Shown: in pieces, positions 1 through 64,000 of the stretch
Layout: each line of letters begins with the position of its first letter
How positions within the stretch are numbered: position 1 is the first letter of the stretch
From: Rebecca billardiae RCC1528
Taxonomy: Eukaryota > Protista > Haptophyta
Direction: 5' to 3'
NCBI GenBank assembly: GCA_965240325.2
Contig: OZ251238.1
Span: forward strand, 310,001-374,000
DNA: 64,000 nucleotides
Position numbers and translations under genes: made by a program
Notes under the pieces: model-generated
What the model saw: only the letters and a program-made list of their open reading frames with translations
What the model was told of the DNA's origin: nothing
Databases searched by the model: none

Positions 1-477
1 CGGCGGCGGGTGGATCGCCTTGACGAGCAGCTCGAGCGCCGCCGTCGCGAGCATGCGCCCGCCACCCGCGTGCGCGCCGCCCCAGAGCCGGCGCCACGAC
101 ACGTACTGCACGCGGTGGTAGAGCGTGGTCGCGAAGAGCAGCAGCACAGTCAGCGCGCTCACCGCGCACTGCCCGGCAAAGAGCGCGGCCGGATCGGGGT
201 CGAGGGCGGCCCACGCGTACTCGTTCAGCGCGAGCTGGACGGCGAGCCCGATGAACGAGAGCGAGACGCTCAGCCGGTTGCACAGCCGCAGCTGCACCAT
301 CGCGGCGACCGCGCGACGCCGGTTGGTGCGCGGCGGCTCGACCGTCCGCAGATTGGAGCGCACGCTCATCCGGCGGATGACGGACGAGGGGGTGCGGCTC
401 AGCGTCATCGAGGGGGTGCGGCTGAGCATTTGGTTCTCCCCCGAGCCCGGCTCGCCCAGGCCGCGCCGACTCGACAT
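1..477 (-). CDS. SK/KCNN-like Ca2+-activated K+ channel, N-terminal part (continues past the window start)
   Basis: Minus-strand frame from ATG 477, absent from the ORF track because it has no stop in the window. It reads MSSRRGLGE...LSVSLSFIGLAVQLALNEY...AVSALTVLLLFATTLYHRVQ...ALELLVKAIHPPP. The S1-S3 spacing and the YH and ELLVxAIHP motifs match KCNN (LEILVCAIHPIPG). Confidence 0.7.
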   Translation of the reverse strand, partial: MSSRRGLGEPGSGENQMLSRTPSMTLSRTPSSVIRRMSVRSNLRTVEPPRTNRRRAVAAMVQLRLCNRLSVSLSFIGLAVQLALNEYAWAALDPDPAALFAGQCAVSALTVLLLFATTLYHRVQYVSWRRLWGGAHAGGGRMLATAALELLVKAIHPPP

Positions 478-935
478 GCCGCTGCGCTTTGCACACCACC
501 GCCCCCCTCGAGCGCGATGGTGGCCAAACGCACGCCGGGCGTCGTGCCGTCTTTGGTAGCACCTGGTTCCCCAAAGATTCCCGATGACAGATGGACGGTT
601 CCGATCCCAGAAGCTGGGTAAAGCACGCGTATTAATTTGGGATGCCGTGACGATTTCCCTTTATTGTCGGGGTAATTGCTTTGAACGGCTATACCACTGC
701 CCTCGGTGCTCACTGCTCAGTGCTCACAACTGATGAATACGACAGACGATCAGGACTTCAGCTATCAATCATACGCACGCCCTCGTGCACACCTGTATTA
801 TCGTCCGGTGGATTTGCATTTGGCACCTTTTTGTCCGCGCTGCCGCTGCCCATGTAACCTCGGCAACGCGGTTCGCGGTGGTCGAGCGAGACCTAAGCTG
901 AGCTTAGAGCTCGGGGAAACAAACCGCGTCTCGAT

Positions 936-1040
936 ATAAGCCTATTTCTGCGAGCGTTACTCTCTCTAATTACCGCGCGTCCTGAACAGTCTGAATACGG
1001 AAAATCGTGAAGGCAAGTCGCCTTCGGCTGGGGACACCCG
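936..1040. repeat. Outer inverted repeat, left arm (partner 5216-5320)
   Basis: ATAAGCCTATTTCTGCGAGCG...GGGGACACCCG versus CGGGTGTCCCC...CGCTCGCAGAAATAGGCTTAT. Confidence 0.95.
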
Positions 1041-1576
1041 GTCTTAGTGGTGCTACGACGAGTGGCCATGTCTTCCAGCGCCTCGCGTTCGCGAGGCGTG
1101 CCCGAAACAGCTACACACTCACCGGTGCCCTGGGGCACCGGCGCAACCCGCATCCAACACTCCGCATATCGCAGACACGACATATCCACCCGCGCTTGCA
1201 CACGCACGCCCCCCCCCCCCGCCTGCTTGCTGACCATGAAAGGACTGGCCCCGGGTGCGGACGCCAAGCGCATGCTCATCCCGACACGACGGCGAACACC
1301 TGCGGTGTGCCTGTGCGGAGGCACTGGGGAGCGACACGCGGAGTGTGGGCCGCCCTCCTTCCTGAGCAGCGCCCGGCCCTCAGGTGGAGACCGCGCCCGT
1401 CCCGGCCTCCCCGCGGCGGCCGCGAGCCCCCCCCCCCCCCCCCTTTCCCCATCCTGCCCGTTTCGCGACAAACCCCTCTCCCCCCGAAACGCACGACGGG
1501 CCGCCGTGGTCCGGGGGACCGGCGGGGCCACTCCGGACCTGGGTTTTGAAATTTGATTTCAACCCCGCGCGCCGAA

Positions 1577-2776
1577 ATGCCTTTGGCACCAGCACCGACC
1601 TCGCTCGCACCGCAGTGCTTCCGCACCCGCCCCCCGGCCCTCCGCAGCCCCGCGCCCGCCACACCGGCCACCATGCCCCCTTACCAGCACGGCTTTTTCC
1701 GCGACCGTCTCAACAGCAGGAGCGCCTTGAGCTTCTTCCCCTCTTCCAACAACTTCGAGCGCGGGCTGCAGGTGGAACGGCCGAGCACCCCCACCGCCAG
1801 GCGGGATGCGGGCCAGCAGATGTGCACGACGATGATCAAGCTGAGCGCGCGCTGCCTGAGCGACGTGGCGCCCAACTCGCAAGGCGGGCGACTGCTCTCA
1901 GGACTCACCCAGGACCCCAAAGGCAATAAGCACGTTTTCTCCTTCACCGGCTCGGTGCTCGAGAACATGACCATCTGCCGCCGCCTGGCCACCAGCCTGT
2001 GCATGCCGAACATTCTCACGGCGTGCACCACGGAGCTCACGCAGGAGATGCTCGCGCTGTCGGCGGCCGACCTCGCAACCCAGGCGAAGGACGTGTCCCT
2101 CACGCTCCCGGTTAGCCCCACGATGACGCTCGTGCAGTTTCACAGGGCCCTCTACGAGCAGATCGTGCCCGACATCAACAAGTACGTGACCAACGGTGAG
2201 CACGTCGAGACCAACATCTACTCCGGCGGTGTGAACCTGATCTTCCTCCGCCTGCGTTTCATGCCCATCGACCCCGAGCACCCCATCTTCTTCGCGCCGC
2301 TCAAGCCGAGCCGCCGCATCGCCGGCGCCGCCCGCGTCCCACACAACCTGTGGGGCGTGCCGCCCGCGCCGCCTGTGCCGCCCGCGCCGCCCGCCGCTGC
2401 GCGCCGCCCTGCTCCTCAGCCGGCCGACCAACAGGCGGCGGACCCCGCCGGCCCGGAGGCGGAGGAGCCCGAGGGGGAGGGTTCGGACGATGCCATCCCG
2501 CCACCCCAGCCACCAACCGCGGCCGCGCCGTCGGACGGGCCCGAGGTGCAACAGGCCAGGCCGGCGCTCGGGGAGTCCAACTACCGCCTGGTCCTGCCCC
2601 CCGGCGCCGCGGCAGCCGGCAAGCGCGCGGCGACCGAGCCGTCCACGCCGGCGGAGGAGGATGGGCCCTCCTCCGCTGGCGGGAGCGACGCCAAGCCGGC
2701 CAAGCAGGCTCGCACCGCGTCCCTCGGCGACCCCCCCCGTGACCTGGCTGCCGCCGCGCCGCAGTCGCTGGCGTAG
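1577..2776 (+). CDS. Unknown protein inside the inverted-repeat element: globular core plus Pro/Ala/acidic tail
   Basis: ORF of about 400 aa with strong GC3 bias and a normal amino-acid mix in the core (…GNKHVFSFTGSVLENMTICRRL…YEQIVPDINKYVTNGEHVETNIYSGGVNLIFLRLRF…). No family recognised. The start could be ATG 1577 or 1673. Confidence 0.55.
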   Translation: MPLAPAPTSLAPQCFRTRPPALRSPAPATPATMPPYQHGFFRDRLNSRSALSFFPSSNNFERGLQVERPSTPTARRDAGQQMCTTMIKLSARCLSDVAPNSQGGRLLSGLTQDPKGNKHVFSFTGSVLENMTICRRLATSLCMPNILTACTTELTQEMLALSAADLATQAKDVSLTLPVSPTMTLVQFHRALYEQIVPDINKYVTNGEHVETNIYSGGVNLIFLRLRFMPIDPEHPIFFAPLKPSRRIAGAARVPHNLWGVPPAPPVPPAPPAAARRPAPQPADQQAADPAGPEAEEPEGEGSDDAIPPPQPPTAAAPSDGPEVQQARPALGESNYRLVLPPGAAAAGKRAATEPSTPAEEDGPSSAGGSDAKPAKQARTASLGDPPRDLAAAAPQSLA

Positions 2777-2836
2777 AGCCGCGCGCGGCGCTGGCGCGCC
2801 AGACGCGCCCGGTTGGGCAGCGCAGGCACCCTCAGC

Positions 2837-2956
2837 GGCCAGGACGACGACTTCCTCAACGGCAAGGGCGACGACTTCCTCTGCGGCCAGGGCGACGACT
2901 TCCTCAACGGCAAGGACGACGACTTCCTCAACGGCAAGGGCGACTACTCCCTCAAC
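2837..2956 (+). repeat. 24-bp tandem repeat, 5 copies (GGCMAGGRCGACGACTTCCTCAAC)
   Basis: Read directly. One frame gives GQDDDFLN-GKGDDFLC-GQGDDFLN-GKDDDFLN-GKGDYSLN. Confidence 0.9.
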
Positions 2957-3248
2957 TCGGCAAGGCCACTAGGCCGCGCACACCGGCCCGGGCGACCACA
3001 TCCACTACCTGCACTACGGCATCAACTTGAACAGCCTCGGACGACGACGACACGGGCAACTACATGATGACCAAGGCCGACGACGACTGCAAAACAGCGG
3101 CATCCCCGGGCGCCTACTACCTCAGTGACCGTGTGATCAGCATCGGTTACGACGACTCCCTCACCCGCGGCCAACGCGCTCCGACATCCTCCATTAACTC
3201 CATTCAGTACTTCGACAGACGAATCAGGAGAGCTGCGCCCTCGTGCCT

Positions 3249-3632
3249 GTGTCTTTAAATCATAGAATTGGTCCGCAGTGGCCGAGCCCGTGGCAGCCAT
3301 GGACAGCTCGCACGGGCGCCGCGGCGTGAGGTCCTGCGGCCGTGGCGGTGCCTATAGCAGGCGGCGCGGTGCTCGCGCGGCTGCAAAGGCGTGATGTACT
3401 CCACTCTGCGCTGCGCGCCTGCCCGCCCTCGTCACCTCCTTCGCGCCTGAGGCTGGCGCGCACACGCGCGCCGCGCCGCTCGTGCGAGCAGTGGCCGTGC
3501 CGCTTGTGGACGAGAGCTTGCACCCGCGCACGACGAGGTCGGTGCGGAGCGCGAGCAGACATGCAGTGGGCCGTTTGCGTGCCCTACGCTCGCCGTGCAA
3601 CATCACGCCTTGCGCGTGCGCACAGTCAGCGA
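3249..3632. repeat. Inner inverted repeat, left arm (partner 4833-5216)
   Basis: GTGTCTTTAAATCATAGAATTGGTCC... versus ...GGACCAATTCTATGATTTAAAGACAC. The ORF track shows identical mirrored peptides at 3260..3562(-) and 4903..5205(+). Confidence 0.95.
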
Positions 3633-4832
3633 TCTCAGCGCAGGCCGTTGAGTGCATGCGTACCGCAGGCGCGTGAGATCTGGTCGGCTCAGCGTGTAGG
3701 CTGCCGTTGTGGGAGACATCAGCATTGCGAGTGCGCTGGGACACTGCTAGTACGCGTGTTCGCACACTGACGTGAGCCCGCACACGCATCCAAATTGAGT
3801 GAAGACTGGGCCCCGTGCACACTGCGGTACAGGCACGGCAGCGTGACATCACATCACGTAACGTCATGTCATGACGTCATGACATGACGCTAGGAATGGC
3901 GTCACGTGACGGCCGGGCAGTGCTCTGCCCACGCCTGGCACACCCGGACCCACGTAGTCAGTGCACGCGGGGCTGACCGCGGCGGCGCGGCGCGGCGAGT
4001 GGCGGGACGCACCGGCGCCGCTGCCCGCCCCTGCTGATGCCGGGCCCGCCGCCCCGGGCTCATGAGAGAGCGGCTACTATCAGCGGGAGTCGATGCGGAT
4101 GGCTACAACAGCACCAGTGCTTCCCGTAGCAGCGGCACGCCAGCCCCCGCCGGACCAACACCGGTAGCACAGTCCGTGCACGTTACGTCTGTTACTTGGC
4201 GACCCGGCCTCCGTGCCGCCGCCGGGCGTGCACGGCATGTCGTGACATAAAGGCTTCGTGAACCGATATGTAACCGACGAAACGGTCCCCACAAGAGTGT
4301 GTGTCGGCATAACGCGTAAATAATTGCGCGTAAAACGCGTTACGTCATGACGTGACGACAGAAGAACTGCACGGGCATGACGCGTAGTGGGGCGCCCAGC
4401 TCGTTGGCTGTGCCGCTCAAGTTGCCAAGGGGTGAGGCAGTCTGGGACGAGGGCTGGCTGCACGTATTCAACACCTTTCCAAGGCATGGTGCGGCATGTA
4501 CACCAGTAGCGTGGGGCGTCCATTGCAAACCAGTCGACTTCTTCTTCTATAAGTACCAGGTCCAGGGCGGAGACCGCTCTCGCCGCCTGCAGAGACTCAG
4601 CAGGCGCGCCGGCGGTGCGTAGCGCAGGCGTAGTCGCTGCTACGTAGTAGAACTGAAGGTTTCCAAGCGGCCCGATCACGCGCATCAGCCGCCCGTGACC
4701 ACGGTGATCTACGTACATACATTTCCAACATTGCCACACACATGCCCGCCAGAGTCACAGGCTTATCCTTGTCTCATCAGTCGCGGTTTCACCGACTCAG
4801 CCGACAACTGTTGAATGACTTTCTGTGGTCGG

Positions 4833-5320
4833 TCGCTGGCTGTGCGCACGCGCAAGGCGTGATGTTGCACGGCGAGCGTAGGGCACGCAAACGGCCCACT
4901 GCATGTCTGCTCGCGCTCCGCACCGACCTCGTCGTGCGCGGGTGCAAGCTCTCGTCCACAAGCGGCACGGCCACTGCTCGCACGAGCGGCGCGGCGCGCG
5001 TGTGCGCGCCAGCCTCAGGCGCGAAGGAGGTGACAAGGGCGGGCAGGCGCGCAGCGCAGAGTGGAGTACATCACGCCTTTGCAGCCGCGCGAGCACCGCG
5101 CCGCCTGCTATAGGCACCGCCACGGCCGCAGGACCTCACGCCGCGGCGTCCGTGCGAGCTGTCCATGGCTGCCACGGGCTCGGCCACTGCGGACCAATTC
5201 TATGATTTAAAGACACGGGTGTCCCCAGCCGAAGGCGACTTGCCTTCACGATTTTCCGTATTCAGACTGTTCAGGACGCGCGGTAATTAGAGAGAGTAAC
5301 GCTCGCAGAAATAGGCTTAT
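4833..5320. repeat. Right arms of the inner and outer inverted repeats, contiguous
   Basis: 4833-5216 pairs with 3249-3632 and 5216-5320 pairs with 936-1040. Confidence 0.95.
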
Positions 5321-6344
5321 CTGCTCCCGTTCGGTAGTTATGGCCGAAAACGTGGTGCCTTGTCATTTTTGGGCCCTGTTTCCCAGTGGTTTCACTGTGA
5401 AATGGCGGAGGTCATATCTCACGAACCACAGACCGTAGCAAGCTCGGGATTGTTTTGCCGCGTTCCTAGGTGAGCTTAGAAGAAGCACGAACAAGTTTGA
5501 GCGCCGTATCTACTTGCGCTCGGTCGCGGCGGCCAAGAAGGTGTTCTGGGAGAGCCAGGTGTGCCAAATGCAAATCCACCGGACGATATATTTAAATCAT
5601 AGAATTTGTATGGGGGTAACACGGTCATCGATCACTACTATGATGATAAAACCCGATGAACATGATGGCGGACGTCTGGCGCCCGCGTGTGTACATCAGC
5701 TCCTGCCGAGCTCAGAATCTGCCTGCGCGCGTTTGGCGGCAGCGAACGTGTGGGCCAGCATGTACGCTTGGCAGCCCACGACGACGAGATCGGTAGCAAT
5801 GAGGACGTAAACCACGACACGGCCTGCGAAGCCGTGCACGCCCAGCCACGCGAGGTTGATGACGAGGAAGATGGCTGCACTCGCAAGCGCGATCGCGCCG
5901 ATGGCAAATGGCTGCGAGAGCAGGCCCGCCGACGGGCCGTTCAGGAGCTGGAGGTGGCAGAAGGCACTGTTGAGGAGGACCACGAAGCTCGCGATGAGCC
6001 GCCACTCGAAGCTGCGGCACGCACATGTTATTGGCGGAAGCGTGGGTCGGGGTGAGCGGCCGCAGGACGGGGAAACGCGCGCGCACATGCCTGGCCGCAC
6101 CCTGTCGTCACAAGGTGGATCACCCAGTCGAACACTTGCACGAGGATGAGAAAGATGGTCAGTAGCGCGAGCGATTTCCAGGACGTCATTCCGTCAGCGC
6201 GTCGATCGGCGCCGTCCGGTGCTCACGGGACACGGCTGACTGACGGCCCACGGCTCACGGCTCACGCCCGCGTCGTTACACGGCCAGCGGCAACAGCCCG
6301 CTGCCCGCAGCCCGGACGGCTTTTTCGGGTGCCAGGGCGAAACG

Positions 6345-9300
6345 ATGGCTGGTCGTGGTGGCACGCGCAAGGCGCGTAACGTGGACGCGCAGCTCGTGCA
6401 GGAGATCCTCGCGTCGCGCGAGCCCGTGCCAGGTGCGCACGCGGACGTATACCTGCCGCGACCCCCGCCGCGCGCCTCGCTCGCCGGCTCACGCCGCCGC
6501 GCGCGCGCCGGCCGCCTCCGCCCCCGCAGGCATCGCGACCGACGTGACCAGGCGCGCGGCGAGGCGCGCGCGCGGGCACCCGCACAGGGTGGCGGGCTCG
6601 CGCTCGGCCTCGCCGACGCGCCGCTCCATCATCGGGGCGCCGCGCATCCGTCCGTACGCCACGCCCACGCTGCACGCGTACGTCTCAGCGCTGCCGCCCA
6701 GCCCAAGCGAGCGGCGGCCATGGCCGACGAGCGAGCAGGGCAGGGGCCCTCCCGCCGGCCTGCTCGGCGCGCACGGCAGCCCGTCGCTCGGCGCCGATGG
6801 CGGGCCCTGGGCCCAGATCGAGTACCGCGCCGACGGCTCCGTCCTCAGCCCGCGCTCGGCGGGCGTGCGGCTGCCGCCTCTGGCCTCCGAGCTGTCTGCA
6901 GCGGCGGCAGGCGAGTCTTCTCAGCCGCCCTCGGCCGTGGCGGAGGGCGCGCCGGCGTCCGCGCGCCTGGGCTCGGCCGGCGGTGCCTTCGCCCCCTCGT
7001 CCGAGCCGGGCCGCCCGGCCGGCGACGCGGAGGCCGACGCAGCCCTCGGCGACGACGACGACGAGCGCGCGCGCCGCGGCGGCGCGGAAGGCGCGCGCGG
7101 CGGCGCGCACGGCGGCCAGTACGACGATGAGCGCGGGAGCCTCGGGAGCGACAGCCAGGTGGAGCAGCACGCGGCGCCGGAGCAGCTCGAGTTCTTCACC
7201 GAGATGACCGCCCACGGCCGCCGGCTGCGCGAGCCCATCGCGCTGCCGCCGTTCTGGGTGCGCGGCCGTGCGGCGCGCGCGCGCCCCGCGGCGCGCGACG
7301 CCAGCGCGGCGCGTCTCCCCCGGTCGCCGCGCCGCGCAGCCGCGCCGCCGCGCGCGCGCGTGCTCACGCGCGCGCGCTCGCGGCCGCGCGCCCGCAGGTG
7401 CGGTACGGCGACGTGCACACGCACCTCGCGCTTGCGCTCGGCGCGCACGCCGAGCTCGTCGAGCGGCTCAAGGCCTTCCTCGTCATGTCGGCGCACGTGC
7501 GCGCGTCGCTGCCTTCGGACGGCGGCCTGAGCGCCAACCGGCACGGGACCGCGCGCGCGGCGGCGCTGCGCCGCGTGCTCGCGCCGGGGTCGGGCCGCGC
7601 GACGATCGGCTCGATGCTGCAGTCCGCCGCGGACGCCGAGCGCCAGGCCAAGCTCGCCGCGCGCCCGCCCTGGTCCTCCACCTCGCTCTCGCTGCCCGTG
7701 GTGGCGCACGCAGACACGCGGAGCGCGCGCGAGGCGCAGCTGGCCAAGCTGCTGCGCGCGCTGCGCTGCTCGCTCGCGTACGCGTGCGAGGCGGTGTCGT
7801 CCGACGCGTTCCCGCGGCAGCGGCGGGACGAGGTGGTGGTGCGGCTGCTGCTGCAGCTCGCGTGGCTCCCGCTGCCCCTCGCGCTCGACCCGCTCCTGCT
7901 GCGCTGGTACACCGAGCCGCACCGCAGCTGCTGGCTGTCCACGCGTCCGACCATCGGCGCGGGCGCGAGCGCGGGCGTGCAGCCGCCCGCGCTCGAGCCG
8001 GCGCGCGTGCACAAGCCGGCGGAGCTGATGCGCTTCCGGCTGGCCGAGTGGACCATCAAGGCCGCGCAGGACTCGCGCGGCGGCGTCGAGGCCTCCGACC
8101 GCGCCTTCCGCGTGCACGAGGTGCTGGCGCGCAAGGCGCAGCGCGCGTCGGACGCGGCGCGCGCGCGGCAGTCGATGGCGCCCGCCTCGCCCGGCGGGCC
8201 GCTGCGCCGCGCGGCGAGCGCGGGGCGCTCGTTCTCGGGCGTGGGCGGCGGGCAGCCCATCGGCGCCGCCGCCGCCGCCGCCGCCTCCGGCTCGCGCACC
8301 GCCATCGTGCACGCCGACAGCCGCCAGCGCGTGATCGAGGTCCGGCTATATCAGGAGGCCGAGCTCTTGCTCTATGGCGGGCGCGGCCGGTACGCGCGCG
8401 CGTACGCCAACCTGCAGCAGTGGCGCGCGCTGCACGAGGTGCCGCACCAGAAGGACGTGAAGCTGATGCACGGCGAGAAGCGCGCGGGCGTCACCATCCA
8501 GCGCGCCTTCCGCTACCACCTGCGCATCCGCATGCACGGCGCCGCCGTCACCTTCCAGCGCGCGTGGCGCCGCCACCTGCTCAAGAAGGAGAAGAAGCGA
8601 GAGGCGCTGCTCGCCGAGCTGCAGGCGATCCGGCGGCGGCTGCTGCGCTCGGCGCTCTCGACGGAGCAGATCTTCCAGCGCCTGCGCGCCAACTACTCCG
8701 CGCGCAAGATCTGGAACTGGACCCAGTCCGAGCGCTACCACGCCGCGCGCGCGCGCCGTCGCAAGGCGCTGCGCACGATCCAGCAGTACGTGAAGCGCGC
8801 GCTCGTGCGCGGGGTCATCCAGCGCGAGCTCAAGCGGATCGAGCTGCGGCGGATGCAGGTGCAGGGCTTCGCGGAGAAGGACGCGGCGGAGGCGATCGAG
8901 CGCGCGTACGTGCGCTTCCTCGCCGCGCAGCAGGCGAAGGCCGCTCTGTGCGCGCGCGCCGCGCCGCGCGCGCCGCGCGCTCGCGGCAGACGCGGCTCGC
9001 GACAGACGCGCGCCACGCACGCGCGCGCGCGCTCAGCCGTGGCACCCCCTCCCCTTCCCCTTCCGCCCACGCGCGCGCGCGCAAACGCGCACCCTGCCGC
9101 GCTCGGGCTGTGCAGGTACGAGCAGCTGTGCTCGCGCGCGGCGCTGCTCGCCGCCGTCGCGGACGACGAGCTCATGATCGACTCGCGGCGCGCGGACGGC
9201 GGCGGCGGCGCGGGCGGCGGCGCCGCCGCGGCGCGCGCGCCGCCCGCGCCCTCGTCCACGCCGTCGTCCGACATCAAGCTGGCGAGCGGGCCCGGCGCGG

Positions 9301-12300
9301 CGGCGCGGATGCTCGCCGAGCCCTCCGTCGTCGACGCCGACGGCGTGAACGTCGTCATCGCCGTCGCCGCCTCCGTCGCCGCGCGGCTCTCGGCTGGCGT
9401 GGCCGACGGCAGCGGCAGCCTGCTCGGCGCGCTCGAGGAAGTGCTGCGCGTGCAGGGGCGCGCGGCGTCGGCGCAGGCGGAGGCGCAGCTCGGGCGCGTG
9501 CCGCAGACGTTCGCGGCGTTCGTCGCGGCCGAGCGCGCCGAGGCGGCGCTCGACGTGAGCGCCGTGAGCTCCGCCGCCGCCGCCGCCGCCCCCGAGCTCG
9601 CCGCCTCAGCGGGCGCGGCCCTCGCGGAAGCCGGCAGCGCGGGCGCCGAGGCGGCGGCCGCGGCCGCGGCCAACCTCGCGCCCGCGCTCGCGTCGGCGGG
9701 CGAGCAGGAGAGCGAGGCGGCGTCGATGATCCAGCGCTTCGCGCGCGGCCGGCACGTGCGCGCGCTCATGTCCGCCTCCTCGCCGTGGCAGCTCGGCACC
9801 TCGCTCACCGCGGAGGGCGCGCTCGAGGCGGCGGCGGGCGCGGCCGCGGGCGCGGTGCACGCGCGCGCGGCCGCGGCCGCGCGCGAGGCCGCGGCGGCGG
9901 CGATCGAGGACGCGACGCGGCGCGGGCTCGCGCCGCGGCGCGCGGGTGCCGTCGCGTCGGCGGTCGCCGAGGCGCGCGCCGCCGCCGCCGCGCTCCTCGC
10001 CGCGCACCGCGAGCAGCTGAACGCGCGCGCGCGCGCGCACGCGCTCCGCGCATCGTCGGCGCAGCTGCGCTCGCTCGAAGCCGCATTCCCGACCGTCACG
10101 CTGTTCGGCGGCGTGGGCGGGCACTTCGCGGCGGAGGCGGAGATGATCGGGCGGACGCACGAGCGCGCGGCCGCGGCGCGCGTCGCCGCCGCCGAGCGCC
10201 GCGCGCACGACGCCGCCGTCGCGCAGCAGGCCGCCGACCTACTCGCGCGCGCGCCGCCCAGCCTGGCGCCCGCCGAGTGGCGTGCGCGCGCCAAGCGCGC
10301 GCACGCGCGCGCGGACGAGGCGGACGAGGCGGCGCGCGGCGCGGCGGAGGCGCTGTGCGCGTGGCGCGCGTCGCGGCTGATCACCGCGCTCGCCCAGTCC
10401 GTGCGCGCCCGCCTCGTCGCCTCCTCCTCCGCCCTGCTCGAGGTGGCGCGCGTGGACGTGCTCAAGCCCTCCTTCCAGGCCGCGGACAAGCCCAAGGTGG
10501 TCGCGGCGAGGGCGCGCGCCGAGCTCGCGCAGGCGGCGCTGGGCTTCGCCGAGGCGATCGAGCAGTTCGGCGGGCTGAAGCCGGAGGCGGGGGAGCTCGA
10601 GCTCGAGATCGCCGTGCCCAACCCGCCCGACGCCGGCGGCGCCGCCCCCGCCGCCGCCTCGCTCGACTTTGGCGCGAGGCCGCTCAGTGAGATGCTGCTG
10701 GAGGAGCTGCGAGGCTGGTACAACGTCCCCGAGCCCTTCTCGCTGCGGGTCCTCTCGTCCGCGCCGCACAGCCCGGCCGCGAGCCACGTCGGCGGCGCGC
10801 AGAGCGCCTCGCTCCACCGCGTCCGGCTCAAGATCCCCATCGCGCTCAACAAGCGCAACAAGCTCGACGACGAGTACGTGGCCGAGTGGGACGCGCGCGT
10901 GGGCGCGCTCGCCGCGTCGCTGGGCGCGGACGTTGGCGAGTTCGGGGGGCAGCCCAAGGCGGCGCGGCTGCAGAGCGTGGGGATGCAGCTCGAGCTGCCG
11001 GCGGGGGCGTACGTGGACCTGCGCGTGCTCGCGCTCGAGCCGCCCGCGCTCGTCGTCGGCGAGGAGCCCTCCCTCGACGAGCGCGAGGCGGACGCGGCCG
11101 CGCGCGTGAAGGCGGCCGAGATGGCGAGCGCACGGCTCGGCGCCGACGGCAGCGCGCGCGGCCGCATGCCCACGCGCACGCACCACTGGCTGCGCGGCGC
11201 GCTGACGTTCCTGCGGCACCAGCGCTCGCTCGCGACGTCGGGCGGCGTGGCGCTCGGCGCGCTCGACGACGACGCCTTCAAGGCCGCCCTCGCCGCGGGC
11301 GGCTCCTCGGACGCGGCCGTGGCCAACGGCGCGCGCCGGCTCAGCCAGCCGTCCGCCGCATTCCTGTCCAACCGCGTGCGCTGGTCGCTCATCCGCTCCA
11401 AGGCGTCGGGCGCGCCGACGGAGCGCGAGCTGCGCCGCGCGAAGGCGGACCGGAGGCAGGTGTACCTCTCGCTCGTGCAGGCGCGCGCGCAGCGCCTCGT
11501 CATCGAGCGCCTCCGCTTCGGCACCCTGGCTGTGCTGCGAACGCGCGGCGGCACCGTGCCGGGGACGGACGGAGTGCCGATCGACGTGTGGTGAGCGCGT
11601 CTGCACGCGCAGAGGGGCGCCCCCGCCCCGCGAGCGCGTTGTGCGTGCGCGTGCGCGCGCCGCGCCGCCCTTTTCACACGCGCGTGCACGCCCCGCCCCG
11701 CCCCCGCCGCCGCCCTTCCTTCCAGGTGGAACCTCTTCCCGGGCCGAGCGCCGCCGCGTCCGGGCGAGCCGCACTACGCGCCCGAGCTGGGCAAGGGCGC
11801 GCAGCTCGACCTGTGGTCGGCGCTGCAGGGCGTGAAGGCGAACGAGCCGTGGGTGCACTCGAGCCGGCGGAAGCGCGCGGGGCAGCGCGAGTGGGAGGCC
11901 GCCGTGATGACCGAGCTCAAGGCCGAGCTCGAGCGCACGCACGCGGACGCGAGCGCTGCGGTCGAGGCGTCTTCGGCCGCGCTGCAGCAGACGAAGGCGG
12001 CGCGCCGCCGCGCGTACGAGGTGGGCGCCGGCACGCACATGCTCAACCTCGAGCTGCAGCTGGAGGAGGTGACGCGGCGGCCGCCCAAGCCGGCGGGGAA
12101 GCCCGCCGACCTGGGGTACAGGTGCGCCGCACCGCAGAGCGCGAGGCGCGGCGCGGCGCCGCGCCGCGCGCCGCGCTCTGCTCAGCCACCCTCGCCGCCC
12201 GCCCCGCGGCGCGCGCGCCCGCCGCCCGCACCCCCGCCCGCCGCCCGCCCGCCCGCCCGCGCGTGGTGTGTGCTCGTGCTGCCCCCGCCGCTGCTCCCGC

Positions 12301-14520
12301 CGCCGCGCGCGCAGGACGGCCCACCACCTGCGCGCGCGGCTGCAGCGGCTGGCGTGGCAGCGGCTGGTCGTGGGCCACGTCGCGCGCTCGGTCGACCGCG
12401 GCGCGGTGTGCACGCCCGGCTGGGGCCAGCTCAAGGGGGTGGTCGTGATGGAGCCGCCGCACGTGTTCACCTCCGCGCAGAGGCTGGCCACGCCGCAACG
12501 TGCGCGCGCCGCGCGCGCGCCGAGTCGCGGGCGCGCCTGCGCCGCCGCCGCCGCTGGCTCACGCGCACCGCTCGCCCCCTCGCGCGCGCGCGCGCGGCGT
12601 TGGCGCGGCCGCCCCGCTGCGCGCGCCGGGTGCGCGCTCCGCGCGTGTCGCGCGGCCGCGCAGGGATGAGGATGATGGCGGCGATGCTGGGCCTGCGGCT
12701 GCACCCGGGCTCTGCGGACGTGCACGCGCTGTGGGTCGCGGCCGAGCTCTCCCGCGCGCTGCTGCCGCCGCACTGGCGCGAGGTGGACTGGGTAAGCCAC
12801 GGCGCGCTCGTCCCGCCCGGCAGCGCCGCGGCTCTGCCTATCCTCGGGCCAGGGCGGTTCGACTCCGACCTGCGCTGGGTGCACGAGGTGTCGGGCGAGA
12901 TGCTCGACTACCACCCGCTCGCGCCCGTGTACCGGCAGGTCGTGCGCGTCTTCCTCTTCGGCGGCAGCCGCGTGCGCCGCTCCTCGGGCGAGCTCGAGCC
13001 CTGGTGGCAGTTTGCGACCGAGCCGGGCGCGCGCTCGGCCGTGCTGTGGCATAACTTTGTGACGGGTCAGACGGTGCACGGCGGCCTGCCGCCCGCCGCA
13101 AGCCTGCGGCACCAGGTGCGCGCGGAGGCGCGCGCGCACGCGCCACGCAGCGCGCGCCGAACGCGCCGGGCTCCGCGCGCGCGGCGGCTGCGCGGCTGCG
13201 CGCGGCTGCGCGGCTGAGCGCCCGCCCCACCGCGTCGCGCGCTCCCGCGCCGGCGCGCGCGCTCTCTCATGCGTGCGTGCGTGCGTGCGCGCTCATGCGT
13301 GCGCGCGTGCGTGCGCGCGTGTGCGTGCGCGCGTGCCTCTCAGGAGTGGTGGGCGCCCCCGTCCGCGATCGAGGACAGCGCGGTGCCGCTGCTCGCCTCC
13401 GCGCACGCGGCGACGTGGGAGGCGCTGCTCAGCGTCGAGCTCGACGGCACGCCCGCCGCGCCCGCCGCCGCGCCCGCCGCGAGTGCGCCCGCCGCGCCCG
13501 AGCCGGCCGCGCCCGAGCGCCACGTCGGCTGGCAGGCTGCGGGGGGCGCGGCCGCTGAGGGTGCGGGCGACGACGGCGCGGCCGCCGACGTGAACGGCGG
13601 CGGCGGCGCGCCGACCGCCGGCGCTGCGCCCGACGCGGCCGGCGCGCCCGCGCCGCACGAGCCGCCGAGCGCGCGCTCGGCCACCCCCTCCGAGCCCGCC
13701 GGATCCGAGGGTGGCGGCGGCGCGGAGGGCGGCGGCCTGATGCGCGCGCTGCTCGAAGCGCAGCAGCGCGTGAGCGACTCCGATTTCGAGCTGAGCCGGC
13801 GCTCCTCGCCCGGCCCGGAGGAGGGCGGCGAGGCGGAGGGCGGCTCGCGCGGCGCGACGCCCGACGCGCAGCCGCCCGCCGCGTACGAGTACGCCCTCGG
13901 CCTCGCGCCCATGCCGCCGCCGCCGGCCGACATTGACGCGCGGCGCGCGGCCGTGTGCGCGCACCTCGAGACGCAGTCTGAGCCCGTGCGCGCGCGCGCG
14001 GTGCGCACGCACCCGCGCTCGCTCCTCGAGGTGCGCGAGGCCGCGTTCACGCTCGGCATCGACCCGCGCACGCAGGCGCACCTGCTCTGGCTCGCGGAGG
14101 AGGTGCGTGCGGCGCGCGCGGCACACGCGTCTCGGCGCGCGCGCGCGGGGGCCCCCGCCCCGGCGCGCCCGTTCGGCCGCGCGCCCGCGAGTCACGCGCT
14201 CACGCGCGCGCCGCGCGCCCCCCTGCATGCCGCCCGCTGGCGCGCGCACGCAGGCCATCTCGGCCGAGCTCCCGCTCAGCTGGTCCCGCTTCGACGGGCG
14301 TAGCGCGCGCGAGCCGCCCTTCTTCCACTGCGCGGCCACCAGCCTCGCGCAGTGGGAGCACCCGGCGCTCACGCGCGCGCGCGGCGTGCTGGCAGCGCTG
14401 ACGGGCGCACTGCCGGTCAGCGCGTCGCAGGCGCAGGCGGCGCGCGACGACCGTGTGAAGCGGCTGGGCAACCCGCGCTCGCTCGTGCAGTCGGAGAAGA
14501 CGAGGCTGCGCGAGAACTGA
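6345..14520 (+). CDS. Large multi-exon protein with IQ calmodulin-binding motifs, coiled coil and CEP164-type WW modules (probably ciliary/basal body)
   Basis: Frame-consistent GT-AG introns at 6433-6529, 7258-7397, 8948-9115, 11591-11725, 12122-12314, 12500-12663, 13116-13343 and 14103-14253. IQ motifs include TIQRAFRYHL, TFQRAWRRHL and MIQRFARGRHVR. The C-terminal LGIDPRTQAHLLWLAEE|AISAELPLSW…FFHCAATSLAQWEHP resembles the CEP164 N-terminal WW region. Confidence 0.75.
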
Positions 14521-15054
14521 CGAGCGCGCGCAGAGCGGTCGTCACTACGCAGTATAACGACTGACTGTTTCATCAGCCCGCGCTGACTTGGCAAGGCTTG
14601 CTGCGCGCGATCAGCCGGCGATGCGCGCCGCCGCGGCGCCGCCGCGCCAGCGACTCGACAGAGGCTGCTGACTGAGTGCTGAGTCGTGCTGATGCTAATA
14701 AGTGCAGTGCGTGCTACCAGCGGCTCTGACTCTCGGAGCTGGTCGTTGTTGAGACTTCTATGCTTAGACTATTATTCGTCTATTAAGCTGGCAGTACTAG
14801 TAGCGGTACTCTCAGACAAGTACGACCGAGTGTATCAGTATGTCCCTGGCTGAGTTTTCGCGTCTTTTTATTAAAATTCCCCTTTATATAACGGGCTCCG
14901 GGCAGGCTGGCGGCCGAAGCCTCCAGCCCTACCCTGGCCAGCCCCCTGCCTGTTGCCGTCTGCGGCGTCTGCCTAATACTACGGTCGTATGATAAAGATA
15001 CCCCCATAGGCAGCGGATTCCGTATTCGGTTACACCTCTCGGCGCGCCCGTTTC

Positions 15055-17901
15055 ATGGCCGACGGGCTTTCCAGGCTGCTCGCTTTTTCGGGGCCCCCCA
15101 AATTTTCGGAGATCGGCGGCATCGCCATGGACCGGCTGCTCGGCTGCGTCCCGCAGGACGACGCGAAGCGCCAGGCGGGCCCTGAGCTGCTCCCCCCGGC
15201 CGGCAGCACGCGCATCGCATCCCCCGAGCTGCGCGGCGTCACCCTCGCCCAGCTGCGCGCGCTGCTCGCCTTTGTCGACGAGCGCTGCGCCGCGGGCGAG
15301 TGGTTGGGCGCCGAGGGCGGCGCGCTGCGCTCAGACGAGGTGACCTTCTACGACCTGGAGCGCTGCGTGGCGGACATGCCGTTCCGCCGCGCTGCGCGCG
15401 GCTCCTCCATCGCCGAGGCGCTCGCCCCGCGCGCGCAGCGCCCGCGCTGGGTCGTGACGCACGCGTGGTCGCTGCGCGTGCGCTCGCTGCTGCGCGGCCT
15501 GGAGCAGCACGCGGCCGAGCGCGCGCTCGGCGAGGAGGCGCCGTACTGGATCGGCGCGCTCGCGCTCGGCCCGCACGAGCTCAGCGCCCCCGCGCCGCTC
15601 CGCGCCGACGGCGCCGTCGCGCGCGCCCTCGCCGGCCCGTTTGCGCGCGCCCTCGCGCTCGACGGCTGCGCGGGCACGGTGGCGGTCGTCGACGCGGACG
15701 GCGCGGCGCTCGGGCGGAAGTGGGTGCTGCTCGAGCTGTTCGTCGGGCTGACCGAGCCGGCCGAGGGCACGCCCCGCCTGGTCGACTGCTACGCCGTCCA
15801 GGATGCCGATGATCCGCACGGCCCGCCTTCGCCCACGCCGGGCACGCGCGGCGGCGGCTTTGGCGGAGGCGGCCCGCCTTCGCCTACGCCCGGCGCGCGC
15901 GGCGGCGGCTTTGGCGGAGGCGGCCCGCCTTCGCCCACGCCGGGCACGCGCGGCGGCGGCTTTGGCGGAGGCGGCCCGCCTTCGCCTACGCCCGGCGCGC
16001 GCGGCGGCGGCTTCGGTGGCGGAGGCGGCCCGCCGTCGCCCACGCCAGGCGCGCGCGGCGGCGGCTTTGGCGGCGGCACGGCGCGCAGCACCGGCGGCGG
16101 CACCGCGCGCCGCTCGCGCCGCAGCCGCAGGCCGCCAGCCGTCGTCGGGCTGACGGACGGGCCCGCCGAGATCGACGCTGCGCGCAACACGCGCAACCGC
16201 GGCGTGCGCGCCGAGCAGGCGGCGCGCGAGGCCGCGTTCCCCGGGGCCGTGCTGCGCGCCGCGCAGCGCGCCGAGCTCGCCTCCGCACGCGCGACGCGCG
16301 ACACGGACGGCGCGGCCATCGACGGCGCGGCGGCGCACGGCGCGGCGGAGGGTGTGCTGCCGCAGCTCGACTCGACAGTGCGCGCGCACTTCAGCGCGCG
16401 CGAGCTGGGGCTGTGCATGGTGGACGGCCCCGTGCGCGAGCTGCGCGGCCTCGCCGCCGAGCTGCGCGCCTCCGCGCTGCGGCGCGTGCTCGTGCACCCG
16501 CCGCCGCGCGCCGAGGCCCAGCAGCACGGGGGCGGCATCGCGCCGCTCATCGCCGCGCGCTACCTGGCGGAGGGCCTGCCGGAGAGCGCCGCCGAGATCG
16601 AGATCTCGGGCGTGGACGCGGGGGTGCTGCAGGGGGTCGGGCGCGTGCTGCGGCACGGCCGCGTGCGCGCGCTCTCGCTCACGCGGCTCAAGCTGCGCAA
16701 GTCCGACATCGAGCTGCTCGCGCGCGGCCTGCGCGTGGCCGCCGAGCGCGCCGCGGCCGACGCGGCCGCCGCCGACGCCGCCGACGCCGGCGCGAGGGCG
16801 CGCGAGCGGCCGCCTCCGTACGAGGGCCTGCACGAGCTCGTGCTGCAGGGCGCGCACCTGCGCGACGCGGCGCTGCCCGAGCTGTGCGCCGCGCTCGGCC
16901 GCCACGCCCGCCTGCGCGTGCTCTCGCTCGACTCCACAGGCCTGAGCGCGGACGGCGCCGCAGACGTGGCAGACGCGCTGCTCGGCGGCGTGCGCGGCCT
17001 GCGAGTGCTCACGCTGCACGCCAACGCGATCGGGCCGCACGGCGCGCGCGCGCTCGCGCACGCGCTCGAGGCGCAGCCGTCGCTGCGCGTGCTCACGCTC
17101 GACTCGAACGCGATCGGCGACGCCGGCGCCGCCGCGCTCTCGCGCGCGCTCGGCGCGCTCGGCGCGCTCACCCGGCTCGATCTCGACGACAACGAGATCA
17201 GCGATCTGGGCGCGCGCGCGCTCGGCGCCAGCCTCGCGCAGCAGGGGTCGCTGCAGCGGCTCTCGATCTCGGGCAACCCGCTGGGCGAGGGCGGCGGCTC
17301 GGAGCTCGTCGGCGCGCTCGAGCAGCACCTCGGGCTGCGCGCGCTCGAGCTCGACGACACCGGCCTGCGCGACGGTGGCGTGCGCGCGCTGTGCCACGCG
17401 CTGCGCGAGCACTCGCAGCTTGAGCAGCTGCGGCTCGCGGGCAACGAGCTCGGCGCCGCCGCGGGCGCCGAGCTCGCGCGCGGGCTCGGGCGGTTCGGCG
17501 AGGCGCTGCGCGAGCTCGATCTGTCGGGCAACCGGCTCGGCGACGCCGCCGCCGCCGAGCTCGCCGCCTCCCTCGGCCGGAACTGCCCCCGGCTCGAGTC
17601 GCTCGCCCTCGGGTACGGCAACGCGTGCGCCGATCGCGCGGCGCGCGCGCTCGGCGCGATGCTGCCACACACGCGCGCGCTGCACTCCCTGCAGCTGCGG
17701 CACAACGACGTGCGCGACGCGTCCGCGCTGGAGGAGGCGCGCGCGCACCACCCGCTCCCGCTGTCCCTCGACCTGCTCGGCAACCCGCTCGGAGAGCCGC
17801 CGCCCCAACGGCCGTTTGCGCCGGGCGGCTCGAGCGCGTCGCTCACGAGCGCGCTCGACGCGATGATGCACTCGTCGCCCTACCACGCACGGGCGTCATG
17901 A
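15055..17901 (+). CDS. N-terminal TIR/HET-like domain plus ribonuclease-inhibitor-type LRR protein
   Basis: Intronless 948 aa. The N-terminus has RGVTLAQL…WVVTHAWS…YWIGALALGPH…GRKWVLLE. The C-terminus has about 11 28-aa LRRs (LxxLxLxxNxIGDxGAxALxxAL). Confidence 0.8.
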   Translation: MADGLSRLLAFSGPPKFSEIGGIAMDRLLGCVPQDDAKRQAGPELLPPAGSTRIASPELRGVTLAQLRALLAFVDERCAAGEWLGAEGGALRSDEVTFYDLERCVADMPFRRAARGSSIAEALAPRAQRPRWVVTHAWSLRVRSLLRGLEQHAAERALGEEAPYWIGALALGPHELSAPAPLRADGAVARALAGPFARALALDGCAGTVAVVDADGAALGRKWVLLELFVGLTEPAEGTPRLVDCYAVQDADDPHGPPSPTPGTRGGGFGGGGPPSPTPGARGGGFGGGGPPSPTPGTRGGGFGGGGPPSPTPGARGGGFGGGGGPPSPTPGARGGGFGGGTARSTGGGTARRSRRSRRPPAVVGLTDGPAEIDAARNTRNRGVRAEQAAREAAFPGAVLRAAQRAELASARATRDTDGAAIDGAAAHGAAEGVLPQLDSTVRAHFSARELGLCMVDGPVRELRGLAAELRASALRRVLVHPPPRAEAQQHGGGIAPLIAARYLAEGLPESAAEIEISGVDAGVLQGVGRVLRHGRVRALSLTRLKLRKSDIELLARGLRVAAERAAADAAAADAADAGARARERPPPYEGLHELVLQGAHLRDAALPELCAALGRHARLRVLSLDSTGLSADGAADVADALLGGVRGLRVLTLHANAIGPHGARALAHALEAQPSLRVLTLDSNAIGDAGAAALSRALGALGALTRLDLDDNEISDLGARALGASLAQQGSLQRLSISGNPLGEGGGSELVGALEQHLGLRALELDDTGLRDGGVRALCHALREHSQLEQLRLAGNELGAAAGAELARGLGRFGEALRELDLSGNRLGDAAAAELAASLGRNCPRLESLALGYGNACADRAARALGAMLPHTRALHSLQLRHNDVRDASALEEARAHHPLPLSLDLLGNPLGEPPPQRPFAPGGSSASLTSALDAMMHSSPYHARAS
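15820..16077 (+). repeat. Coding minisatellite, about 51 bp x5 (GPPSPTPG[T/A]RGGGFGGG)
   Basis: Tandem repeat read directly within the LRR gene. Confidence 0.9.
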
Positions 17902-18097
17902 GTGGCCGCGCACGCCGGGGGCGGGGCCCGTCGCCGTCGCCGTCGCCGCGTAGGACGCCACCTGCCTAAAGACTCCGTATTAGGGAGCGAGCACTGATCG
18001 GCGCGCCATTCACAGCTCGCCCATATATATATATATGACATACCGTTGCCAACTCTGCTAAGTCCGAGTCTCACTCTCAGACTCAGTCGATCAGACT

Positions 18098-18670
18098 TCA
18101 GAGCGGCGGCAGCAAAGCCACGACCAGCAGCCTCCAGCTCGCAATCACTGTGGCTGAGCCAACGACAAAGCCAACCTCGCCGTCAAGAGGCAGCTGCAGC
18201 GCCGAACAGACCGCAAGGAGGGCCAGACTGGACCCCAGCCAGGCCGCGAACAGCGGGAGGATCGCCTGCGCGGAAGGCAGCGCTCGTGTCACGCTGATGC
18301 GGTATCCGCCGAGTGCCTCGACAATGGCCACCCACAGAGCAGCGAGTGCTAGGCCCTGCAGCGGCGCCGCAAACACGGGGGGCTCTTGTATGAACAGGGC
18401 CGGCTGGGCCTTTGCGAGAGGGGAAAGCCAGACGTCCACGAACCCCTGGACCGCGCCGTAGCCCACCAAGACGCAGGCATCGCCTCGCAGTGCCAGCGCG
18501 TCAGATTCGTCTCCACCGTTTGCAGAGAGCTGCGGCCACACGCGGCGCCCTGAGGTGGCGGCGTGCAACGGCCGACGGAGTTGCTGCTGATGAGACCACG
18601 CTGCCGCTTGCACCGCGAGAAGAAGGCCAAGACAGATCCGCCATGCCCGTCGGCTTTGAGATGCCGCCAT
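18098..18670 (-). CDS. Small multi-pass membrane protein, probably plastid-targeted (DUF3054-like)
   Basis: 190 aa: signal peptide (…LLLAVQAAAW), basic transit-like stretch, then about 4 hydrophobic segments starting GD and ending WR. Confidence 0.6.
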   Translation of the reverse strand: MAASQSRRAWRICLGLLLAVQAAAWSHQQQLRRPLHAATSGRRVWPQLSANGGDESDALALRGDACVLVGYGAVQGFVDVWLSPLAKAQPALFIQEPPVFAAPLQGLALAALWVAIVEALGGYRISVTRALPSAQAILPLFAAWLGSSLALLAVCSALQLPLDGEVGFVVGSATVIASWRLLVVALLPPL

Positions 18671-18734
18671 GCTGACGACCGACGACGACGCCTACGGTAT
18701 GGTTGTAGTAGTATGTTTTAGTACGGACGACGGT

Positions 18735-20549
18735 ATTGTCATTTGCTCTGGTTCGCAAGTTTGGGCCGAGCGCGGCGCCGCAGGGGGCAGAGGCCTCGAG
18801 GGCCTCCACCCCCCCCGACACCGCGCGCACCCAGGCCATGCCCACCCAGCAACCAGCCGGGTGGGAGGGCAGGGAGAAACAACTCCCAGAGGAGGGGCAG
18901 CCACCAGCGCCGCGGTGACCCAGCAGCCACGCCGGCCGCCGAGCCGCGGATGCAGCCAGCGAGCGCGCGCAGAGAGGCGCATCGCTTGCCAAGCTACTGC
19001 GCGGATCCGCGCCCACCCCCTGTCCGGGCCTGGCTCGGCTTGACGACCGGAAAACCTTCGGGCAGCCGGACCCGGGCTGCCAGCCCGCCCTCATGAGGGC
19101 TACCGGTGAGTTATACCCGCATAACCGAGCGGTTATACAACCATAACTCACTCGGTAGACCCACATGAGAGTAGATTGAGGTGGGGGCCGCGTTGATAAA
19201 CGCGTGAGGTGACTAGGTCACACCCCCGAAGCCGTCCAGGATGCGACGCCGACCAGAAAGGACTCGCCGATGCATTCGAGCAACTACGCCGACAGAAGCC
19301 GACCGCCTAGACGCCGAAAAGGAAGTACTCGATGGAGCACGTAGATAGACCGCAGGCGCTGGCAGCCGACGCCCTCCCCCAACGCAAGTTTGGGCCGAGC
19401 GCGGCGCCGCAGGGGGCAGAGGCCTCGAGGGCCTCCACCCAGAAGGAGGTGTGGAATGCCACACCCCGTAGGGGTGGTGGCCGGGGGCCCGAAGAGGCCG
19501 AGGCCGCCGGGGGTAGCGCGAGGACCGAAGGCGGCCGAGGCCCAGAGGGGCTCCCCGCAGGATTGTGTGAGGACGAACCCGACGGTAAGTGCGACGAGTA
19601 GGCACAAAGACATGCGCGGCGGCGGCGGCGCAGGCGGGAAGCAGGCGCGAGACACGCACGCGCACGCGTAGCGTCAGATAAGGTAGCAGGTCGCATCCCC
19701 ACACACAGCAGTGCACTGCAGACTGCAGAGGAGGCGGCAGAGAAGGAGAGAGCAGCACCCACCCGCCAGGCGATGAAGGCAAGCGAGACTGCGAAGCGTG
19801 AGAAGATTGCAGACGGGGACGCCTGGGAGCGGTTCCGAGGCGCCCCCATCGAAAGCAGAGCATGCGGAGATTGCAGACGGGGACGCCTCGAAGCGGTTCC
19901 GAGGCGCCCCCATCGAAAGCAGAGCATGAGAAGATTGCAGACGGGGACGCCCCGAAGCGGTTCCGAGGCGCCCCCATCGAAAGCAGAGCATGAGAAGATT
20001 GCAGACGGGGACGCCCCGAAGCGGTTCCGAGGCGCCCCCATCGAAAGCAGAGCATGGGACGATTGCAGACGGGGACGCCTCGAAGCGGTTCCGAGGCGCC
20101 CCCATCGAAAGCAGAGAGCACCCGGAGGGGTCCGAGGTGCCCTCGCAGAGAGCAGAAGCGACAGACAGCCCGATCGCGCGTTGGCAGCAAGCAGGGCAGG
20201 TGCACGAGTGGAGAGAGCGAGGGCTGAGGGCGGCCTACCGCCGACGCACACGCACCTGGAAGAAACAACTCCCAGAGGAGGGGCAGCCACCAGCGCCGCG
20301 GTGACCCAGCAGCCACGCCGGCCGCCGAGCCGCGGATGCAGCCAGCGAGCGCGCGCAGAGAGGCGCATCGCTTGCCAAGCTACTGCGCGGATCCGCGCCC
20401 ACCCCCTGTCCGGGCCTGGCTCGGCTTGACGACCGGAAAACCTTCGGGCAGCCGGACCCGGGCTGCCAGCCCGCCCTCATGAGGGCTACCGGTGAGTTAT
20501 ACCCGCATAACCGAGCGGTTATACAACCATTGTCATTTGCTCTGGTTCG
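18735..20549. mobile_element. Non-autonomous retroelement with split direct repeats (Penelope-like TOC1/MRC1 type, or Ngaro type) and a 21-bp TSD
   Basis: ATTGTCATTTGCTCTGGTTCG occurs at 18735-18755 and 20529-20549. A 58-bp repeat lies at 18754-18811 = 19383-19440 and a 270-bp repeat at 18875-19144 = 20261-20530. There is an internal 64-bp tandem array and no credible ORF. Confidence 0.8.
19801..20116. repeat. 64-bp tandem repeat x5, each unit hairpin-forming
   Basis: GATTGCAGACGGGGACGCC starts at 19805, 19869, 19933, 19997 and 20061. GGGGACGCCTCG pairs with CGAGGCGCCCCC. Confidence 0.95.
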
Positions 20550-20667
20550 AGTCGATGACCAATGATATGATATCATCCGCTTTTTTAAGGTTTTTAACGT
20601 TTTAACCACCCGGCCAAGCAAACACCCAAACACCCAACCCGTCCCTCAACTAGAGCCTTCGCCTCAC

Positions 20668-23600
20668 ATGCGCGCGGCGAAAGCGCGCCGGCGTGGCGGC
20701 CGCGCGCTCGCGGCGCTTGCGCTCGTGAGCGCGTGCCGTGCGCATCTAGTCGTGCGCGATGGCCCCGCGCAATTCCTCGGCCTCGAGCTTGTGGCCGGGC
20801 CGATGCGCTTCTCGCCCGCGCACTTTGACGTGCTCGCGCCGATGCTCGTCACGCGGCCGGGCGAGTGGGCGTACGACGCGTGCCCGCCGAGGTACATGGG
20901 CACGCGTGACCTGCGCGGCACGATCGTCGTGCACCTCAGTCCCGCCTTCGAGCGCTGCAGCCTCGAGCAGCACGCGCGCGGCGCGGGCGTGCTCGGCGCG
21001 CTTGGCTGGGCCGCGTTCAGCTTCGACGCGACCGCCGGCTTCGGGCGCGAGCCGGGCGGTATCCGGTACTGGAGCCACGCCGCCGACTCGCGCGACTTGC
21101 CCGAGCCCCCCGCCTTCGACCTGAACCAGCGCGCCGCGCTGCCGCTGATGACGCACCTGCGCGACCGCGGCGGCTCGGTGCGCGTGAGCGTGCGCCCGTC
21201 GCGCACGCCGTGGGAAGCGATGTGGGAGCACCCGCTGGCCATCGGCCTCGCCGCCGTCGTGGGCGTGCAGAGCGGGCTCAACGCGCTCTACGCCGTTTTC
21301 GCCCTCGCCCGCGTCATGCGCGACGTGGGTGGCCCCCGCATCGACGTAGCGCAGGCGGCCCTCGCGCTCGAGGCCGCGGCCAACGGCGGGCGCGTCGCCG
21401 CGCAGCTCAACCCGTTCCTCCGGCTGCGCTGGTACGACTACGAGACGGCGCTGCGGCTGCAGCTCGTGCCGGAGGTGCTGAGCACGTGCGCGACCGCGCT
21501 GCTACTCGTCTTCGTCGCGCAGGCCGCCGCCAACGCCGGCCTCGCCTCGCTGCGCGTGACGCGCCCCGCGTACCAGCGCGCGCTGTGCGCGCTCGTGCTC
21601 GCGCTGAGCGGGCTGCTCGCCGCGGCCGAGGTGACACGCGCGCTGGGCGCGCGGCTGCTCGGCGCGAACTCCCTGCGGGTCGTAATGGTTGCGGGCGCGA
21701 CCCTCCCGCTCGTCGTGGTGGCCGTCGCGCTCCACGCCGACCGCATGATCCGGCGCTCGCTCGCGGACGCGCCCGCGCTGCTCGTGCGCGCGCTGCTGTG
21801 GCGCGTGCGCACCTCGCTGCTGCTCTCGTGCCTCGCGGCCGGCGTGGGCGCCGCGTTCCCGATCGCGTACGTGCGGCCGTGGGTGTGCGTCGGCGTCTTC
21901 ACCGCGTACGCCTGCCTCTCCAACGCCACCTCGTACGTCCAGATCAGCGCCGTCGTCGGCTCCACGTCCCGCTTCAGCCCGCTAGCCAAGGCGGCGCGCG
22001 CGCTCGGCTCGCCCTGCGCGCCGCGGCTGCAGCATCTGCGGCCCGACCGAGGCCCGACCTCGTACGCCGGAGGGCGCCGCGTAGGGGCAAGCTCGGCGCG
22101 TGTCGGGCCGGACGCCCCCCTGACCGGCGTCGTGGGGCGTTTTGAGCCCGCCCGCCCCCCACGCGTGTCGAGCCGGACGCCCTCGCTGCGGGGGGGCTTC
22201 CCGGGTGGCGCATCGCGCGTGCGCGCGGCCAGCGTGGACCTCGGCGCAGAGGACGAGCTGTCGCCGCGCGGTGACGAGGGGCATTTGCTTCTGGGCGTGC
22301 AGCTGCGCCACCTCGAGGCGTGGTGCGACGAGCATGGCGTCACGCACGACATGACCTCCGCCGAGGTCGGCCGCATGGTCGCCGCGCTCACGCGCGAGAG
22401 CGGCCAGTCACTCGCCGAGGCGCACGCGCACGTGCGGCTGCCGGACGGCACCGGCGCGGTGGGCGAGGCCAACCTCTTCGTCAGCCACGCGCAGGCGTGC
22501 TCGTTCCGCCAGCTGCTCAGCGCGGTGCGGCTGCACGCCGCGTTCTGCAACCTCGACGAGCGCTCGCTGTTCCTCTGGCTCGACCTCGCGACCATCCGGC
22601 AGCACGACGTGCAGGCCGGCATCCGGCACATTGGCAATGTGATCTCGAGGATCGGCAGCATGGTGCTCGTGCTCGACCCGTGGCACTCGGCCGTCTCGCT
22701 CGGCCGTATGTGGTGCCTGTACGAGGTGGTGCAGTGCCGGCTGCACCCGCACGTCGAGCTGCAGCTCGCGCTGCCGCCCTCCGAGCTGGGCGACTTCCTC
22801 GCCGCGCTCGACAACGACGCGTCGCGCGTGCTCAAGACGCTCTCCTCCTTCGACTGCCGCACGGCCGCCGCGAGCGTCGCGGACGACCGGCAGCGGATCC
22901 ACGAGCTGATCGTCGCCACGTTCGCGCCGCCGAGCGAGCGCCCCAGCTCGCGGATGGCCCGGCACCACCTCAGCGCTGTGTCCAGCGCGGTCGCGGACGC
23001 GCTGAACCAAGCGAGCTTCCGCGCGCCCGGCTCCTCGACGAGCGCTGCGCGCTCGCGCGAGTGTGACGGTGCGGCGCTCGACGCGTTCAACGCGGAGGTG
23101 CGCAAGGCGCTGCTGCGCGCGCTCTCGCTCGCAAGCTGGCGCGGCGTCGGGCCGGCGCACTCGTCAAGGCGGTGCTCGCACTCGGACTCGCAGTCTGGGC
23201 CACCGCCCACCTCGTCCTCCGGGTCACGCTCCAACTCGCCATCCCCCGCCTCGACTCGCAAGTTCCCCCCACTCGGCCTTCGCTCCAACCCCAGCACACC
23301 CGCCATCCCACGGCGGCAGCCGCCGGACGACGCGGTGGCGTTGCCGCGCGCCGACGCGAGCCCGCCCGGCCAGGCGCAGCGCGCGATGTCGGAACCACAT
23401 GCGTGCGCCGACGGCAGCAGCAAAGGTATGGGCACCTGCACGGCCGCGGTGGGGCTAGTGGGCGCGGAGCGTTCGCACTCGATGCCATCGCCTGCGACGC
23501 GCGCAGCCGGCAGTGTGTCGGCCTTGCCCGTCGCAGCCGAGCCTACGCGAGGCCAAGCGGGCTTTGCTGATGGTTCCGATGCGCGCGCCGGCGGGCACGG

Positions 23601-23820
23601 CGAGATGCAGCACGACCTCGGGTCGCTGCGGGCAGCCGCGGGGCGCTCGCTACAGCGCGCTCTCGTCAGCGGCGTGGTGCGCGCAAAGAGGCGACCTCAA
23701 GGCGGCGCCCCCATCGCCGCTGTCGTCAGCCTCCCGGACAGCGGTTCGTCTGTCCTCCCCCGCCTCAGAGCACTCGCCGTCTCGCCTGTCGCGCGGGCCC
23801 CGCAGCCTCATGGCGACTGA
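20668..23820 (+). CDS. Receptor-like protein: signal peptide, PA-like ectodomain, 7 TM helices and cytoplasmic TIR/HET-like domain
   Basis: Intronless 1050 aa. The PA-like stretch is LRGTIVVH…CSLEQHARGAGVLGALG, followed by seven hydrophobic segments at about 21230-21960. The cytoplasmic part reads ANLFVSHAQ…FLWLDLATIRQH…IGSMVLVLDPW…LGRMWCLYE. Confidence 0.75.
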   Translation: MRAAKARRRGGRALAALALVSACRAHLVVRDGPAQFLGLELVAGPMRFSPAHFDVLAPMLVTRPGEWAYDACPPRYMGTRDLRGTIVVHLSPAFERCSLEQHARGAGVLGALGWAAFSFDATAGFGREPGGIRYWSHAADSRDLPEPPAFDLNQRAALPLMTHLRDRGGSVRVSVRPSRTPWEAMWEHPLAIGLAAVVGVQSGLNALYAVFALARVMRDVGGPRIDVAQAALALEAAANGGRVAAQLNPFLRLRWYDYETALRLQLVPEVLSTCATALLLVFVAQAAANAGLASLRVTRPAYQRALCALVLALSGLLAAAEVTRALGARLLGANSLRVVMVAGATLPLVVVAVALHADRMIRRSLADAPALLVRALLWRVRTSLLLSCLAAGVGAAFPIAYVRPWVCVGVFTAYACLSNATSYVQISAVVGSTSRFSPLAKAARALGSPCAPRLQHLRPDRGPTSYAGGRRVGASSARVGPDAPLTGVVGRFEPARPPRVSSRTPSLRGGFPGGASRVRAASVDLGAEDELSPRGDEGHLLLGVQLRHLEAWCDEHGVTHDMTSAEVGRMVAALTRESGQSLAEAHAHVRLPDGTGAVGEANLFVSHAQACSFRQLLSAVRLHAAFCNLDERSLFLWLDLATIRQHDVQAGIRHIGNVISRIGSMVLVLDPWHSAVSLGRMWCLYEVVQCRLHPHVELQLALPPSELGDFLAALDNDASRVLKTLSSFDCRTAAASVADDRQRIHELIVATFAPPSERPSSRMARHHLSAVSSAVADALNQASFRAPGSSTSAARSRECDGAALDAFNAEVRKALLRALSLASWRGVGPAHSSRRCSHSDSQSGPPPTSSSGSRSNSPSPASTRKFPPLGLRSNPSTPAIPRRQPPDDAVALPRADASPPGQAQRAMSEPHACADGSSKGMGTCTAAVGLVGAERSHSMPSPATRAAGSVSALPVAAEPTRGQAGFADGSDARAGGHGEMQHDLGSLRAAAGRSLQRALVSGVVRAKRRPQGGAPIAAVVSLPDSGSSVLPRLRALAVSPVARAPQPHGD

Positions 23821-24179
23821 CAATGCGAGCGTCACTGGCGCTGAGCAGGGTCACTGATGACGCCCAGCGCCTCCACGTGAGTCCACGCGGGCGCGGCCGG
23901 GCCGGCCGGCGACGACTACACTGACAGACCGGACGCGCGCATGATGACGCAATGATGCCAGCAATAATGATGGCCAAGTATAGGCGCAATATTTATTTGC
24001 CAATAATCGTCCGCCGGCCATCGGCATCGCGCTGCCCCACGGCGGGCGGAGCCCCTGGCCCGCCCTGGCCGCCCTGGCGCTGGGCGGCGCGGTACGGCCG
24101 GGCGACGGCTGACTCACCGCATCCGGCATGCGCATGGCATCATCATCATCCCGGAATCGTACAGCATGCATCAGCGCAG

Positions 24180-24217
24180 TATTATATATATATATATATA
24201 TTATATGTATATATATA

Positions 24218-24316
<99 letters not shown>

Positions 24317-24317
24317 C

Positions 24318-24372
<55 letters not shown>

Positions 24373-24401
24373 GAGAGAGAGTCAGAGAGAGAGAGAGAGA
24401 G
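24180..24401. repeat. Compound microsatellite (TA)n-(GA)n
   Basis: Read directly. Confidence 0.98.
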
Positions 24402-24649
24402 TCAACGATCGGCCGGATGATGCGTCATCAGAGTGTGAATCTGGCAGCTGGCTTGCCCGAGCAGCGTGCGCGTGTCACCGAGATCGAATCTGCGGTAACT
24501 TTGATGAGCCTCCTTGATGAGCGGACACGGCTGGCATACTGCAGCTTTGTCACCGTCCAATAAGCATAGAAGATGAATACGACCGCTGCCGGCCATTTGT
24601 ACTCCAGGTACCCCCATCAATGTATGATCGACCGGCTGTAGATGAGAAA

Positions 24650-25130
24650 GCCAATCGATGAGCTGGAATATTGCTGGGCGACCGAGTTCGTCGTCATTGA
24701 TGCATCATAGAGGCGTGTATGATGCTTATTATGGCGGGAATGGTGAGCGCGCTTGTGGTGGTTGCTCCGCCAGAACGATGAATCGTTTGTATCTGCCGTG
24801 CTGTAGTCGAGCAGGTGTAGCGCGCTTCTTAGCCGCTTCACCAGCGGTCGAGGCCGGCTCAGCTGGAGGCGCGGGGTGCCGAGGCAAGGGGCTGCAGCAA
24901 GCGGGCGACGGTGCGTCGAGGTCGATAATAGCCAATTGGATCGTGGCCCTGACGAAGCTTAGTACGACGCAGCGGGCAGGGCAAAGTCGATCGGCGGGTA
25001 GTATGGCCACGTATACTTCTCGCCAGCGGACACAATCGATTATTGTGCCATCAATAACACCACATATATATGTCGCTGTCGTTAGGCAACTACCAGGCGG
25101 CCTGTGCGCAATCGTCCTGCCTGACACTCG
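24650..25130 (-). pseudogene. Possible degenerate tyrosine-recombinase fragment (DIRS/Ngaro type)
   Basis: Minus-strand pieces in different frames: DRLCPARCVV, KRLRSALHLLDYSTAD, then SF/x/GATTTSA after a frameshift. These echo the YR motifs LCPV and LR.AL..LG…HSFR.GAAT. GC is lower than in host genes. Confidence 0.25.
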
Positions 25131-25309
25131 ATGACATCATCGAGATTCGAGTGTCAGGCGGCCCAGATGCGAGATGGACCGCGACGGTGGCATGACAATA
25201 TTCCCGTTCCGATCGATTCAGATCGACGACTCAGAGTAGCGGCTGCTGCTCGTGCCTGCTGCCTGCCCCAACGTCCACCCAGCGTGTACAGCGTGCGCCA
25301 CACGCACGC

Positions 25310-26149
25310 TCAGCTGGTCTTCTGCTTCGCCGTCTTGGCCGCGCCGGCCGAGAGCGCCTCGAGCGCCTCGAGCACGAAGCCCTTGAGCAGCGCCCACACG
25401 ACCACCAGCTCGTACACGCCGCGCCCGCGCACGCACGCCGACTCGCCCTCGCATGGGTGCAGCGCGCCGAAGTAGTAGGCGAGGGAGCACGCGAGGGAGA
25501 AGGCGAAGGAAGTACCCAGCGCATCGTCCGCATTCGCGAGGCCCGCCGAGAGGCCGTGCTTCACGAAGAGCCGCAGGATGCCGCCGCCGAGGTTGATCGA
25601 CATCGCGCACAACACCGGGAACGTGACCGCGCCCTGCGGCACGCGCGCGTAGGCGACCTCCATGTAGTTGAGCCCCGTCGTGAAGGCGTCGATCACGCCC
25701 ATCGAGTCGAGCACGCGGAGGACGAGCCTGTGGCCCAGCATCCTGTACACGATGTCGCCTGGCGAGAAGGTGACGAGTGAGTAGCACAGCACGTGCACCG
25801 GGAAGATGGTGGCATGCGTGAAGGCGCTCGGCGGCTGGTTCATGAAGAGGATGTTGACGATGACGTTGCCGCCCATGGCGAACAGCACGAAGCACGCGAA
25901 CACGCCTGTGAGCCAACCGGGCTGCTCTGACAGCGGCAGCGCTTCACGCCACCGGCGGTAGGCGATGGCGGCCGAAAACGCGTTGCCCCACTGGAGAGGC
26001 CAGGGGTACGAGGTGCGCGCGGCCGTGACGACCGAGGCCATCGGCTCGGCGGCGATGCGCGCAATGTCACCCACCAGCCATGCTGCCGTGTCCACCGCCA
26101 GGATCGCGCCAGCCTCGACGGCGGCCGCTGCGTAAGCTACCACGGCCAT
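25310..26149 (-). CDS. TRIC (TMEM38-like) trimeric intracellular cation channel
   Basis: Multi-TM protein with duplicated Gly motifs FAMGGNVIVNILFMNQPP and INLGGGILR. Likely start is ATG 26149 (MAVVAY). Confidence 0.75.
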   Translation of the reverse strand: MAVVAYAAAAVEAGAILAVDTAAWLVGDIARIAAEPMASVVTAARTSYPWPLQWGNAFSAAIAYRRWREALPLSEQPGWLTGVFACFVLFAMGGNVIVNILFMNQPPSAFTHATIFPVHVLCYSLVTFSPGDIVYRMLGHRLVLRVLDSMGVIDAFTTGLNYMEVAYARVPQGAVTFPVLCAMSINLGGGILRLFVKHGLSAGLANADDALGTSFAFSLACSLAYYFGALHPCEGESACVRGRGVYELVVVWALLKGFVLEALEALSAGAAKTAKQKTS

Positions 26150-26643
26150 TCGTATTGATGACGTGATTACCGCGGGCCTCGTGGGTGGCGAATCGCGGCG
26201 ATTTCCGTTCGCCCCGGTGATGAGCCGGAATGTCGTCCGGACCACCACAGGACAGGCACGACATGTAGTAGTTATGGTACAGCTAGCTACGCTGCTACGC
26301 CTACTACCGCCCTTGCCCTGACCCAGCAGCTGCAGCGCTGTCGCTCTCCTCTGCGGCAAAGACCATCAAAGTTGAGATAGCGAGGCTACGAAACCGCGCC
26401 AAAATGTACGGATATGAATATCTAGTGATGACTCAATGAGTGGCTTGTCCTTGAGCAGACATGCTGATATAAAGTGTGACTGATGCCAGTCCGATCGACA
26501 AACTGACTGAGCTTGATCGACAACTTAATGCAGTGCCAGTGGCCGGCAGGCTGCCGCGGTCGTCCCGGACCCGGTCGACACCGCCGGGGCGAGGCCGCGA
26601 GGGGCCGCGGCGGCAGCGGACGCTCGCGCCAGCGAGCGCGGCC

Positions 26644-27972
26644 TCACGCGTCGTGCCGCCCCCTGCGCCTGCGCCGGTGCGATCTGTCATCGTCCTCGTC
26701 GTCGTCAGCGCCTGCGGCGCTGTCCGGCGGCGGCGTGGCGCTCATCAGGCTCTCCGTGTGCTCAGCGTCGAGCGCGGCGAGCTTGGCGGGCACCGCGCTC
26801 TCGCGGGCCCACCAGAAGCCCGCGTCGAGCTCGGCGGTGTACAGCTCGCGCAGCTCCTCCCCCAGCGCCGCGCGGCTCACCTCGTCCACCTCGCCCTCGT
26901 CCACGTACCGCGCCTTGAGCACCGCCTCCTCCTCGCCCACGAACGCCTCGAACACGCGGACGGTGTCGTTGCGCCGCTGCACCTCCCAGTGCACGCGCAT
27001 GCCCGCGGCGTGCGCGAGGATGGGGAGCTGCAGCCGCAGGGCCTCGCGCCAGAGCCACCAGCGGCGGAACGCGCCCTCGCTCCGCGCGAGCATGCGCCCG
27101 TCCAGCGCCGCGCTCACCACCAGCTGCCGCGCGCTCAGCCGGCGGTTGACGTCGTCGATCGTCGCGTCGACCAGCCGGCCGTACCGCAGGCCGAGCTCGG
27201 CGACCTTGAGGCGGCGGTAGCTCGAGGCGCCGGGCTGGGGCGGCGCGTCGGCGGAGCACTCGTCGCCCCACACCGGCAGGTCGCCGTCTGCCGCCTCCTC
27301 CTCCTCCGGCTCCGGCTCGCGGCGACGCCGCAGCTGGCGGCGCGGCGGCGAGACGAGCTTGCTGGCCGAGGGCAGGCTGAGGCCATGGCCGGCACTGTCG
27401 AGGCGCGCGCGGCAGTGCATCGACCAGAGCACGGCCTGCAGGTCGTCGGCGCCCACTTCCGCCGAGTCGTCGGCGTCGTCGTGCACCTGCGCGTAGAAAA
27501 TCACGTCCCGCACCGACGAGCGCATGCACACGCCGTGCGGGATCGTCGCGGACAGCACGACGGCCGCGCAAAAGTCGGGCAGCTCAATCTCGCGGCCGCC
27601 GTCGTACGCGACGAGGCTGGAGAGGTCCTCGAAGACGCTGAGCGCGCGCGAGAGCGTCGCCGGCTCGGTGATGTCGTCACCATTCGTCGTCTCCAGGGTG
27701 ATCACCAGCGTGTCGTCGTGGCCGGCGAGCGCCGGGTCGTCGCCCAGCGCGCCGCCCGTCTCGGGCGCGTGCGCCCCAATCATGTGCGCGGGCAGGACGA
27801 GGAGGAGGACGACGCCTGGGATGAAGGTGCACACGAGGACAATGGCGAATATGGTCCAGAATAGGCCGCCGCCCTTCCTCGGCTCGTCATCCTCCGCAGC
27901 ATCGGCGTCCTTCGCGCCCTTCGCCGGGGCCTCCTCGTCGTCGAAAGTTGGGCTGGCGTCCACTCGCGACAT
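26644..27972 (-). CDS. Hypothetical single-pass membrane protein
   Basis: 442-aa ORF with host codon bias, an acidic N-terminus and a TM segment LFWTIFAIVLVCTFIPGVVLLLVL. Confidence 0.65.
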   Translation of the reverse strand: MSRVDASPTFDDEEAPAKGAKDADAAEDDEPRKGGGLFWTIFAIVLVCTFIPGVVLLLVLPAHMIGAHAPETGGALGDDPALAGHDDTLVITLETTNGDDITEPATLSRALSVFEDLSSLVAYDGGREIELPDFCAAVVLSATIPHGVCMRSSVRDVIFYAQVHDDADDSAEVGADDLQAVLWSMHCRARLDSAGHGLSLPSASKLVSPPRRQLRRRREPEPEEEEAADGDLPVWGDECSADAPPQPGASSYRRLKVAELGLRYGRLVDATIDDVNRRLSARQLVVSAALDGRMLARSEGAFRRWWLWREALRLQLPILAHAAGMRVHWEVQRRNDTVRVFEAFVGEEEAVLKARYVDEGEVDEVSRAALGEELRELYTAELDAGFWWARESAVPAKLAALDAEHTESLMSATPPPDSAAGADDDEDDDRSHRRRRRGRHDA

Positions 27973-28157
27973 GATGTTGTTATTGCTCGGTCGCTGCGCA
28001 CTCTCAACTCGTGGCAGGCAAAAGCCAAAATCTGGCCAGCCGTCTTTTAACGTTCAAGTCCGTCCGGGAGGCACCGGACTCGCAGGTGCGCTCGCTCGGA
28101 GAGACGTCGAGCCACACTGAGCAAGCCAGCCGTGCAGCGTGCTGGTGGGGTGGGACG

Positions 28158-28454
28158 ATGGCGGTCCCCCGCTCGATGATGAGCGCCCTCTTCCTCGTCA
28201 TCAATGCGCACATTCTGACTGCCTTCCGCGCGCACCCGGCCAAGTTTACCGCCGTGCGCCCCTGCAGCTTGTCGATGCGGCCCATCGCCATTTCTCAGCC
28301 TGCGCCACAGCTCGGCTCCCTCGTCTCCATGAACGGCGATGACGAGGGTGGCCCAGACATGTTTGTCGTGTACTTCGTCGCCATTTCTGTCGCAGGCTAC
28401 GTCGGTATCATCCTATACGAGTTCCTGCGCCTCAAGCTCACGGGGCAAATATAG
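28158..28454 (+). CDS. Small single-TM protein with a bipartite plastid-type presequence
   Basis: Signal peptide ending …ILTA-F, an Arg/Ser/Pro transit-like region, and a C-terminal TM (FVVYFVAISVAGYVGIILY). Confidence 0.55.
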   Translation: MAVPRSMMSALFLVINAHILTAFRAHPAKFTAVRPCSLSMRPIAISQPAPQLGSLVSMNGDDEGGPDMFVVYFVAISVAGYVGIILYEFLRLKLTGQI

Positions 28455-28916
28455 CGCAGGACGGCGCAGCCATTTCTCCGCAGGAACGGCACCACTCGGC
28501 GACTCAGATCGGGAGAATGGCTCCGGGCAGACCGCCGCGCGGTGGCAGATCGGCAGGCTGCAACCCACGTCCAAGATGAGCACTCCGGCCGACGCGCACG
28601 AGCAGCAAGTTGCACGCTTTCGCGCCGCGAGGCTATGCGCGGCATGCGGATCTACGAGGGACAGCCGCGAGGTGCGGCGCAGTGCGCTAGGCCAGCCCGA
28701 TTATCGGGCGTCGGCGGTCGGCGAGGGCCACCGGGCCGCAGCGGCGCAGCTACTTACTCGGTCCATACGGTACAGTATGGGGGTAGCTTTCTTGATTGGA
28801 ATCTCAAGATTCACATAGGACATCAAGAAATAGACAAATAGTGGGTTGCTTGCCACTGGCGCTTGGCGCCGCCATCGCCTGATCAAGAGCAGCAACCAGG
28901 CAGGCAGGCGGCCAGC

Positions 28917-31679
28917 ATGGCAAGCGACTCCAACTCCGTGCGGGCGGGCCAGCTCGGGAAGGGCGGTGGACTGTCCCGGCTGGGTGCCGGCACGGAGGAC
29001 CGGCTTCTCGCGCTGAAGGAGAAGGCCGAGCGCGCGAATAAGTCGCGCGAGGAGGAGGAGGGCGAGGTCGAGGCGAGCTTCCGCGCGGCGTGCCTCGAGA
29101 TCATCCTGTACCTCCTCTTCGTCGTCATCTTTGCGATCGTGACCTGGGTGCGCGGCGGGCGGCGAGCGCGGCTTGGCCGGCCCCGCGCGGGCGTACGCGC
29201 GTGATAGTCCCGTGCGTGCGCGGCGGCGCGCGCGCCGACGGCTTGCTGCGCGCACACCACGCGCCTCCGCCCGCCGCGCCGCGCTCGCAGATGAGCGCCA
29301 TCCACGTCGCCTACCCGTACGCCAGCAAGATCAAGGACGTGGTGTACGGCGACCCGCCTGAGTCGTTCGAGGACATATTCAGCGAGGTGCGCGCCTGCTC
29401 CCCGCGCGTCCGCGCGCGCCGGCGCGCCGCGGCCGATCCGCGCGCGCCCGCCGGCCGGTGCCGCGCCACGCGGCGCCGTGCGCGCAGACCCAGTTCTGGG
29501 ACTACCTGGAGGGCCACCTCGTGAACCAGCTCTTCGTGAACACGGACTACCGCGGGACCGAGCTGCCCCGCCACCGGCTCGGCTACGTCCTCGAGGTCGA
29601 CAAGATGATCGGCGCGGTGCGCTTCGAGCAGAAGCGCGTGAAGCTCGACCGCCGGCGCTGCGCCGTGCCGCCCGTGTACGAGGAGCTGATCCCAGCTTGC
29701 TACCCGCGGATACGCACAGAGTTCGACGTGGATAGCCAGGCGTTCGGGCCGGAGGACCGGTTCGAGCCGGTCTCGACTGGCTTCTTCGTCGACGTCGGCT
29801 TCAAGCGCTTCGTCGAGGACATCCCGAACGACGCGACGCCGGACGAGGCGATCGAGCGGCTCGAGTCCCTGCGCAACGACTCGTGGGTCGATCTGCAGAC
29901 GCGCGAGGTGCACGTCAAGTTCACGGTGTACAACCCGGCGGTCGACCTGTTCTGCTACGTGGACCTCGAGTTCGCCTTCTTACACACCGGCGGCATCGCG
30001 GTGAGCTCCAAGTTCAGAACCATCTCCATGCTGCGGCAGTGGCTGCTGCTGACGCCCACGCGCATCTTCTTCCCGCCCTCGGTCGAGCACGAGCTGCTGT
30101 TTGTGCTCGAGCTCGTCTTCCTGCTGATCGTGCTCTTCATGCTGGTGGGCGAGGTGCGGCAGTTCGCGAGGTTAGGGTTCTACATGTACATCTCGTCCGT
30201 GTGGAACGTCATCGACGTGCTCAACCTCTCGCTCTTCATCATCTTCTTCTTCTACCGCTTCTTCTTCATCGGTGCGGCGCACGGAGGGGCGCGCCCGCGC
30301 GCGCGCTTTTTCGCGCGCCACTCGCCACTCGCGCGCTCAGCCGCCGCTGCCGCTCGCGCGCGCCGCACGCGCTGGGGCGCGCAGGGCTCACGTCGCTGCT
30401 CAACTTCCGCCCCGCGCCGGACACGTTCACCGAGTTCGGGTACATGGCCGAGCTCGTGTACCAGTCGAACAACTTCACCGCGTTCAACTGCGTGCTCACG
30501 TACATGAAGATGTTCAAGTACCTGCAGTTCTCCACGCGGCTCAGCCAGCTCACGCACACGCTCACCGAGGCGAGCGAGGACCTGGCGGGGTTCCTCTTCA
30601 TGTTCCTGCTCGTCTTCATGGCGTACGCCTTCTCGTTCCACATGGCCTTCGGCATGGACGTCGCGTCCTTCCGCGACTTCACCAACTCGTACTTCACGCT
30701 CTTCCTGATCATTCTCGGAGAGTTCGACTTTGAGGAGCTGCGGCTGTCCAACGACCTGCTCGGCCCGCTGCTCTTCATCTCGTACATCGTGATCGTGTTC
30801 CTGATCCTCTTCAACATGTTCCTCGCGATCATCGGCGACGCGTACGTGCGCGTGAAGGAGCGCACCTCCGCGTACGAGGACCCCTTCATGCGCAACCTGC
30901 GCGCGGGCCTCAACGCGCGCAAGCAGCGCCGGCTGCGCAGGCTCGAGGCAACCATCGACCGCGCGGACGACGACGGCGTCATCACGGCCAAGGAGATCCG
31001 CGACATCGAGATGGACCTGCGCGAGATCCTGGGCGACGCGGAGGTGCGCGCCGAAGCGCGCGGCGCCGGGCGCGCAGCGCGCGCGCGAGGTGGCGCGCGC
31101 GGCGCTGAGGCACGCGCACGACGCGCGGCTGATGCGCGCGGCCCCGCCCCGGCCCCGCCCCGCCGCTCCCGCGCTGCTGCGCGCGCGCAGGCGGAGGACA
31201 TCCTCGCAAAGGTGGCGGACGACGACACCACCTACTTCTCGCAGGAGGAGGCGAAGAAGCTGATGGAGCGCATCGTCGAGTCGCGCGAGAAGCTCGAGCG
31301 CGAGGCGAAGCGCACCGCCGAGTCGGACGGAAACCGCATGCTGCCCGAGGAGATTGAGGCCAAGGACCCGGCGTTTGCGCTGCGCATCTCCGCGGCCAAG
31401 GCGGCGCGCGAGAAGGTGGAGCAGATCGAGCAGACGCAGCGCCAGCTCTTCGACTCGGTGCAGTCGAGCCAACGGGTGCGCCGCCGCGGCACGTGCGCGC
31501 CGGCGCATCCCGCCTCGCCCCGTCGCCCCGCCCTCTCAGCGCCCGCGCCGCGCTCGCCGCGCCCGCGCTCCGCCCGGCGTGCGCAGGCGGTGATGCTCAA
31601 GATCAACTCACTCACCGACACGATGGACATCATCGCCAACAAGGTGGGCGCGCACTCGACGGTGACGGGCAGGAGGTAG
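28917..31679 (+). CDS. PKD2: Polycystin-2 (TRPP) cation channel
   Basis: Introns at 29148-29290, 29387-29487, 30272-30384, 31044-31190 and 31476-31586. Motifs include IGAVRFEQKRV, WVDLQTREVHVKFTVYNP, WNVIDVLN, KMFKYLQF, LFLIILGEFDF and LFNMFLAIIGDAY. The tail is EF-hand-like/coiled-coil. Confidence 0.93.
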
Positions 31680-31930
31680 TGCCGTACGCTGATCCTCCGT
31701 GGCAGGGGGACCGGCGCGCTGTGCGAGATGGCCACGGCGCCTGCCGGACGCGCGCACGTCACAGACATTGGACCGGACGCCGGACGGGGGGTCGGAGTCG
31801 GGGGGGCGCCCCGCGCGACCGCCGAGAGACAAAAGCGCCGTTGGGGGTTCGCGACGACGAAAATGATCTCGAATCCGAAAATTCGCGTCGTCGGTTTCAG
31901 CTTGCCCGCGCGCCGTACCCGCCGTCAACG

Positions 31931-32830
31931 ATGTCGTCGCTGCACACACAAGTCACCGCGAGCGTTTCGGAGGAGTACCGCGCCGAGCTGCTGCGCGTGC
32001 AGCAGACGCGCACGCTGAGCGAGGAGGCGGGCGAGTTCAGGTCCTACCTCGTGCAGCAGGGCGTCGTCGAGGAGACCGTCAAGGTCCTCCTCGGCCTGCT
32101 CGAGGCAGACGACGAGGACAGGCCCGAGGACGGCCGCGCGTTCCTCAAGGCGTACTTCGATGCGAAGCAGCTCGACCCTTTCGTGCAGACGTCGCCCAAG
32201 GTGGATATCGAGGCGATGGTCGACGAGAACGAGAAGCTGCGCGCCGACCACGACCGGCTCGCCTCGCAGGTGAACGAGCTGACCGCCCTGTGGGCAGACA
32301 AGCAGCTCAGCCTGTGGGCGCCGCACCTCGACCGGCTGATCGCCGCCTTCACGGTGGACGGGCAGGAGGGGCTCGTGGACATGGTGGCGCTGCACGCGGC
32401 CGCACGCGCAGCCATGCACGCCGCCGCGCCCGCCGACGACGCGGACGCCGACGCGGGCGCGCGCCCCGAGGACGAGCCGCAGACGTGCACAGACGGCCTC
32501 GTTCGCGACTGGGCGCTCGATGAGTTTGGGGACGCGGAGCCGGGCTCGGCGGAGAGCCTCGAGGCGTTCGTGCGGCTGCTGCTGCCGGCGGACGCCCCGG
32601 CGTCCGCCGAGGGCGAGAGCGAAGCCGCCCCGCCCGCCACGGCCGAGCCGCGCGCTGCGGTCGAGAAGGTTGAGCGGCTGCTGCGCGACGCGGCTGAGGC
32701 GGAGGAGCAGGCGGCGGAGGAGGAGGCGGCCGAGGCGGAGGCGGCCGCACTCGCGGCGGAGGAGAGGCGCGCGATGGCGGCCGATGCCGAGGCGGACGGC
32801 TCCGCCGCGGTGGACGGCTCGGCGACGTGA
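31931..32830 (+). CDS. MYCBP/AMY-1 (FAP174-like) domain protein with acidic C-terminal extension
   Basis: EFRSYLVQQGVVEETVKVLLGLLE…RPEDGRAFLKAYF…DIEAMVDENEKLR matches the MYCBP pattern FRxYLEKSGVLDxLTKVLVxLYEExEKP. Confidence 0.65.
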   Translation: MSSLHTQVTASVSEEYRAELLRVQQTRTLSEEAGEFRSYLVQQGVVEETVKVLLGLLEADDEDRPEDGRAFLKAYFDAKQLDPFVQTSPKVDIEAMVDENEKLRADHDRLASQVNELTALWADKQLSLWAPHLDRLIAAFTVDGQEGLVDMVALHAAARAAMHAAAPADDADADAGARPEDEPQTCTDGLVRDWALDEFGDAEPGSAESLEAFVRLLLPADAPASAEGESEAAPPATAEPRAAVEKVERLLRDAAEAEEQAAEEEAAEAEAAALAAEERRAMAADAEADGSAAVDGSAT

Positions 32831-33235
32831 TCGGACTGCGCGCGCAGAGGGCGACGCAGCCAACTACTCGTGAGTCACGTGCGCGGACCGTGTCGCGCGT
32901 CACTCTGTCATCTCTGCTGCTCGACTGCTGGCGTTATTGACGTTCAGCAGACTTCAGCAGGTCGTCCAGGAGCATTGTTAACGCTATCAATGATCAGATC
33001 GAGCGCCTGAATCCCAGCACCAGATCCGGGGGCCCTGAGGGCATGCACGGCCGGGTTCGGGGCCGGCCAGGTTGCAGTCCTCCCGACCCGGCCCCGGGGC
33101 CGCCGGGGCGGGCCCGGGCCCCGCCGCGGGCCCGGTCGGAGTTGATGGCGGCTCGCGGCGAGTTGCCAGAGGCTGGTCGACCCCTGCCCCACAGCAGCGA
33201 GCCACCTGCTTCGTTTCGAGTCTCCTAAGTCTCTC

Positions 33236-33237
<2 letters not shown>

Positions 33238-33287
<50 letters not shown>

Positions 33288-33295
33288 TATATATG
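33238..33295. repeat. (TA)n microsatellite
   Basis: Read directly. It lies just 3' of the cyclase stop codon. Confidence 0.95.
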
Positions 33296-33313
33296 TAATA
33301 CGTATGTACTTCA

Positions 33314-36300
33314 TCACCGCCGGCCGGAGCGCTTGAGGCCGAGCGCGGGCCCCGGCGTCGAGCCGCGAGAGGAGCCTTCGGCATCGTGCTCGGAGGCGTC
33401 GTCGTCGCGCTCCTCGCCAATGGCGCCCATGCCGAGCTTCACCGAGGGCGAGCGCGGCGTGGAGAAGGGCGTCCCCTGCGCGCCGTCGCCGTCGTCGAGC
33501 GCCTCGACGTTCATCCCATCGCCCTGCTCGTCGCTCGTGCGCGAGCTGCGCGCGCTGGGCCCGCCGAGCACCTCCTGCACCGAGACCTTCCAGTCGCCGC
33601 TGATCGCGCCGACCACGCGCGTGGTGTCGGGCGAGTCGGCCGTGTCACGCGGGTTGAAGAGCTGCCGCGTCGGCCGGCGCTCGTTGCGCCTGTGCACGCC
33701 GGTCGTGTCCGGATCGGCGTGGCTGCGGCGGAGGCCGGACACCTTGCGGGCGCGCGTGAGGCCGCCGCCCGCCGACGCGCCCAGCGCCGCCGACGCGGCG
33801 CCGCCGCCGCCCACGCTGCCGGGCGGCAGGGGGAGCGTGTCGCCGCCGCCCTCCATCCCGGCGCGCGAGCTCTTTCGCCTGGGCGCGCCGCCAGCCGCGC
33901 CGCCGCCCTGCGAGATCTCGGCGAGGCGAGATTGCTTGCGGCCGCGCGTCAGCCCACCACCCCCCTCGACGGCGGCCGCGGCGTCGGCGGCGAGGTCGCC
34001 GCTGTTGTTGCCGCCGCCGCCGCCAAAGGCGAGGCGCGAGTTGAGCCGCCTGCGCGCGAGCTGGCCGCTGCCCGGATGCGGAGGCGAGCTGCCGCCGCCC
34101 TCGTTGATGTCGGCGAGGCGCGAGGCCTTGCGCCCGCGCGCAATCCCGCCGCCGCCGCCGCCGCCGCCGCCCAGCCTGTCCTCCGCCTCCGGGCTCTCGT
34201 CGACCGGCTGCATCGCGCGCGACATGCGCGTGCGCGCGCTGGGCTCGCGGCGCGAGCGCCCGAACACCCAGTTGCTGAAGTCGCCCGACTTCGCCGCCCA
34301 GTCGCCGCTCATCTTCTTGTCGTGCTTGGCGGCGCCGTGGTGCAGCTGCAGCGGCTCGTGCGGAGGCTCCTCCTCGACCGGCTCGTCCGCGTCCTCGCGC
34401 CCGGGCCCCGACTTGGCCCAGTCGAGGGCGGCGGTGGAGACGGAGTACTCGAAGCGGTCGGTGTCCTGCTCGGCCGCGACGACCTCGTCCGTCTGCATCC
34501 GCCCGCGGCGCAGCCCGCCCGGGTTCGCCAGGCTGGACGTGCCCATGCGCGGGCGGCGCAGCACGCCGCGCTCGCCCGCCACCGGCGAGGCGGGTCCGGG
34601 CGAGGCGAGCGGCGTGCCGTTGCCGTCGTACGACTTCTTGCGCGGGCGCCTGATGTGCTGGTTGAGGTGCGGCGCGCCGGCGATCGCCGCGCCGATGTGG
34701 TTGGCGCCCATGTCGACGCCGAAGCTCGCGAGCGTGTGCCCCGCCGCCTCCACCTTGGGGTCGTTCGGCGAGTCGCACGTGCGCTTTGCGATCTCCCACT
34801 CGATGCGCGCGACGTCGTATGGCAGCTTGAACTTGTGCGCGAGCCGCACGGCCTCGCCCCACATCTTGAGCGCCTCGTAGCGGCGGTCGAGGAGCCAGGC
34901 GATCCCGCCCCTGTACAGCAGGAAGCGCGGCGTCGCCGCGCGGAAGCGCGACGCGAACAGCTCGAGCTGCCCCACCGCCTCGGCGGCCAGCTGCTGGTTG
35001 GTCGCGTTGGGCTCGCGCCCGAACGCCTCGACAAACACGTGCGCGATGTGCGAGTACGCAAAGAAGAGGAGGAACTGGGAGGGCATGCGGATGCGGCGCA
35101 TCTCGAGGAGCGAGATCTCGGCGGAGGCGAGCGCGGCGAGCAGGTCGTTCGCGCACAGCAGCTTCGCCATCGCGACGCAGCCGTGCATCGAGACGATCAG
35201 CGGGACAGAGCCAGTCGACTCGAGCCGCCCCTCCAGCCGCTCGAGCTCGGCGGTGGCGGTCTGCACGGCCGAGTGGCGGCCGAGCATGAGGAGCGCGGCG
35301 ACGCGCGTGACGGCGAGCAGCGCGTACATCTGCACGTCCTTCCGCCCCTCCGCCGAGCGCGCCGCCTGCGTGAGCAGCGTCTGCGCCTCCTCCAGCTCGC
35401 CCTGGCACATGAGCACGAGCGCCTTCTGGTTGGCCGACTCCTCAAAGCGGCGCCACATGCCCAGCTCGAGCGCCTTGTCCATCGTGAGCTGGAAGGCCTC
35501 GCACGCCGCGGCCCACTCGCACAGCTCGACGGAGCAGAGCATCCCCTTCATCATCATGCAGTACAGCGTCGTCGGCTCGCGCCGGTTGCGCTCCTCCTCC
35601 GCCGCCTCGGGCAGCAGCTCGCAGATGGCCAGCGCTTCCTTCTGCAGGCGCAGCGCCGTCACGATCGAGCCGGTGCGGCCGTGCGCGAGCGCGGCGGAGG
35701 AGAGCGAGCGCGCGAGCTGCGCGCCGCCCACGCGCGCCGCCACGTCGAGCCCGCGCAGCGTGGCGATGTCGTGCGCGAGCACGTCGCCCATGAAGTAGAA
35801 CGCGCGAGACGCCATCTGGTACCCGAACGCGGTCAGCTCGCACGACAGCTGGCTGGGCGGCGCCGAGCGGAGCGCGCGCGGCGTCTTGGAGCGGATGCCC
35901 AGCGGCATGTTGGCCCACGCGAGCTCGATCGCGAGGATCGCGCGCTTCCGCGCCGCCGAGCCGAGCGGCAGCGGCATGTTGACCACCTCGAGCAGCTCCT
36001 CGAGCGCCTCCATCGCCTCGGCGACCTGGCCGATGCGTAGCGCCGCGTCGGCGAGCGCGGCCGCGTACCCGGCGTGCTTCTCGACGGTGACGCCGAGCTC
36101 GACGCGCTCGTCGGGCGTGCACTTGTGCACGATCGTGAGCACCTCGTTGAGGAACGAGACCGCCTCGTGGTTCGCGTACTGCTTCAGCGCCACCTCCGCG
36201 CACAGCTCGAAGTAGCGCACCGCCTCGCCGTCGAGCTCCGCGCGCTGCCAGTGGTGCGCCAGCACCGGGTAGAAGGACGGCAGCTGCTCCTGGTACTGCT

Positions 36301-39300
36301 CCTCGATCCACTGCGCCACCGCCGTGTGCAGGCCGCGGCGCTGCTGGAACGGCAGCCGCTCGTACACCACGTCCTGCGGCACGCGCGCGCGCGCGCGCGC
36401 ACGCCGGCGGCGCGAGGGGCGCGTGAGACGCGCGCTCGTGGCGCCGCCGCCTGCGCCGCGGCCCGCGCCGCCGCTTGCGGGCGCGCTCTGCGCTGCGCTG
36501 CGCACCCGCACGAGCGCCGACTTGAACGAGTGCGTGTAGAACTTGGAGTTCTCGCACGGCACGAGCAGGCCCATCCCGACGAGCTCGCCCAGGATGCTCG
36601 GCACCTCCGACTTGGAGATGCCCACCTCGGGCAGCATGTGCTTCAGCATCTGCGCGCGCGGACGCGCGCCGCGCGCGCGAGCGCGCGGCGCGGGGCGTGT
36701 GAGGCCGCGGCGCACCGCACCGCCGCCGCGCGCCGCGCGCGCGGCAGCGCACACACCTCGTCGACAAAGTCGTTGCCCGCGACCGACGCGCACTTGAGCG
36801 CCATCAGGTACTTGCGGCCCAGCCGGTCGATGCGCGAGACGATGGCTTGCTCCACCTGCCGTGCGCGCGCGCGCGCGCGTGCGCACGGAGGGCGGCGCGG
36901 GGCAGCGCGTCAGCATGCTGCGCGCGCCGCCGCCAGCGCCGCGGCGCGCGCGCGCGCGCGCGCGCGGCGCGCACCGAGTCCGGGATCTTCTCGCCCCCCT
37001 TCCCGTCCGTGTTGATGTGCACCACGCCCTCCTGCACCGTGAGCAGCCCCTGGTCCTTGAGCAGCTTGACGAGCTCGAGGCAGAAGAAGGGCGAGCCCGC
37101 GCTCTTGGTGCCCAGCAGCTTCGCCGCCTTCTGCGAGAGCGAGCGCGCGCCGAGCTGGTTGCGCGCGATGCGCACGAGCTCGGCGGGCGACATCGGGCCG
37201 AGCGACACGTGCAGCGACGTCTCCTGGTTCAGAATCGTCACGAGGTCGGGCGGCAGCCCCACGCCGGACATGGCCTGCGAGGTGACGAGCAGCGCGCACG
37301 CGCCCTGCGCAGAGAGCGAGATCGAGTTTGAGCCGCGCTTGGGCGCGCCGCTCTGGCCGGCGGCGGTGGCGCCGGGCGCGGCGTCGGCGCTCGGCAGCTC
37401 GGTCACCTCGTCGCCGCTGTCCGCCTCGCCCGTCGCCGCCGCCGCCGTGCCCGCCGAGTCGGAGAGCGCGGCGATCGCGAGCAGCAGCGTCCACGAGGCG
37501 CTGTCGAAGAAGTGCACGTCCTCCATCACGATCACGGTGGGCGCGCGGCGGGAGACGGTGGAGAGCACGTGCACGAGCATCGAGTTGATCGCCTCCGCCT
37601 TCACGTCGTCCGCCATCGCCAGCGTCGCGGGCGTGTGCCACATGCTCAGCCCCAGCACCGGGTTGAGCAGCGACGCGTGCTCGACGTACTCCACTGGCAG
37701 CAGCTCGGCGACGCGGCCGCGCATCGCCACGGCCGCGCGCTCGTTCTCGCCGCCCTGGTCGTCCGTGCGCGGCCCGGTGTTCGGGATGTCGAAGATGCGC
37801 CGGAAGATCGCCTTCCACGGGTACAGCAGCGTCGACGACTCGGTCGACGAGCCGCGCGACGCGAGGATCACCGCCTCGGCGCGGAAGGAGAGCAGCCGCT
37901 TCTGTGCCTCCTCGACAAGCCGAGACTTGCCCAGGCCCGCGTCGCCCACGACGACGACGGTGCGCTGCCGCGCGAGCTCGGCCTTGTTGCGCGCGGGCTC
38001 CTCCTCGGCGTCGTCCGGCTCGAGCGGCGGCGCGAGGCCCTCCGCGCCCGTGATCGCGAGCAGCGCCTCCACGATCGCATGCACCTCCTGCACGCGGCCG
38101 ACAAACTCGGACGCGCGCGCGACCGCGGACGAGCGCCGCTCCGAGTCGTTCGGGTTTGGCGTCTGCTTCTCGTCGTTCTCCTCCTGCTCGAGCTCCATCT
38201 CGTACGGCTCGAGCTGCGCGAACGGGCGGAAGACGGGCACGGGCTCGTCCTTGCCCTTCACCTTGATCGGCTTGAGCACGTCCCAGTCGATCATCTTTGC
38301 GCACTTGGAGTAGGTCTCCTCGTCGCAGTAGACCTCGTTGGTGGCGTTCGACATGTACCGCGCGGCCATGTTCACCTTGTCGCCGTACTCGGTGTACTCG
38401 CAGCGGTGCTCCGCGCCGACGCAGCCGATGAAGACATGCCCAGTCGTCACGCCGATGCACGCCTTCAGCCGCAGCTGCCGCATCGCGTCGCGGATCGCCA
38501 TGCCGCACAGCACCGCGCGCGTCGGGTCGTCGGTGTGCAGGAAGGGCGGCAGCCCAAACGTGATCTTGGTCACCGTCCCCTTGTCGTCGATCGAGATGCG
38601 CGTGATCGTGCCCTCGTACTTGCCCGCAGCGTTCATGATCGCGAGCACCGCCTGCGCGCGGCGCGGCGCGGCGCGGCGCGGCGCGGCGAGCGTCAGCCGC
38701 CGAGCCGAGCGCGGCGGCGGCGGGCGAGCGGGCGCGGCGGGCGCGGCGGGCGTGCGGCCGAGCGAACGCGAGCGAGCGCGCGCGCGTGCGCGCGCACCTG
38801 CTGCAGCTTGCCCACCGAGTCGGTCGAGTTGAGCCGCAGGCGCGTGATGCGCACGAACATCATCGTCGCCTCGCGGAACTCGGTCGAGTACTGCAGCGAC
38901 GACGCGTGCAGGTGGTGGCGCACCGGCCCGGCCGTGTACACGCGCAACGAGTCGAGCAAAGCCTCGCCGCGGCGCGAGAGCAGCTTGCTCTGCATCTGGT
39001 GCACCCACTCGCCGCGCGGCGTGCCCGAGGCGAGCAGCGGCGGCGGCGTGAAGTTGCCCAGCCGGGTCAGCCTGCGGAACCCCTTCCCGTCCCTCGCCAC
39101 CACCTCCGGGTCGGTCACCTCCGTCCCCTCCGGCTTGCGCTTGCCCTCCTCGAGCAGCTCCCAGACCGTCGGGCCGATCACGACCTCGCCGTGGCCGGCG
39201 ATGCCCTCGGCGCAGGACATCTCGTCGAGCGGCGGGCCGGCGACGACGAACTCGCGGCGCTGCCGGTTGCCCACGTCGATGCCGATCCCGCGCCCCGCGC

Positions 39301-41030
39301 CCAGCCCCAGGTGCAGCCGCAGCGTCGTGTCGAAGCCGCCCTGGTAGTGGTCGAGGAGCCGCAGCTGCTCGAGCGCGCACGCGGACGCCATCGCGACGAG
39401 GTCCTCGATCGACTCGCCCGAGGTGGAGGACCAGATCGAGAGCACCGCGTCGCCGGCGAACTTGATCACGTCGCCGTCGTGCTCGTGCACCGTCGTGATC
39501 AGCTGCTCGAAGAAGTGGTTGAGGATGTCGTTGAGCATCTCCGCGCCCGCCTCGCCGCCCTTCTCGCGCTGCAGCCTGCGCGGCGCGAGCGAGAGCGGCG
39601 GAGCAGCGGGGCGAGCGAGCGCGCAGGCACGGCCGCGCGAGGCGGGGTCAGCGCATGGCGTCGCGCGCGCGCGCGCGCCGGGCCCGCGCGGCGCGCGCGC
39701 ACCGCTCGGTGAGCTGCGTGAAGCCGGACACGTCCGAGAAGAGCACGGCGCACTCGATCTCCGACACGTACGCGCCGTGGTGCGTGGGCGCGGGCGCGGT
39801 CGCGTCGGAGAAGAGGCCGTTCTGCAGGCGGCAGACGACCTCGATCGGCACGAAGGCGAAGCAGTTGAACAGCGCGTGGTCCAGCTCCTTCTCTCTCGAC
39901 TCCTCCTCGTCAGCCACGCTCGGGTCCAACTCGACGACGGCGCGCTCGAGCGCTCCCGCCTCGACCACCGCGGACGCGGCCGCGTCTCGCGCCGCCCTGC
40001 GGTGGTCCGAGATGGCGCCGCGCAGCTTGCTCGCCATCTTCCCCTGCAGGAAGCGCCCTTTGCCCGCCTTCGCGTCCTTCGCACCCGCGCCGGCGCCGCG
40101 CGCGTCCGCCCGCGTCGAGCCCGCCGAGCGGAAGAACTCCTTTTTGCTCGAGGACATGTTGCGCGGCGGCGAGGCGGCCGACGCGCCGCTCTCCGCGCAG
40201 CCCACGCTCGTGCCGCGCTCGGAGCCGCCCGCACCGAAGCTGGCGATCGAGCTGGGCCGGAAGAAGGGCGGCCGCGGCACGCCGTGCTGCGAGCTCGAGC
40301 CGCCGGCCGCCGCGCCCGAGTCGGACGCCGTCGAGAGCGTCGAGCTCTGGTGCTGCATCGACTGGCCCGGCAGCGACGGCTTCGAGCCGCCCATGTCGCC
40401 TTGGCTGCAGGCGACTTTGCGCGCGTGGCCGGAGAGCTCTTCGCCGGCGCGGCTCGTGGCGCGCGAGGCGCTCGAGAAGAAGCGGCTCGGCGTGCCAAAT
40501 AGGCCGCCCTGGTCGCCGCTGCCGCTGCTCGCGTGGCTGAGCGCGTTGCGCGTGTCCGTCGTGGACGTCGCGGAAGTTGCCGGGCCCGTCTGCTTCAGGT
40601 TGTCCCAGGGCGCGCGCGCCTTGGTCCCGCCCGAGACACCCAGCGCGGCAGCGAGCGGGCCCGGCGCGTTGCCCTTGCGAGCGCTCCGCGAGACCGAGGA
40701 CGGCGCCGAGGAGTGCGGCGACGGGTTTTCCTCGACCGAGCGCGCGGTCGCTGACGTTTGCGCGCCCTCGCCCTCACCCCGGTAGTCGCCGCCACCAGAC
40801 TCGCTGCTGCCGGTGTCCGAGACGCGCGGTTTGGGCGCGGGCGGGCCGCCGAACACACGCATCGTCAGCGCCTGTGCGGGCCAGTTGTCCTTTGAGCCCA
40901 GCTTCATGCGCCGGACGCCGGAGCTGCTGTGGTTGCCCTCCTGCGACGTGCGGTTCTGCCTCCATCGCGCGCTCAGAGATTGCGAGGCAGGGCCCTCCGA
41001 CTGTGACGACAGCCGCACGCTATCCGCCAT
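33314..41030 (-). CDS. Soluble adenylyl cyclase, ADCY10 type: two class III cyclase domains, STAND/AAA P-loop and TPR-like helices
   Basis: Introns at 39576-39702, 38652-38797, 36856-36974, 36650-36756 and 36374-36505. C1 has VLFSDVSGFTQLTE and VIKFAGDAVL. C2 has IDDKGT and EYTEYGDKVNMAARYM. Other motifs are FVGRVQE, Walker A GDAGLGKS, Walker B VIVMEDVH, and LHTAVAQWIE…LAHHWQRA. Confidence 0.92.
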
Positions 41031-41373
41031 GCCCAACGCCCGACCCTCTGGCGCGCGCTCGCTCGGCGGCGCCAAGGTGCGCGGGACGTGGACAAGGCCA
41101 CCTCCACGCCGGGGAGTTATCAGGCCTATCAGCCAAGGGGGCCTTCGCGAAAGCTAACGAGCAACTACTTATGCCCGCACCATCGTTGTCGGTCAAGAAT
41201 GGAGACGCGAGATTGCTCGCCGGCATACGCGAGATATCACAAGATTGATAGGTGGGTAATGATTAAACCGCCGCCAGCGGCTTCGGTCACAGGCGCTTTT
41301 TCCCGATGCAGGCTTTTTCGCGTGAAAAAGTGTGGGAAAATAAAGACCGCCGCCGCCGAAGACGACAATCATC

Positions 41374-42096
41374 ATGGTTGCCGTGCCAGCGGCGCTCGCG
41401 CTCGTTGCGCTTGCTTTCGCGGGCCAGGGCGGTCCCAGGGCGACGCCGCTGCGCCCTGTCGGACTGTCTGCGCCCGGCTACAGGTGTGCCGCGCGGATGA
41501 TGTCCGACGCCAGCGCGCCACGTCCTGCAGGTGAGGACCCCGAGTCGGCGGCCGAGGCGAATGAGCTGGCTGGCGGAACAGACGCGGCGGCCCCCGAGGC
41601 GACAGAGCGGAAACCATTCCTCCGGCGCCTCTTCAGCAGCGGACCGAAGCTCGACAAGGAGAGCCTGGCCAAGCTTGGCAGCTCGTTCGTTCTCTCGTAC
41701 GGCTTCGTCTCGAACATGAACGCCGGCCTGCTGATCATCATCTCGTGGGTGACCTTCCGCCGCGCGAACCCGCTCCTCTCGCCGCTGAACGCGGCGGCGA
41801 GCCTCGGACCCGTGCCCGTCCCGTCGCCAACGCCACAGTTTCTCCTCGTCTACGGCGGGTACTACGCGACGATCGGCAACCTCCTGCGGCCCGTGCGCTT
41901 TGCACTGGCGACGGCGCTGTCCCCCGCCTTCACGCGCTCGGTCAAGTACCTGCGCGAGAAGGGCGGCATGAACCGCGCCCTCGCGATCGCAACGGTCGTC
42001 TTCATCGCCAACATCGTGGGCACGTGCGTGCTCATTGTTGGCGGCGTGCGGCTGGCGTGCCTGCTCGCGCAGGTGCCCGTCTTCCCGCCCAAGTAG
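41374..42096 (+). CDS. Plastid-targeted membrane protein, FAM210/DUF1279-like
   Basis: Signal peptide ending LA-F plus transit-like region, then KLGSSFVLSYGFVSN…NLLRPVRFALATALSPAF. Confidence 0.7.
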   Translation: MVAVPAALALVALAFAGQGGPRATPLRPVGLSAPGYRCAARMMSDASAPRPAGEDPESAAEANELAGGTDAAAPEATERKPFLRRLFSSGPKLDKESLAKLGSSFVLSYGFVSNMNAGLLIIISWVTFRRANPLLSPLNAAASLGPVPVPSPTPQFLLVYGGYYATIGNLLRPVRFALATALSPAFTRSVKYLREKGGMNRALAIATVVFIANIVGTCVLIVGGVRLACLLAQVPVFPPK

Positions 42097-44531
42097 CCGG
42101 GCAGTATGCGCCCGGCTGTCAGAGTCATGCAGCACTGCCAAGCCGTCGCTTCGATCCAAGCAATCTCCGAGCTGCCCGTGGTAGGTGGCTGTTTGCACCA
42201 GCCAGTGCTCGGCTGCATGCATCCTCGCTGTCGCGCTGGCAGCGCCGTCGGCGGCGGCACTAAGGCGCAGGAGCCCGGCACCGCTCACATGTGGCGGGAT
42301 ATCACTTCATGCGTTCACCACGCTCACTGCAGACTGCTGCGCGATTGACCTCGGAACATTTGGCGAGGCCAGGCGCGGCATCATGATCATAATTAAAATG
42401 ATAAGTTATTCATCAGGCGTCCAGGCGACTCCGCGACCGCGGCTAACAGCGTCGCGGCGGCGCGCAGCGCTGAGCGCATTCGGTCGGCGGGCCCGGAGCA
42501 CGGGGCGGCCCCGGTGGCCGTGAACTTCGTAATTCGGTCGTACCGTAGCGTCTTAACCCGCCTACCGTTGTGCCGTGTAGTGGATGAACGGACCGCGCCG
42601 CCCTATAATTGTGGACGAACGGCGCCAGTTTTTCCTATGTAGAGCTCGGGTGTCGCGGAGGCAATGAGTGAGATCGGCGGCTACCGCCGAGTGTGCGCCT
42701 GGCCAAGGCGCGTCCAACGAGCCGCCAAGAACGTCGCGTCATATAGCCCCTCCCCAGCGCCGTCCGCAGCCGATCGTTTGCTGGAGTCGGAGCTGAGAAT
42801 CTGGTGTGAAAAAATGGTTTTCGCGGCTCCGCCTGTAGGCCTTGAGCTTCGGCCGGGAGGGCGCGCACGGTATTTTTGGGAGCTCCCCGAAAGCAGCCCG
42901 GGCGGGGAAATCCGTAGTCGTAGTAGAGGCCGATCGGATGAAAATGGCATCACTTATAATATGACCGCGTTCCGCGGTCCTTCCATAGAACCAACGTAGT
43001 TAGGGGCCCGCGGTGCACCCTCCGTCGGCATATGCTGTCCGTCCAACGCGCGGCCGTAGCGGCAGCAGCAGCGCGGAGCGCCGTCGAGCACGCGCGGCAA
43101 ACGAATAATGGAATATTATGCAGCGCGGGCGAGTCGACGGTCTGGAAAATGCGCGATCACGCCACAGCAGGCTGGCAGAGCCCGCCCGAGCTGCAGCATG
43201 CGCCGTAGGTGCTGCCCCAAGCTCTCGACTGCCCGTAAGCGGCGGCATGTGCGGCGGCGCCGGCGGCGGCCATGCTGCCCCGCCGTTGCGCGCCGCGGGG
43301 CGCTGCCGGCACCTCCGTGGTGAAGCGCACAGCGCTCGAGCCCACAGGGGCTGGCGACCGTCAAACCGACACCCCATGACGCGGGGCTGCGTGTGCCAGC
43401 TGCGCGCACCCCCTGGGCCCACCTGGCCCGCTCGAGCAGCTCGCGCCTTGGGTGCGCACAGCGGCTCGAGCATACCGTGGTATGGGACGCCTGCTGCGGT
43501 GCCGCCGAGCACGTGCGGCCGAGGGTCACGCAGCACGGGCGACTCGACGGCGGCGAGCAGGCGCGACGGCCTCGCCGCGCCGCGGTAGAGCCTGCCCGGG
43601 CTGCAGCACGCCGTAGGAGCAGCCCAGCGCCCTCCTCCGCCCTCCAGCTTCGGCGCGCGTAGCAGGCCCGGCGGCGGCCATGCTGGCGTGCCCAAGCAAG
43701 CAGGCAGATGGGCGCGGCCGGCCGCGCCGTCGCAAAGCGCGCAGAACTCGAGCTCGGGGGGGCGGACGGCCGCCAAACTGGCGCCGCAGGACGTGGCACT
43801 GCGTGCGCCAGCTGCGCGCACCCGCTGCGCCCGCGTAGCCCGTGCGAGCGCCGCGCCTCGAGCACACGCCGCAGCAGCTCGACACAGCCACTGCAGCGCG
43901 CACGCAGCCTGCACGCCGTGGCCCGTCGGCATCTTGGAAGCCGCGGAGAGCGTGTGCTTTCCCCGCACGACGGCGGTAGCTGCCGCGATGTATACGAGCG
44001 TGCTGCCGCGCCGGCCGCCGCTGCCCGGCCGCCGCGCCGGCCTCCACTCCGCGCCCGCTGCGCGTCCGCAGCTGGCAGCTGCGCTGCTGCGCCCGCCGTC
44101 AGCCGGCGGCGGTGCGGCTGCCCGCGCTCGCTGGGCGACCACTCGATGATGCGCGCAGCGTAAAGTGCGCGCTGGGCACCTCCTCGTCGCGTGCAATTTC
44201 GAGGTAGTCCTGCATCTGCTCCTGCATCAGCCCCTCCCACCCTGCGCGCGGGCGCGGACGGAGTCGCACGCACGCGGTCCGATCGACGATCGATCAGAGG
44301 GCGCGGGCCGCGGCAGGACGGGCGTCGACGCGCAGGTTAGTTAGGTATGGTGCCGGCGCTTCCCGCAGGCGTTGCGCGCTTGGGGCGAGTGGGGCGCGTG
44401 GGCGAGACCAGCAGCCAGCCAGCCCACGCCACCGGGCGGACCGGCGCGAGGGCACCGGCGCGGCGCGCACGCCTTTGCACGGCATCCTCGCCCGCTGCCT
44501 CGGGCGTGTCGCGCCTCCCGCAATAAACGCT

Positions 44532-44826
44532 GGCGGGCGGGTAACCTGTTTTCACAAGCGCCTCTCTTTCATTATGGGCTTATGGCACAGGAGTACACTG
44601 GACGAGGTTCATCCATCGAGGCAAGCGGGTAACTGGCTTTAAATAGCGCTATTCAAAAGAATCTCAATCTCTTTCAATATTATGAGGAGGTTCATCCATC
44701 GAGGCAGGCGGGTAACTTGGTTGGACAAGCGCTATTGAAAAGAATCTCTTTTAATATGACGAGGCGGTTCATCCATCGAGACAGACGGGTAACGTATTTG
44801 AACAAGCACTATTCAAAAGAATCTGG
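44532..44826. repeat. Degenerate AT-rich tandem repeat, about 80 bp x3 plus a partial copy
   Basis: GGTTCATCCATCGAG..CGGGTAAC…AGC[G/A]CTATT[C/G]AAAAGAATCT recurs at about 44606, 44689 and 44766. Confidence 0.85.
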
Positions 44827-46876
44827 CTTCATAGCTGTTTTCGACCCAAAACAATCAAACGTCGCTCGGCAAACTCGTACTTCAGCATACAAGAGGGATA
44901 GGAATACTCACTTGTTTCACCCCCGGGGTATCTGATCCCACGTCCGTCCATAGTAGATACAAGAATTGCAGCGGGCGCGGCCTTTTAAGCTAGCTGTGAT
45001 GGACAGCATACCCCCCTCAAAAAGTCGAAAACTCACCCTCCAACAGCCCTCAAAATCGTCCCCCATCCCCTTTTCTTTGATCAAAAGATCTTTTTGACAA
45101 CGTAGTGAGGGCCCCCGGCGGGGCTCCACGCTACGCGCTCCGCCCTGCACCGCGGGCCATTAAATACTCTGCCCTGGCGGGCGGGGGGGTCGGCGGGCCG
45201 CGCGTGCCAGTGCTGTCGCAATGTATCCTCTGCGGGGTCGCGTCTTTCCACATTCGTTCGTGGCCGTGGGTGACGGACAGTCGAGTGCAAGGACCAGTGA
45301 CACGTGAAGTTGGCTCCCCTGAACGTGTACAGTACAAGTCTCAGTCTGTACTCTAGTATGCGCATCAGCGAGGCCCACACCCACGAGGGAATGTGCAGCA
45401 CGCGGGGCGGGACGGGTAGCCGTTGCTCCGCGCGAGCGTGGGTACGCGCTGTATGTGCCGCATCTCGACCGCGATGGCGTAATCGAGCGCCGCGCCGCCG
45501 ACGAAGCCGCCAGAGTAGATCATGTGCCATGTCCTCCTGCCGCCAGCCGAGAGCGGTCGCCGCGAGGATGCTTGCCGACACGAGCGCGTTGACGTTCACG
45601 CGGTCGTCGCTCTTCGCATCTTCGACAGGTCTGGCGCCCGCGTGCTCGGCGGCACGAGGAGCTGTTGGTTGTGCGCGCGCGCGCGCACAGCGACAGCGTG
45701 TGCCACTCGCGATCGAGAGTGGGCAAGCGCTGCTCACGCGGGCACACGAATCGCGGCGCATCCGTCACCGGCGTGACGACTTCCGCCTCGTCCCGCAGCG
45801 CCTGCGCCATGGACGAGGATGGCGCGGCGATGTTGCATGCTCGACGTTTCGTCTCTCTGCGGATGGCATCACGGGCTTGTCTGTGTCGCGCTGCGGCGAG
45901 GGACGCCAACTCGCGATGACGCGGTTGCTGCCACGGCGACAGACCCGGGAGGTGCGTCCGCTGCGCGTCGTACGCCGTTGGCGCTGCGCTTCCGTCGCAT
46001 TGGTCACCGTCGACGCCATGCAGGCCGGACGTGGGCTTCGGCTGAGGGACCGGACCGCGAGCAATGACTGAGTCCGGTGCGCGGATTCCGGCGATCGAGT
46101 TCAAGGCCGCGCCAAATCTTGCGTCGCGTGCGATGGCGCTTCCCGCCCGCGAGACGCCTCGTGATGAGGGCTTTATCGCACCGAGCCCGACGCGCGACGG
46201 TGGATCGCGCGAGGCGGTCATCGTGCGCAGCGCATGATGCTATGGCCGGTGCGAGCTTTCGACGTGCACGTCGGGCGAGGATCGCCCCAGGTCGCACGAT
46301 CGTGTCGACGCGCCGAGCGTACTGCTCCAAACGGGTCGATTTGGGCCCTGTTCGACCTGCACGCGAGACGACGAGGGCAGCAATCGCGAATCGGGCGAAA
46401 ATCCGTCTAGGGAATCCTCGCGCGATGTCCGCGCCGGCGTTGGATTTGGCGCGCGCCGCCCATGCGCTCCGCGCCATGACGCAACTCTTTTTCGGCCGAG
46501 CGTCCCCAGTGGGAGCTGCGAGGGCGCCCGGTAGTGAGCGAAGCGATTTTCTTTTCTCTGCGAGGCGATTTTCTTTTCCCCTTTTCTTTTTCTTATCTTT
46601 TTCCCGGGCACTACAAGGGGCGGACCTACGGCCCGCCATTCAGAAAGGCGCGGCAGCATAGAACTGAAGAACCTGAAATCTGCGCTCACGAGGCCCAGGT
46701 TGGTCATCAAGTCGGCTCGGCGTCTCGTCCGCCAAGCCGGGCGTCTCGACCTCGATCGACCGCGCCGCCCGCGTCATGCGGAGGCAGCGCGCGGCACTCG
46801 TGCTCTGTTGTGAGTCGGACACGACTCATACTGAGTCGCCCAAGGGTGTCAGCCAAGGCCAGTGGTCAAGAGCTCG

Positions 46877-47542
46877 CTACCAGCCAGCGATACCGGATGC
46901 CACGATAGAGGCGGCCACGGAGAGTAGACCGCACTTCAACCAGCCAGGGATAGGCGCCGGAGGGCGCCCGCCAGCCTGCGCGCGCAGCTCCTCCTCGCCG
47001 AGGAAGAGGCCGAACGGCGGCCCCATCCCTTTCGAGTGGTGCTTGCCGTGCGCGTCTGCGACCCGGACGAGCGCCGGCACGTGCGCGAGCGGGCCAACCG
47101 GGAAGCGCCCGTGGTGCAGTCCGTCGTGCACCAGAATGTAGCCTGTGCCAAAGATGGAGATCCCGACGGCCGCGCCGCCGAGAGTCATAGTGAAGAAGCT
47201 CGGAGGTGTCAGATAGGCCCAAGCGATCACCGGCACGACGGACGCGCAGCTCAGGGCACCAAAGAGGTCGTTCAACTCGAAGAGGTCATTCTCCGACTTA
47301 TTCACGTGGTGCGAGGCGTGCACGCTCCAGAGGGAGCGGTGCCAAAGGTGCTGGTGAGCGTATCGCGCGTAATACTCCATGCCGCACGCCAAAATTGCGG
47401 CGCACACCAAGAAGGCCACACCTTGCGGCAGCGATGGCAGCTGCAGCGAGTGTCGAGATAGGCACACGTGCGCGCTGCCGGATACCAAAGCAAATATGAG
47501 CGTGTACCCAGCCTTCTTGGTGCTCGGCATGTTCAGCACCAT
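46877..47542 (-). CDS. crtZ: Non-heme di-iron beta-carotene 3-hydroxylase (BCH/CrtZ)
   Basis: MEYYARYAHQHLWH, WSVHASHH, FELNDLF, VHDGLHHGRFPVGP, AHGKHH and PFGLFLGEEEL give all four His boxes of BCH. Confidence 0.92.
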   Translation of the reverse strand: MVLNMPSTKKAGYTLIFALVSGSAHVCLSRHSLQLPSLPQGVAFLVCAAILACGMEYYARYAHQHLWHRSLWSVHASHHVNKSENDLFELNDLFGALSCASVVPVIAWAYLTPPSFFTMTLGGAAVGISIFGTGYILVHDGLHHGRFPVGPLAHVPALVRVADAHGKHHSKGMGPPFGLFLGEEELRAQAGGRPPAPIPGWLKCGLLSVAASIVASGIAGW

Positions 47543-47784
47543 CGCGGTCGGTGCCGCTAAGCCGTCGTCGAGGCCCAGCTGCAGAGTTGTCGAATGTCGC
47601 GCGCTTTCGAGCCTTATTTACCTTTTACCCCTTGATATTGCTTGATAGCCCTTTAGGCCTTTTTACCAGCAAAAAGTAAGACCCCTTGATCGGCAAGGTG
47701 CATGCGTGCGCCGGCGGCCCGGCGCGGCCCCACGCCCGGCGCGACACGCACGTTGCGCTTAGATTCTCGTCACCACCGTGCACC

Positions 47785-48944
47785 ATGGCCATGGACCTCG
47801 CGAGCGTGATCACGGACATGTCGGCCATCGTCGAGTCCGAGGACTTCAACAAGTGGCGCAAGGACTTTGTGGACCGCAACGTCGAGGTCTTTGAGTACGG
47901 CGAGGAGAACAAGCTCGAGTACACGCCCATCCACCAGGAGTACGAGAAGGGGCTGGAGGCGCAGCTCGAGAAGGCGCTGCCCTCGGGGGTCACGATGGAT
48001 GCCTTCTGCGAGAAGCTGGCCGCCGAGATCGCGGGCAGCTCGTCGATCCCCGGGATCGACGACTTTGCGCGCCTCGTCCTCTCCGCCGCGGAGTTCTCCT
48101 CCTTCAAGGAGATGATGCTCTTCGAGAAGGCGAAGAGGGGCGACCAGGACAAGTCGCCGGACGGGCCAGTCGCGCACACAGAGGTGGACGTGAAGGCGAT
48201 CCTCAAAGAGCACGCCGACCTGGCGGAGGGGATCGACGACAGCGCGGACTGGAACGAGGTGAGCACCACGCCCACCACGCGCATCTGCACCAAGCGCGTG
48301 CGGCTGGGCGAGAGCGGGTGGCGCACGTTCATCCTGGGCATCTTCCACCTCGAGCTCAGCTTCGACGAGGCGGTGGAGATGATCACGTGCGCGGACCCCG
48401 AGCGGGTCAAGCTGTGGAACCCGAGCTTCAAGGGGAGCAAGGCGGTCCGTGGCAACTACGAGGTCGACCCGCACGCCCTCGTCGAGGTCGATCTCGACCT
48501 GGGGCTGCTGATCCACCTGGCGGGCATGCCGCGCCGCGTGCTGCTGCGGCTGAGCAAGCGCAAGGACGAGCCGAGGCCTGGCGCGCTCACGCACGTGATG
48601 GTGCCGTGGAACTTAGCGGAGGACGCGTATGACGCATCGAGCTTCGTCAACCTGAAGGTGCGCCCGGCGCTCGAGCGCTGCGCGCGCCCACGCTCCCTCC
48701 GCCAGGCGGCCGTCCGAGCGCACGACGGCGCGCTGCGCTCACGCCGCCAGCGCTGCCGCCCTCCCCGACCCACCCGCAGGCGTACGTGATCGAGCCGAAC
48801 GCCAACGAGCCGGGGAAGTGCACGGTGACGACCTTGGACATGAGCCCGGTGCCCAACTGGATGACCAACGCAACCATCGGCTACCTCAGCCCGCAGATGA
48901 TGGCCGGGCAGGTGCAGCGCTACCTCAAGCACGCGCGCAAGTGA
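47785..48944 (+). CDS. BART (ARL2/3-binding) domain plus START/SRPBCC-like domain protein
   Basis: The BART signature is FEYGEENKLEYTPIHQEYEKGLEAQLE…FSSFKEMM. The C-terminal START-like part reads W…ERVKLWNP…AYVIEPN…TVTTLD…VPNWMTN. Intron at 48658-48779. Confidence 0.75.
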
Positions 48945-49544
48945 GTGTTCTGAGTGGGCACGCAGCCACAGCAGGCGGCTGGCTGGCTGCGTGCAGCGTG
49001 GTCCGTTCGGTGATGGCACAGCTCGCGCAGAATCGCGCCGATGTGCCCTCCATGCGCGAGATGCTTACGATGCAGCGCCGTGCCAACTGGAGCTGGTCGG
49101 ACCCGATACGCGTATGCGTTTGGTGGGGGCTGCTCGGCAGTACCGTCGGTCGTTGCCTCTCCCCAAGTCCCCAACTGCCCAAGCTACGAGTACGACTGGC
49201 GCGGAGTTCATTATTCGTCGCGCCATTCGCGGCACTCTCCTCAGCCAGACGCCTGCGGCACTACCCGTTTATTATAAATAAGCAGCCGTCGACTGAATCA
49301 TAGGCTCGTCGTCGACTATATATGCTAGCTGTGAATAATGTCTATGGCAGCGCCGGCCGCGCCCGCCGGCTTGCATATGATTATGCATGCACATCATGAA
49401 TAATATATATATAATTAATAAATGATGAATAAATAATAATAATAAGTACTGTACATGACAATGTACATCAGCGCGCGCATATCCGATATATCGCATTGGC
49501 GTGATGAGGCTCACTCATGAGGCGCCACTGCGAGTTAATCTCCG

Positions 49545-51783
49545 TCAGCTGCTGCCACCAGCAGCACTCCTACTGCCTCCTGGTGCAGACACGTGCTGTG
49601 ATGCCGAGCGGCGAGCCCGAAGCAGCGGCGGCTCGCTCGTCTCCTGCAGCGGTGGGCTCGTATCCCCAGCGGCATCCATCGGTGCGGATCTGTTGTTCGA
49701 GCCTACCCGAGGCATCCGCCCCGTGCTCCCGCGCGCGCCGCCGGCAGGACCGCCGCCCACCGCGCCGCTCGAGGGCGTGCGCTTGAGCTTGGGCGCGCCG
49801 CCGCCATTCGCGTCACCGCCGCCCGCTGAGCCGCTCGAAGACATGCGCCGCAGCTTGGGCGAGCCGTTTGCGCTGCGACCGCCCCCCGCGCTGCTCGACG
49901 GCCTGTGCTGCGGCTTGGGCGAGCCACCCGCGCTGCCGCTGCCGGCGGTGCCCTTTGACGGCATGCGCTGCACGGTGGGCGCGGCGCCGCCATGCGGCTT
50001 GGGAGCGCCGGCCGCCGCCCCGCCGCCCGTCGTCCCGCTGTTGGACGGCGTGCGCTGCCGGCGCTGCTGCAGCATGGCGAAGTGGCGCGCGTTGCGCTCG
50101 AGCTCCTCCCGCAGCTTGGTCGACTCGGTCGCCGCCGCGTCGCCCTCGCGCATCGGCGAGGGCGTGCGCGAGCGCGAGCGCGCGGCCGCCACGTCGCCCT
50201 TGCTCTGCCGGGACACCCACATGTACAGCTCGCCGCCGCGCGTCCAGCCGCGCGCGAGCGGGTCCTGTCCCGGCGCGAAGACGTGCTTCACCTGCGGCGG
50301 CGGCGGCGGCGCGTGGGGCGCGCGCGAGCGCGCGTGCCTCCGCCGCGTGAGCGCCCGTGCGCCGCGCGCCGCGCCCCACGCCGCGCCGCGCGCTTCGGGG
50401 GCGAGCGCCTTGCACCTTGAAGCGTGCGGAGAAGAGGAGGCCGCTCAGGGAGACGCGCTGCTGCGCCATGTCGGTCGGCGGGATGACGACGGGCACCGTG
50501 TGCGTGAACCGCTTCGCCGAGTCGGGGATCTCGTACGCCGTGCTCTGCACGTGCCCGTGGCAGCGCGTCGCGTTGCCGCCCAGCACGTAGATCATCTCGG
50601 GCGGGCCGTACACCGAGTGGAATTTGAGCGCGAGCGCGGCCAGCGCGGAGCGCAGCCGCTCGCACCACACGCGCGTCGCGTCCGCCTCGGAGAGGTGGCC
50701 CTGCAGCTCGGTGGGCACGAGCGGGTCGCGCCCGAGCAGCCGCTCCCACGTGCGCCGGTCGAGCGCGAACCGGATCCGCGCCTGGTGGTGCGGGATCTTG
50801 TACGCGCTCGCCGCGCGCAGCTGCAGCGTGCGGCCGTCGTCGCCCAGGTGCACGCCCTGGCAGTAGCCGTGCGGGTCGTGCAGGTCGATCTTGGTGAACC
50901 AGACCCACGACTGCCAGATCGCCGACTCGATGTACTTGTGCCCCTTGCTCGGGTCGCGGAAGAAGGTGGCGACCGCCGGCGCCGTGCCGAGCACGAGCAC
51001 GAGCGCGTTCTGCAGCCGCGGCGCGGTGCACGCGACGCCGAGCGCGGCGGCCATGTTGTCCGGCACCGCCGAGATCTTCGCGTTGGGGAAGACGGGGCCG
51101 AAGCGCGCCTTGAAGTTGAAGCCGCGGAACTTGGGCGAGAACGACGGCATGTTGCGCACGAGCACGAGCTCCGACGGCTGCGCCATCTCCTCGCCGATGT
51201 CGACGGTGCCGGGCACGGAGAAGACGACCCGTTGCACGTCTGCGAGCGGCACGCCGCACGCCTCGAGGTGCGCGCGCATGCGCGACGGCACGGCGTCCGG
51301 GTCGAACTTGTCCTCGGTGGGGAGCGTGTGGTCCTGCCACAGCTGCTGCGAGAGCACCGGCTCCAGCATCAGCGTCTCCGAGCCGCCACGCTGCAGCATG
51401 AACTTGGTGCGCGTGCCGCCAATGTCGACCGCGAGGTGCAGCTCGGGGCGCGCGTTCCCCGCGGGGAGTAGCGGCTCGAGGGCGTTGAAGAGGGCCTCGC
51501 GAAGCTGGTCCTCGGGAACGCCCGAGAGCTGCTCCGCGAGCTCGTCCGGCAGCGTCGTCTCGAGCGCGCGCCACGCGCGCCGCAGGCGCCACTCTGCCTC
51601 CGAGCGCAGCGTCAGCCGTGCCCACACGCGCGCGCAGAGCCTGCGGCAGGCGTCGGGCGCGAGGGCGGAGGCGACCAGAACAAAGACCAGCAGCGCGCCC
51701 ACGCCCATGACAAGCTGCCCACGCCCACTCTCCGCTGCGGGCGCGTAGCCCCCTTCCGCGCCGAAGGAGAAGAGCCAATCCAT
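49545..51783 (-). CDS. ROK-family sugar kinase-like protein with N-terminal TM anchor and disordered Ser-rich tail
   Basis: Motifs LAVDIGGTRTK, FSVPGTVD, ISAVPDNMAAALG, LVLVLGT and IYVLGG. Intron at 50292-50415. Confidence 0.8.
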
Positions 51784-52086
51784 GGCGACAGCAAGACGCG
51801 CTCGCACGGAGCGGGACGCACGCTTGGCAAGGCCTCTGTCTTCGATTCTGAATCCTGCTGATGACTTTTCCAGGAGTCGTCAGCGAATGTTCCGTGCTTC
51901 GGCGAATCACGAGTGGAGATCGCAGATCTTGGGCTACATCAGCCGGAGATTGATGATATGAAGATGCAATCCGCGGCATTATTACTATAAGAAGAAGAGA
52001 CGCACACAGCTCTTGATCAGGCAGGCGAGATGATTAATATCTGAGGGATCATAGTCGCGACCAGTGGATGCGGCGGCCACGCCGAC

Positions 52087-55000
52087 TCAGTGCTCGCCGC
52101 TGTCCGCGTCACTCCCGTCGGCTGGCCTCGAGCTGCTCAGCGCCGCGACGATCTTGCTGCCGTCGTCGTCGATCGGCGCGACCTCGAGCGCGAGGCGCTC
52201 GAGCTCGGGGCGGGCGAACGCGAGGGTCGCCTCGAGCAGCTCGCACGCCGCGGCCGCCGCAGCGAGCGCGCGTGCGTTGAAGTGGTACGGCGGCTCGACC
52301 CTGTTCTGCAGCACGATCACGCCCACCACCTGCAGCCGGTTGGCGTCGAGCACCGCGTCCACCATCGTTTCGTCGACGCGCACCGTCGGCCCGCTCGCGT
52401 CCGCGTCGCGCCCTCGCACGACGAGCGGGACGGCGGCGAGCGCGTGCGTGTGGTAGTGCTCGGCCGCGTCCGCATCCGCGTCCACGCGCGAGTCCATGTA
52501 CATGTCGTCGACGGCCTCAGGCTTGGCGCTCAGCGCGACGGAGCCGGCCACGCTCGCGAGCGCCGCGCTGCGCGGCTCGAGCGGGACCGCGCGGTGCTGC
52601 GCATCGCCGCTGCCCACGTCCGCTCGCACGAGCGCCGCGGCCGGCCTGTGCAGCAGCCACAGCTGCGCGCGGTCTGCGCCCAGGTGCACCTGCAGCGCGC
52701 TGCACAGCTGGAAGAGGAGCACGAGCGGCTGCGGGCGCAGGTGGATGTTGAGGTCTCGCACCTGCGCGCGCCGCGGGGGCGGCAGGAGCGGGTGCGTCAG
52801 GTTGGTGCAGCGCGTGCGCGGCGTCACGCTCGCTCTCGCCCACGCACTGCGACCGGCGTGCGCGCTCGCGGCACGCACGAGGGGGCGTCGGGTCGGGCGC
52901 GCGCGCGCGCGCGCACCTCTGCGAGCAACGCCGCCTCGCGCGCGGCCTCCTCGTCCACCTCCTGCTCGTCCGAGCGCTGGTCGGTCGCGGACGAGAGCAG
53001 CGACGCGCTGCTCGCGCCCAGCCGCGGCGTGCAGACCGCAGACACGGTCGAGTCGTGCCGCGAGAGCTGCCGGCTGTGCGCGCCCGGCGAGGCGGGCGGC
53101 GAGTGCTCGGCGCCCGTCGCGCCCGCGCCCGCGCCGCCGTGCGCTTCGGCCACGACGGCCGTGGGGACCGTCTCGTACCTGGCTTCGCACGAGCGGCGGC
53201 GGCTGCTGGCGGCGCCGCCAAGCCGGAGGGTGCCGAGGGGCGTGTCGCCGGCGCCCACCACGCCGATCGTGCTGCTCACCGACGCTCGGCGCGAGGACGT
53301 GCGGCCCCGCAGCAGGTCTGCGATCTCGCTGCCGTGCCGTGCGGAGCCCTCCGCGCTGCCCTCGGCGCTGCCGTCCGCATGCGCGGGCGCTCTGGGCGAC
53401 AGCCGCGCGTCGAGGGTCGGCGGCACGCCCTCCCCTTGCTGGGGCCGCGGGTAGGGCGAGGGCGCGCCCCCTGTGAGCGCCGCCAGCGCCTCAGAGCCCA
53501 GCATCTCCTCGGAGCGCTGCCGTCGGGCCGGCGTCGGGCTCGCCCCGCTCACCGAGCGGCGCCGAAGCGCGCGGCCGAGCGACGCGCGGCGCGAGCTAGG
53601 GCTGCTCGGTACGCGATGGGGGCTGGCGCAGCCGGCCGCCTCCGCGCCCGCGGGCGAGCCCTCGACATCGCCCGCGTCCGAGCACGCGCCGTGCATCCGG
53701 ACTCCGAGGAACATGTCGGCGTCCTCCACCTCGGCAGCGAGCGCGCCGATCGCGTCCGGGCCGGCCGCGAGCGCACTCGCCTCGGCGAAGCTCTGCCGCG
53801 CGGCTGTGAGCGCCGCGCCCGCCACCGTCGCGACGCTCTTGAGCGGGTTGGGCACGGCGGCGGCCTGGCCGGGCGAGGGCGGCGCAGCACCGTGCTGCGG
53901 GGGCGCCGCCGGCCGCGCGCGCTCGCTCTCCTCCTCGTCCGGACCGGTGTGCGTCACCGTCAGCGCGAGCGTCTGCGCCGCCAGGCCCCCCATCACCAGC
54001 TGCCCCGAGCGAGCCAGCGCACCCGCCGCCTTCGAGCCGCGCACGAGCGCGGCGATGGTGAGCCCGCCCACGTACCCGAGCGCGCGGCCGACGTCGAGCG
54101 CGTCCGCGGGGAGCGAGGTGCGCGCGCCCGTCGCCTGCAGCGCCGCGGCCGTCTCGCGCGTCGCCGCCATCCCGGCGGGCGGGCGCGCGTGCACGAGGCC
54201 CAGCTGCAGCACGCCGATGCTCAGCGTGCCCGCGCCCTCCTGCCCGGCGCCGCGCCCTGCGCTCACAGGCGCGAGCAGTGGGCAGACGAGCAGCGCTGCC
54301 GGCGTCTGCCCAGCGCACGCGTGCGCGTCCACGCGGTGCACGTACGGCCCCCTCGACGAGGGGCGCGGCACGAGCAGCGGCGTCGTGCCGAAGAACGCCT
54401 CGGACGTGAACCCGTGCGCCGCCTCGAAGCACAGCGCGCCGTCGGCCGCCTCCGTCCCCGCCACCGCCCCGAGGCCCAGCCCGACGTGCTCATCGAACGT
54501 GAGCAGCGGCAGCAGCCGGCGCGCGGGGCCGCCGCCCGCGGGCTCGCCGAGGTCGGCCAGCGCGGCGGGCGCGACGCCCAGCGCCTCCGGCGTGAGGAAG
54601 AAGACCGCCCCGCTCGCGCCGGCCGCGTGCGCGATCGCCAGCCGCAGCTCAGGCGCGCGCAGCTCGTCTGCAGAGCGCACGGCCGCCAGGGCCCCGACCG
54701 CGCGCACCATCGCCGCCGCGCGCACCGTCTGCGCGCTCACCGCACGCTCGCGCGCCGCGAGCCGCGCGTCGTGCGGCGCGCGCCACGCGGCGCCGCCGCG
54801 TAGAGCAGCGGCGTGCCCACCGCGCCCATCGCCGCCGCTCGTGTGCGGCCGCGCGCTCGGCGCGCCGCCGACACCGCCGCCGCCGCCGCCACCGCGCGCG
54901 TGCGCGCCGACGGCGGCCCAGGTGGCTGGGGCTGAGTGCTGCGCCGAGAGCGCGCCTGGTGCGGGCGGCGAGAGCGAGGCGAAGCCCGCGGGCGCGCTGC

Positions 55001-56078
55001 GCCCCTGCAGCAGCACCGGCTGGTACACCACGCCCGCGCCCACGCCGCTCAGGCTGTCCAGCCCGAGCGCGCCCGGCGCGGCGCCTCCGGCCGTGCGCGG
55101 ACGCGCCGCGCCGCCGCCGCTCGCCGAGGCGGCGGACTGGAAGGATGCGCACGCGAGGGGCGAGGGCGCGGCGGCGCTCGCGGAGGCGGAGACGGCCCCG
55201 CGCGGCGCGAACGCCGCCGAGCCGTCCGCGCCCGCGGGCAGCCCCGCCAGCCGGCGCCTCAGCTCCGCCACCTCCTCAAGCAGCGCCGCCTCGCGCGCGC
55301 GCCACGCCGCGTCCACCTCCTCCGCGTCCGTGAGGCGCGCCCACGCGGAGACGTCGAGGCGCGGGCCGCCGAAGGCGCTGAGGGCGCTTCTGGAGGACGT
55401 GTCCTGCAGCTCGCGCGAGGACTCGGTGCTCCGCCGCGCGGCGCCGTGCCGCACGCCCGTGCGTGAGCCCGGCCTCGAGCCAACGCCTGGGGAGGCGGGG
55501 CGGCCGGCGAGCGCGGTCGCGCGCGCGAGCTGCGAGCGCAGCAGCTCGCCCTCGGCCTGCAGCTGGGCGATGCGGCTGACGAGCGCGTCGATCAGGCCCG
55601 AGCCGCCGAACCCCGACGCCGAGATGTGGCTCGGCGAGCGCTCCGTGCCCAGCGCCGACGCGATCGCGGCCGCGCCGCTGCCGCCGCGCGCGGGCGCGCG
55701 CTCGAGCGCACTGCTCTCCGCCATCGCGCTGACGGCGATGGTGGAGGGCACGGGGTCGCCCAGGCTCGCCGCGCGCCGCGCGATTGACTGCTTCGCAGCG
55801 ATCATCGTCTGCGGCGCGCTCGGCGCGAGCGGCGCCGCCACTGACGTCACCGACGGCGCGCGCCCCCGGGAGCGCGCGAGCGCACGCCCCGTCGCGTGGA
55901 ACGGGGCGCGCGGCGGCTCGGAGCGCTCGCGGGGCATGTTGTACAGCGCGGGCATGCGCGAGGGCGCCGGTGGCCCCGATGCAGCGCCGTTGCCGTCCCC
56001 GCGCGTGCCACCCTCCACGCTCGCGGCGCTCGGCGGCCTGGGCGCTGCGGCCGCGTCGGGTGCCGCCATCGGGCGCAT
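52087..56078 (-). CDS. Coiled-coil plus GAF-domain protein
   Basis: The C-terminal exon has a PDE-type GAF: LGADRAQLWLL…VAGSVAL…VDDMYMDSRVD…HTHALAAVPL…VVGVIVLQNR…F. A degenerate GAF lies upstream (LLVCPLL…IGVLQL). Intron at 52762-52916. The start is uncertain. Confidence 0.7.
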
Positions 56079-56218
56079 CTCCGGCGTGCCTCCAGCCAGC
56101 GCTCGCGTGCGCGTGCAGCGCAAATGAAACGAACAACCCGCGCGTAACGACGTTCTGTCGTTCTCATTTTCAATTTTCCTCGCGCGCGGCGCGCGGAAGA
56201 ATTCGTGGGGGCGACTTC

Positions 56219-57748
56219 ATGCTGGCCACGGCCGTCCAGCTGCTCGCGACGGCCGCCGTCCTTCGTGGACCCCCGCGCGCGCGGCCCCGGGCGTCGACGT
56301 GCGTGATGGCGGAGGAGGAGCTCCTCCAGCGTCCCGGCGGCGCGCCGATCACGCTCGCCGACCTCTCCGACGTCGCGCGCTCCTTCTGGGGCGACGCGTC
56401 GCTCGAGGTGCGCGGCTGCGAGCTCGTGTCTGAGAATCGCTTCCCCGGCTCGCACTCAGGCGTGCTGCGGCTGAGCACGGTGGCGTCGGCGGGCGAGGCG
56501 ACGCGGTACCTCTTCCTCAAGAAGGTCTCCGCCGCCGCGCTCGCGCACCGACCCTGGCCTGACCGTCGCCGCACTCTCGCTTACGCTCGCACGGAAGCGC
56601 GCTTCTTCGCCGAGTTTGCCACGGAGCCGAGCTTCGTCGCCGCGCTGGCGCGCACGCGCACGCTGCTCCCGCGCCTCGCGGCGAGCGAGAACCAGCTCGA
56701 GGAGGTGCTCGGCGACGCGCCCGTGCACGCGCCCGCGGGCGAGCCGCCCGCAGACGGCGCGCTCGGCCGCGCGGGTGCCGTGCTCTTCATCGAGGCCGCG
56801 CGCGGGTACGAGCAGGCGTCGCCGCTGAGCGAGGCGCAGGCGGCGGCGGCGCTGCGCGCGGTGGCCGGGATGCACGCCGCGGCGTGGGGCGACGTGCCCC
56901 TGCTCCGCCGCGCGAGCGAGCGGCTGCAGCGCCACGGCGGCTGCTTCGCCCTCGAGATCCGCACCGCCGCCGAGCTCGCCCAGCTGGGCCCCAACTGGCG
57001 CGCGTTTGCGGACAGGTTCGGCGCGCTCGAGCCCGAGCTGTTCGCGCGGCCGGGCATCGCGAGGCTGGGCGAGCGGCTGGCGGCGTGGGCGGAGCGCGCG
57101 TCCGCGCGCGTCTCCGTCGGCCCCGACGGCGCGCACGCCACGCTCATCCACGGCGACTTCAAGGCGTACAACGTGATGCTGCGCGCTGCCGCTCACTCCG
57201 CGGCCGCTCACTCCGCGGCCGCTCACTCCGCGGCCGCTCACTCCGCGGCCGAGCCGCAGCGCGCGACGGGCGGGGCGGCGGGCGGGGCGGAGGGCGGGGC
57301 GGAGGGCGGGGCGGAGGGCGGGGCGGAGGGCGGGGCGATGCTCATCGACTTCGCGTCGTGCGGCGTCGGGCTGGGCATGACCGACGTGGCGATGCTCCTC
57401 GCGCACTCCGTCGCGCCCGCCACGCTGCGCGCCGGCGGCGCGGAGCGGCTGCTGGACGGCTACCTGGCCACCCTCCGAGCCGCGGGCGTGGAGTACGCGG
57501 AGGCGGCCGCGCGCGAGCACTACCACGCGGCGACGGTGGACTACGCGCGGTTCGTGGTCTCGCGCTTCTGGGGGGACGCGTCGGAGGAGAGCTTCGCCAA
57601 GCGCGCCGCCAACCCGAACGTCTGTCTGCCCAACCGGGATGTGGACGCCGCGCTGCGCTTTGCCGAGCGCGTCGACGCGTCGCTGGGCTGGCTCGAGCAG
57701 CTCGAGGCCGCCGGCGTGCCGCCGAGCGAGCTGCCCGGCCGGTGGTGA
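56219..57748 (+). CDS. EcKinase/choline kinase/APH-like small-molecule kinase, possibly plastid-targeted
   Basis: Motifs YLFLKK, TEARFF, VAGMHAAAWG, TLIHGDFKAYNVM and LIDFASCGVGLGMTDVA. The N-terminus is signal-plus-transit-like. Confidence 0.85.
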   Translation: MLATAVQLLATAAVLRGPPRARPRASTCVMAEEELLQRPGGAPITLADLSDVARSFWGDASLEVRGCELVSENRFPGSHSGVLRLSTVASAGEATRYLFLKKVSAAALAHRPWPDRRRTLAYARTEARFFAEFATEPSFVAALARTRTLLPRLAASENQLEEVLGDAPVHAPAGEPPADGALGRAGAVLFIEAARGYEQASPLSEAQAAAALRAVAGMHAAAWGDVPLLRRASERLQRHGGCFALEIRTAAELAQLGPNWRAFADRFGALEPELFARPGIARLGERLAAWAERASARVSVGPDGAHATLIHGDFKAYNVMLRAAAHSAAAHSAAAHSAAAHSAAEPQRATGGAAGGAEGGAEGGAEGGAEGGAMLIDFASCGVGLGMTDVAMLLAHSVAPATLRAGGAERLLDGYLATLRAAGVEYAEAAAREHYHAATVDYARFVVSRFWGDASEESFAKRAANPNVCLPNRDVDAALRFAERVDASLGWLEQLEAAGVPPSELPGRW

Positions 57749-58128
57749 CGACAGGCTGCGAAGGGCGGGCGAGTGGCCCCGCTCCCACCCGTCGGCTCCC
57801 GCCCGAGCCGTCGTCTGATGGCGCGCTGCACGTCGCCGGGGCGGCCCGAACATGTTCCGACTAACAGTTGGAGTGGCAGCAGACGCGTCGTGCCGATCAA
57901 CACGACGAGGACCACTCAGATGAAAGCCAGCTTCGGGCTGGTACAGTAGTGGTAGTACTGTCAAAGGAACCGTAGTACTGTAAGCTACTTTTTACTAGTC
58001 AGTAAGACTGTAGAGTTAGACGCCGCCACGGCCGGTAACGGTTCGTTACAGTAAGCCAGGCGAGCGCCGGACTGTGTGCAGTCCGGCTGCGTTGTCTTGT
58101 GAGGCGTCCCCTCCACCTCCGCGACCCC

Positions 58129-58485
58129 ATGCTGCTCCGCGCGCTCGTCTTCCTGCTCGCCGCGGCTTGCGCGTACGCACCGCGCGGAGAGATCGTCACG
58201 TGCTCCTCGTGAAAGCTCAACCGCCACCCTGAACTCAAGCAGTTCATCAAGGGTGGGGCTCACGGCGCGAACATTGGCGAGGCCGCCGAGGTGAACAAGT
58301 ATACCGACCTCAAGGTCAAGTTCGTCTCAGGGCACACGCCCACGCTCAAAATCTACGACGACGAGTCGGGCGCGGAGGAGCCGGTCGAGGCGATCGATCT
58401 CTCCAAGGTCGAGCTCGAGGGCGGCATCGAGCGCGTGCGCTCGCTGCTCTCTGAGAAGGGCTTCTCGATCAAGGAGGAGCTCTAG
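58129..58485 (+). CDS. SELENOM: Selenoprotein M (SelM/Sep15 family) with in-frame UGA read as Sec
   Basis: MLLRALVFLLAAACAYA-PRGEIVTCSS[TGA 58210-58212]KLNRHPELKQFIKG…YTDLKVKFVSGHTPTLKIYDD…LLSEKGFSIKEEL*. It has a signal peptide, CxxU, an ER-retention-like KEEL and a downstream SECIS. Confidence 0.93.
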
Positions 58486-58570
58486 GCCAGGCGCAAGCCC
58501 GGCCTAGACTCTGCTGCCGCCTGTCGCGCGGGCAGCACGCAGGCTTGAGGCATGGCGGCGCCGGCGCGCA

Positions 58571-58644
58571 GCGCCCGCACCATGACGCGCGACCACACAC
58601 CGCCCCACGCGGGTGGTCGTCGCCGAGAGACGCAATGCAGGCGC
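58571..58644 (+). promoter_or_regulatory. SECIS element (type II) in the 3' UTR
   Basis: Helix I is GCGCCCGCA/TGCAGGCGC. The core is ATGA (58582-58585) with GA (58625-58626). Helix II is GCGCGACCAC/GTGGTCGTCGC. The apical bulge is ACA, with a CCGC/GCGG ministem. Confidence 0.85.
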
Positions 58645-59066
58645 ATGCCGCACGGAGCCGCCGCCCCAGACCGAGTCCGAGCCCGTGACTGAACTACTCG
58701 TCGTAGAGTACCGTTGCAAGCCCGTGGCCATTCGCCGATTCGGCTCCGACGGGACACTGCGATTTAATAGACCGTAGTCGAGTCGTCATCATTTTGATTA
58801 TAAATAAGCCGCCATCCGACGCGGGCACTGATGGTGCTTGAGCGCCATCGCGAAGTCCTACGGAGTACGGATCAGCTGCGCGGACTCGGCGGAGCCGGAG
58901 TCGCCGCCCGACAGTCGCGCCCGAGGCCGAGCCCGGATCAATATTCAATGCCGCTGCGCGCTCGTTACGCGGACGAGGTCGAATCGAGCGCGCAGCCTGC
59001 TGCTCGCTGCATCACCGCGTGCCCGCCCGGCCGTCACGCCGGGCGGCCGTCAGTCGTCAGTCGTCA

Positions 59067-62000
59067 TCAGCTGAAGTGGTGCTCGACGTGCGCGTAGTAG
59101 GAGTGCGGGTTGCTCTCCTGCACCATCAGCTGCAGGCCGTGCCGGATCTGCCGGCGCAGGTGCGCGTGCGCGCGCGCGAGCTCCGCCTCCACACCGGCCG
59201 CCGAGTCGTCGGCGGCCGCAGGCGCAAGCGCACCCGGGCTCGAGGCGGGCGCACCCGCGGTGCCGGGTGCCGCCGCGCCGGTGGCGACGCTCGAGGCGCC
59301 GGACGGCGCGTGCGCGTGCTCGCACCGGCTGGCGTCGCCCGCGCCCCCGACGCGCGGCGCGTCCGCACGAAGCGGCGCGTCCGCGGCCGTCGAGTCGGTC
59401 GGCGTCGGCGCGGCCGCGGCGCTGGCGGCGGCAGCGTCGAGCTGGCGCGCCGCCTCCCACGCGGCGGCGATCGACTCGTGCACCGCGCCGGCGCCCTGCG
59501 CATGCGCGCACGCTTCGAGCACGCGCGCGTGCAGCCGAGCGGGGCAGCGGCTCAGCCCGTCGGCGAGCGCGTGCAGCGTGTCGTCGTGTAGCGAGATTGT
59601 ATCTCGGCCGTGGTCGTACGGCACGCGCTGCGCCGAGATGGAATCAGCGCCGCCCGCGCCGTCGGCGCCGGCGGCGGCCGACGCCGCGGGCTCGCGCGCG
59701 CGCGCGCCCGGCGCGGCTGTGTGCGCGTGCTGCCCCAGCAGACGCATCTCTCGCGCGCACGCGAGCGCGCCGCCCAGCTCGACGTAGAGCACGCCTGCTG
59801 CCGGCCGCTCGGCCGCGCCGGGCCGGCGGTAGACGGACACGCCGCGGTCTGGCCGGTTGTACGCCGCCGCGGCGGGCGCGTCTGGCGCGGGCGCGGCCGC
59901 GGCCATCGGGCCGCGGCCGCCGCCGCCCGCCGCCTCGGCGGGCGCCCGCGGCCGCGCGGGCGGCGTGCCAGCGTGCTGCGAAGCGCCTCGCACCGGGAGT
60001 GCGTGCGCATAGGGGCAGTCGGCGAGCGCGCACGGCGTGCCTGCGAGCGCGTGGCGGCACAGAGCCCCGCCCACGCGCGCGCGCAGGTGGTCTGCCAGCG
60101 TCGCACGCTGCTGGCCGGCCCCGCTGCCCGCGCCGCCGCCAGCCGCGCCACCGGCCGCGAGTGCTTGCTCGCCGCCGCCGCCGCCGGCCGCGCCGTTCCG
60201 CGCGCGGCCGCGCTCGGCGCGCGCAGCCCTCTTGAGCAGCGCGGAGAGGAGCGCGCGCCGCCTGCGCTGCGGGGCTGCGCGCGCGCGCTCGCCCCCGCCG
60301 CCTCCCCCGGCCGCGCCCTCGCCCTCCGCCTCCGCCTCCAGCGCGCGCATCTCATCCTCCGTTGGCCAGCGGAGCGGCGCGCCGCACGGCGCGCACACAG
60401 TGGGCGGCGCGCCCGCCGCGCCGCCGCCTCCGCCGCCTCCGCCGCCTCCGCCGCCTCCGCTGCCGGCCCAGCTGTCCACGATGGCGTGCAGCCGCGCCTC
60501 CACGGCCGCCGCCGAGCGCAGAGGGGCGTCGCGCTCCGCCGCCCAGCCGCGCGCCTCGGAGGCCGGCGCCGCCGACCCGCCGCCGCGCGCGCCGGCGCCG
60601 AGCGGCGGAGCCAGCGGCGGCGGCGGCGCAGCAGTGGGCGCGCGCAGCTGCGCTGCCGGGGCCAGTCGCGCCTCGCCCCGCGCCAGCCGCGCGCCGGGCA
60701 GCGCGAAGAGGAAGGCCGCGGCGGGCTCGTTGCGCTCGGAGCGCTCCCAGTCGAAGGCCAGGTGCGTCGCCCTGAGCCCGGCCGCGCGCGCGCACAGCGC
60801 CCCGAGCATCACGTGCTCGATCCCCAGGTGGAGCGTGCGGCAGCTCAGCGCCCACGCGCGCACGTGCACGGCGCGCGGTGGCGGCGCGCTCGCGCGCGGC
60901 GCGGCGGCGGGCGGCGCGGCGGCGGGCGGCGCGGCCGCGGCGGGCGGCGCGGCCGCTGGCGCTCCGGCGGCGCGCTCGCACGGCTCGAGCTCCGAGCCCG
61001 GCGGCAGCTCGCGCGTGCCCGCCTCGTGCACCACCAGCCCCACCTGCCCATGGTCGCCAAAGCGGTCAGCTGAGTGCACGGACAGCACGGCGTGGCGCGC
61101 GGCGCTGGCGAGGTGGCGCACGTCCGCGGCGGAGAGCGGGAGCTTGCGCGCGTTGTGCTGGTTGGTGCGCTCGCTCAGCTGCGCGGCGCGCACGAAGGGC
61201 GCGTCCTCGTCCGACGCCGCCGCCGCGTCGTCGCCGCCGCCGCCCGCCTGGGCCGGCGAGTCCGCGCCGGCCGGCGCGCCCGCGCGCTCGGTGGCTGGCG
61301 CCGCGGCCGCCGCGCCGCCGGCCGCGCCAGCCGGGCGCGCGCTCACGCCGCTGCCCGCGGCGGCGGGCTGCAGCGTCGTGATCGTGACGCGCACGTTGAG
61401 CGAGGCGAGCCACGCGTTCGACGACAGCGCGGCGGAGTGCACGCGCACGGCGGCGGCGGCGGGCGCGGCGGCTGGCTTGGCCGGGGGCGGTGGCGCGCTG
61501 GCCTCGGCCGCGCCGCCGCCACCGTTCGGCTGCGCGGCCGCGGCCGCCGCGTGCTCGGCGATGAAGGCGTGGCGCGCGAGCATCTGCCGGTACAGCGCCG
61601 TGCGCCGCGCGTCCTCCGCGCTCGCGCCGCCCGCCACCGCCCCCTCGGCCCCGCCCGCTCCGCGCGCGCGCCCCGTGTGCCCCGGCGCGCTCAGCACGCC
61701 GCCGCCGGCGCTCAGCGGCAGATCGAGAGCCCAGTGCGCGCGCACGAAGCCGAGCAGCGCGGAGGGGTCGCGCGGGAGCTGCACGACGGCGAGGCCCTCC
61801 GCGCCGAGCGCCGCGCGCACCTCCGCGCACTCCGCCGCCGAGTCGTCCACCAGCACGAACGCGCTCAGCGGCAGCGCGAGCGCGCGCGCCAGCCCGGCGA
61901 TGTTTTCAGACTTGGGCCGCCAGTTGGCGCGCACGGCGACAATGTGGCGCTCGAGGGAGATTTGCATCTCCGAGGCGCGCTGGGCGAAGACGGCGCGCAC

Positions 62001-62900
62001 GTCGGCCTCCTCGTTGCGCGAGCACAGGCACAGCAGCACGCCGCGCGCCTGCAGCGCCGCGCAGTGCGCCTGCACGCCGACGAACGGCGCGCCGAGCGCC
62101 ACGCGCGCCGCGCCCAGCTCCGCGACCGCGCCGCCCCAGAGCGTGTTGTCGCAGTCGAGAACGAGCACCTTGCGCGCGGGGCACGCGGCGCGGACGCACG
62201 CGCGGAGCGCGAGGCCCGCGAGCGCGGAGAGCGCCGCCGGCGTGTACGGCGCGTGCGCCATCCGCTCGAGGAACGGCGCGTGCCACGGCGCGCTGCGGCC
62301 GTCGGCCGCGCGCGCTCCGCACGCGGCCGCGCACGCCTCCTCCGCCTCGCTCGCGGGGATCACGTGCACGCGCTCGCCGAGCAGCGCGTGCGCGGCGAGG
62401 CCGTCGAGCAGGGCGTCGTGCGCGGCGCCGAGATCGCCGCTCTCGCGCGCCGCCGCCGTCAGCACCGGCGAGGGCGGCGCGCAGCACACGATGAGCGGCG
62501 CGGCGCACGCGGCGCACGAGCGGCGCACGGCCTCGACCAGCCGCGCGGCCGCACCGAGCAGCGGCGCGGCACCCGGCGCGCGGCCCGACGGCCCGTCGAG
62601 GATGCGCTCGGGGTGCTCGCCCACCACGTCCTCCAGCCGCGCGAAGAGCACGTTCACGCCGCCGTGCGCGCCGTTCGCGTTGAGCGCGCTCGCCGGGTCG
62701 CGAAGCGCATCGAGCTCACCGGCGGAGTAGCCGGCCCATCGGACGTCGAGGCAGACGCCGACGAGCTGCGTCGCCCAGACGCGCAGGGGCTCGGCCAGGC
62801 CATCGATGGCGAACGTGGCGGCCACGACCACGCGCAGCGGCGGCCGGCCAGCCGGCGGCTGCGACGGGCACGCGCGCCAGCCGTCGTCGGCCGCCGCCAT
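59067..62900 (-). CDS. FkbH-family HAD-IIIC phosphatase/glyceryl transferase with GNAT-like domain and CCCH zinc finger
   Basis: FkbH motifs are KVLVLDCDNTLWGG, CSRNEEADV, NWRPKSENI, FVLVDDSAAECAEVR, AQLSERTNQHN, DRFGDHGQVG and LSCRTL. The zinc finger is CRHALAGTPCALADCPYAH. Intronless. Confidence 0.88.
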   Translation of the reverse strand: MAAADDGWRACPSQPPAGRPPLRVVVAATFAIDGLAEPLRVWATQLVGVCLDVRWAGYSAGELDALRDPASALNANGAHGGVNVLFARLEDVVGEHPERILDGPSGRAPGAAPLLGAAARLVEAVRRSCAACAAPLIVCCAPPSPVLTAAARESGDLGAAHDALLDGLAAHALLGERVHVIPASEAEEACAAACGARAADGRSAPWHAPFLERMAHAPYTPAALSALAGLALRACVRAACPARKVLVLDCDNTLWGGAVAELGAARVALGAPFVGVQAHCAALQARGVLLCLCSRNEEADVRAVFAQRASEMQISLERHIVAVRANWRPKSENIAGLARALALPLSAFVLVDDSAAECAEVRAALGAEGLAVVQLPRDPSALLGFVRAHWALDLPLSAGGGVLSAPGHTGRARGAGGAEGAVAGGASAEDARRTALYRQMLARHAFIAEHAAAAAAQPNGGGGAAEASAPPPPAKPAAAPAAAAVRVHSAALSSNAWLASLNVRVTITTLQPAAAGSGVSARPAGAAGGAAAAAPATERAGAPAGADSPAQAGGGGDDAAAASDEDAPFVRAAQLSERTNQHNARKLPLSAADVRHLASAARHAVLSVHSADRFGDHGQVGLVVHEAGTRELPPGSELEPCERAAGAPAAAPPAAAAPPAAAPPAAAPRASAPPPRAVHVRAWALSCRTLHLGIEHVMLGALCARAAGLRATHLAFDWERSERNEPAAAFLFALPGARLARGEARLAPAAQLRAPTAAPPPPLAPPLGAGARGGGSAAPASEARGWAAERDAPLRSAAAVEARLHAIVDSWAGSGGGGGGGGGGGGGAAGAPPTVCAPCGAPLRWPTEDEMRALEAEAEGEGAAGGGGGGERARAAPQRRRRALLSALLKRAARAERGRARNGAAGGGGGEQALAAGGAAGGGAGSGAGQQRATLADHLRARVGGALCRHALAGTPCALADCPYAHALPVRGASQHAGTPPARPRAPAEAAGGGGRGPMAAAAPAPDAPAAAAYNRPDRGVSVYRRPGAAERPAAGVLYVELGGALACAREMRLLGQHAHTAAPGARAREPAASAAAGADGAGGADSISAQRVPYDHGRDTISLHDDTLHALADGLSRCPARLHARVLEACAHAQGAGAVHESIAAAWEAARQLDAAAASAAAAPTPTDSTAADAPLRADAPRVGGAGDASRCEHAHAPSGASSVATGAAAPGTAGAPASSPGALAPAAADDSAAGVEAELARAHAHLRRQIRHGLQLMVQESNPHSYYAHVEHHFS

Positions 62901-62985
62901 CGTCCACGACGTGCCCCCTTGTTCATGAGCAGGTCCGTGTTTGCGAGCCGCGTGCGCAGCTCGCTCTGGTCACCGTTGGCTCAGC

Positions 62986-63633
62986 ATGCCGCCCGCGCAA
63001 GTCGCCACCGTGGCGATCGTCGCGACCGTGCTGTGGTATGGGTGGCTCAAGCCGGGCGACGCGTCGAAGGCGGACATCGAGATCATCACCTCGTCCACCA
63101 CCGTCGAGCGCTACCTCGTGCCATTCAAGGAGCAACTCGGCCACGACTACGACGGCTACCGCAACCACGTGTACCGCACGCTCTCGTACGCGCTGCACCA
63201 CCTCGGCGGCACGCACGCCGCGAAGCGCAAGCAGATCGAGGAGGCACTGGTGTACCATGACCTCGGCCTGTGGACCGATGACGACCTGGCCTACCTCGAG
63301 CCGTCGTGGGCGCGCGCCGAGCGCGACCTGCGCAGCAAGCTCTCCGAGGAAGACCTGCAGCTGGTCAGAGACATCATCCGCTACCACCACAAGTTCACGC
63401 CCTTCAGCCGGGGCAAGCACGCGGACGTTGTCGACGCCGTGCGGAAGGCGGACTGGTGCGACTCGACGCATGGCCTCGTGAGCAAGGGCATGTCGAGCGA
63501 CAACATCGCAAAAGCGTTCGCCGAGCTGCCTGAGCGCGGCTTCTACTCGATCCTCGCGCGCTTCGGCCCGCGGCTGCGCGGCTACAACGTCCCGCTCATG
63601 GGCTACGAGATCGCGCAGATTTTCTACGTGTGA
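62986..63633 (+). CDS. HD-domain metal-dependent phosphohydrolase, bacterial type, with N-terminal TM/signal anchor
   Basis: YRNHVYR…LVYHDLGLW…YLEPS…IRYHHK…VRKADWCD shows the H…HD…HH…D pattern. Confidence 0.85.
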   Translation: MPPAQVATVAIVATVLWYGWLKPGDASKADIEIITSSTTVERYLVPFKEQLGHDYDGYRNHVYRTLSYALHHLGGTHAAKRKQIEEALVYHDLGLWTDDDLAYLEPSWARAERDLRSKLSEEDLQLVRDIIRYHHKFTPFSRGKHADVVDAVRKADWCDSTHGLVSKGMSSDNIAKAFAELPERGFYSILARFGPRLRGYNVPLMGYEIAQIFYV

Positions 63634-64000
63634 AGGCCGCTGGGGTCGACGGGCATGCGAGCTCCGCGCGCGTTGAAACCACGGACGCACTTGAGCGTGA
63701 AGTGCCAGTGATGATGAGTGTCAGTGAGTGGCGGCGGCGCGACTCAGGCTGGGCCGCGACACTCACACTTCACTGACTTCACATTCACAAGCCACAGTCG
63801 AGTACCAACGGTTGTCGGCGTCATCATCAATGACATCATCATCTCTCAAAGAGTAATCTGACTCAGAACCGGGCCGCGAACGCCAGGCTTGGCCCGGCCC
63901 CGAATGACAACCCGGGCGAGTCGCCAGGCCCAGGCCGCAGGCGCCCGTGACTGTCATGCCGCGGCGCGATATCCAGCGTATCTTGCTGGCAATTCTTGGA

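Follow-up and report, generated by a model that had tools for sequence, protein, structure and literature searches.

TIR domains commonly work through homotypic assembly, and many of those in animals serve as adaptors. In plants, paired TIR-NLRs of the RPS4/RRS1 type are arranged head-to-head, show conserved linkage and contain NB-ARC domains. TIR NADases carry their catalytic glutamate in a WxxxE motif on helix C, and this residue has proved catalytic wherever TIR activity was assayed (PMC10641520). A remote relationship has been reported between TIR domains and the HET domain, homologues of which occur outside fungi in haptophytes, stramenopiles and green algae (PMC4986451). The link between TIR genes and virus resistance in marine phytoplankton is recent: in the haptophyte Gephyrocapsa huxleyi, both membrane and cytosolic TIR genes respond to infection with EhV (PMC12489294). 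In the membrane proteins, the intracellular TIR-fold domain, which contains the glutamate, is preceded by an extracellular region or by multiple transmembrane helices; the cytosolic proteins lack an NBS. Roles as antiviral receptors or signal producers were proposed. HH-suite matches to Pfam TIR families served to define the G. huxleyi genes, in which neither LRRs nor an NBS were found (PMC12489294).

Two neighbouring open reading frames of the haptophyte Rebecca billardiae RCC1528, ORF1 (15055–17901, plus strand) and ORF2 (20668–23820, plus strand), each encode one copy of a domain of ~180 aa with a predicted TIR-like fold. Coordinates refer to the window, the whole 64,000-nucleotide stretch of DNA that was analyzed (GCA_965240325.2 OZ251238.1:310001-374000). 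Both frames are translated without stops and stand in tandem, with ORF1 upstream and a gap of 2,766 bp. A genome copy search placed a young high-copy mobile element between them (18735–20549). The genome contains 40 or more copies of this element, many of them ~100% identical over ~1,777 bp (1.78–1.8 kb), so the 1.8-kb intergenic segment represents a recent insertion, prior to which the two genes were ~1 kb apart. A preliminary description of the locus, in which the genes were said to be co-oriented and about 2.8 kb apart with 1.8 kb of the gap recently inserted, is borne out in these respects. A single gene spanning both frames is ruled out: a stop codon ends ORF1, and ORF2 has a signal-like start of its own, which is kept in its paralogues and in the external ORF2-like proteins P0001 and P0002.

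ORF1 encodes 948 aa, in which the TIR/HET-like domain, Gly/Pro-rich repeats and ribonuclease-inhibitor (RNI)-type LRRs follow one another in that order. The domain, delimited by profile and model, spans aa 54–242 (15214–15780) and belongs to the ORF1-type ('A') subfamily. It contains the motifs GVTLAQL (aa 61–67), VVTHAW (133–138) and GRKWVLLE (220–227), the last of which includes W223-x-x-x-E227, with the glutamate encoded at 15733–15735. A low-complexity linker connects the domain to the LRRs; its translation (15808–16104) shows five tandem copies of a ~17-aa unit that is rich first in Pro/Ser/Thr and then in Gly. The LRRs (Pfam LRR_6 and LRR_4) lie at approximately 16825–17754, with E = 8e-17 for LRR_6. 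Only LRR families were detected in the Pfam scan of ORF1, and no NTPase domain was found; thus, in contrast to plant TIR receptors, no NB-ARC or NACHT domain stands between the domain and the repeats. Hydropathy analysis revealed no hydrophobic segments, so ORF1 is predicted to be cytosolic, in line with its earlier portrayal as a cytosolic domain–LRR protein without an NTPase. Its best paralogue in the genome is only 45% identical.

Translation, hydropathy and comparison with paralogues delineate ORF2 as a protein of 1,050 aa that comprises a signal-like N-terminus, an ectodomain of ~160 aa, a multi-pass region, the TIR/HET-like domain and a Ser/Pro/Ala-rich tail. The multi-pass hydrophobic region (~aa 186–460; 21223–22047), recognized by hydropathy and conservation, contains four segments that pass a strict hydropathy cut-off (~aa 266–295, 305–323, 338–356 and 384–402). 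It is kept in 47 loci of the genome and also in P0001 and P0002, which share the full ORF2 architecture; a word-based protein search returned only two ORF2-like relatives. As previously described, ORF2 is a membrane protein, here multi-pass, in which the domain lies C-terminal to the membrane region. By profile and model, the domain occupies aa 535–711 (22270–22800) and falls into the ORF2-type ('B') subfamily. Its motifs are GVQLRHL (aa 543–549), FVSHAQ (604–609) and GRMWCLYE (679–686), the last including W682-x-x-x-E686, whose glutamate is encoded at 22723–22725. Scans of the whole protein and of its N-terminal half gave no Pfam match, and a comparison of the ectodomain with the PDB found nothing. 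The architecture of a Toll-like receptor is absent from both proteins: the ectodomain of ORF2 has no LRR and its membrane region is multi-pass, and the LRRs of ORF1 are not accompanied by a hydrophobic segment. ORF2 has four close paralogues (C1, C13, C25 and C29), the domains of which are 72–94% identical to its own. The duplication unit is gene-sized, with homology to the nearest copy stopping ~50 bp past the stop codon.

In pairwise BLASTP, the two domains show weak similarity (27% identity over 172 aa, E = 5e-4). Aligning profiles of 13 ORF1-type and 15 ORF2-type paralogues with hhalign gave a probability of 98.2% and an E-value of 4.4e-14 over 139 columns, which argues for homology between them beyond chance and agrees with the parallel drawn between them in the preliminary description. 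The quoted motifs and the glutamate are indeed present in both proteins, as is the pattern R-x-W-x-x-x-E. The motif pattern of the family, which recalls the fungal HET domain, consists of S-H in strand A, W-x-D/C in strand B and R-x-W-x-x-x-E in helix C. The glutamate is nearly invariant, being present in 54 of 56 domain matches within the R. billardiae genome and in 180 of 190 instances from outside it, and conservation at the E, W, R, H, W and D positions reaches ~90% or more in the own-genome matches and ~80–95% in the external members.

To place the fold, we used AlphaFold models of the ORF2 domain (pLDDT 94.5) and the ORF1 domain (pLDDT 90.2). In both, a family-specific helical N-terminal extension of ~60 aa precedes a TIR-like alpha/beta core, and the WxxxE motif is located on the helix that follows the third strand. 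For the ORF2 model, the top Foldseek ranks are nearly all TIRs, including RPPT, SARM1, MAL and AbTir (probability 0.9–0.99, E = 0.03–0.1, TM 0.4–0.5). A search independent of Foldseek was led by SpbK, MyD88, TRR-2, SARM1 and ThsB with Z-scores of 6.2–6.7, modest values given that, in the search tool's own wording, Z < 8 can mean merely a common arrangement; the rmsd to the top TIRs is 3.3–3.9 Å over 93–103 aligned residues. The best structural matches of the ORF1 model are likewise TIRs (Z = 4.4–4.9), with insignificant Foldseek E-values. The matched span runs from strand A to helix D in the ORF2 model and from strand A to helix C in the ORF1 model. Residues 76–182 of the ORF1 model were aligned to residues 561–650 of SARM1; by range arithmetic, this presumably places the ORF1 glutamate level with SARM1 E642, provided that the alignment has no gap within helix C. 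The consistent ranking of TIRs suggests that the shared domain is TIR-like in fold, albeit with modest scores.

Sequence models of known families do not cover the domain. An hmmscan of both isolated domains at E ≤ 10 returned no Pfam family, TIR and HET included. Over the whole genome, TIR_2 (PF13676) matches 24 other places and neither the ORF1 nor the ORF2 locus, whereas HET (PF06985) gave no match, its best E-value (0.17) falling at other loci. Against 20 short external family members, PF06985 produced one weak match (E = 0.075). The sole match of the family profile among all PDB chains was a methyltransferase at chance level (E = 0.24). The earlier designation as a TIR/HET-like domain is supported as regards a TIR-like fold, at modest scores; since neither the TIR nor the HET models of Pfam match the domain, we label it TIR/HET-like by fold and motif and do not assign it to either family. 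Its resemblance to the TIR NADases (SARM1, plant receptors such as RPP1/RPS4, and bacterial AbTir, ThsB and SpbK) includes the lead of TIRs among the structural matches, the nearly invariant WxxxE glutamate after the third strand, the fusion to sensors (LRR, TPR, Ank or membrane regions) and the occurrence in large, expanded families. The helical extension, the modest scores and the failure of Pfam TIR models at ORF1 and ORF2 set it apart. Like the fungal HET domain (PF06985; HET-E/D/R NLRs), it is frequently fused to Ank or TPR repeats, and three blocks visible in the family alignments (strand A; W-x-D...Q; R-x-W-x-x-x-E) appear to resemble the HET consensus. Unlike in fungal HNWD proteins, the domain directly adjoins the repeats or the membrane region, with no NACHT domain, and the Pfam HET model finds nothing in this genome.

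The domain family is large. In this 72-Mb genome we found 152 matches at no fewer than 98 loci (~100), 26 of them ORF1-type and 72 ORF2-type. At least 44 of the ORF2-type loci carry the membrane half of ORF2, and the domain–LRR layout of ORF1 recurs at 13 other loci, giving at least 14 with ORF1; the architecture counts are lower bounds because the census rests on 1.5-kb flanks on either side of each domain. In public data, a full HMM search recovered 9,654 cluster representatives at E ≤ 1e-3. Family members number in the thousands and come from protists, among them haptophytes, chrysophytes and green algae, and from a chytrid fungus; protein-atlas look-ups matched only unnamed haptophyte and diatom clusters. 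Partner domains are Ank, TPR or LRR repeats. NTPase families are absent from the full list of 21 families in 54 paralogue frames and from the 25 most frequent of the 42 families in 48 external members. A central NB-ARC or NACHT domain of the NLR/STAND kind was thus found in neither protein, as ORF1 matches LRR families only and ORF2 no Pfam family at all. Judged by sequence, ORF1 and ORF2 are members of one very large eukaryotic family for which no covering Pfam model exists. The TIR genes of G. huxleyi resemble ORF2 in membrane layout and ORF1 in being cytosolic without an NBS, as far as their description allows a likeness to be drawn; they differ in that LRRs are present in ORF1 and in at least 13 of its paralogues and in that Pfam HMMs miss the present family. 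In this one alga, standard annotation misses ~100 loci of a TIR-fold, HET-like domain: no fewer than 44 of them add a multi-pass membrane receptor body to it, and in no fewer than 14 it is fused directly to RNI-type LRRs, with no NTPase.

With a domain at ~100 places, the closeness of ORF1 and ORF2 is what chance predicts and provides no evidence of a pair. Under random placement, the probability that the closest family pair lies ≤7.1 kb apart is 0.62; for ORF1-type versus membrane-type loci at the same distance it is 0.20. Within 14.4 kb, two such typed pairs were observed versus 0.45 expected (P = 0.075, close to significance). The second pair lies on contig 7 (2417.3–2418 kb and 2430.5–2432.6 kb, 14 kb apart), and in each pair the two genes share a strand and the ORF1-type gene comes first, which is a weak hint of real pairing. 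Of the 44 membrane-type loci, 42 lack a partner of the other type within 15 kb, as do 24 of the 26 loci of ORF1 type, and no ORF1-type locus was found within 40 kb of the four close paralogues of ORF2. Two external metagenome contigs that carry an ORF2-like gene contain no ORF1-like neighbour in their short flanks. Because the nearest paralogue of ORF1 is not the contig 7 gene, nothing points to a pair that was duplicated as a unit; co-duplication is further ruled out by ORF2 having four close paralogues and ORF1 none, and by homology ending so close to the ORF2 stop codon. The recurrent, above-chance linkage that characterizes paired receptors was therefore not found, and the two-gene immune pair put forward in the preliminary description does not stand: it is unsupported by the genomic evidence and should not be carried forward as such. 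That description itself named a family so expanded that adjacency becomes random as grounds for refutation, which is essentially what the genome shows.

We lean towards a reading in which ORF1 and ORF2 are independently acting single-chain receptors that lie next to each other by chance, the family being dispersed over at least 98 loci. In such receptors, self-association of the TIR-like domain would be under the control of the sensor part, namely the cytosolic RNI-type LRRs in ORF1 and the ectodomain plus the multi-pass membrane region in ORF2. If the analogy to TIR enzymes holds, the conserved glutamate would serve to cleave NAD+ or a similar nucleotide after this step, and the output could be a signal or the killing of the cell. 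Enzymatic activity, activation by oligomerization and any immune role are inferred. If the glutamate is catalytic, the family would constitute a major unannotated class of single-chain receptor-enzymes and might matter for cell death and antiviral defence among marine phytoplankton. A functional two-component receptor, in which ORF1 and ORF2 form heterotypic TIR/HET-like contacts as in paired plant TIR receptors or TLR/adaptor systems, appears improbable. The short distance on one strand (~1 kb before the insertion), the contig 7 pair, the number of typed pairs within 14.4 kb and the prevalence of homotypic TIR assembly would all fit such a receptor. As in RPS4/RRS1-type pairs, two genes stand side by side, and the TIR-fold domains that they encode might heterodimerize. 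However, any-pair adjacency is unremarkable, nearly all loci of either type stand without a partner, and the tandem layout differs from a head-to-head arrangement on a common promoter, as do the absence of an NTPase and of linkage in paralogues from the RPS4/RRS1 type. More generally, ORF1-type and ORF2-type genes may form two-gene modules in which a surface receptor and a cytosolic sensor co-assemble via domain contacts; we give this little credence, although such modules would give a haptophyte an innate-immune system of paired receptors that does without any NTPase.

The shared domain may instead be a non-enzymatic TIR-fold adaptor or oligomerization module, or a cell-death module of the HET kind, in which the tryptophan and glutamate are structural. 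The adaptor role of many animal TIRs, the ORF1 model matching TIRs only as far as helix C and the weak HET match of one family member are compatible with this. We nevertheless regard it as rather unlikely, since the glutamate, along with the R, W, H and D positions, is nearly invariant in thousands of divergent members, a pattern more reminiscent of an active site than of packing, and since the WxxxE glutamate is catalytic in every assayed TIR enzyme (PMC10641520). That the frames are chance products of high G+C content has a negligible probability. At a G+C content of 72–79%, long overlapping frames do occur in several registers of one and the same segment, such as an 851-aa ORF on the minus strand (15331–17886) that overlaps ORF1. 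But the plus-strand frames hold significant Pfam LRR matches, dozens of diverged paralogues keep the conserved residues, and there are thousands of external homologues, some ORF2-like with the full architecture; these homology data refute an artefact.

A neighbouring cyclase–STAND–TPR gene, mentioned in the preliminary description, does exist. It lies 9.5 kb past ORF2 on the opposite strand (33314–39380, minus), where one or more genes encode an adenylate/guanylate cyclase and an AAA_16 STAND ATPase (36804–39380, minus) and TPR repeats (33314–36916, minus).

ORF1 (15055-17901, plus strand; 948 aa) and ORF2 (20668-23820, plus strand; 1,050 aa) both read without interruption; the window (G000:C21:310001-374000) belongs to a genome of 72 Mb (41 contigs, 60–82% G+C). 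At such a high G+C content, long open frames also arise by chance and overlap both genes in other frames; judged by homology, the plus-strand frames are the real genes. The C-terminal third of ORF1 consists of ribonuclease-inhibitor-type leucine-rich repeats (LRRs; Pfam LRR_6, E 8e-17; LRR_4, E 2e-11), and hydropathy analysis found no hydrophobic segment in this protein. Between its N-terminal domain and the LRRs, aa 252–350 (15808-16104) form five near-perfect tandem units of ~17 aa, Pro/Ser/Thr-rich and then Gly-rich; this repeat has expanded recently and in frame. ORF2 begins with a signal-like sequence, followed by a ~160-aa ectodomain that matches neither Pfam nor any PDB sequence, a multi-pass hydrophobic region, the domain it shares with ORF1 and a low-complexity tail.

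Pairwise BLASTP of ORF1 aa 1–252 and ORF2 aa 535–811 aligned 172 residues (27% identity, E 5e-4), and six-frame genome searches with each domain as query recovered many paralogues. Profiles were made by aligning 13 ORF1-type ('A') and 15 ORF2-type ('B') single-exon copies; these match each other over 139 columns with an hhalign probability of 98.2% (E 4.4e-14). The aligned blocks are those quoted in the preliminary description, which had proposed that both genes carry the same domain: G-V/I-T/S-L near the start, S-x-x-E, F-V-S-H-A/W, W-x-D/C, V-D and R-x-W-x-x-x-E. Sequence comparison thus bears out that proposal, and the shared domain is real and homologous in ORF1 and ORF2. The glutamate said to be kept in both genes is indeed present, as E227 in ORF1 and E686 in ORF2. 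Among the hits in this genome it is conserved in ~90% or more, as are the Trp at position −4, the Arg two residues before that Trp, the His of the S-H motif, the strand-B Trp and the Asp ending strand C; the same six positions are ~80–95% conserved in the domain instances of 150 external proteins. Both the architecture of the two genes and this residue conservation are direct observations.

No Pfam model matches the shared domain, even at E ≤ 10. Its block pattern resembles that of the fungal HET domain. Dyrka et al. (PMC4986451) reported that HET itself is remotely related to TIR and is present in haptophytes, stramenopiles and green algae. The HET model matches nothing in the whole genome and touches only one of 20 short family members (E 0.075). 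TIR_2 matches 24 other places in the genome, neither the ORF1 nor the ORF2 locus among them; the alga therefore also has ordinary TIR genes, from which the shared-domain family differs in sequence.

AlphaFold2 modelled the ORF2 domain from 28 paralogues with very high confidence (pLDDT 94.5, pTM 0.90). When the model was compared to the PDB with Foldseek, the top ranks were almost all TIR domains (RPPT-TIR, SARM1, MAL, AbTir, TRR-2 and RPP1), with probabilities of 0.8–0.99 but E values of 0.03 or worse and TM scores of 0.4–0.5. A Foldseek-independent search likewise placed TIRs first (SpbK, MyD88, TRR-2, SARM1, ThsB and IL-1RAcPb; Z 6.2–6.7, rmsd 3.3–3.9 Å, 93–103 residues), above nucleoside 2-deoxyribosyltransferases, SEFIR and DprA, which we take to have the same general fold. 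All matches of this second search are confined to model residues 65–177, and the first ~60 residues of the domain form a family-specific helical extension. For the ORF1 domain model (pLDDT 90.2), TIRs again ranked top, at a lower Z of 4.4–4.9 and with alignments limited to the stretch between strand A and helix C; its Foldseek matches were insignificant. The structural scores are below the tool's own level for a firm fold assignment, and the weight lies in the consistent TIR ranking of the two models, in which the W-x-x-x-E motif is positioned on the helix that follows the third strand. By modelled fold and by motif, the shared domain is TIR/HET-like; it is not filed under either Pfam family.

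The family is large. A 28-copy profile gave 152 exon-level matches in the genome, which cluster into at least 98 loci (26 ORF1-type and 72 ORF2-type), a lower bound based on 150 scored candidates out of 196. In 54 paralogue frames, surveyed over 1.5 kb either side of the domain, LRR_6 occurs in 14, TPR in one and an NTPase in none. ORF1-like LRRs are present at 13 distinct ORF1-type loci. The N-terminal half of ORF2 (ectodomain and membrane region) recurs at 47 loci, 44 of which have an ORF2-type domain immediately downstream of it; ectodomain and membrane body together constitute a large receptor-like family. ORF2-like N-terminal halves with no domain detected nearby lie at C17:182 kb, C29:1379 kb and C21:476 kb (G000:C21:475923-476921).

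A profile search of public data returned 9,654 cluster representatives with E ≤ 1e-3, of which 5,295 reach E ≤ 1e-10. The 48 best external hits include 15 with ankyrin repeats, 12 with TPR and three with LRR_6; among the 25 most frequent of their 42 Pfam families, none is a model of the shared domain itself. Relatives of the ORF1 and ORF2 genes come from haptophyte, diatom, chrysophyte and green-algal data. Among the named sources of family members are a chrysophyte, Tetraselmis (a green alga), MMETSP transcriptomes and a chytrid fungus, whose protein bears the label 'Kinesin light chain 3' on account of its TPRs. The 150 external proteins (P0003-P0152) hold ~200 domain instances, and many external relatives have two or three tandem copies per chain, unlike ORF1 and ORF2. 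The complete layout of ORF2 is common to two metagenome proteins, P0001 and P0002. P0002 ends in out-of-frame residues because its gene, on the ENA metagenome contig L061, switches reading frame halfway through the domain (L061:2196-3010; tblastn pieces 2196-2555 and 2678-3010); this change is an intron or a frameshift.

The preliminary description regarded ORF1 and ORF2 as a candidate innate-immune pair. Their domain-to-domain distance of 7.1 kb is the closest among the at least 98 loci, followed by family pairs at 13.1, 14.4 and 18.1 kb. Random placement of 98 loci over 72 Mb yields 0.95 expected pairs at ≤7.1 kb, and 62% of the simulated placements contain such a pair; the number of pairs observed within 50 kb is 10, against an expectation of 6.6 (P = 0.13). 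Between ORF1-type and membrane-type loci (an ORF2-type domain preceded by an ORF2-like N-terminal half), the counts were one versus 0.22 expected at 7.1 kb (P = 0.20), two versus 0.45 at 14.4 kb (P = 0.075) and three versus 1.6 at 50 kb (P = 0.21). A second pair exists on contig 7, where an ORF1-type LRR gene (G000:C7:2417287-2417951, plus strand) lies upstream of a co-oriented membrane-type locus (G000:C7:2430475-2432623, plus strand), 14 kb away domain to domain with 12 kb intervening; with the ORF1–ORF2 pair it makes up the two counted at 14.4 kb (P = 0.075), and it is a hint, not evidence. The nearest paralogues of ORF1 are on contig 10 and at 2574 kb on contig 7 (44–45% identity), and the contig 7 gene at 2417 kb ranks only about fifteenth; by sequence, the two pairs show no sign of having been copied from a single ancestral pair.

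ORF2 has four close paralogues, at C1:2551-2554 kb (domain 94%, N-terminal half 89% identical), C13:19-22 kb (91% and 86%), C25:1172-1175 kb (72% and 60%) and C29:101-104 kb (75% and 59%), none of which has a family member within 40 kb. In the nearest copy, nucleotide homology stops ~50 bp past the ORF2 stop, so the duplication unit is the gene alone. No ORF1-like sequence occurs on two external contigs with ORF2-like genes, over flanks of 0.7–2.4 kb upstream and 0.7–6.7 kb downstream. The preliminary description named an expanded family with random adjacency and no conserved linkage as grounds for refuting the pair, and this is essentially what the paralogues and these two contigs show; a functional pair is unlikely. 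The described layouts hold, with LRRs in ORF1 and a multi-pass membrane region in ORF2; the adjacency of the two genes is best explained by chance.

The recent 1.8-kb insertion reported between the genes is confirmed: segment 18735-20549 recurs in at least 40 other places, and many of these copies share ~100% identity across some 1,777 bp. The insert, a young mobile element of ~1.78 kb, widened a gap that had measured ~1 kb. A second subfamily is ~94% identical over element positions 20–1386. A 300-bp internal segment (positions 408–706) has additional, separate matches immediately beyond one end of many copies, which suggests a terminal or split repeat.

We infer an activity, an activation mode and a possible immune role for ORF1 and ORF2, the most likely mechanism being as follows. 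Each would be a self-contained receptor, sensing its ligand through the LRRs in ORF1 and through the ectodomain and membrane body in ORF2. Ligand sensing would lead to self-association of the TIR-like domain, whose Glu-centred pocket would then cleave NAD+ or a related nucleotide, either to generate a signal or to deplete the cell. This mechanism is modelled on established TIR enzymology, which is one reason for proposing it. The other is a recently reported link between virus resistance and TIR genes of haptophytes, some of which have membrane regions at the N-terminus (PMC12489294).

The 'STAND/TPR cyclase' of the preliminary description is real. On the minus strand, a frame with Guanylate_cyc and AAA_16 domains (36804-39380) overlaps a TPR frame (33314-36916) by ~110 bp, and the two (33314-39380) probably belong to a single gene that contains an intron or frame change; no tie between it and the ORF1–ORF2 pair was found. 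The open frame at 29883-31679 (plus strand) encodes a cation channel domain of the polycystin type, matching Pfam PKD_channel (E 5e-37) and Ion_trans (E 2e-13).

Follow-up and report, generated by a model that had tools for sequence, protein, structure and literature searches.

A haptophyte gene family member joining a PA-like ectodomain, a GPCR-fold core and a cytosolic TIR/HET-like domain in one chain

Does a long reading frame in the haptophyte Rebecca billardiae RCC1528 encode one receptor chain, and might its cytosolic part be an enzyme? The frame lies in the window, by which we mean the whole 64,000-nucleotide stretch analysed (contig OZ251238.1, positions 310,001 to 374,000). An earlier note on this DNA had read it as a seven-transmembrane (7TM) receptor fused to a TIR/HET-like enzymatic domain. 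The ORF list gives a single uninterrupted ORF of 1050 codons plus stop, for a protein of 1050 aa whose parts are set out in Table 1. Neither the whole protein nor its separate parts matched anything in Pfam or PADLOC, and Pfam HET was absent even at E<=10.

Table 1. Positions of the receptor gene, its parts and a neighbouring gene within the window
Feature	Position	Strand	Evidence
Complete intronless CDS	20668..23820	+	ORF list, GC3 profile, collinear homologs across entire architecture
Predicted signal peptide, residues 1-25	20668..20742	+	Sequence; model helix 2-20; same layout in 18 homologs
PA-like (protease-associated) ectodomain, residues 26-187	20743..21228	+	Foldseek, Atlas neighbours, sub-threshold Pfam PA in paralogs
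Seven-helix transmembrane core, GPCR fold, residues 189-430	21232..21957	+	AlphaFold model, VIA-align, hydropathy
Arg/Gly/Ala/Ser/Pro-rich juxtamembrane linker, residues 431-535, predicted cytosolic	21958..22272	+	Composition, loop charges
HET/TIR-like domain, residues 536-760	22273..22947	+	2255 representatives, AlphaFold pLDDT 91.6, TIR structural neighbours, sub-threshold HET/TIR_2 in relatives
F-V-S-H-A on strand beta-A	22477..22491	+	Alignment; pairs with D-I-F-I-S-H-A-W of Paracoccus TIR protein 3h16
W-L-D-L-A-T-I-R-Q block, strand beta-B	22576..22602	+	Family alignment; source of Pfam HET matches in relatives
R-M-W-C-L-Y-E, start of helix alpha-C	22705..22725	+	Alignment, model
Conserved terminal helix of domain, about residues 800-830	23065..23157	+	BLASTP block to D. 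lutheri paralog, E 1e-4
Ala/Ser/Pro/Gly-rich low-complexity tail, probably disordered	23158..23817	+	Composition, weaker coding signal
Neighbouring gene, 948 aa: N-terminal HET/TIR-like domain, five Gly/Pro-rich repeats, RNI-type leucine-rich repeats	15055..17901	+	BLASTP E 3e-4

The fusion of PA, 7TM and HET/TIR parts is real, because at least 22 distinct cluster representatives, including Diacronema lutheri paralogs, share the entire architecture. It might be objected that so long an ORF is a high-GC artefact in which two genes or a pseudogene are read through: the DNA is 72% GC, where stop codons are rare, an antisense ORF of 667 aa overlaps the receptor ORF, and the position-specific GC contrast is weaker in the low-complexity linker and tail. 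We consider this extremely unlikely. GC3 is 0.88-0.99 over codons 1-850, versus 0.39-0.66 at codon position 2, and it is at least 0.85 in the linker, falling to 0.76-0.82 in the tail. More than 20 homologs (<50% identity) carry both halves in a single ORF, some of them on contigs that barely exceed the gene in length, and the D. lutheri gene models share the same structure.

Collinear homologs of the entire architecture numbered 19 by phmmer, and 22 full-length ones plus fragments by profile among the best 150 matches; they include named D. lutheri proteins, and their sources differ in GC content (71% and 58%). Protein identities reach 40-45% at best, and a nucleotide comparison with D. lutheri locus L001 gave no match. 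The ends of two homolog contigs were checked and had no poly(A), so these contigs cannot be called transcripts.

At the N-terminus a basic stretch gives way to a hydrophobic one, then to small residues and to a conserved L-x-V-x-x-G-P that opens the ectodomain. This basic-then-hydrophobic order, in line with the N-termini of homologs, fits the signal peptide that had been proposed; plastid targeting was rejected because the conserved ectodomain begins directly after the hydrophobic stretch. The ectodomain, with its conserved blocks C-P-P-x-Y and C-S-x-E-x-H-A-R-G-A, had been called PA-like, and the fold comparisons agree. Foldseek matched its model to the PA domains of RNF43, ZNRF3, the transferrin receptor (apical domain) and VSR1, with TM scores normalised by target of 0.55-0.61 for the first three, and its Atlas neighbours carry the Pfam PA family, PF02225. 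The window protein itself had no match to PF02225, and the D. lutheri paralogs P0011 and P0158 reach 20.3 and 19.9 bits, below the cut-off of 23.9.

The AlphaFold model of residues 1-470 (pLDDT 83.4) continues into seven long helices (189-220, 227-246, 258-289, 300-330, 335-364, 370-395 and 404-430). In VIA-align this core matched GPCRs at Z 16-19 (rmsd 3.2-4.3 A over 212-243 aligned residues), GPR6, GPR3, GPR161 and TRHR among them, and the top 50 entries were all GPCRs or GPCR-like designs. A PA-multipass protein of the signal-peptide-peptidase type was rejected, the top fold matches all being GPCRs. The window protein matched no Pfam 7TM family, so that sequence assigns it to no named GPCR class. 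In the model pLDDT is low from residue 452 onward, within the linker, which has seven Lys+Arg in its first 40 residues. Because a signal peptide and ectodomain precede seven helices, the C-terminus is predicted to lie inside, and the basic juxtamembrane stretch agrees with this; the proposed 7TM topology with a cytosolic C-terminus is consistent with all of these observations.

A PA domain on a multipass protein could also point to trafficking or sorting, with the PA part binding cargo as in vacuolar sorting receptors and RMR proteins, the 7TM part being structural and the HET-like tail regulating turnover. The ectodomain matches do include VSR1 and the PA-TM-RING ligases RNF43 and ZNRF3, and leads from the Atlas suggest that tailless PA-7TM proteins may exist in Rhizaria and Zoopagomycota. 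We nevertheless judge this reading very unlikely: the GPCR fold is clear, and conservation along the protein peaks in the HET/TIR-like tail, with its enzyme-like invariant motif (mean pairwise identity 38%, versus 26-29% for the PA and 7TM parts).

The cytosolic domain, whose extent can be put at 225-300 aa, comprises a family-specific N-terminal helical part, an alpha/beta core (about residues 598-705) and C-terminal helices. An insert of about 45 residues parts the terminal helix from the core in the window protein; in several homologs the terminal-helix block adjoins the domain directly. AlphaFold folds the domain confidently (pLDDT 91.6), alternating strands and helices in the order FVSH strand, helix, WLD strand, helices, VLVLD strand, loop and W-x-x-x-E helix. 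The modelled order corresponds to that of TIR domains such as those of SARM1, AbTir and plant proteins, where helix alpha-C carries the catalytic Glu four positions past a Trp.

The structural neighbours of the domain are almost exclusively TIRs, led by the NAD-cleaving AbTir (Z 7.0, with 91 residues aligned at rmsd 2.7 A and 20% identity), SARM1 (Z 6.9) and SpbK (Z 6.4), values in a range (Z up to 7.0) that the structure-comparison tool's own notes call common. Nearly all of the 48 chains at Z>=5 are TIR, ThsB or nucleoside 2-deoxyribosyltransferase (NDT) structures, the top ones superposing at 2.7-3.7 A over 91-118 aligned residues with moderate Z (7.0 at most). Foldseek against the PDB ranked TIR correctly, but at E 0.09 or worse. 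The full-length family profile had a sole PDB match, the Paracoccus TIR protein PdTIR (E 0.045), in an alignment that covers FxSHAW and WxD; trimmed to the alpha/beta core, it found PdTIR only at E 0.22, level with chance matches to CNG channels. Residues 501-800 run against PDB sequences with phmmer gave no meaningful match.

Sequence profiles point in the same direction below threshold. HET consensus blocks read W-I-D-x-x-C-I-x-Q and, toward the C-terminus, R-x-W-x-x-x-E; the window protein has W-L-D-L-A-T-I-R-Q and R-M-W-C-L-Y-E, and the Pfam HET matches of relatives sit on the profile in agreement with this consensus. Repeat families aside, HET and TIR_2 are the only recurring Pfam families among relatives, found below threshold in 13 and 8 of 148. 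The best HET (PF06985) score is 21.5 bits (E 3.1e-4; gathering cut-off 22.5 bits) and the best E-values for TIR_2 and ThsB_TIR are 0.005 and 0.23; the window protein itself matched none of the TIR, TIR_2 and ThsB_TIR models. Published work connects HET with TIR, PdTIR having been the top HHpred match, and reports HET homologs outside fungi, some of them in Haptophyceae (PMC4986451).

The earlier claim of a TIR/HET domain is borne out in fold and superfamily: the domain models as a flavodoxin-like alpha/beta fold with TIR neighbours at Z up to 7.0, though no curated sequence threshold is reached. The earlier note's interpretation as a whole is partly supported, and for the TIR link we make no claim of significance from sequence.

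What might the domain do? The motifs quoted in the earlier note (FVSHA, WLD at 22576-22584 and RMWCLYE), and the Glu codon it gave, 22723-22725, are all where it had placed them; that codon is Glu686. All 64 sequences of the alignment keep Trp682 and Glu686 of R-x-W-C-x-x-E, the Arg and Cys are nearly invariant, and the motif recurs in 112 of 120 long domain matches. The model places Trp682 and Glu686 within the opening turns of the helix that follows strand three. His607, Trp637 and Asp639 are each conserved in at least 90% of the family alignment, and 45 relatives have the middle block in the form W-[ILVM]-D-x-x-[CSA]-[ILV]-x-Q. In D-P-W-x-x-P the window protein has Ala at the second Pro, a position that is Pro in 90% of relatives. 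Glu686 is accordingly placed as a candidate catalytic residue by conservation, and would be the equivalent of the TIR catalytic Glu (SARM1 Glu642, AbTir Glu208).

TIR domains need not be enzymes: those of animal TLRs, MyD88 and TRIF work by homotypic adaptor assembly. The same architecture might thus end in a non-catalytic adaptor, whose clustering would nucleate homotypic assemblies that recruit soluble TPR or LRR proteins with the same domain. The filament TIRs of MyD88, MAL, TRAM and TRIF equal the enzymes in score (Z 5.0-6.6). There is also a large soluble pool, the best 150 domain matches including 59 long fusions with the domain N-terminal and 52 short proteins, and another gene with the domain is found 2.8 kb from the receptor gene. 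HET itself was initially proposed to be an adaptor (PMC4986451). We think this unlikely, if still a serious contender. The Trp and Glu are invariant, and the His, Asp, Arg and Cys nearly so, among sequences only 25-45% identical to one another, a pattern seen more typically in an active site than in an interface. Adaptor TIRs are not known to keep the alpha-C Glu. The invariant Trp and Glu, together with the near-invariant His, Trp-x-Asp, Arg and Cys, would not be expected of TIRs that act as adaptors only.

A catalytic tail could also have another substrate: some plant TIRs act on RNA or DNA, and a nucleoside, nucleotide or nucleic acid might be processed here, with nutrient sensing or nucleotide salvage as equally possible roles. 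The nucleoside 2-deoxyribosyltransferases 1f8x, 6evs, 7o62 and 8rh3 score like TIRs (Z 5.0-6.0), the N-terminal helical extension and extra C-terminal helices lack a TIR counterpart, and other clusters show fusions of the domain with methyltransferases and DUF285. We regard a substrate other than NAD+ as quite unlikely; the sequence-level hints are to HET and TIR_2 rather than Nuc_deoxyrib_tr, and the highest-scoring structures are NAD-bound TIRs.

The domain family is large. Exhaustive HMMER found 2255 database representatives at E<=1e-3, a number well beyond chance, many with TPR repeats fused to the domain, while word-indexed homolog searches returned only 0, 2 and 1 matches; given the HMMER count, these near-blank results reflect the word index and not rarity. 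The PA-7TM module, whole or in part, occurs in 31 of the best 150 domain matches, and the receptor gene is one member of a multigene family found in pavlovophyte-type haptophytes. Neither the domain nor an alignment of 10 sequences retrieved a relative from viral contigs.

The neighbouring gene matches a domain profile built without window sequences (E 1.9e-8) and Pfam LRR_6 (8.4e-17). In the other flanking ORFs an IQ motif and a BART domain were all that turned up, and no defence island is obvious among them. What the locus adds is a receptor gene paired with an LRR protein gene that has the same domain; its value is modest, as one among many paralogs.

Our preferred reading, which we hold to be somewhat probable, is a one-chain surface receptor with a TIR-type enzymatic tail that is activated by self-association and cleaves NAD+ or another nucleotide. 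From outside to inside, the chain is read as a cleaved signal peptide, a PA-type ligand-binding ectodomain, the GPCR-fold core, a flexible basic linker and the cytosolic TIR/HET domain. The analysis establishes the architecture, the folds and the conserved fusion, whereas the mechanism is our inference. A ligand at the PA/7TM part would alter receptor conformation or clustering and so bring the cytosolic domains together; self-association, as in TIR enzymes, would complete an active site of Trp682 and Glu686 with His607 and Asp639. Cleavage of NAD+ or a related nucleotide there would then lead to depletion or to a signalling product. The neighbouring LRR protein, TPR fusions and other soluble proteins with the domain might act in parallel or be recruited. 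The likely context would be non-self recognition or regulated cell death, and the TPR, LRR and receptor fusions of the domain resemble those of immune effector domains.

The earlier note proposed NAD+ cleavage or second-messenger synthesis by the tail without G proteins, a proposal whose grounds are analogy and the invariant Trp-x-x-x-Glu. That the protein is a one-component 7TM immune receptor, in which ligand switches on the NADase of the tail and yields a messenger or NAD+ collapse with no G proteins, we regard as possible but doubtful. TIR enzymes are central to the immunity of bacteria, plants and animals. If true, such a receptor would give haptophytes an equivalent of TLR or TNL signalling and could reveal HET domain biochemistry. 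More broadly, the family is a candidate for an innate-immunity or cell-death system of haptophytes, a group whose interactions with viruses and bacteria are little understood molecularly. Enzymatic activity is known for no HET domain (PMC10890737, PMC10197012), and the way in which the fungal domain causes cell death has yet to be explained (PMC10890737). The domain described here, soluble, well-folding and with an obvious candidate for a catalytic Glu, could serve as a test bed for HET-type biochemistry.

Among known systems, the fungal HET proteins (PF06985; HET-E, TOL and BH of Podospora and Neurospora) share the three-block pattern (a hydrophobic-S-H/Y strand, W-I-D-x-x-C-I-x-Q and R-x-W-x-x-x-E), the sub-threshold PF06985 matches of our relatives falling on the middle block, and also the fusion to repeat sensor domains. 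They differ in that every tested member of our family stays below the Pfam cut-off, with no match at all for the window protein. In place of an N-terminal position ahead of NACHT, WD or lectin modules, the domain here follows a 7TM receptor at the C-terminus, and a conserved helical part is added at its own N-terminus. The catalytic TIRs (SARM1, AbTir, SpbK, ThsB, plant TNL and TIR-only proteins) are the best structural neighbours (Z 5.5-7.0), an invariant W-x-x-x-E starts the third helix of the present domain, and F-x-S-H-A-W and W-x-D align to a bacterial TIR, but the present domain is about 100 residues longer and sequence similarity alone is not significant.

Toll-like and IL-1 receptors are likewise single chains that run from an extracellular binding domain through the membrane to a cytosolic domain of the TIR superfamily. 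Their membrane part is one helix and their ectodomain is of LRR or Ig type, where the present protein has seven helices and a PA ectodomain, and the TIRs of the animal receptors are adaptors. PA-TM-RING ligases (RNF43, ZNRF3) and other PA membrane proteins share the ectodomain fold, with PA sequence similarity that is sub-threshold and seen in paralogs only; unlike the present protein, the ligases cross the membrane with one helix and use RING as the effector.

The earlier note had thought the architecture uncharacterised, and the literature we searched held no description of a PA-7TM-TIR/HET combination, although two of the D. lutheri paralogs already bear a HET-domain label in UniRef. In architecture and fold the protein resembles the GPCR-bigrams of protists, which likewise couple a 7TM GPCR-fold core to a cytosolic C-terminal accessory domain. 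Published types, from haptophytes among others, are GPCR-PIPK/RpkA, GPCR-AC, GPCR-PDE and GPCR-TKL, none with a TIR or HET effector (PMC5784254, PMC6033456, PMC12716839); the present protein would add a new effector type to these protist receptor-enzyme fusions.

Long ORFs arise by chance in DNA of 72% GC, as in the window, and we therefore examined codon-position composition. Over codons 1-850 of the receptor frame, GC is 0.88-0.99 at position 3 and 0.39-0.66 at position 2, which is a strong coding signature; the final 200 codons are low-complexity with a weaker signal (0.76-0.82). The ORF proposed in the earlier note is thus upheld, being uninterrupted and of coding-type codon composition, and the motifs quoted there lie at the positions claimed, with the Glu codon 22723-22725 specifying residue 686. 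An antisense ORF overlapping the receptor gene was rejected as a gene because the codon-position signal sits in the plus frame; we regard it as a by-product of high GC. Four other long ORFs in the window have coding-like composition and no Pfam match.

Features of the receptor gene and its surroundings (window positions)
Feature	Positions	Strand	Remarks
ORF with coding signal	7131-11591	+	1487 aa; IQ motif
Gene for HET/TIR-like domain, repeats and LRRs	15055-17901	+	948 aa; 2.8 kb upstream of receptor gene
Tandem array	19795-20116		five 64-bp units (95% matches); between two domain-bearing genes
Receptor CDS, single ORF	20668-23820	+	1050 codons (ORF listing)
Antisense ORF	21438-23441	-	667 aa; overlaps receptor gene
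Microsatellites (TA)66 and (AG)41	24183-24401		adjacent; just downstream of receptor gene; local GC trough, 0.58
ORF with coding signal	47680-48786	+	ARL2-binding BART domain, E 9e-20

Receptor residues 1-25 comprise a basic stretch and then a hydrophobic one, directly after which the conserved ectodomain starts in every aligned homolog. An AlphaFold model of residues 1-470 (pLDDT 83.4, pTM 0.80; input alignment of 20 sequences) has a beta-rich ectodomain at residues 27-187 and seven long helices between residues 189 and 430. The PA-like ectodomain that had been claimed is supported by Foldseek resemblance to the PA domains of RNF43, ZNRF3, the transferrin receptor, an aminopeptidase and VSR1, by Atlas neighbours that include peptidases with PF02225, and by two Diacronema lutheri paralogs that match Pfam PA slightly under threshold. 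When residues 187-437 were put through an exhaustive structural comparison, they aligned with GPCRs over 212-243 residues at Z 16-19 (rmsd 3.2-4.3 Å), exceeding the level flagged as a possible generic helical bundle, and all of the top 50 entries were GPCRs or designed GPCR-like folds. Seven helices after a signal peptide and an extracellular ectodomain should leave the C-terminus on the cytosolic side. This predicted topology, which follows from the helix count, agrees with the 7TM, C-terminus-inside arrangement of the earlier note; the signal-peptide-like start, the seven modelled helices and an Arg-rich juxtamembrane stretch, consistent with a cytosolic C-terminus, all support it.

By sequence similarity, the cytosolic HET/TIR-like domain is a member of a large family. 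An exhaustive search of 1.84 billion representatives with residues 520-770 matched 2255 proteins at E<=1e-3, 19 of them at E<=1e-30; we found no Pfam model dedicated to this family. Across an alignment of 64 sequences Trp682 and Glu686 are invariant, and conservation is 90% or higher at His607, Trp637, Asp639, Pro671, Arg680 and Cys683. The AlphaFold model of the domain (pLDDT 91.6, pTM 0.88) shows a conserved helical extension preceding an alpha/beta core. A terminal helix (residues ~800-830) is also part of the domain, parted from the core in the receptor by a 45-residue insert. Foldseek ranked plant TIRs, SARM1 and AbTir at the top, yet with E 0.09 or worse. Exhaustive structural comparison gave SpbK (Z 6.4), MyD88 (6.2), ThsB (6.0) and nucleoside 2-deoxyribosyltransferase (6.0); SARM1 scored Z 6.3-6.9 in two structural comparisons, the second of which aligned AbTir over 91 residues (Z 7.0, rmsd 2.7 Å, 20% identity). 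Nearly all of the 48 chains at Z>=5 belong to the TIR superfamily.

The sequence evidence for this placement is weaker. The sole PDB match of the family profile was the Paracoccus TIR protein PdTIR (E 0.045), with F-I-S-H-A-W and W-x-D aligned, and trimming the profile to the core brought no improvement. When 148 relatives were scanned individually against Pfam, HET and TIR_2 were the only recurring non-repeat families: HET in 13 (best 21.5 bits, against a cut-off of 22.5) and TIR_2 in eight (best E 0.005). Such recurrence is vanishingly unlikely for unrelated proteins, although it amounts to family-level resemblance and not per-sequence proof, because the relatives are not mutually independent. 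Fungal HET domains follow the same pattern: they resemble TIR remotely, hit PdTIR best and have homologs among the Haptophyceae (Dyrka et al., PMC4986451). Given the structural neighbours, the sub-threshold HET and TIR_2 matches and the weaker sequence evidence, we classify the domain as its own family within the HET/TIR superfamily, outside Pfam HET and Pfam TIR. The TIR/HET identity claimed for it holds at that superfamily level, with TIRs as structural neighbours and HET and TIR_2 recurring among relatives.

Phmmer matched residues 1-470 in 19 of the 150 best representatives, and an N-terminal alignment profile found the PA-7TM module, whole or in part, in 31 of the 150 (22 full-length). 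These homologs, among them D. lutheri KAG8458467.1, KAG8471001.1, KAG8471002.1 and KAG8466083.1, share less than 50% mutual identity, and the GC content of their sources spans 58-71%. Mean pairwise identity is highest in the tail core, at 38%, and drops to 29% in the PA part and 26% in the 7TM part. The proposed PA-7TM-TIR/HET architecture is accordingly borne out by the folds and by collinear homologs, and their conservation suggests that module and tail lie on one transcript.

On D. lutheri JAGTXO010000051.1 the KAG8458467.1 gene (L001:10001-13457) is followed 4.6 kb downstream by a 317-aa gene model (L001:18047-19000), a 97% identical copy of the last 318 residues of KAG8458467.1; the copy has the look of a recent partial duplication, a sign that the family may be dynamic. 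The PA-7TM-HET-like paralogs KAG8471001.1 and KAG8471002.1 share one 90%-identity cluster, named in UniRef as HET-domain proteins, and their genes are probably adjacent, since their locus tags are consecutive. In the 2405-aa KAG8466083.1, 1600 residues separate the PA-7TM module (103-523) from the HET/TIR-like domain (~2112-2300). Tail-less PA-7TM proteins may exist in Rhizaria and Zoopagomycota, as leads only.

The neighbouring LRR gene carries the same domain at its N-terminus (E 1.9e-8 with a profile built without window sequences), retaining His, Trp and Glu; the Asp of W-x-D is Gly here. Next come five Gly/Pro-rich repeats, almost identical to one another (P-P-S-P-T-P-G-x-R-G-G-G-F-G-G-G-G), and then RNI-type LRRs in the C-terminal part; neither NB-ARC nor NACHT was detected in the 948-aa product. 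Family-wide, the domain occurs standalone, C-terminal to multipass membrane modules, N-terminal to kinesin-light-chain-type TPRs (22/84) and, in further clusters, joined with methyltransferases or DUF285. These clusters have recorded members from, among others, oomycetes, haptophytes, chlorophytes, ciliates and ascomycetes. Immune and cell-death effector domains are deployed in a similarly modular way.

We infer that ligand would drive receptor clustering, bringing the tails together and so switching on an active site of the TIR type with Trp682 and Glu686 at its centre; NAD+ or another nucleotide is the candidate substrate, and non-self recognition or cell death the candidate role. The main rival is that the tail serves purely as an adaptor; in the literature on HET domains the biochemistry is not established.

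The supposition that the architecture was uncharacterised proved sound for the literature searched: names such as GPCR-TIR and 7TM-TIR returned nothing relevant, and work on HET or TIR in algae and haptophytes held no description of such a receptor, although UniRef already puts an automatic HET-domain label on two D. lutheri paralogs. GPCR-effector fusions are already known from protists (PMC5784254, PMC6033456, PMC12716839). The types listed in those papers include no TIR or HET effector.

Follow-up and report, generated by a model that had tools for sequence, protein, structure and literature searches.

The gene at positions 58129 to 58485 of the window (the whole 64,000-nucleotide stretch of Rebecca billardiae RCC1528 DNA analysed here) is, with a probability that we put at roughly 0.9 from the sequence evidence, a functional gene for a SelM-type selenoprotein in a GC-rich alga. 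It reads in a single forward-strand frame of 118 codons, from ATG 58129 to TAG 58483-58485, and its sole internal stop is a TGA at 58210-58212, which is codon 28 and stands in the context T-C-S-S-TGA-K-L-N-R. Translation of the frame gives a 118-residue product with the N-terminus MLLRALVFLLAAACAYA and the C-terminus K-E-E-L, followed directly by TAG. The initial annotation had proposed this start codon, the TGA at codon 28 within C-S-S-TGA-KLNR, the length of 118 residues and the KEEL end, all of which are correct in the translation. Apart from codon 28, neither a stop nor a frameshift is found along the 118 codons.

The coding character of the frame was explored using GC3. The 27 codons located 5' of the TGA and the 90 codons located 3' of it both display a GC3 of 0.89, while in the flanks the value is 0.56 for the 50 in-frame triplets 5' of the ATG and 0.76 for those 3' of the stop codon. 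The equal values on both sides of the TGA, compared with 0.56 upstream, indicate that the coding signature begins at the ATG and crosses the TGA. The predicted gene model is a complete single-exon frame, for which an intron is unnecessary.

The mechanical list of open reading frames recorded only 58291..58485 at this place, a 64-residue product with a GTG start, and the automatic gene call on two public Logan contigs gave the identical fragment. The claims that the list holds only this fragment and that automated pipelines would misannotate the gene were therefore borne out, the latter also by a Sep15-type model from Pavlovales sp. CCMP2436 (see below). An in-frame UGA that most likely encodes selenocysteine explains why automatic gene finders return only the 64-residue piece. 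The two Logan contigs derive from separate sequencing runs, possibly of one project; they are 100% identical to the window over 2.4 to 3.1 kb including the TGA and collinear with both neighbouring genes, and they belong to the same organism, so they are uninformative on comparison or splicing.

The gene stands alone in a 1.3-kb gap between its neighbours, which are listed in the table with the features of the gene itself. An AT-richer block at 57940-58010 on the forward strand, 120 to 190 nt 5' of the ATG, contains two copies of the decamer GTAGTACTGT spaced by 20 nt, together with looser copies of it, AGTAAGACTGTAG. No further exact copy of the decamer is present in the window, where 0.4 copies are expected, and two copies were reached in 6 of 100 shuffles. 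This repeat may be a promoter-proximal motif or a product of chance.

Table. Features of the SelM-type gene and its surroundings, in positions of the window.
Feature	Position	Strand	Basis or description
Upstream neighbour	TGA stop 57746-57748	+	APH-type phosphotransferase domain
SelM-type coding frame, predicted Sec at residue 28	58129..58485	+	Sequence, translation, GC3
Signal-peptide-like N-terminus	58129..58179 (boundary approximate)	+	Read by eye from the translation
Redox motif C25-S26-S27-U28 (CxxU)	58201..58212	+	Translation; C-x-x-TGA also in paralog L002 and in environmental relatives
In-frame TGA, putative selenocysteine codon	58210..58212	+	Sequence; six-frame Pfam match spans the TGA
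Sep15/SelM thioredoxin-like redox domain, post-Sec	58213..58482	+	PF08806, paralog alignment, PDB 2A2P and 2A4H
C-terminal K-E-E-L, putative KDEL-type ER-retrieval signal	58471..58482	+	Translation, fit to consensus
Type-2 SECIS-like element	58571..58644	+	Folds, descriptor scan
Downstream neighbour	Ends near 59067	convergent	1277-residue open reading frame without a Pfam match

The predicted product has the layout of a small secretory redox protein. By inspection, its N-terminus passes from a charged Arg through a hydrophobic core to small residues (A-C-A or A-Y-A), with small residues at positions -3 and -1. Only 24 residues precede the Cys of the redox motif, most of them putative signal peptide, and a Cys-rich N-terminal domain is absent. 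This domain, which binds UGGT, separates Sep15 from SelM, which is devoid of it. The combination of CxxU and KLNR with the absence of the Cys-rich domain therefore places the gene in the SelM type and not in Sep15, in line with the initial annotation. Identity as Sep15 (SELENOF) was considered and discarded, given that the motif is CxxU rather than CxU and that the Cys-rich domain is missing. At the other end of the protein, KEEL fits the ER-targeting consensus [KRHQSA]-[DENQ]-E-L. Alignment with the paralogs revealed two lineage-specific insertions in the redox domain, one of about 10 residues (GGAHGANIGE...) and one of about 4 residues.

The family assignment rests on profile searches. The piece after the TGA (58213-58482) matched Pfam PF08806 (Sep15_SelM) with 38.3 bits, above the cut-off of 26, over profile positions 10 to 75 of 75. 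In a six-frame Pfam search of the whole assembly (G000, 72 Mb in 41 contigs, where the window is C21:310001-374000), the match widened to profile positions 2 to 75, with one TGA inside it. This search yielded four loci of the Sep15/SelM family, each with exactly one in-frame TGA within the match, at the redox position. Two of them (L001, at G000:C5:2779949-2783167, and L003) are of the Sep15 type, with the Cys-rich N-terminal domain and C-K-TGA-R-L, and they illustrate the contrast with the gene studied here. The SelM-type loci are L002, which reads C-S-A-TGA-R-L-N-R-L-P-E-V-K, and the window gene, which reads C-S-S-TGA-K-L-N-R-H-P-E-L-K.

A profile built from the four post-TGA paralog pieces and searched against the PDB matched fly Sep15 (2A4H, E 1.1e-11) as well as mouse SelM (2A2P, E 1.3e-7). 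In 2A2P, the alignment runs from Q-L-N-R-L-K-E-V-K-A-F onward, the stretch that comes after the Sec of the CxxU motif. The lone post-TGA piece matched neither SelM nor Sep15 when it was searched against the PDB with phmmer. A word-index protein search with the 90-residue piece returned nothing beyond the 64-residue fragment of the window itself, and the same type of search with the paralog alignment returned only fragments and one mis-modelled Sep15-type protein.

Two of the paralogs have features of their own. In L003 (G000:C1:765033-768230), TGA occurs twice in frame, at the usual redox site C-K-TGA-R-L and again at oriented position 1399-1401, within the Cys-rich N-terminal domain, where L003 reads C-S-S-TGA-T and L001 reads C-S-A-C-T. 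L003 may thus be a Sep15 in which a second Sec takes the place of a structural Cys. In L002 (G000:C14:512367-515582, minus strand), the frame stays open for about 180 codons past the domain; this extension has a high GC3 and encodes a hydrophobic helix. The only SECIS-like hairpin of this locus, with a CAGA bulge devoid of AA, lies inside the extension and coincides with the single 20-codon block whose GC3 falls to 0.55. This arrangement suggests that an intron or a stop has gone unrecognised, or else that the SECIS element is within coding sequence.

To look beyond this genome, marine and other metagenome contigs were scanned with the pattern [KR]LNR[HL]PE[LV]K and with another located beyond it, both lying wholly 3' of the TGA. 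Nine relatives (L037-L045) were confirmed, with 29 to 38% identity over the whole post-Sec piece. All nine carry a TGA in frame directly before [KR]LNR, in the upstream part for which the scan did not select. The initial annotation had expected a Cys or Sec at position 28 of homologs, and indeed TGA occupies this position in the nine environmental relatives as well as in paralog L002. Eight of the nine have C-x-x ahead of the TGA, in the forms C-R-G, C-S-G, C-G-G or C-P-G, and these same eight, whose 5' part is intact, show a hydrophobic, signal-like N-terminus 25 to 50 residues before CxxU; the contig of L042 stops at the TGA. Several relatives end in NEEL, REEL, HEEL or KTEL.

The genome encodes components required for selenocysteine decoding. 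A tRNA-Sec was found with 72.2 bits, which exceeds the Rfam gathering score, and ARAGORN identified it as tRNA-SeC with anticodon tca. SepSecS was found with 356.8 bits, and a selD-like gene was found as two adjacent pieces with 110 and 88 bits. Besides the window gene, eight genes of selenoprotein families contain a TGA. These include three GPx genes with the canonical site NVAS[KR]-TGA-G, one SelT-like gene, in which the site is C-M-S-TGA, and one SelW-like gene, in which it is C-G-A-TGA (L014, L015, L016, L019 and L020, on contigs C5, C23, C25, C3 and C16), all of which are followed by a type-2 SECIS element 118 to 348 nt past the Pfam match. Two genes without TGA, a GPx of the Cys type (L013) and an Rdx gene (L018), served as controls within the genome. 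Taken together, the predicted genes show that this alga has a sizeable selenoproteome.

A SECIS-like structure is located 96 nt after the stop codon. Helix I is formed by 58571-58579 paired with 58636-58644 (5+3 bp) and closes an internal loop, in which the core AUGA (58582-58585), followed by C, faces the GA at 58625-58626, itself preceded by C on the return strand. Helix II comprises 10 bp between 58587-58596 and 58613-58623, and above it lie the unpaired ACA (58597-58599) and a 4-bp ministem with a 5-nt loop (58600-58612). The bulge is thus ACA where AA is usual, and AA is absent from the entire apical part. The constrained fold has an energy of -22.4 kcal/mol, which is unexceptional at 70% GC (z of -1.3 to -1.8).

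Constrained folding, which required an [AG]UGA core plus one base, a helix starting from the next base, and a closing base followed by GA, gave one clear candidate behind each of the eight other TGA genes. These candidates share one build, namely A/GUGA-C/U, a helix of 9 to 13 nt, an unpaired run with A's, a ministem and N-GA, which is that of type-2 SECIS elements (PMC2761289). The core is GUGA instead of AUGA in four of the five elements of the GPx, SelT-like and SelW-like genes and in that of L001. Across the genome, the apical bulge is ACA in the window gene, C-A-G-A in L002 and AA in the other seven elements.

A fixed descriptor was derived from these elements of the genome itself and was loosened to accept A.A besides AA so that the window element passes. 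On these terms it gave one match 3' of each of the nine TGA genes, none at the two control loci without TGA and none in sixteen random 10-kb genome stretches (320 kb over both strands). The rest of the window (128 kb over both strands) gave one match, at 35598-35662 on the minus strand. When the window was shuffled with its dinucleotides preserved, about 0.4 matches arose per 128 kb. The minus-strand match was rejected as a false positive, since its helix is ragged and it falls inside the long coding frame of a large gene. On the forward strand of the window, 58571-58644 is the only match. The false-positive rate of the descriptor is about 1 per 450 kb, and from these rates the probability of a chance match on the right strand within a few hundred bases past the stop is about one in a thousand.

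Other searches for the element were less telling. Rfam SECIS models at E<=10 gave no match in the window region or at paralog loci L001-L003; as L001-L003 are clear selenoprotein genes and were missed as well, this result is uninformative rather than negative. A crude covariance model, made from a MAFFT alignment of the other eight SECIS elements, ranked the window element third in 128 kb (18.1 bits, E 0.065), a result that we judge weak because the model has only five reliable pairs and is dominated by GC-rich primary sequence. Among its top three matches, only the window element keeps the five pairs together with the AUGA and GA motifs. The loose pattern ATGA..AA..GA, with 145 matches, was too common to discriminate.

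The ACA bulge is the sole slightly unusual feature of the window gene. Natural SECIS elements with an apical motif other than AA are known, with CC in mammalian SelM, SelO and Trxr3 (PMC2761289, PMC3316567). If the candidate SECIS functions with its A-C-A bulge, it could be a third natural apical class besides AA and mammalian CC, tied to SelM as in mammals, a suggestion that we regard as tentative and rather doubtful. Should it be true, a SelM-tied ACA bulge would hint at gene-specific tuning of Sec insertion.

The expression of the gene can be pictured as follows. Translation would start at ATG 58129, and UGA 58210-58212 (codon 28) would be decoded as selenocysteine without termination. The type-2 SECIS hairpin 58571-58644 in the 3' UTR would direct the insertion of Sec by recruiting a SECIS-binding protein, together with the elongation factor specific for Sec and its Sec-tRNA(UCA), as in eukaryotic Sec decoding in general. 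The N-terminal signal peptide would bring the 118-residue product into the ER, where KEEL would hold it, and CxxU on a thioredoxin-like fold would act there as a thiol-disulfide oxidoreductase, as the family membership suggests.

Were the TGA instead a true stop, the locus would be a decayed or truncated SelM gene, yielding a 27-residue peptide or nothing functional. The failure of Rfam to report a SECIS element, the bulge of ACA in place of AA and the two insertions absent from the paralogs would all fit such decay. Against it, a decaying gene would have to have kept its 118 codons clear of any further stop or frameshift and its GC3 at 0.89 on either side of the TGA, with putative signal peptide, CxxU, domain and KEEL all intact. 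Moreover, at 96 nt past the stop codon there is a SECIS-like hairpin with the build typical of this genome, matched by a descriptor that returns about one false positive per 450 kb, and the genome uses Sec heavily. We therefore consider a true stop quite unlikely.

A different exon structure, with the TGA in an intron or otherwise bypassed and a mature protein without the CxxU stretch, has a precedent in Pavlovales sp. CCMP2436, whose relative of the Sep15-type paralog was deposited with a model of this kind. Here, such splicing would drop the conserved active site and LNR, which are in frame with TGA in all nine environmental relatives, and would cost the start of the Pfam domain, and the continuous frame and its uniform coding composition also speak against it, which makes this reading very unlikely. 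A TGA that arose in place of TGC or TGT through an error of sequencing or assembly, the protein then being a Cys-containing SelM homolog, would take a change of only one base, and nothing specific favours it. The two Logan contigs, from separate runs though perhaps of the same project, are identical including the TGA, and TGA is found at this position in all three paralogs and all nine relatives. A Cys form, furthermore, needs no SECIS element, and none is found behind the Cys-type GPx or the Rdx gene without TGA; an error of this kind is hardly credible. The reading of the locus as a SelM-type gene with a Sec codon is thus preferred over all three.

SelM is an ER protein with a Cys-X-X-Sec motif (PMC4289845), and Ostreococcus and Thalassiosira have been reported to possess it as a selenoprotein (PMC2375036). 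SelM is among 42 algal selenoprotein families and occurs also in the haptophyte Emiliania huxleyi, which has 96 selenoprotein genes (PMC7539508). Green algae, diatoms, pelagophytes and haptophytes are thus already known to have this family, and what is described here is a new gene of a known family. It is a textbook case: the family is well documented, as are its distribution among algae and the problem of annotation, and the gene settles no open question. It adds one correctly delimited selenoprotein where automatic calls yield a fragment, and it implies that in standard annotation the selenoprotein genes of this alga will go undetected or be mis-spliced. The nine SECIS elements could seed a lineage-specific SECIS model, since the Rfam models missed those tested (the window element and L001-L003).

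Compared with its environmental relatives L037-L045, which read LNRLPEVK, the window gene reads LNRHPELK. It also has C-S-S-U where most relatives have C-G-G-U. The environmental genes are without its insertions and have AA in their SECIS bulges. In L043 and L044, the SECIS element has the same build as that of the window gene, with a 10-bp helix, a 3-nt bulge and a 4-bp ministem, the bulge being CAA.

With Sep15/SELENOF (fly 2A4H; L001 and L003 in this genome), the gene shares the Pfam family, the fold and the equivalent Sec position. Sep15, however, has CxU (C-K-U here) and the Cys-rich N-terminal domain, whereas the window gene has CxxU and is without that domain. A hypothetical protein of Pavlovales sp. 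CCMP2436, T492DRAFT_878809 (P0003), is also of the Sep15 type and related to L001. Its deposited model leaps from ...AVLQV to AEFLE..., omitting the stretch that carries C-K-TGA in L001, and from this comparison it looks like a misannotated selenoprotein in the deposited genome. The match to this protein suggests that the source of the window is probably a pavlovophyte-like haptophyte.

With mouse SelM (SELENOM, PDB 2A2P), the predicted product shares the layout of a small protein of the ER type, in which CxxU is followed by x-L-N-R, a Sep15/SelM domain and a C-terminal tetrapeptide resembling an ER-retrieval signal; the signal peptide of SelM has a putative counterpart here. The apical motif departs from AA in both, being CC in the type-2 SECIS of placental mammals and ACA in the candidate element of the window gene (PMC3316567, PMC4289845). 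Identity with 2A2P is nevertheless low, and the structure is reached by the paralog profile only, not by single-sequence phmmer. The window gene also differs from it in two short insertions past the LNR helix and in its KEEL end, which is of the true KDEL class.

With algal SelM from Ostreococcus, Thalassiosira, Emiliania huxleyi and Aureococcus, the gene shares membership in a family of marine algae that have large selenoproteomes (PMC2375036, PMC7539508). As in those algae, it coexists with Sep15-type, GPx, SelT-like and SelW-like genes. In contrast to the SelM of Aureococcus and Emiliania, where fusions to pVHL or ShKT occur, the window gene represents the plain single-domain form.
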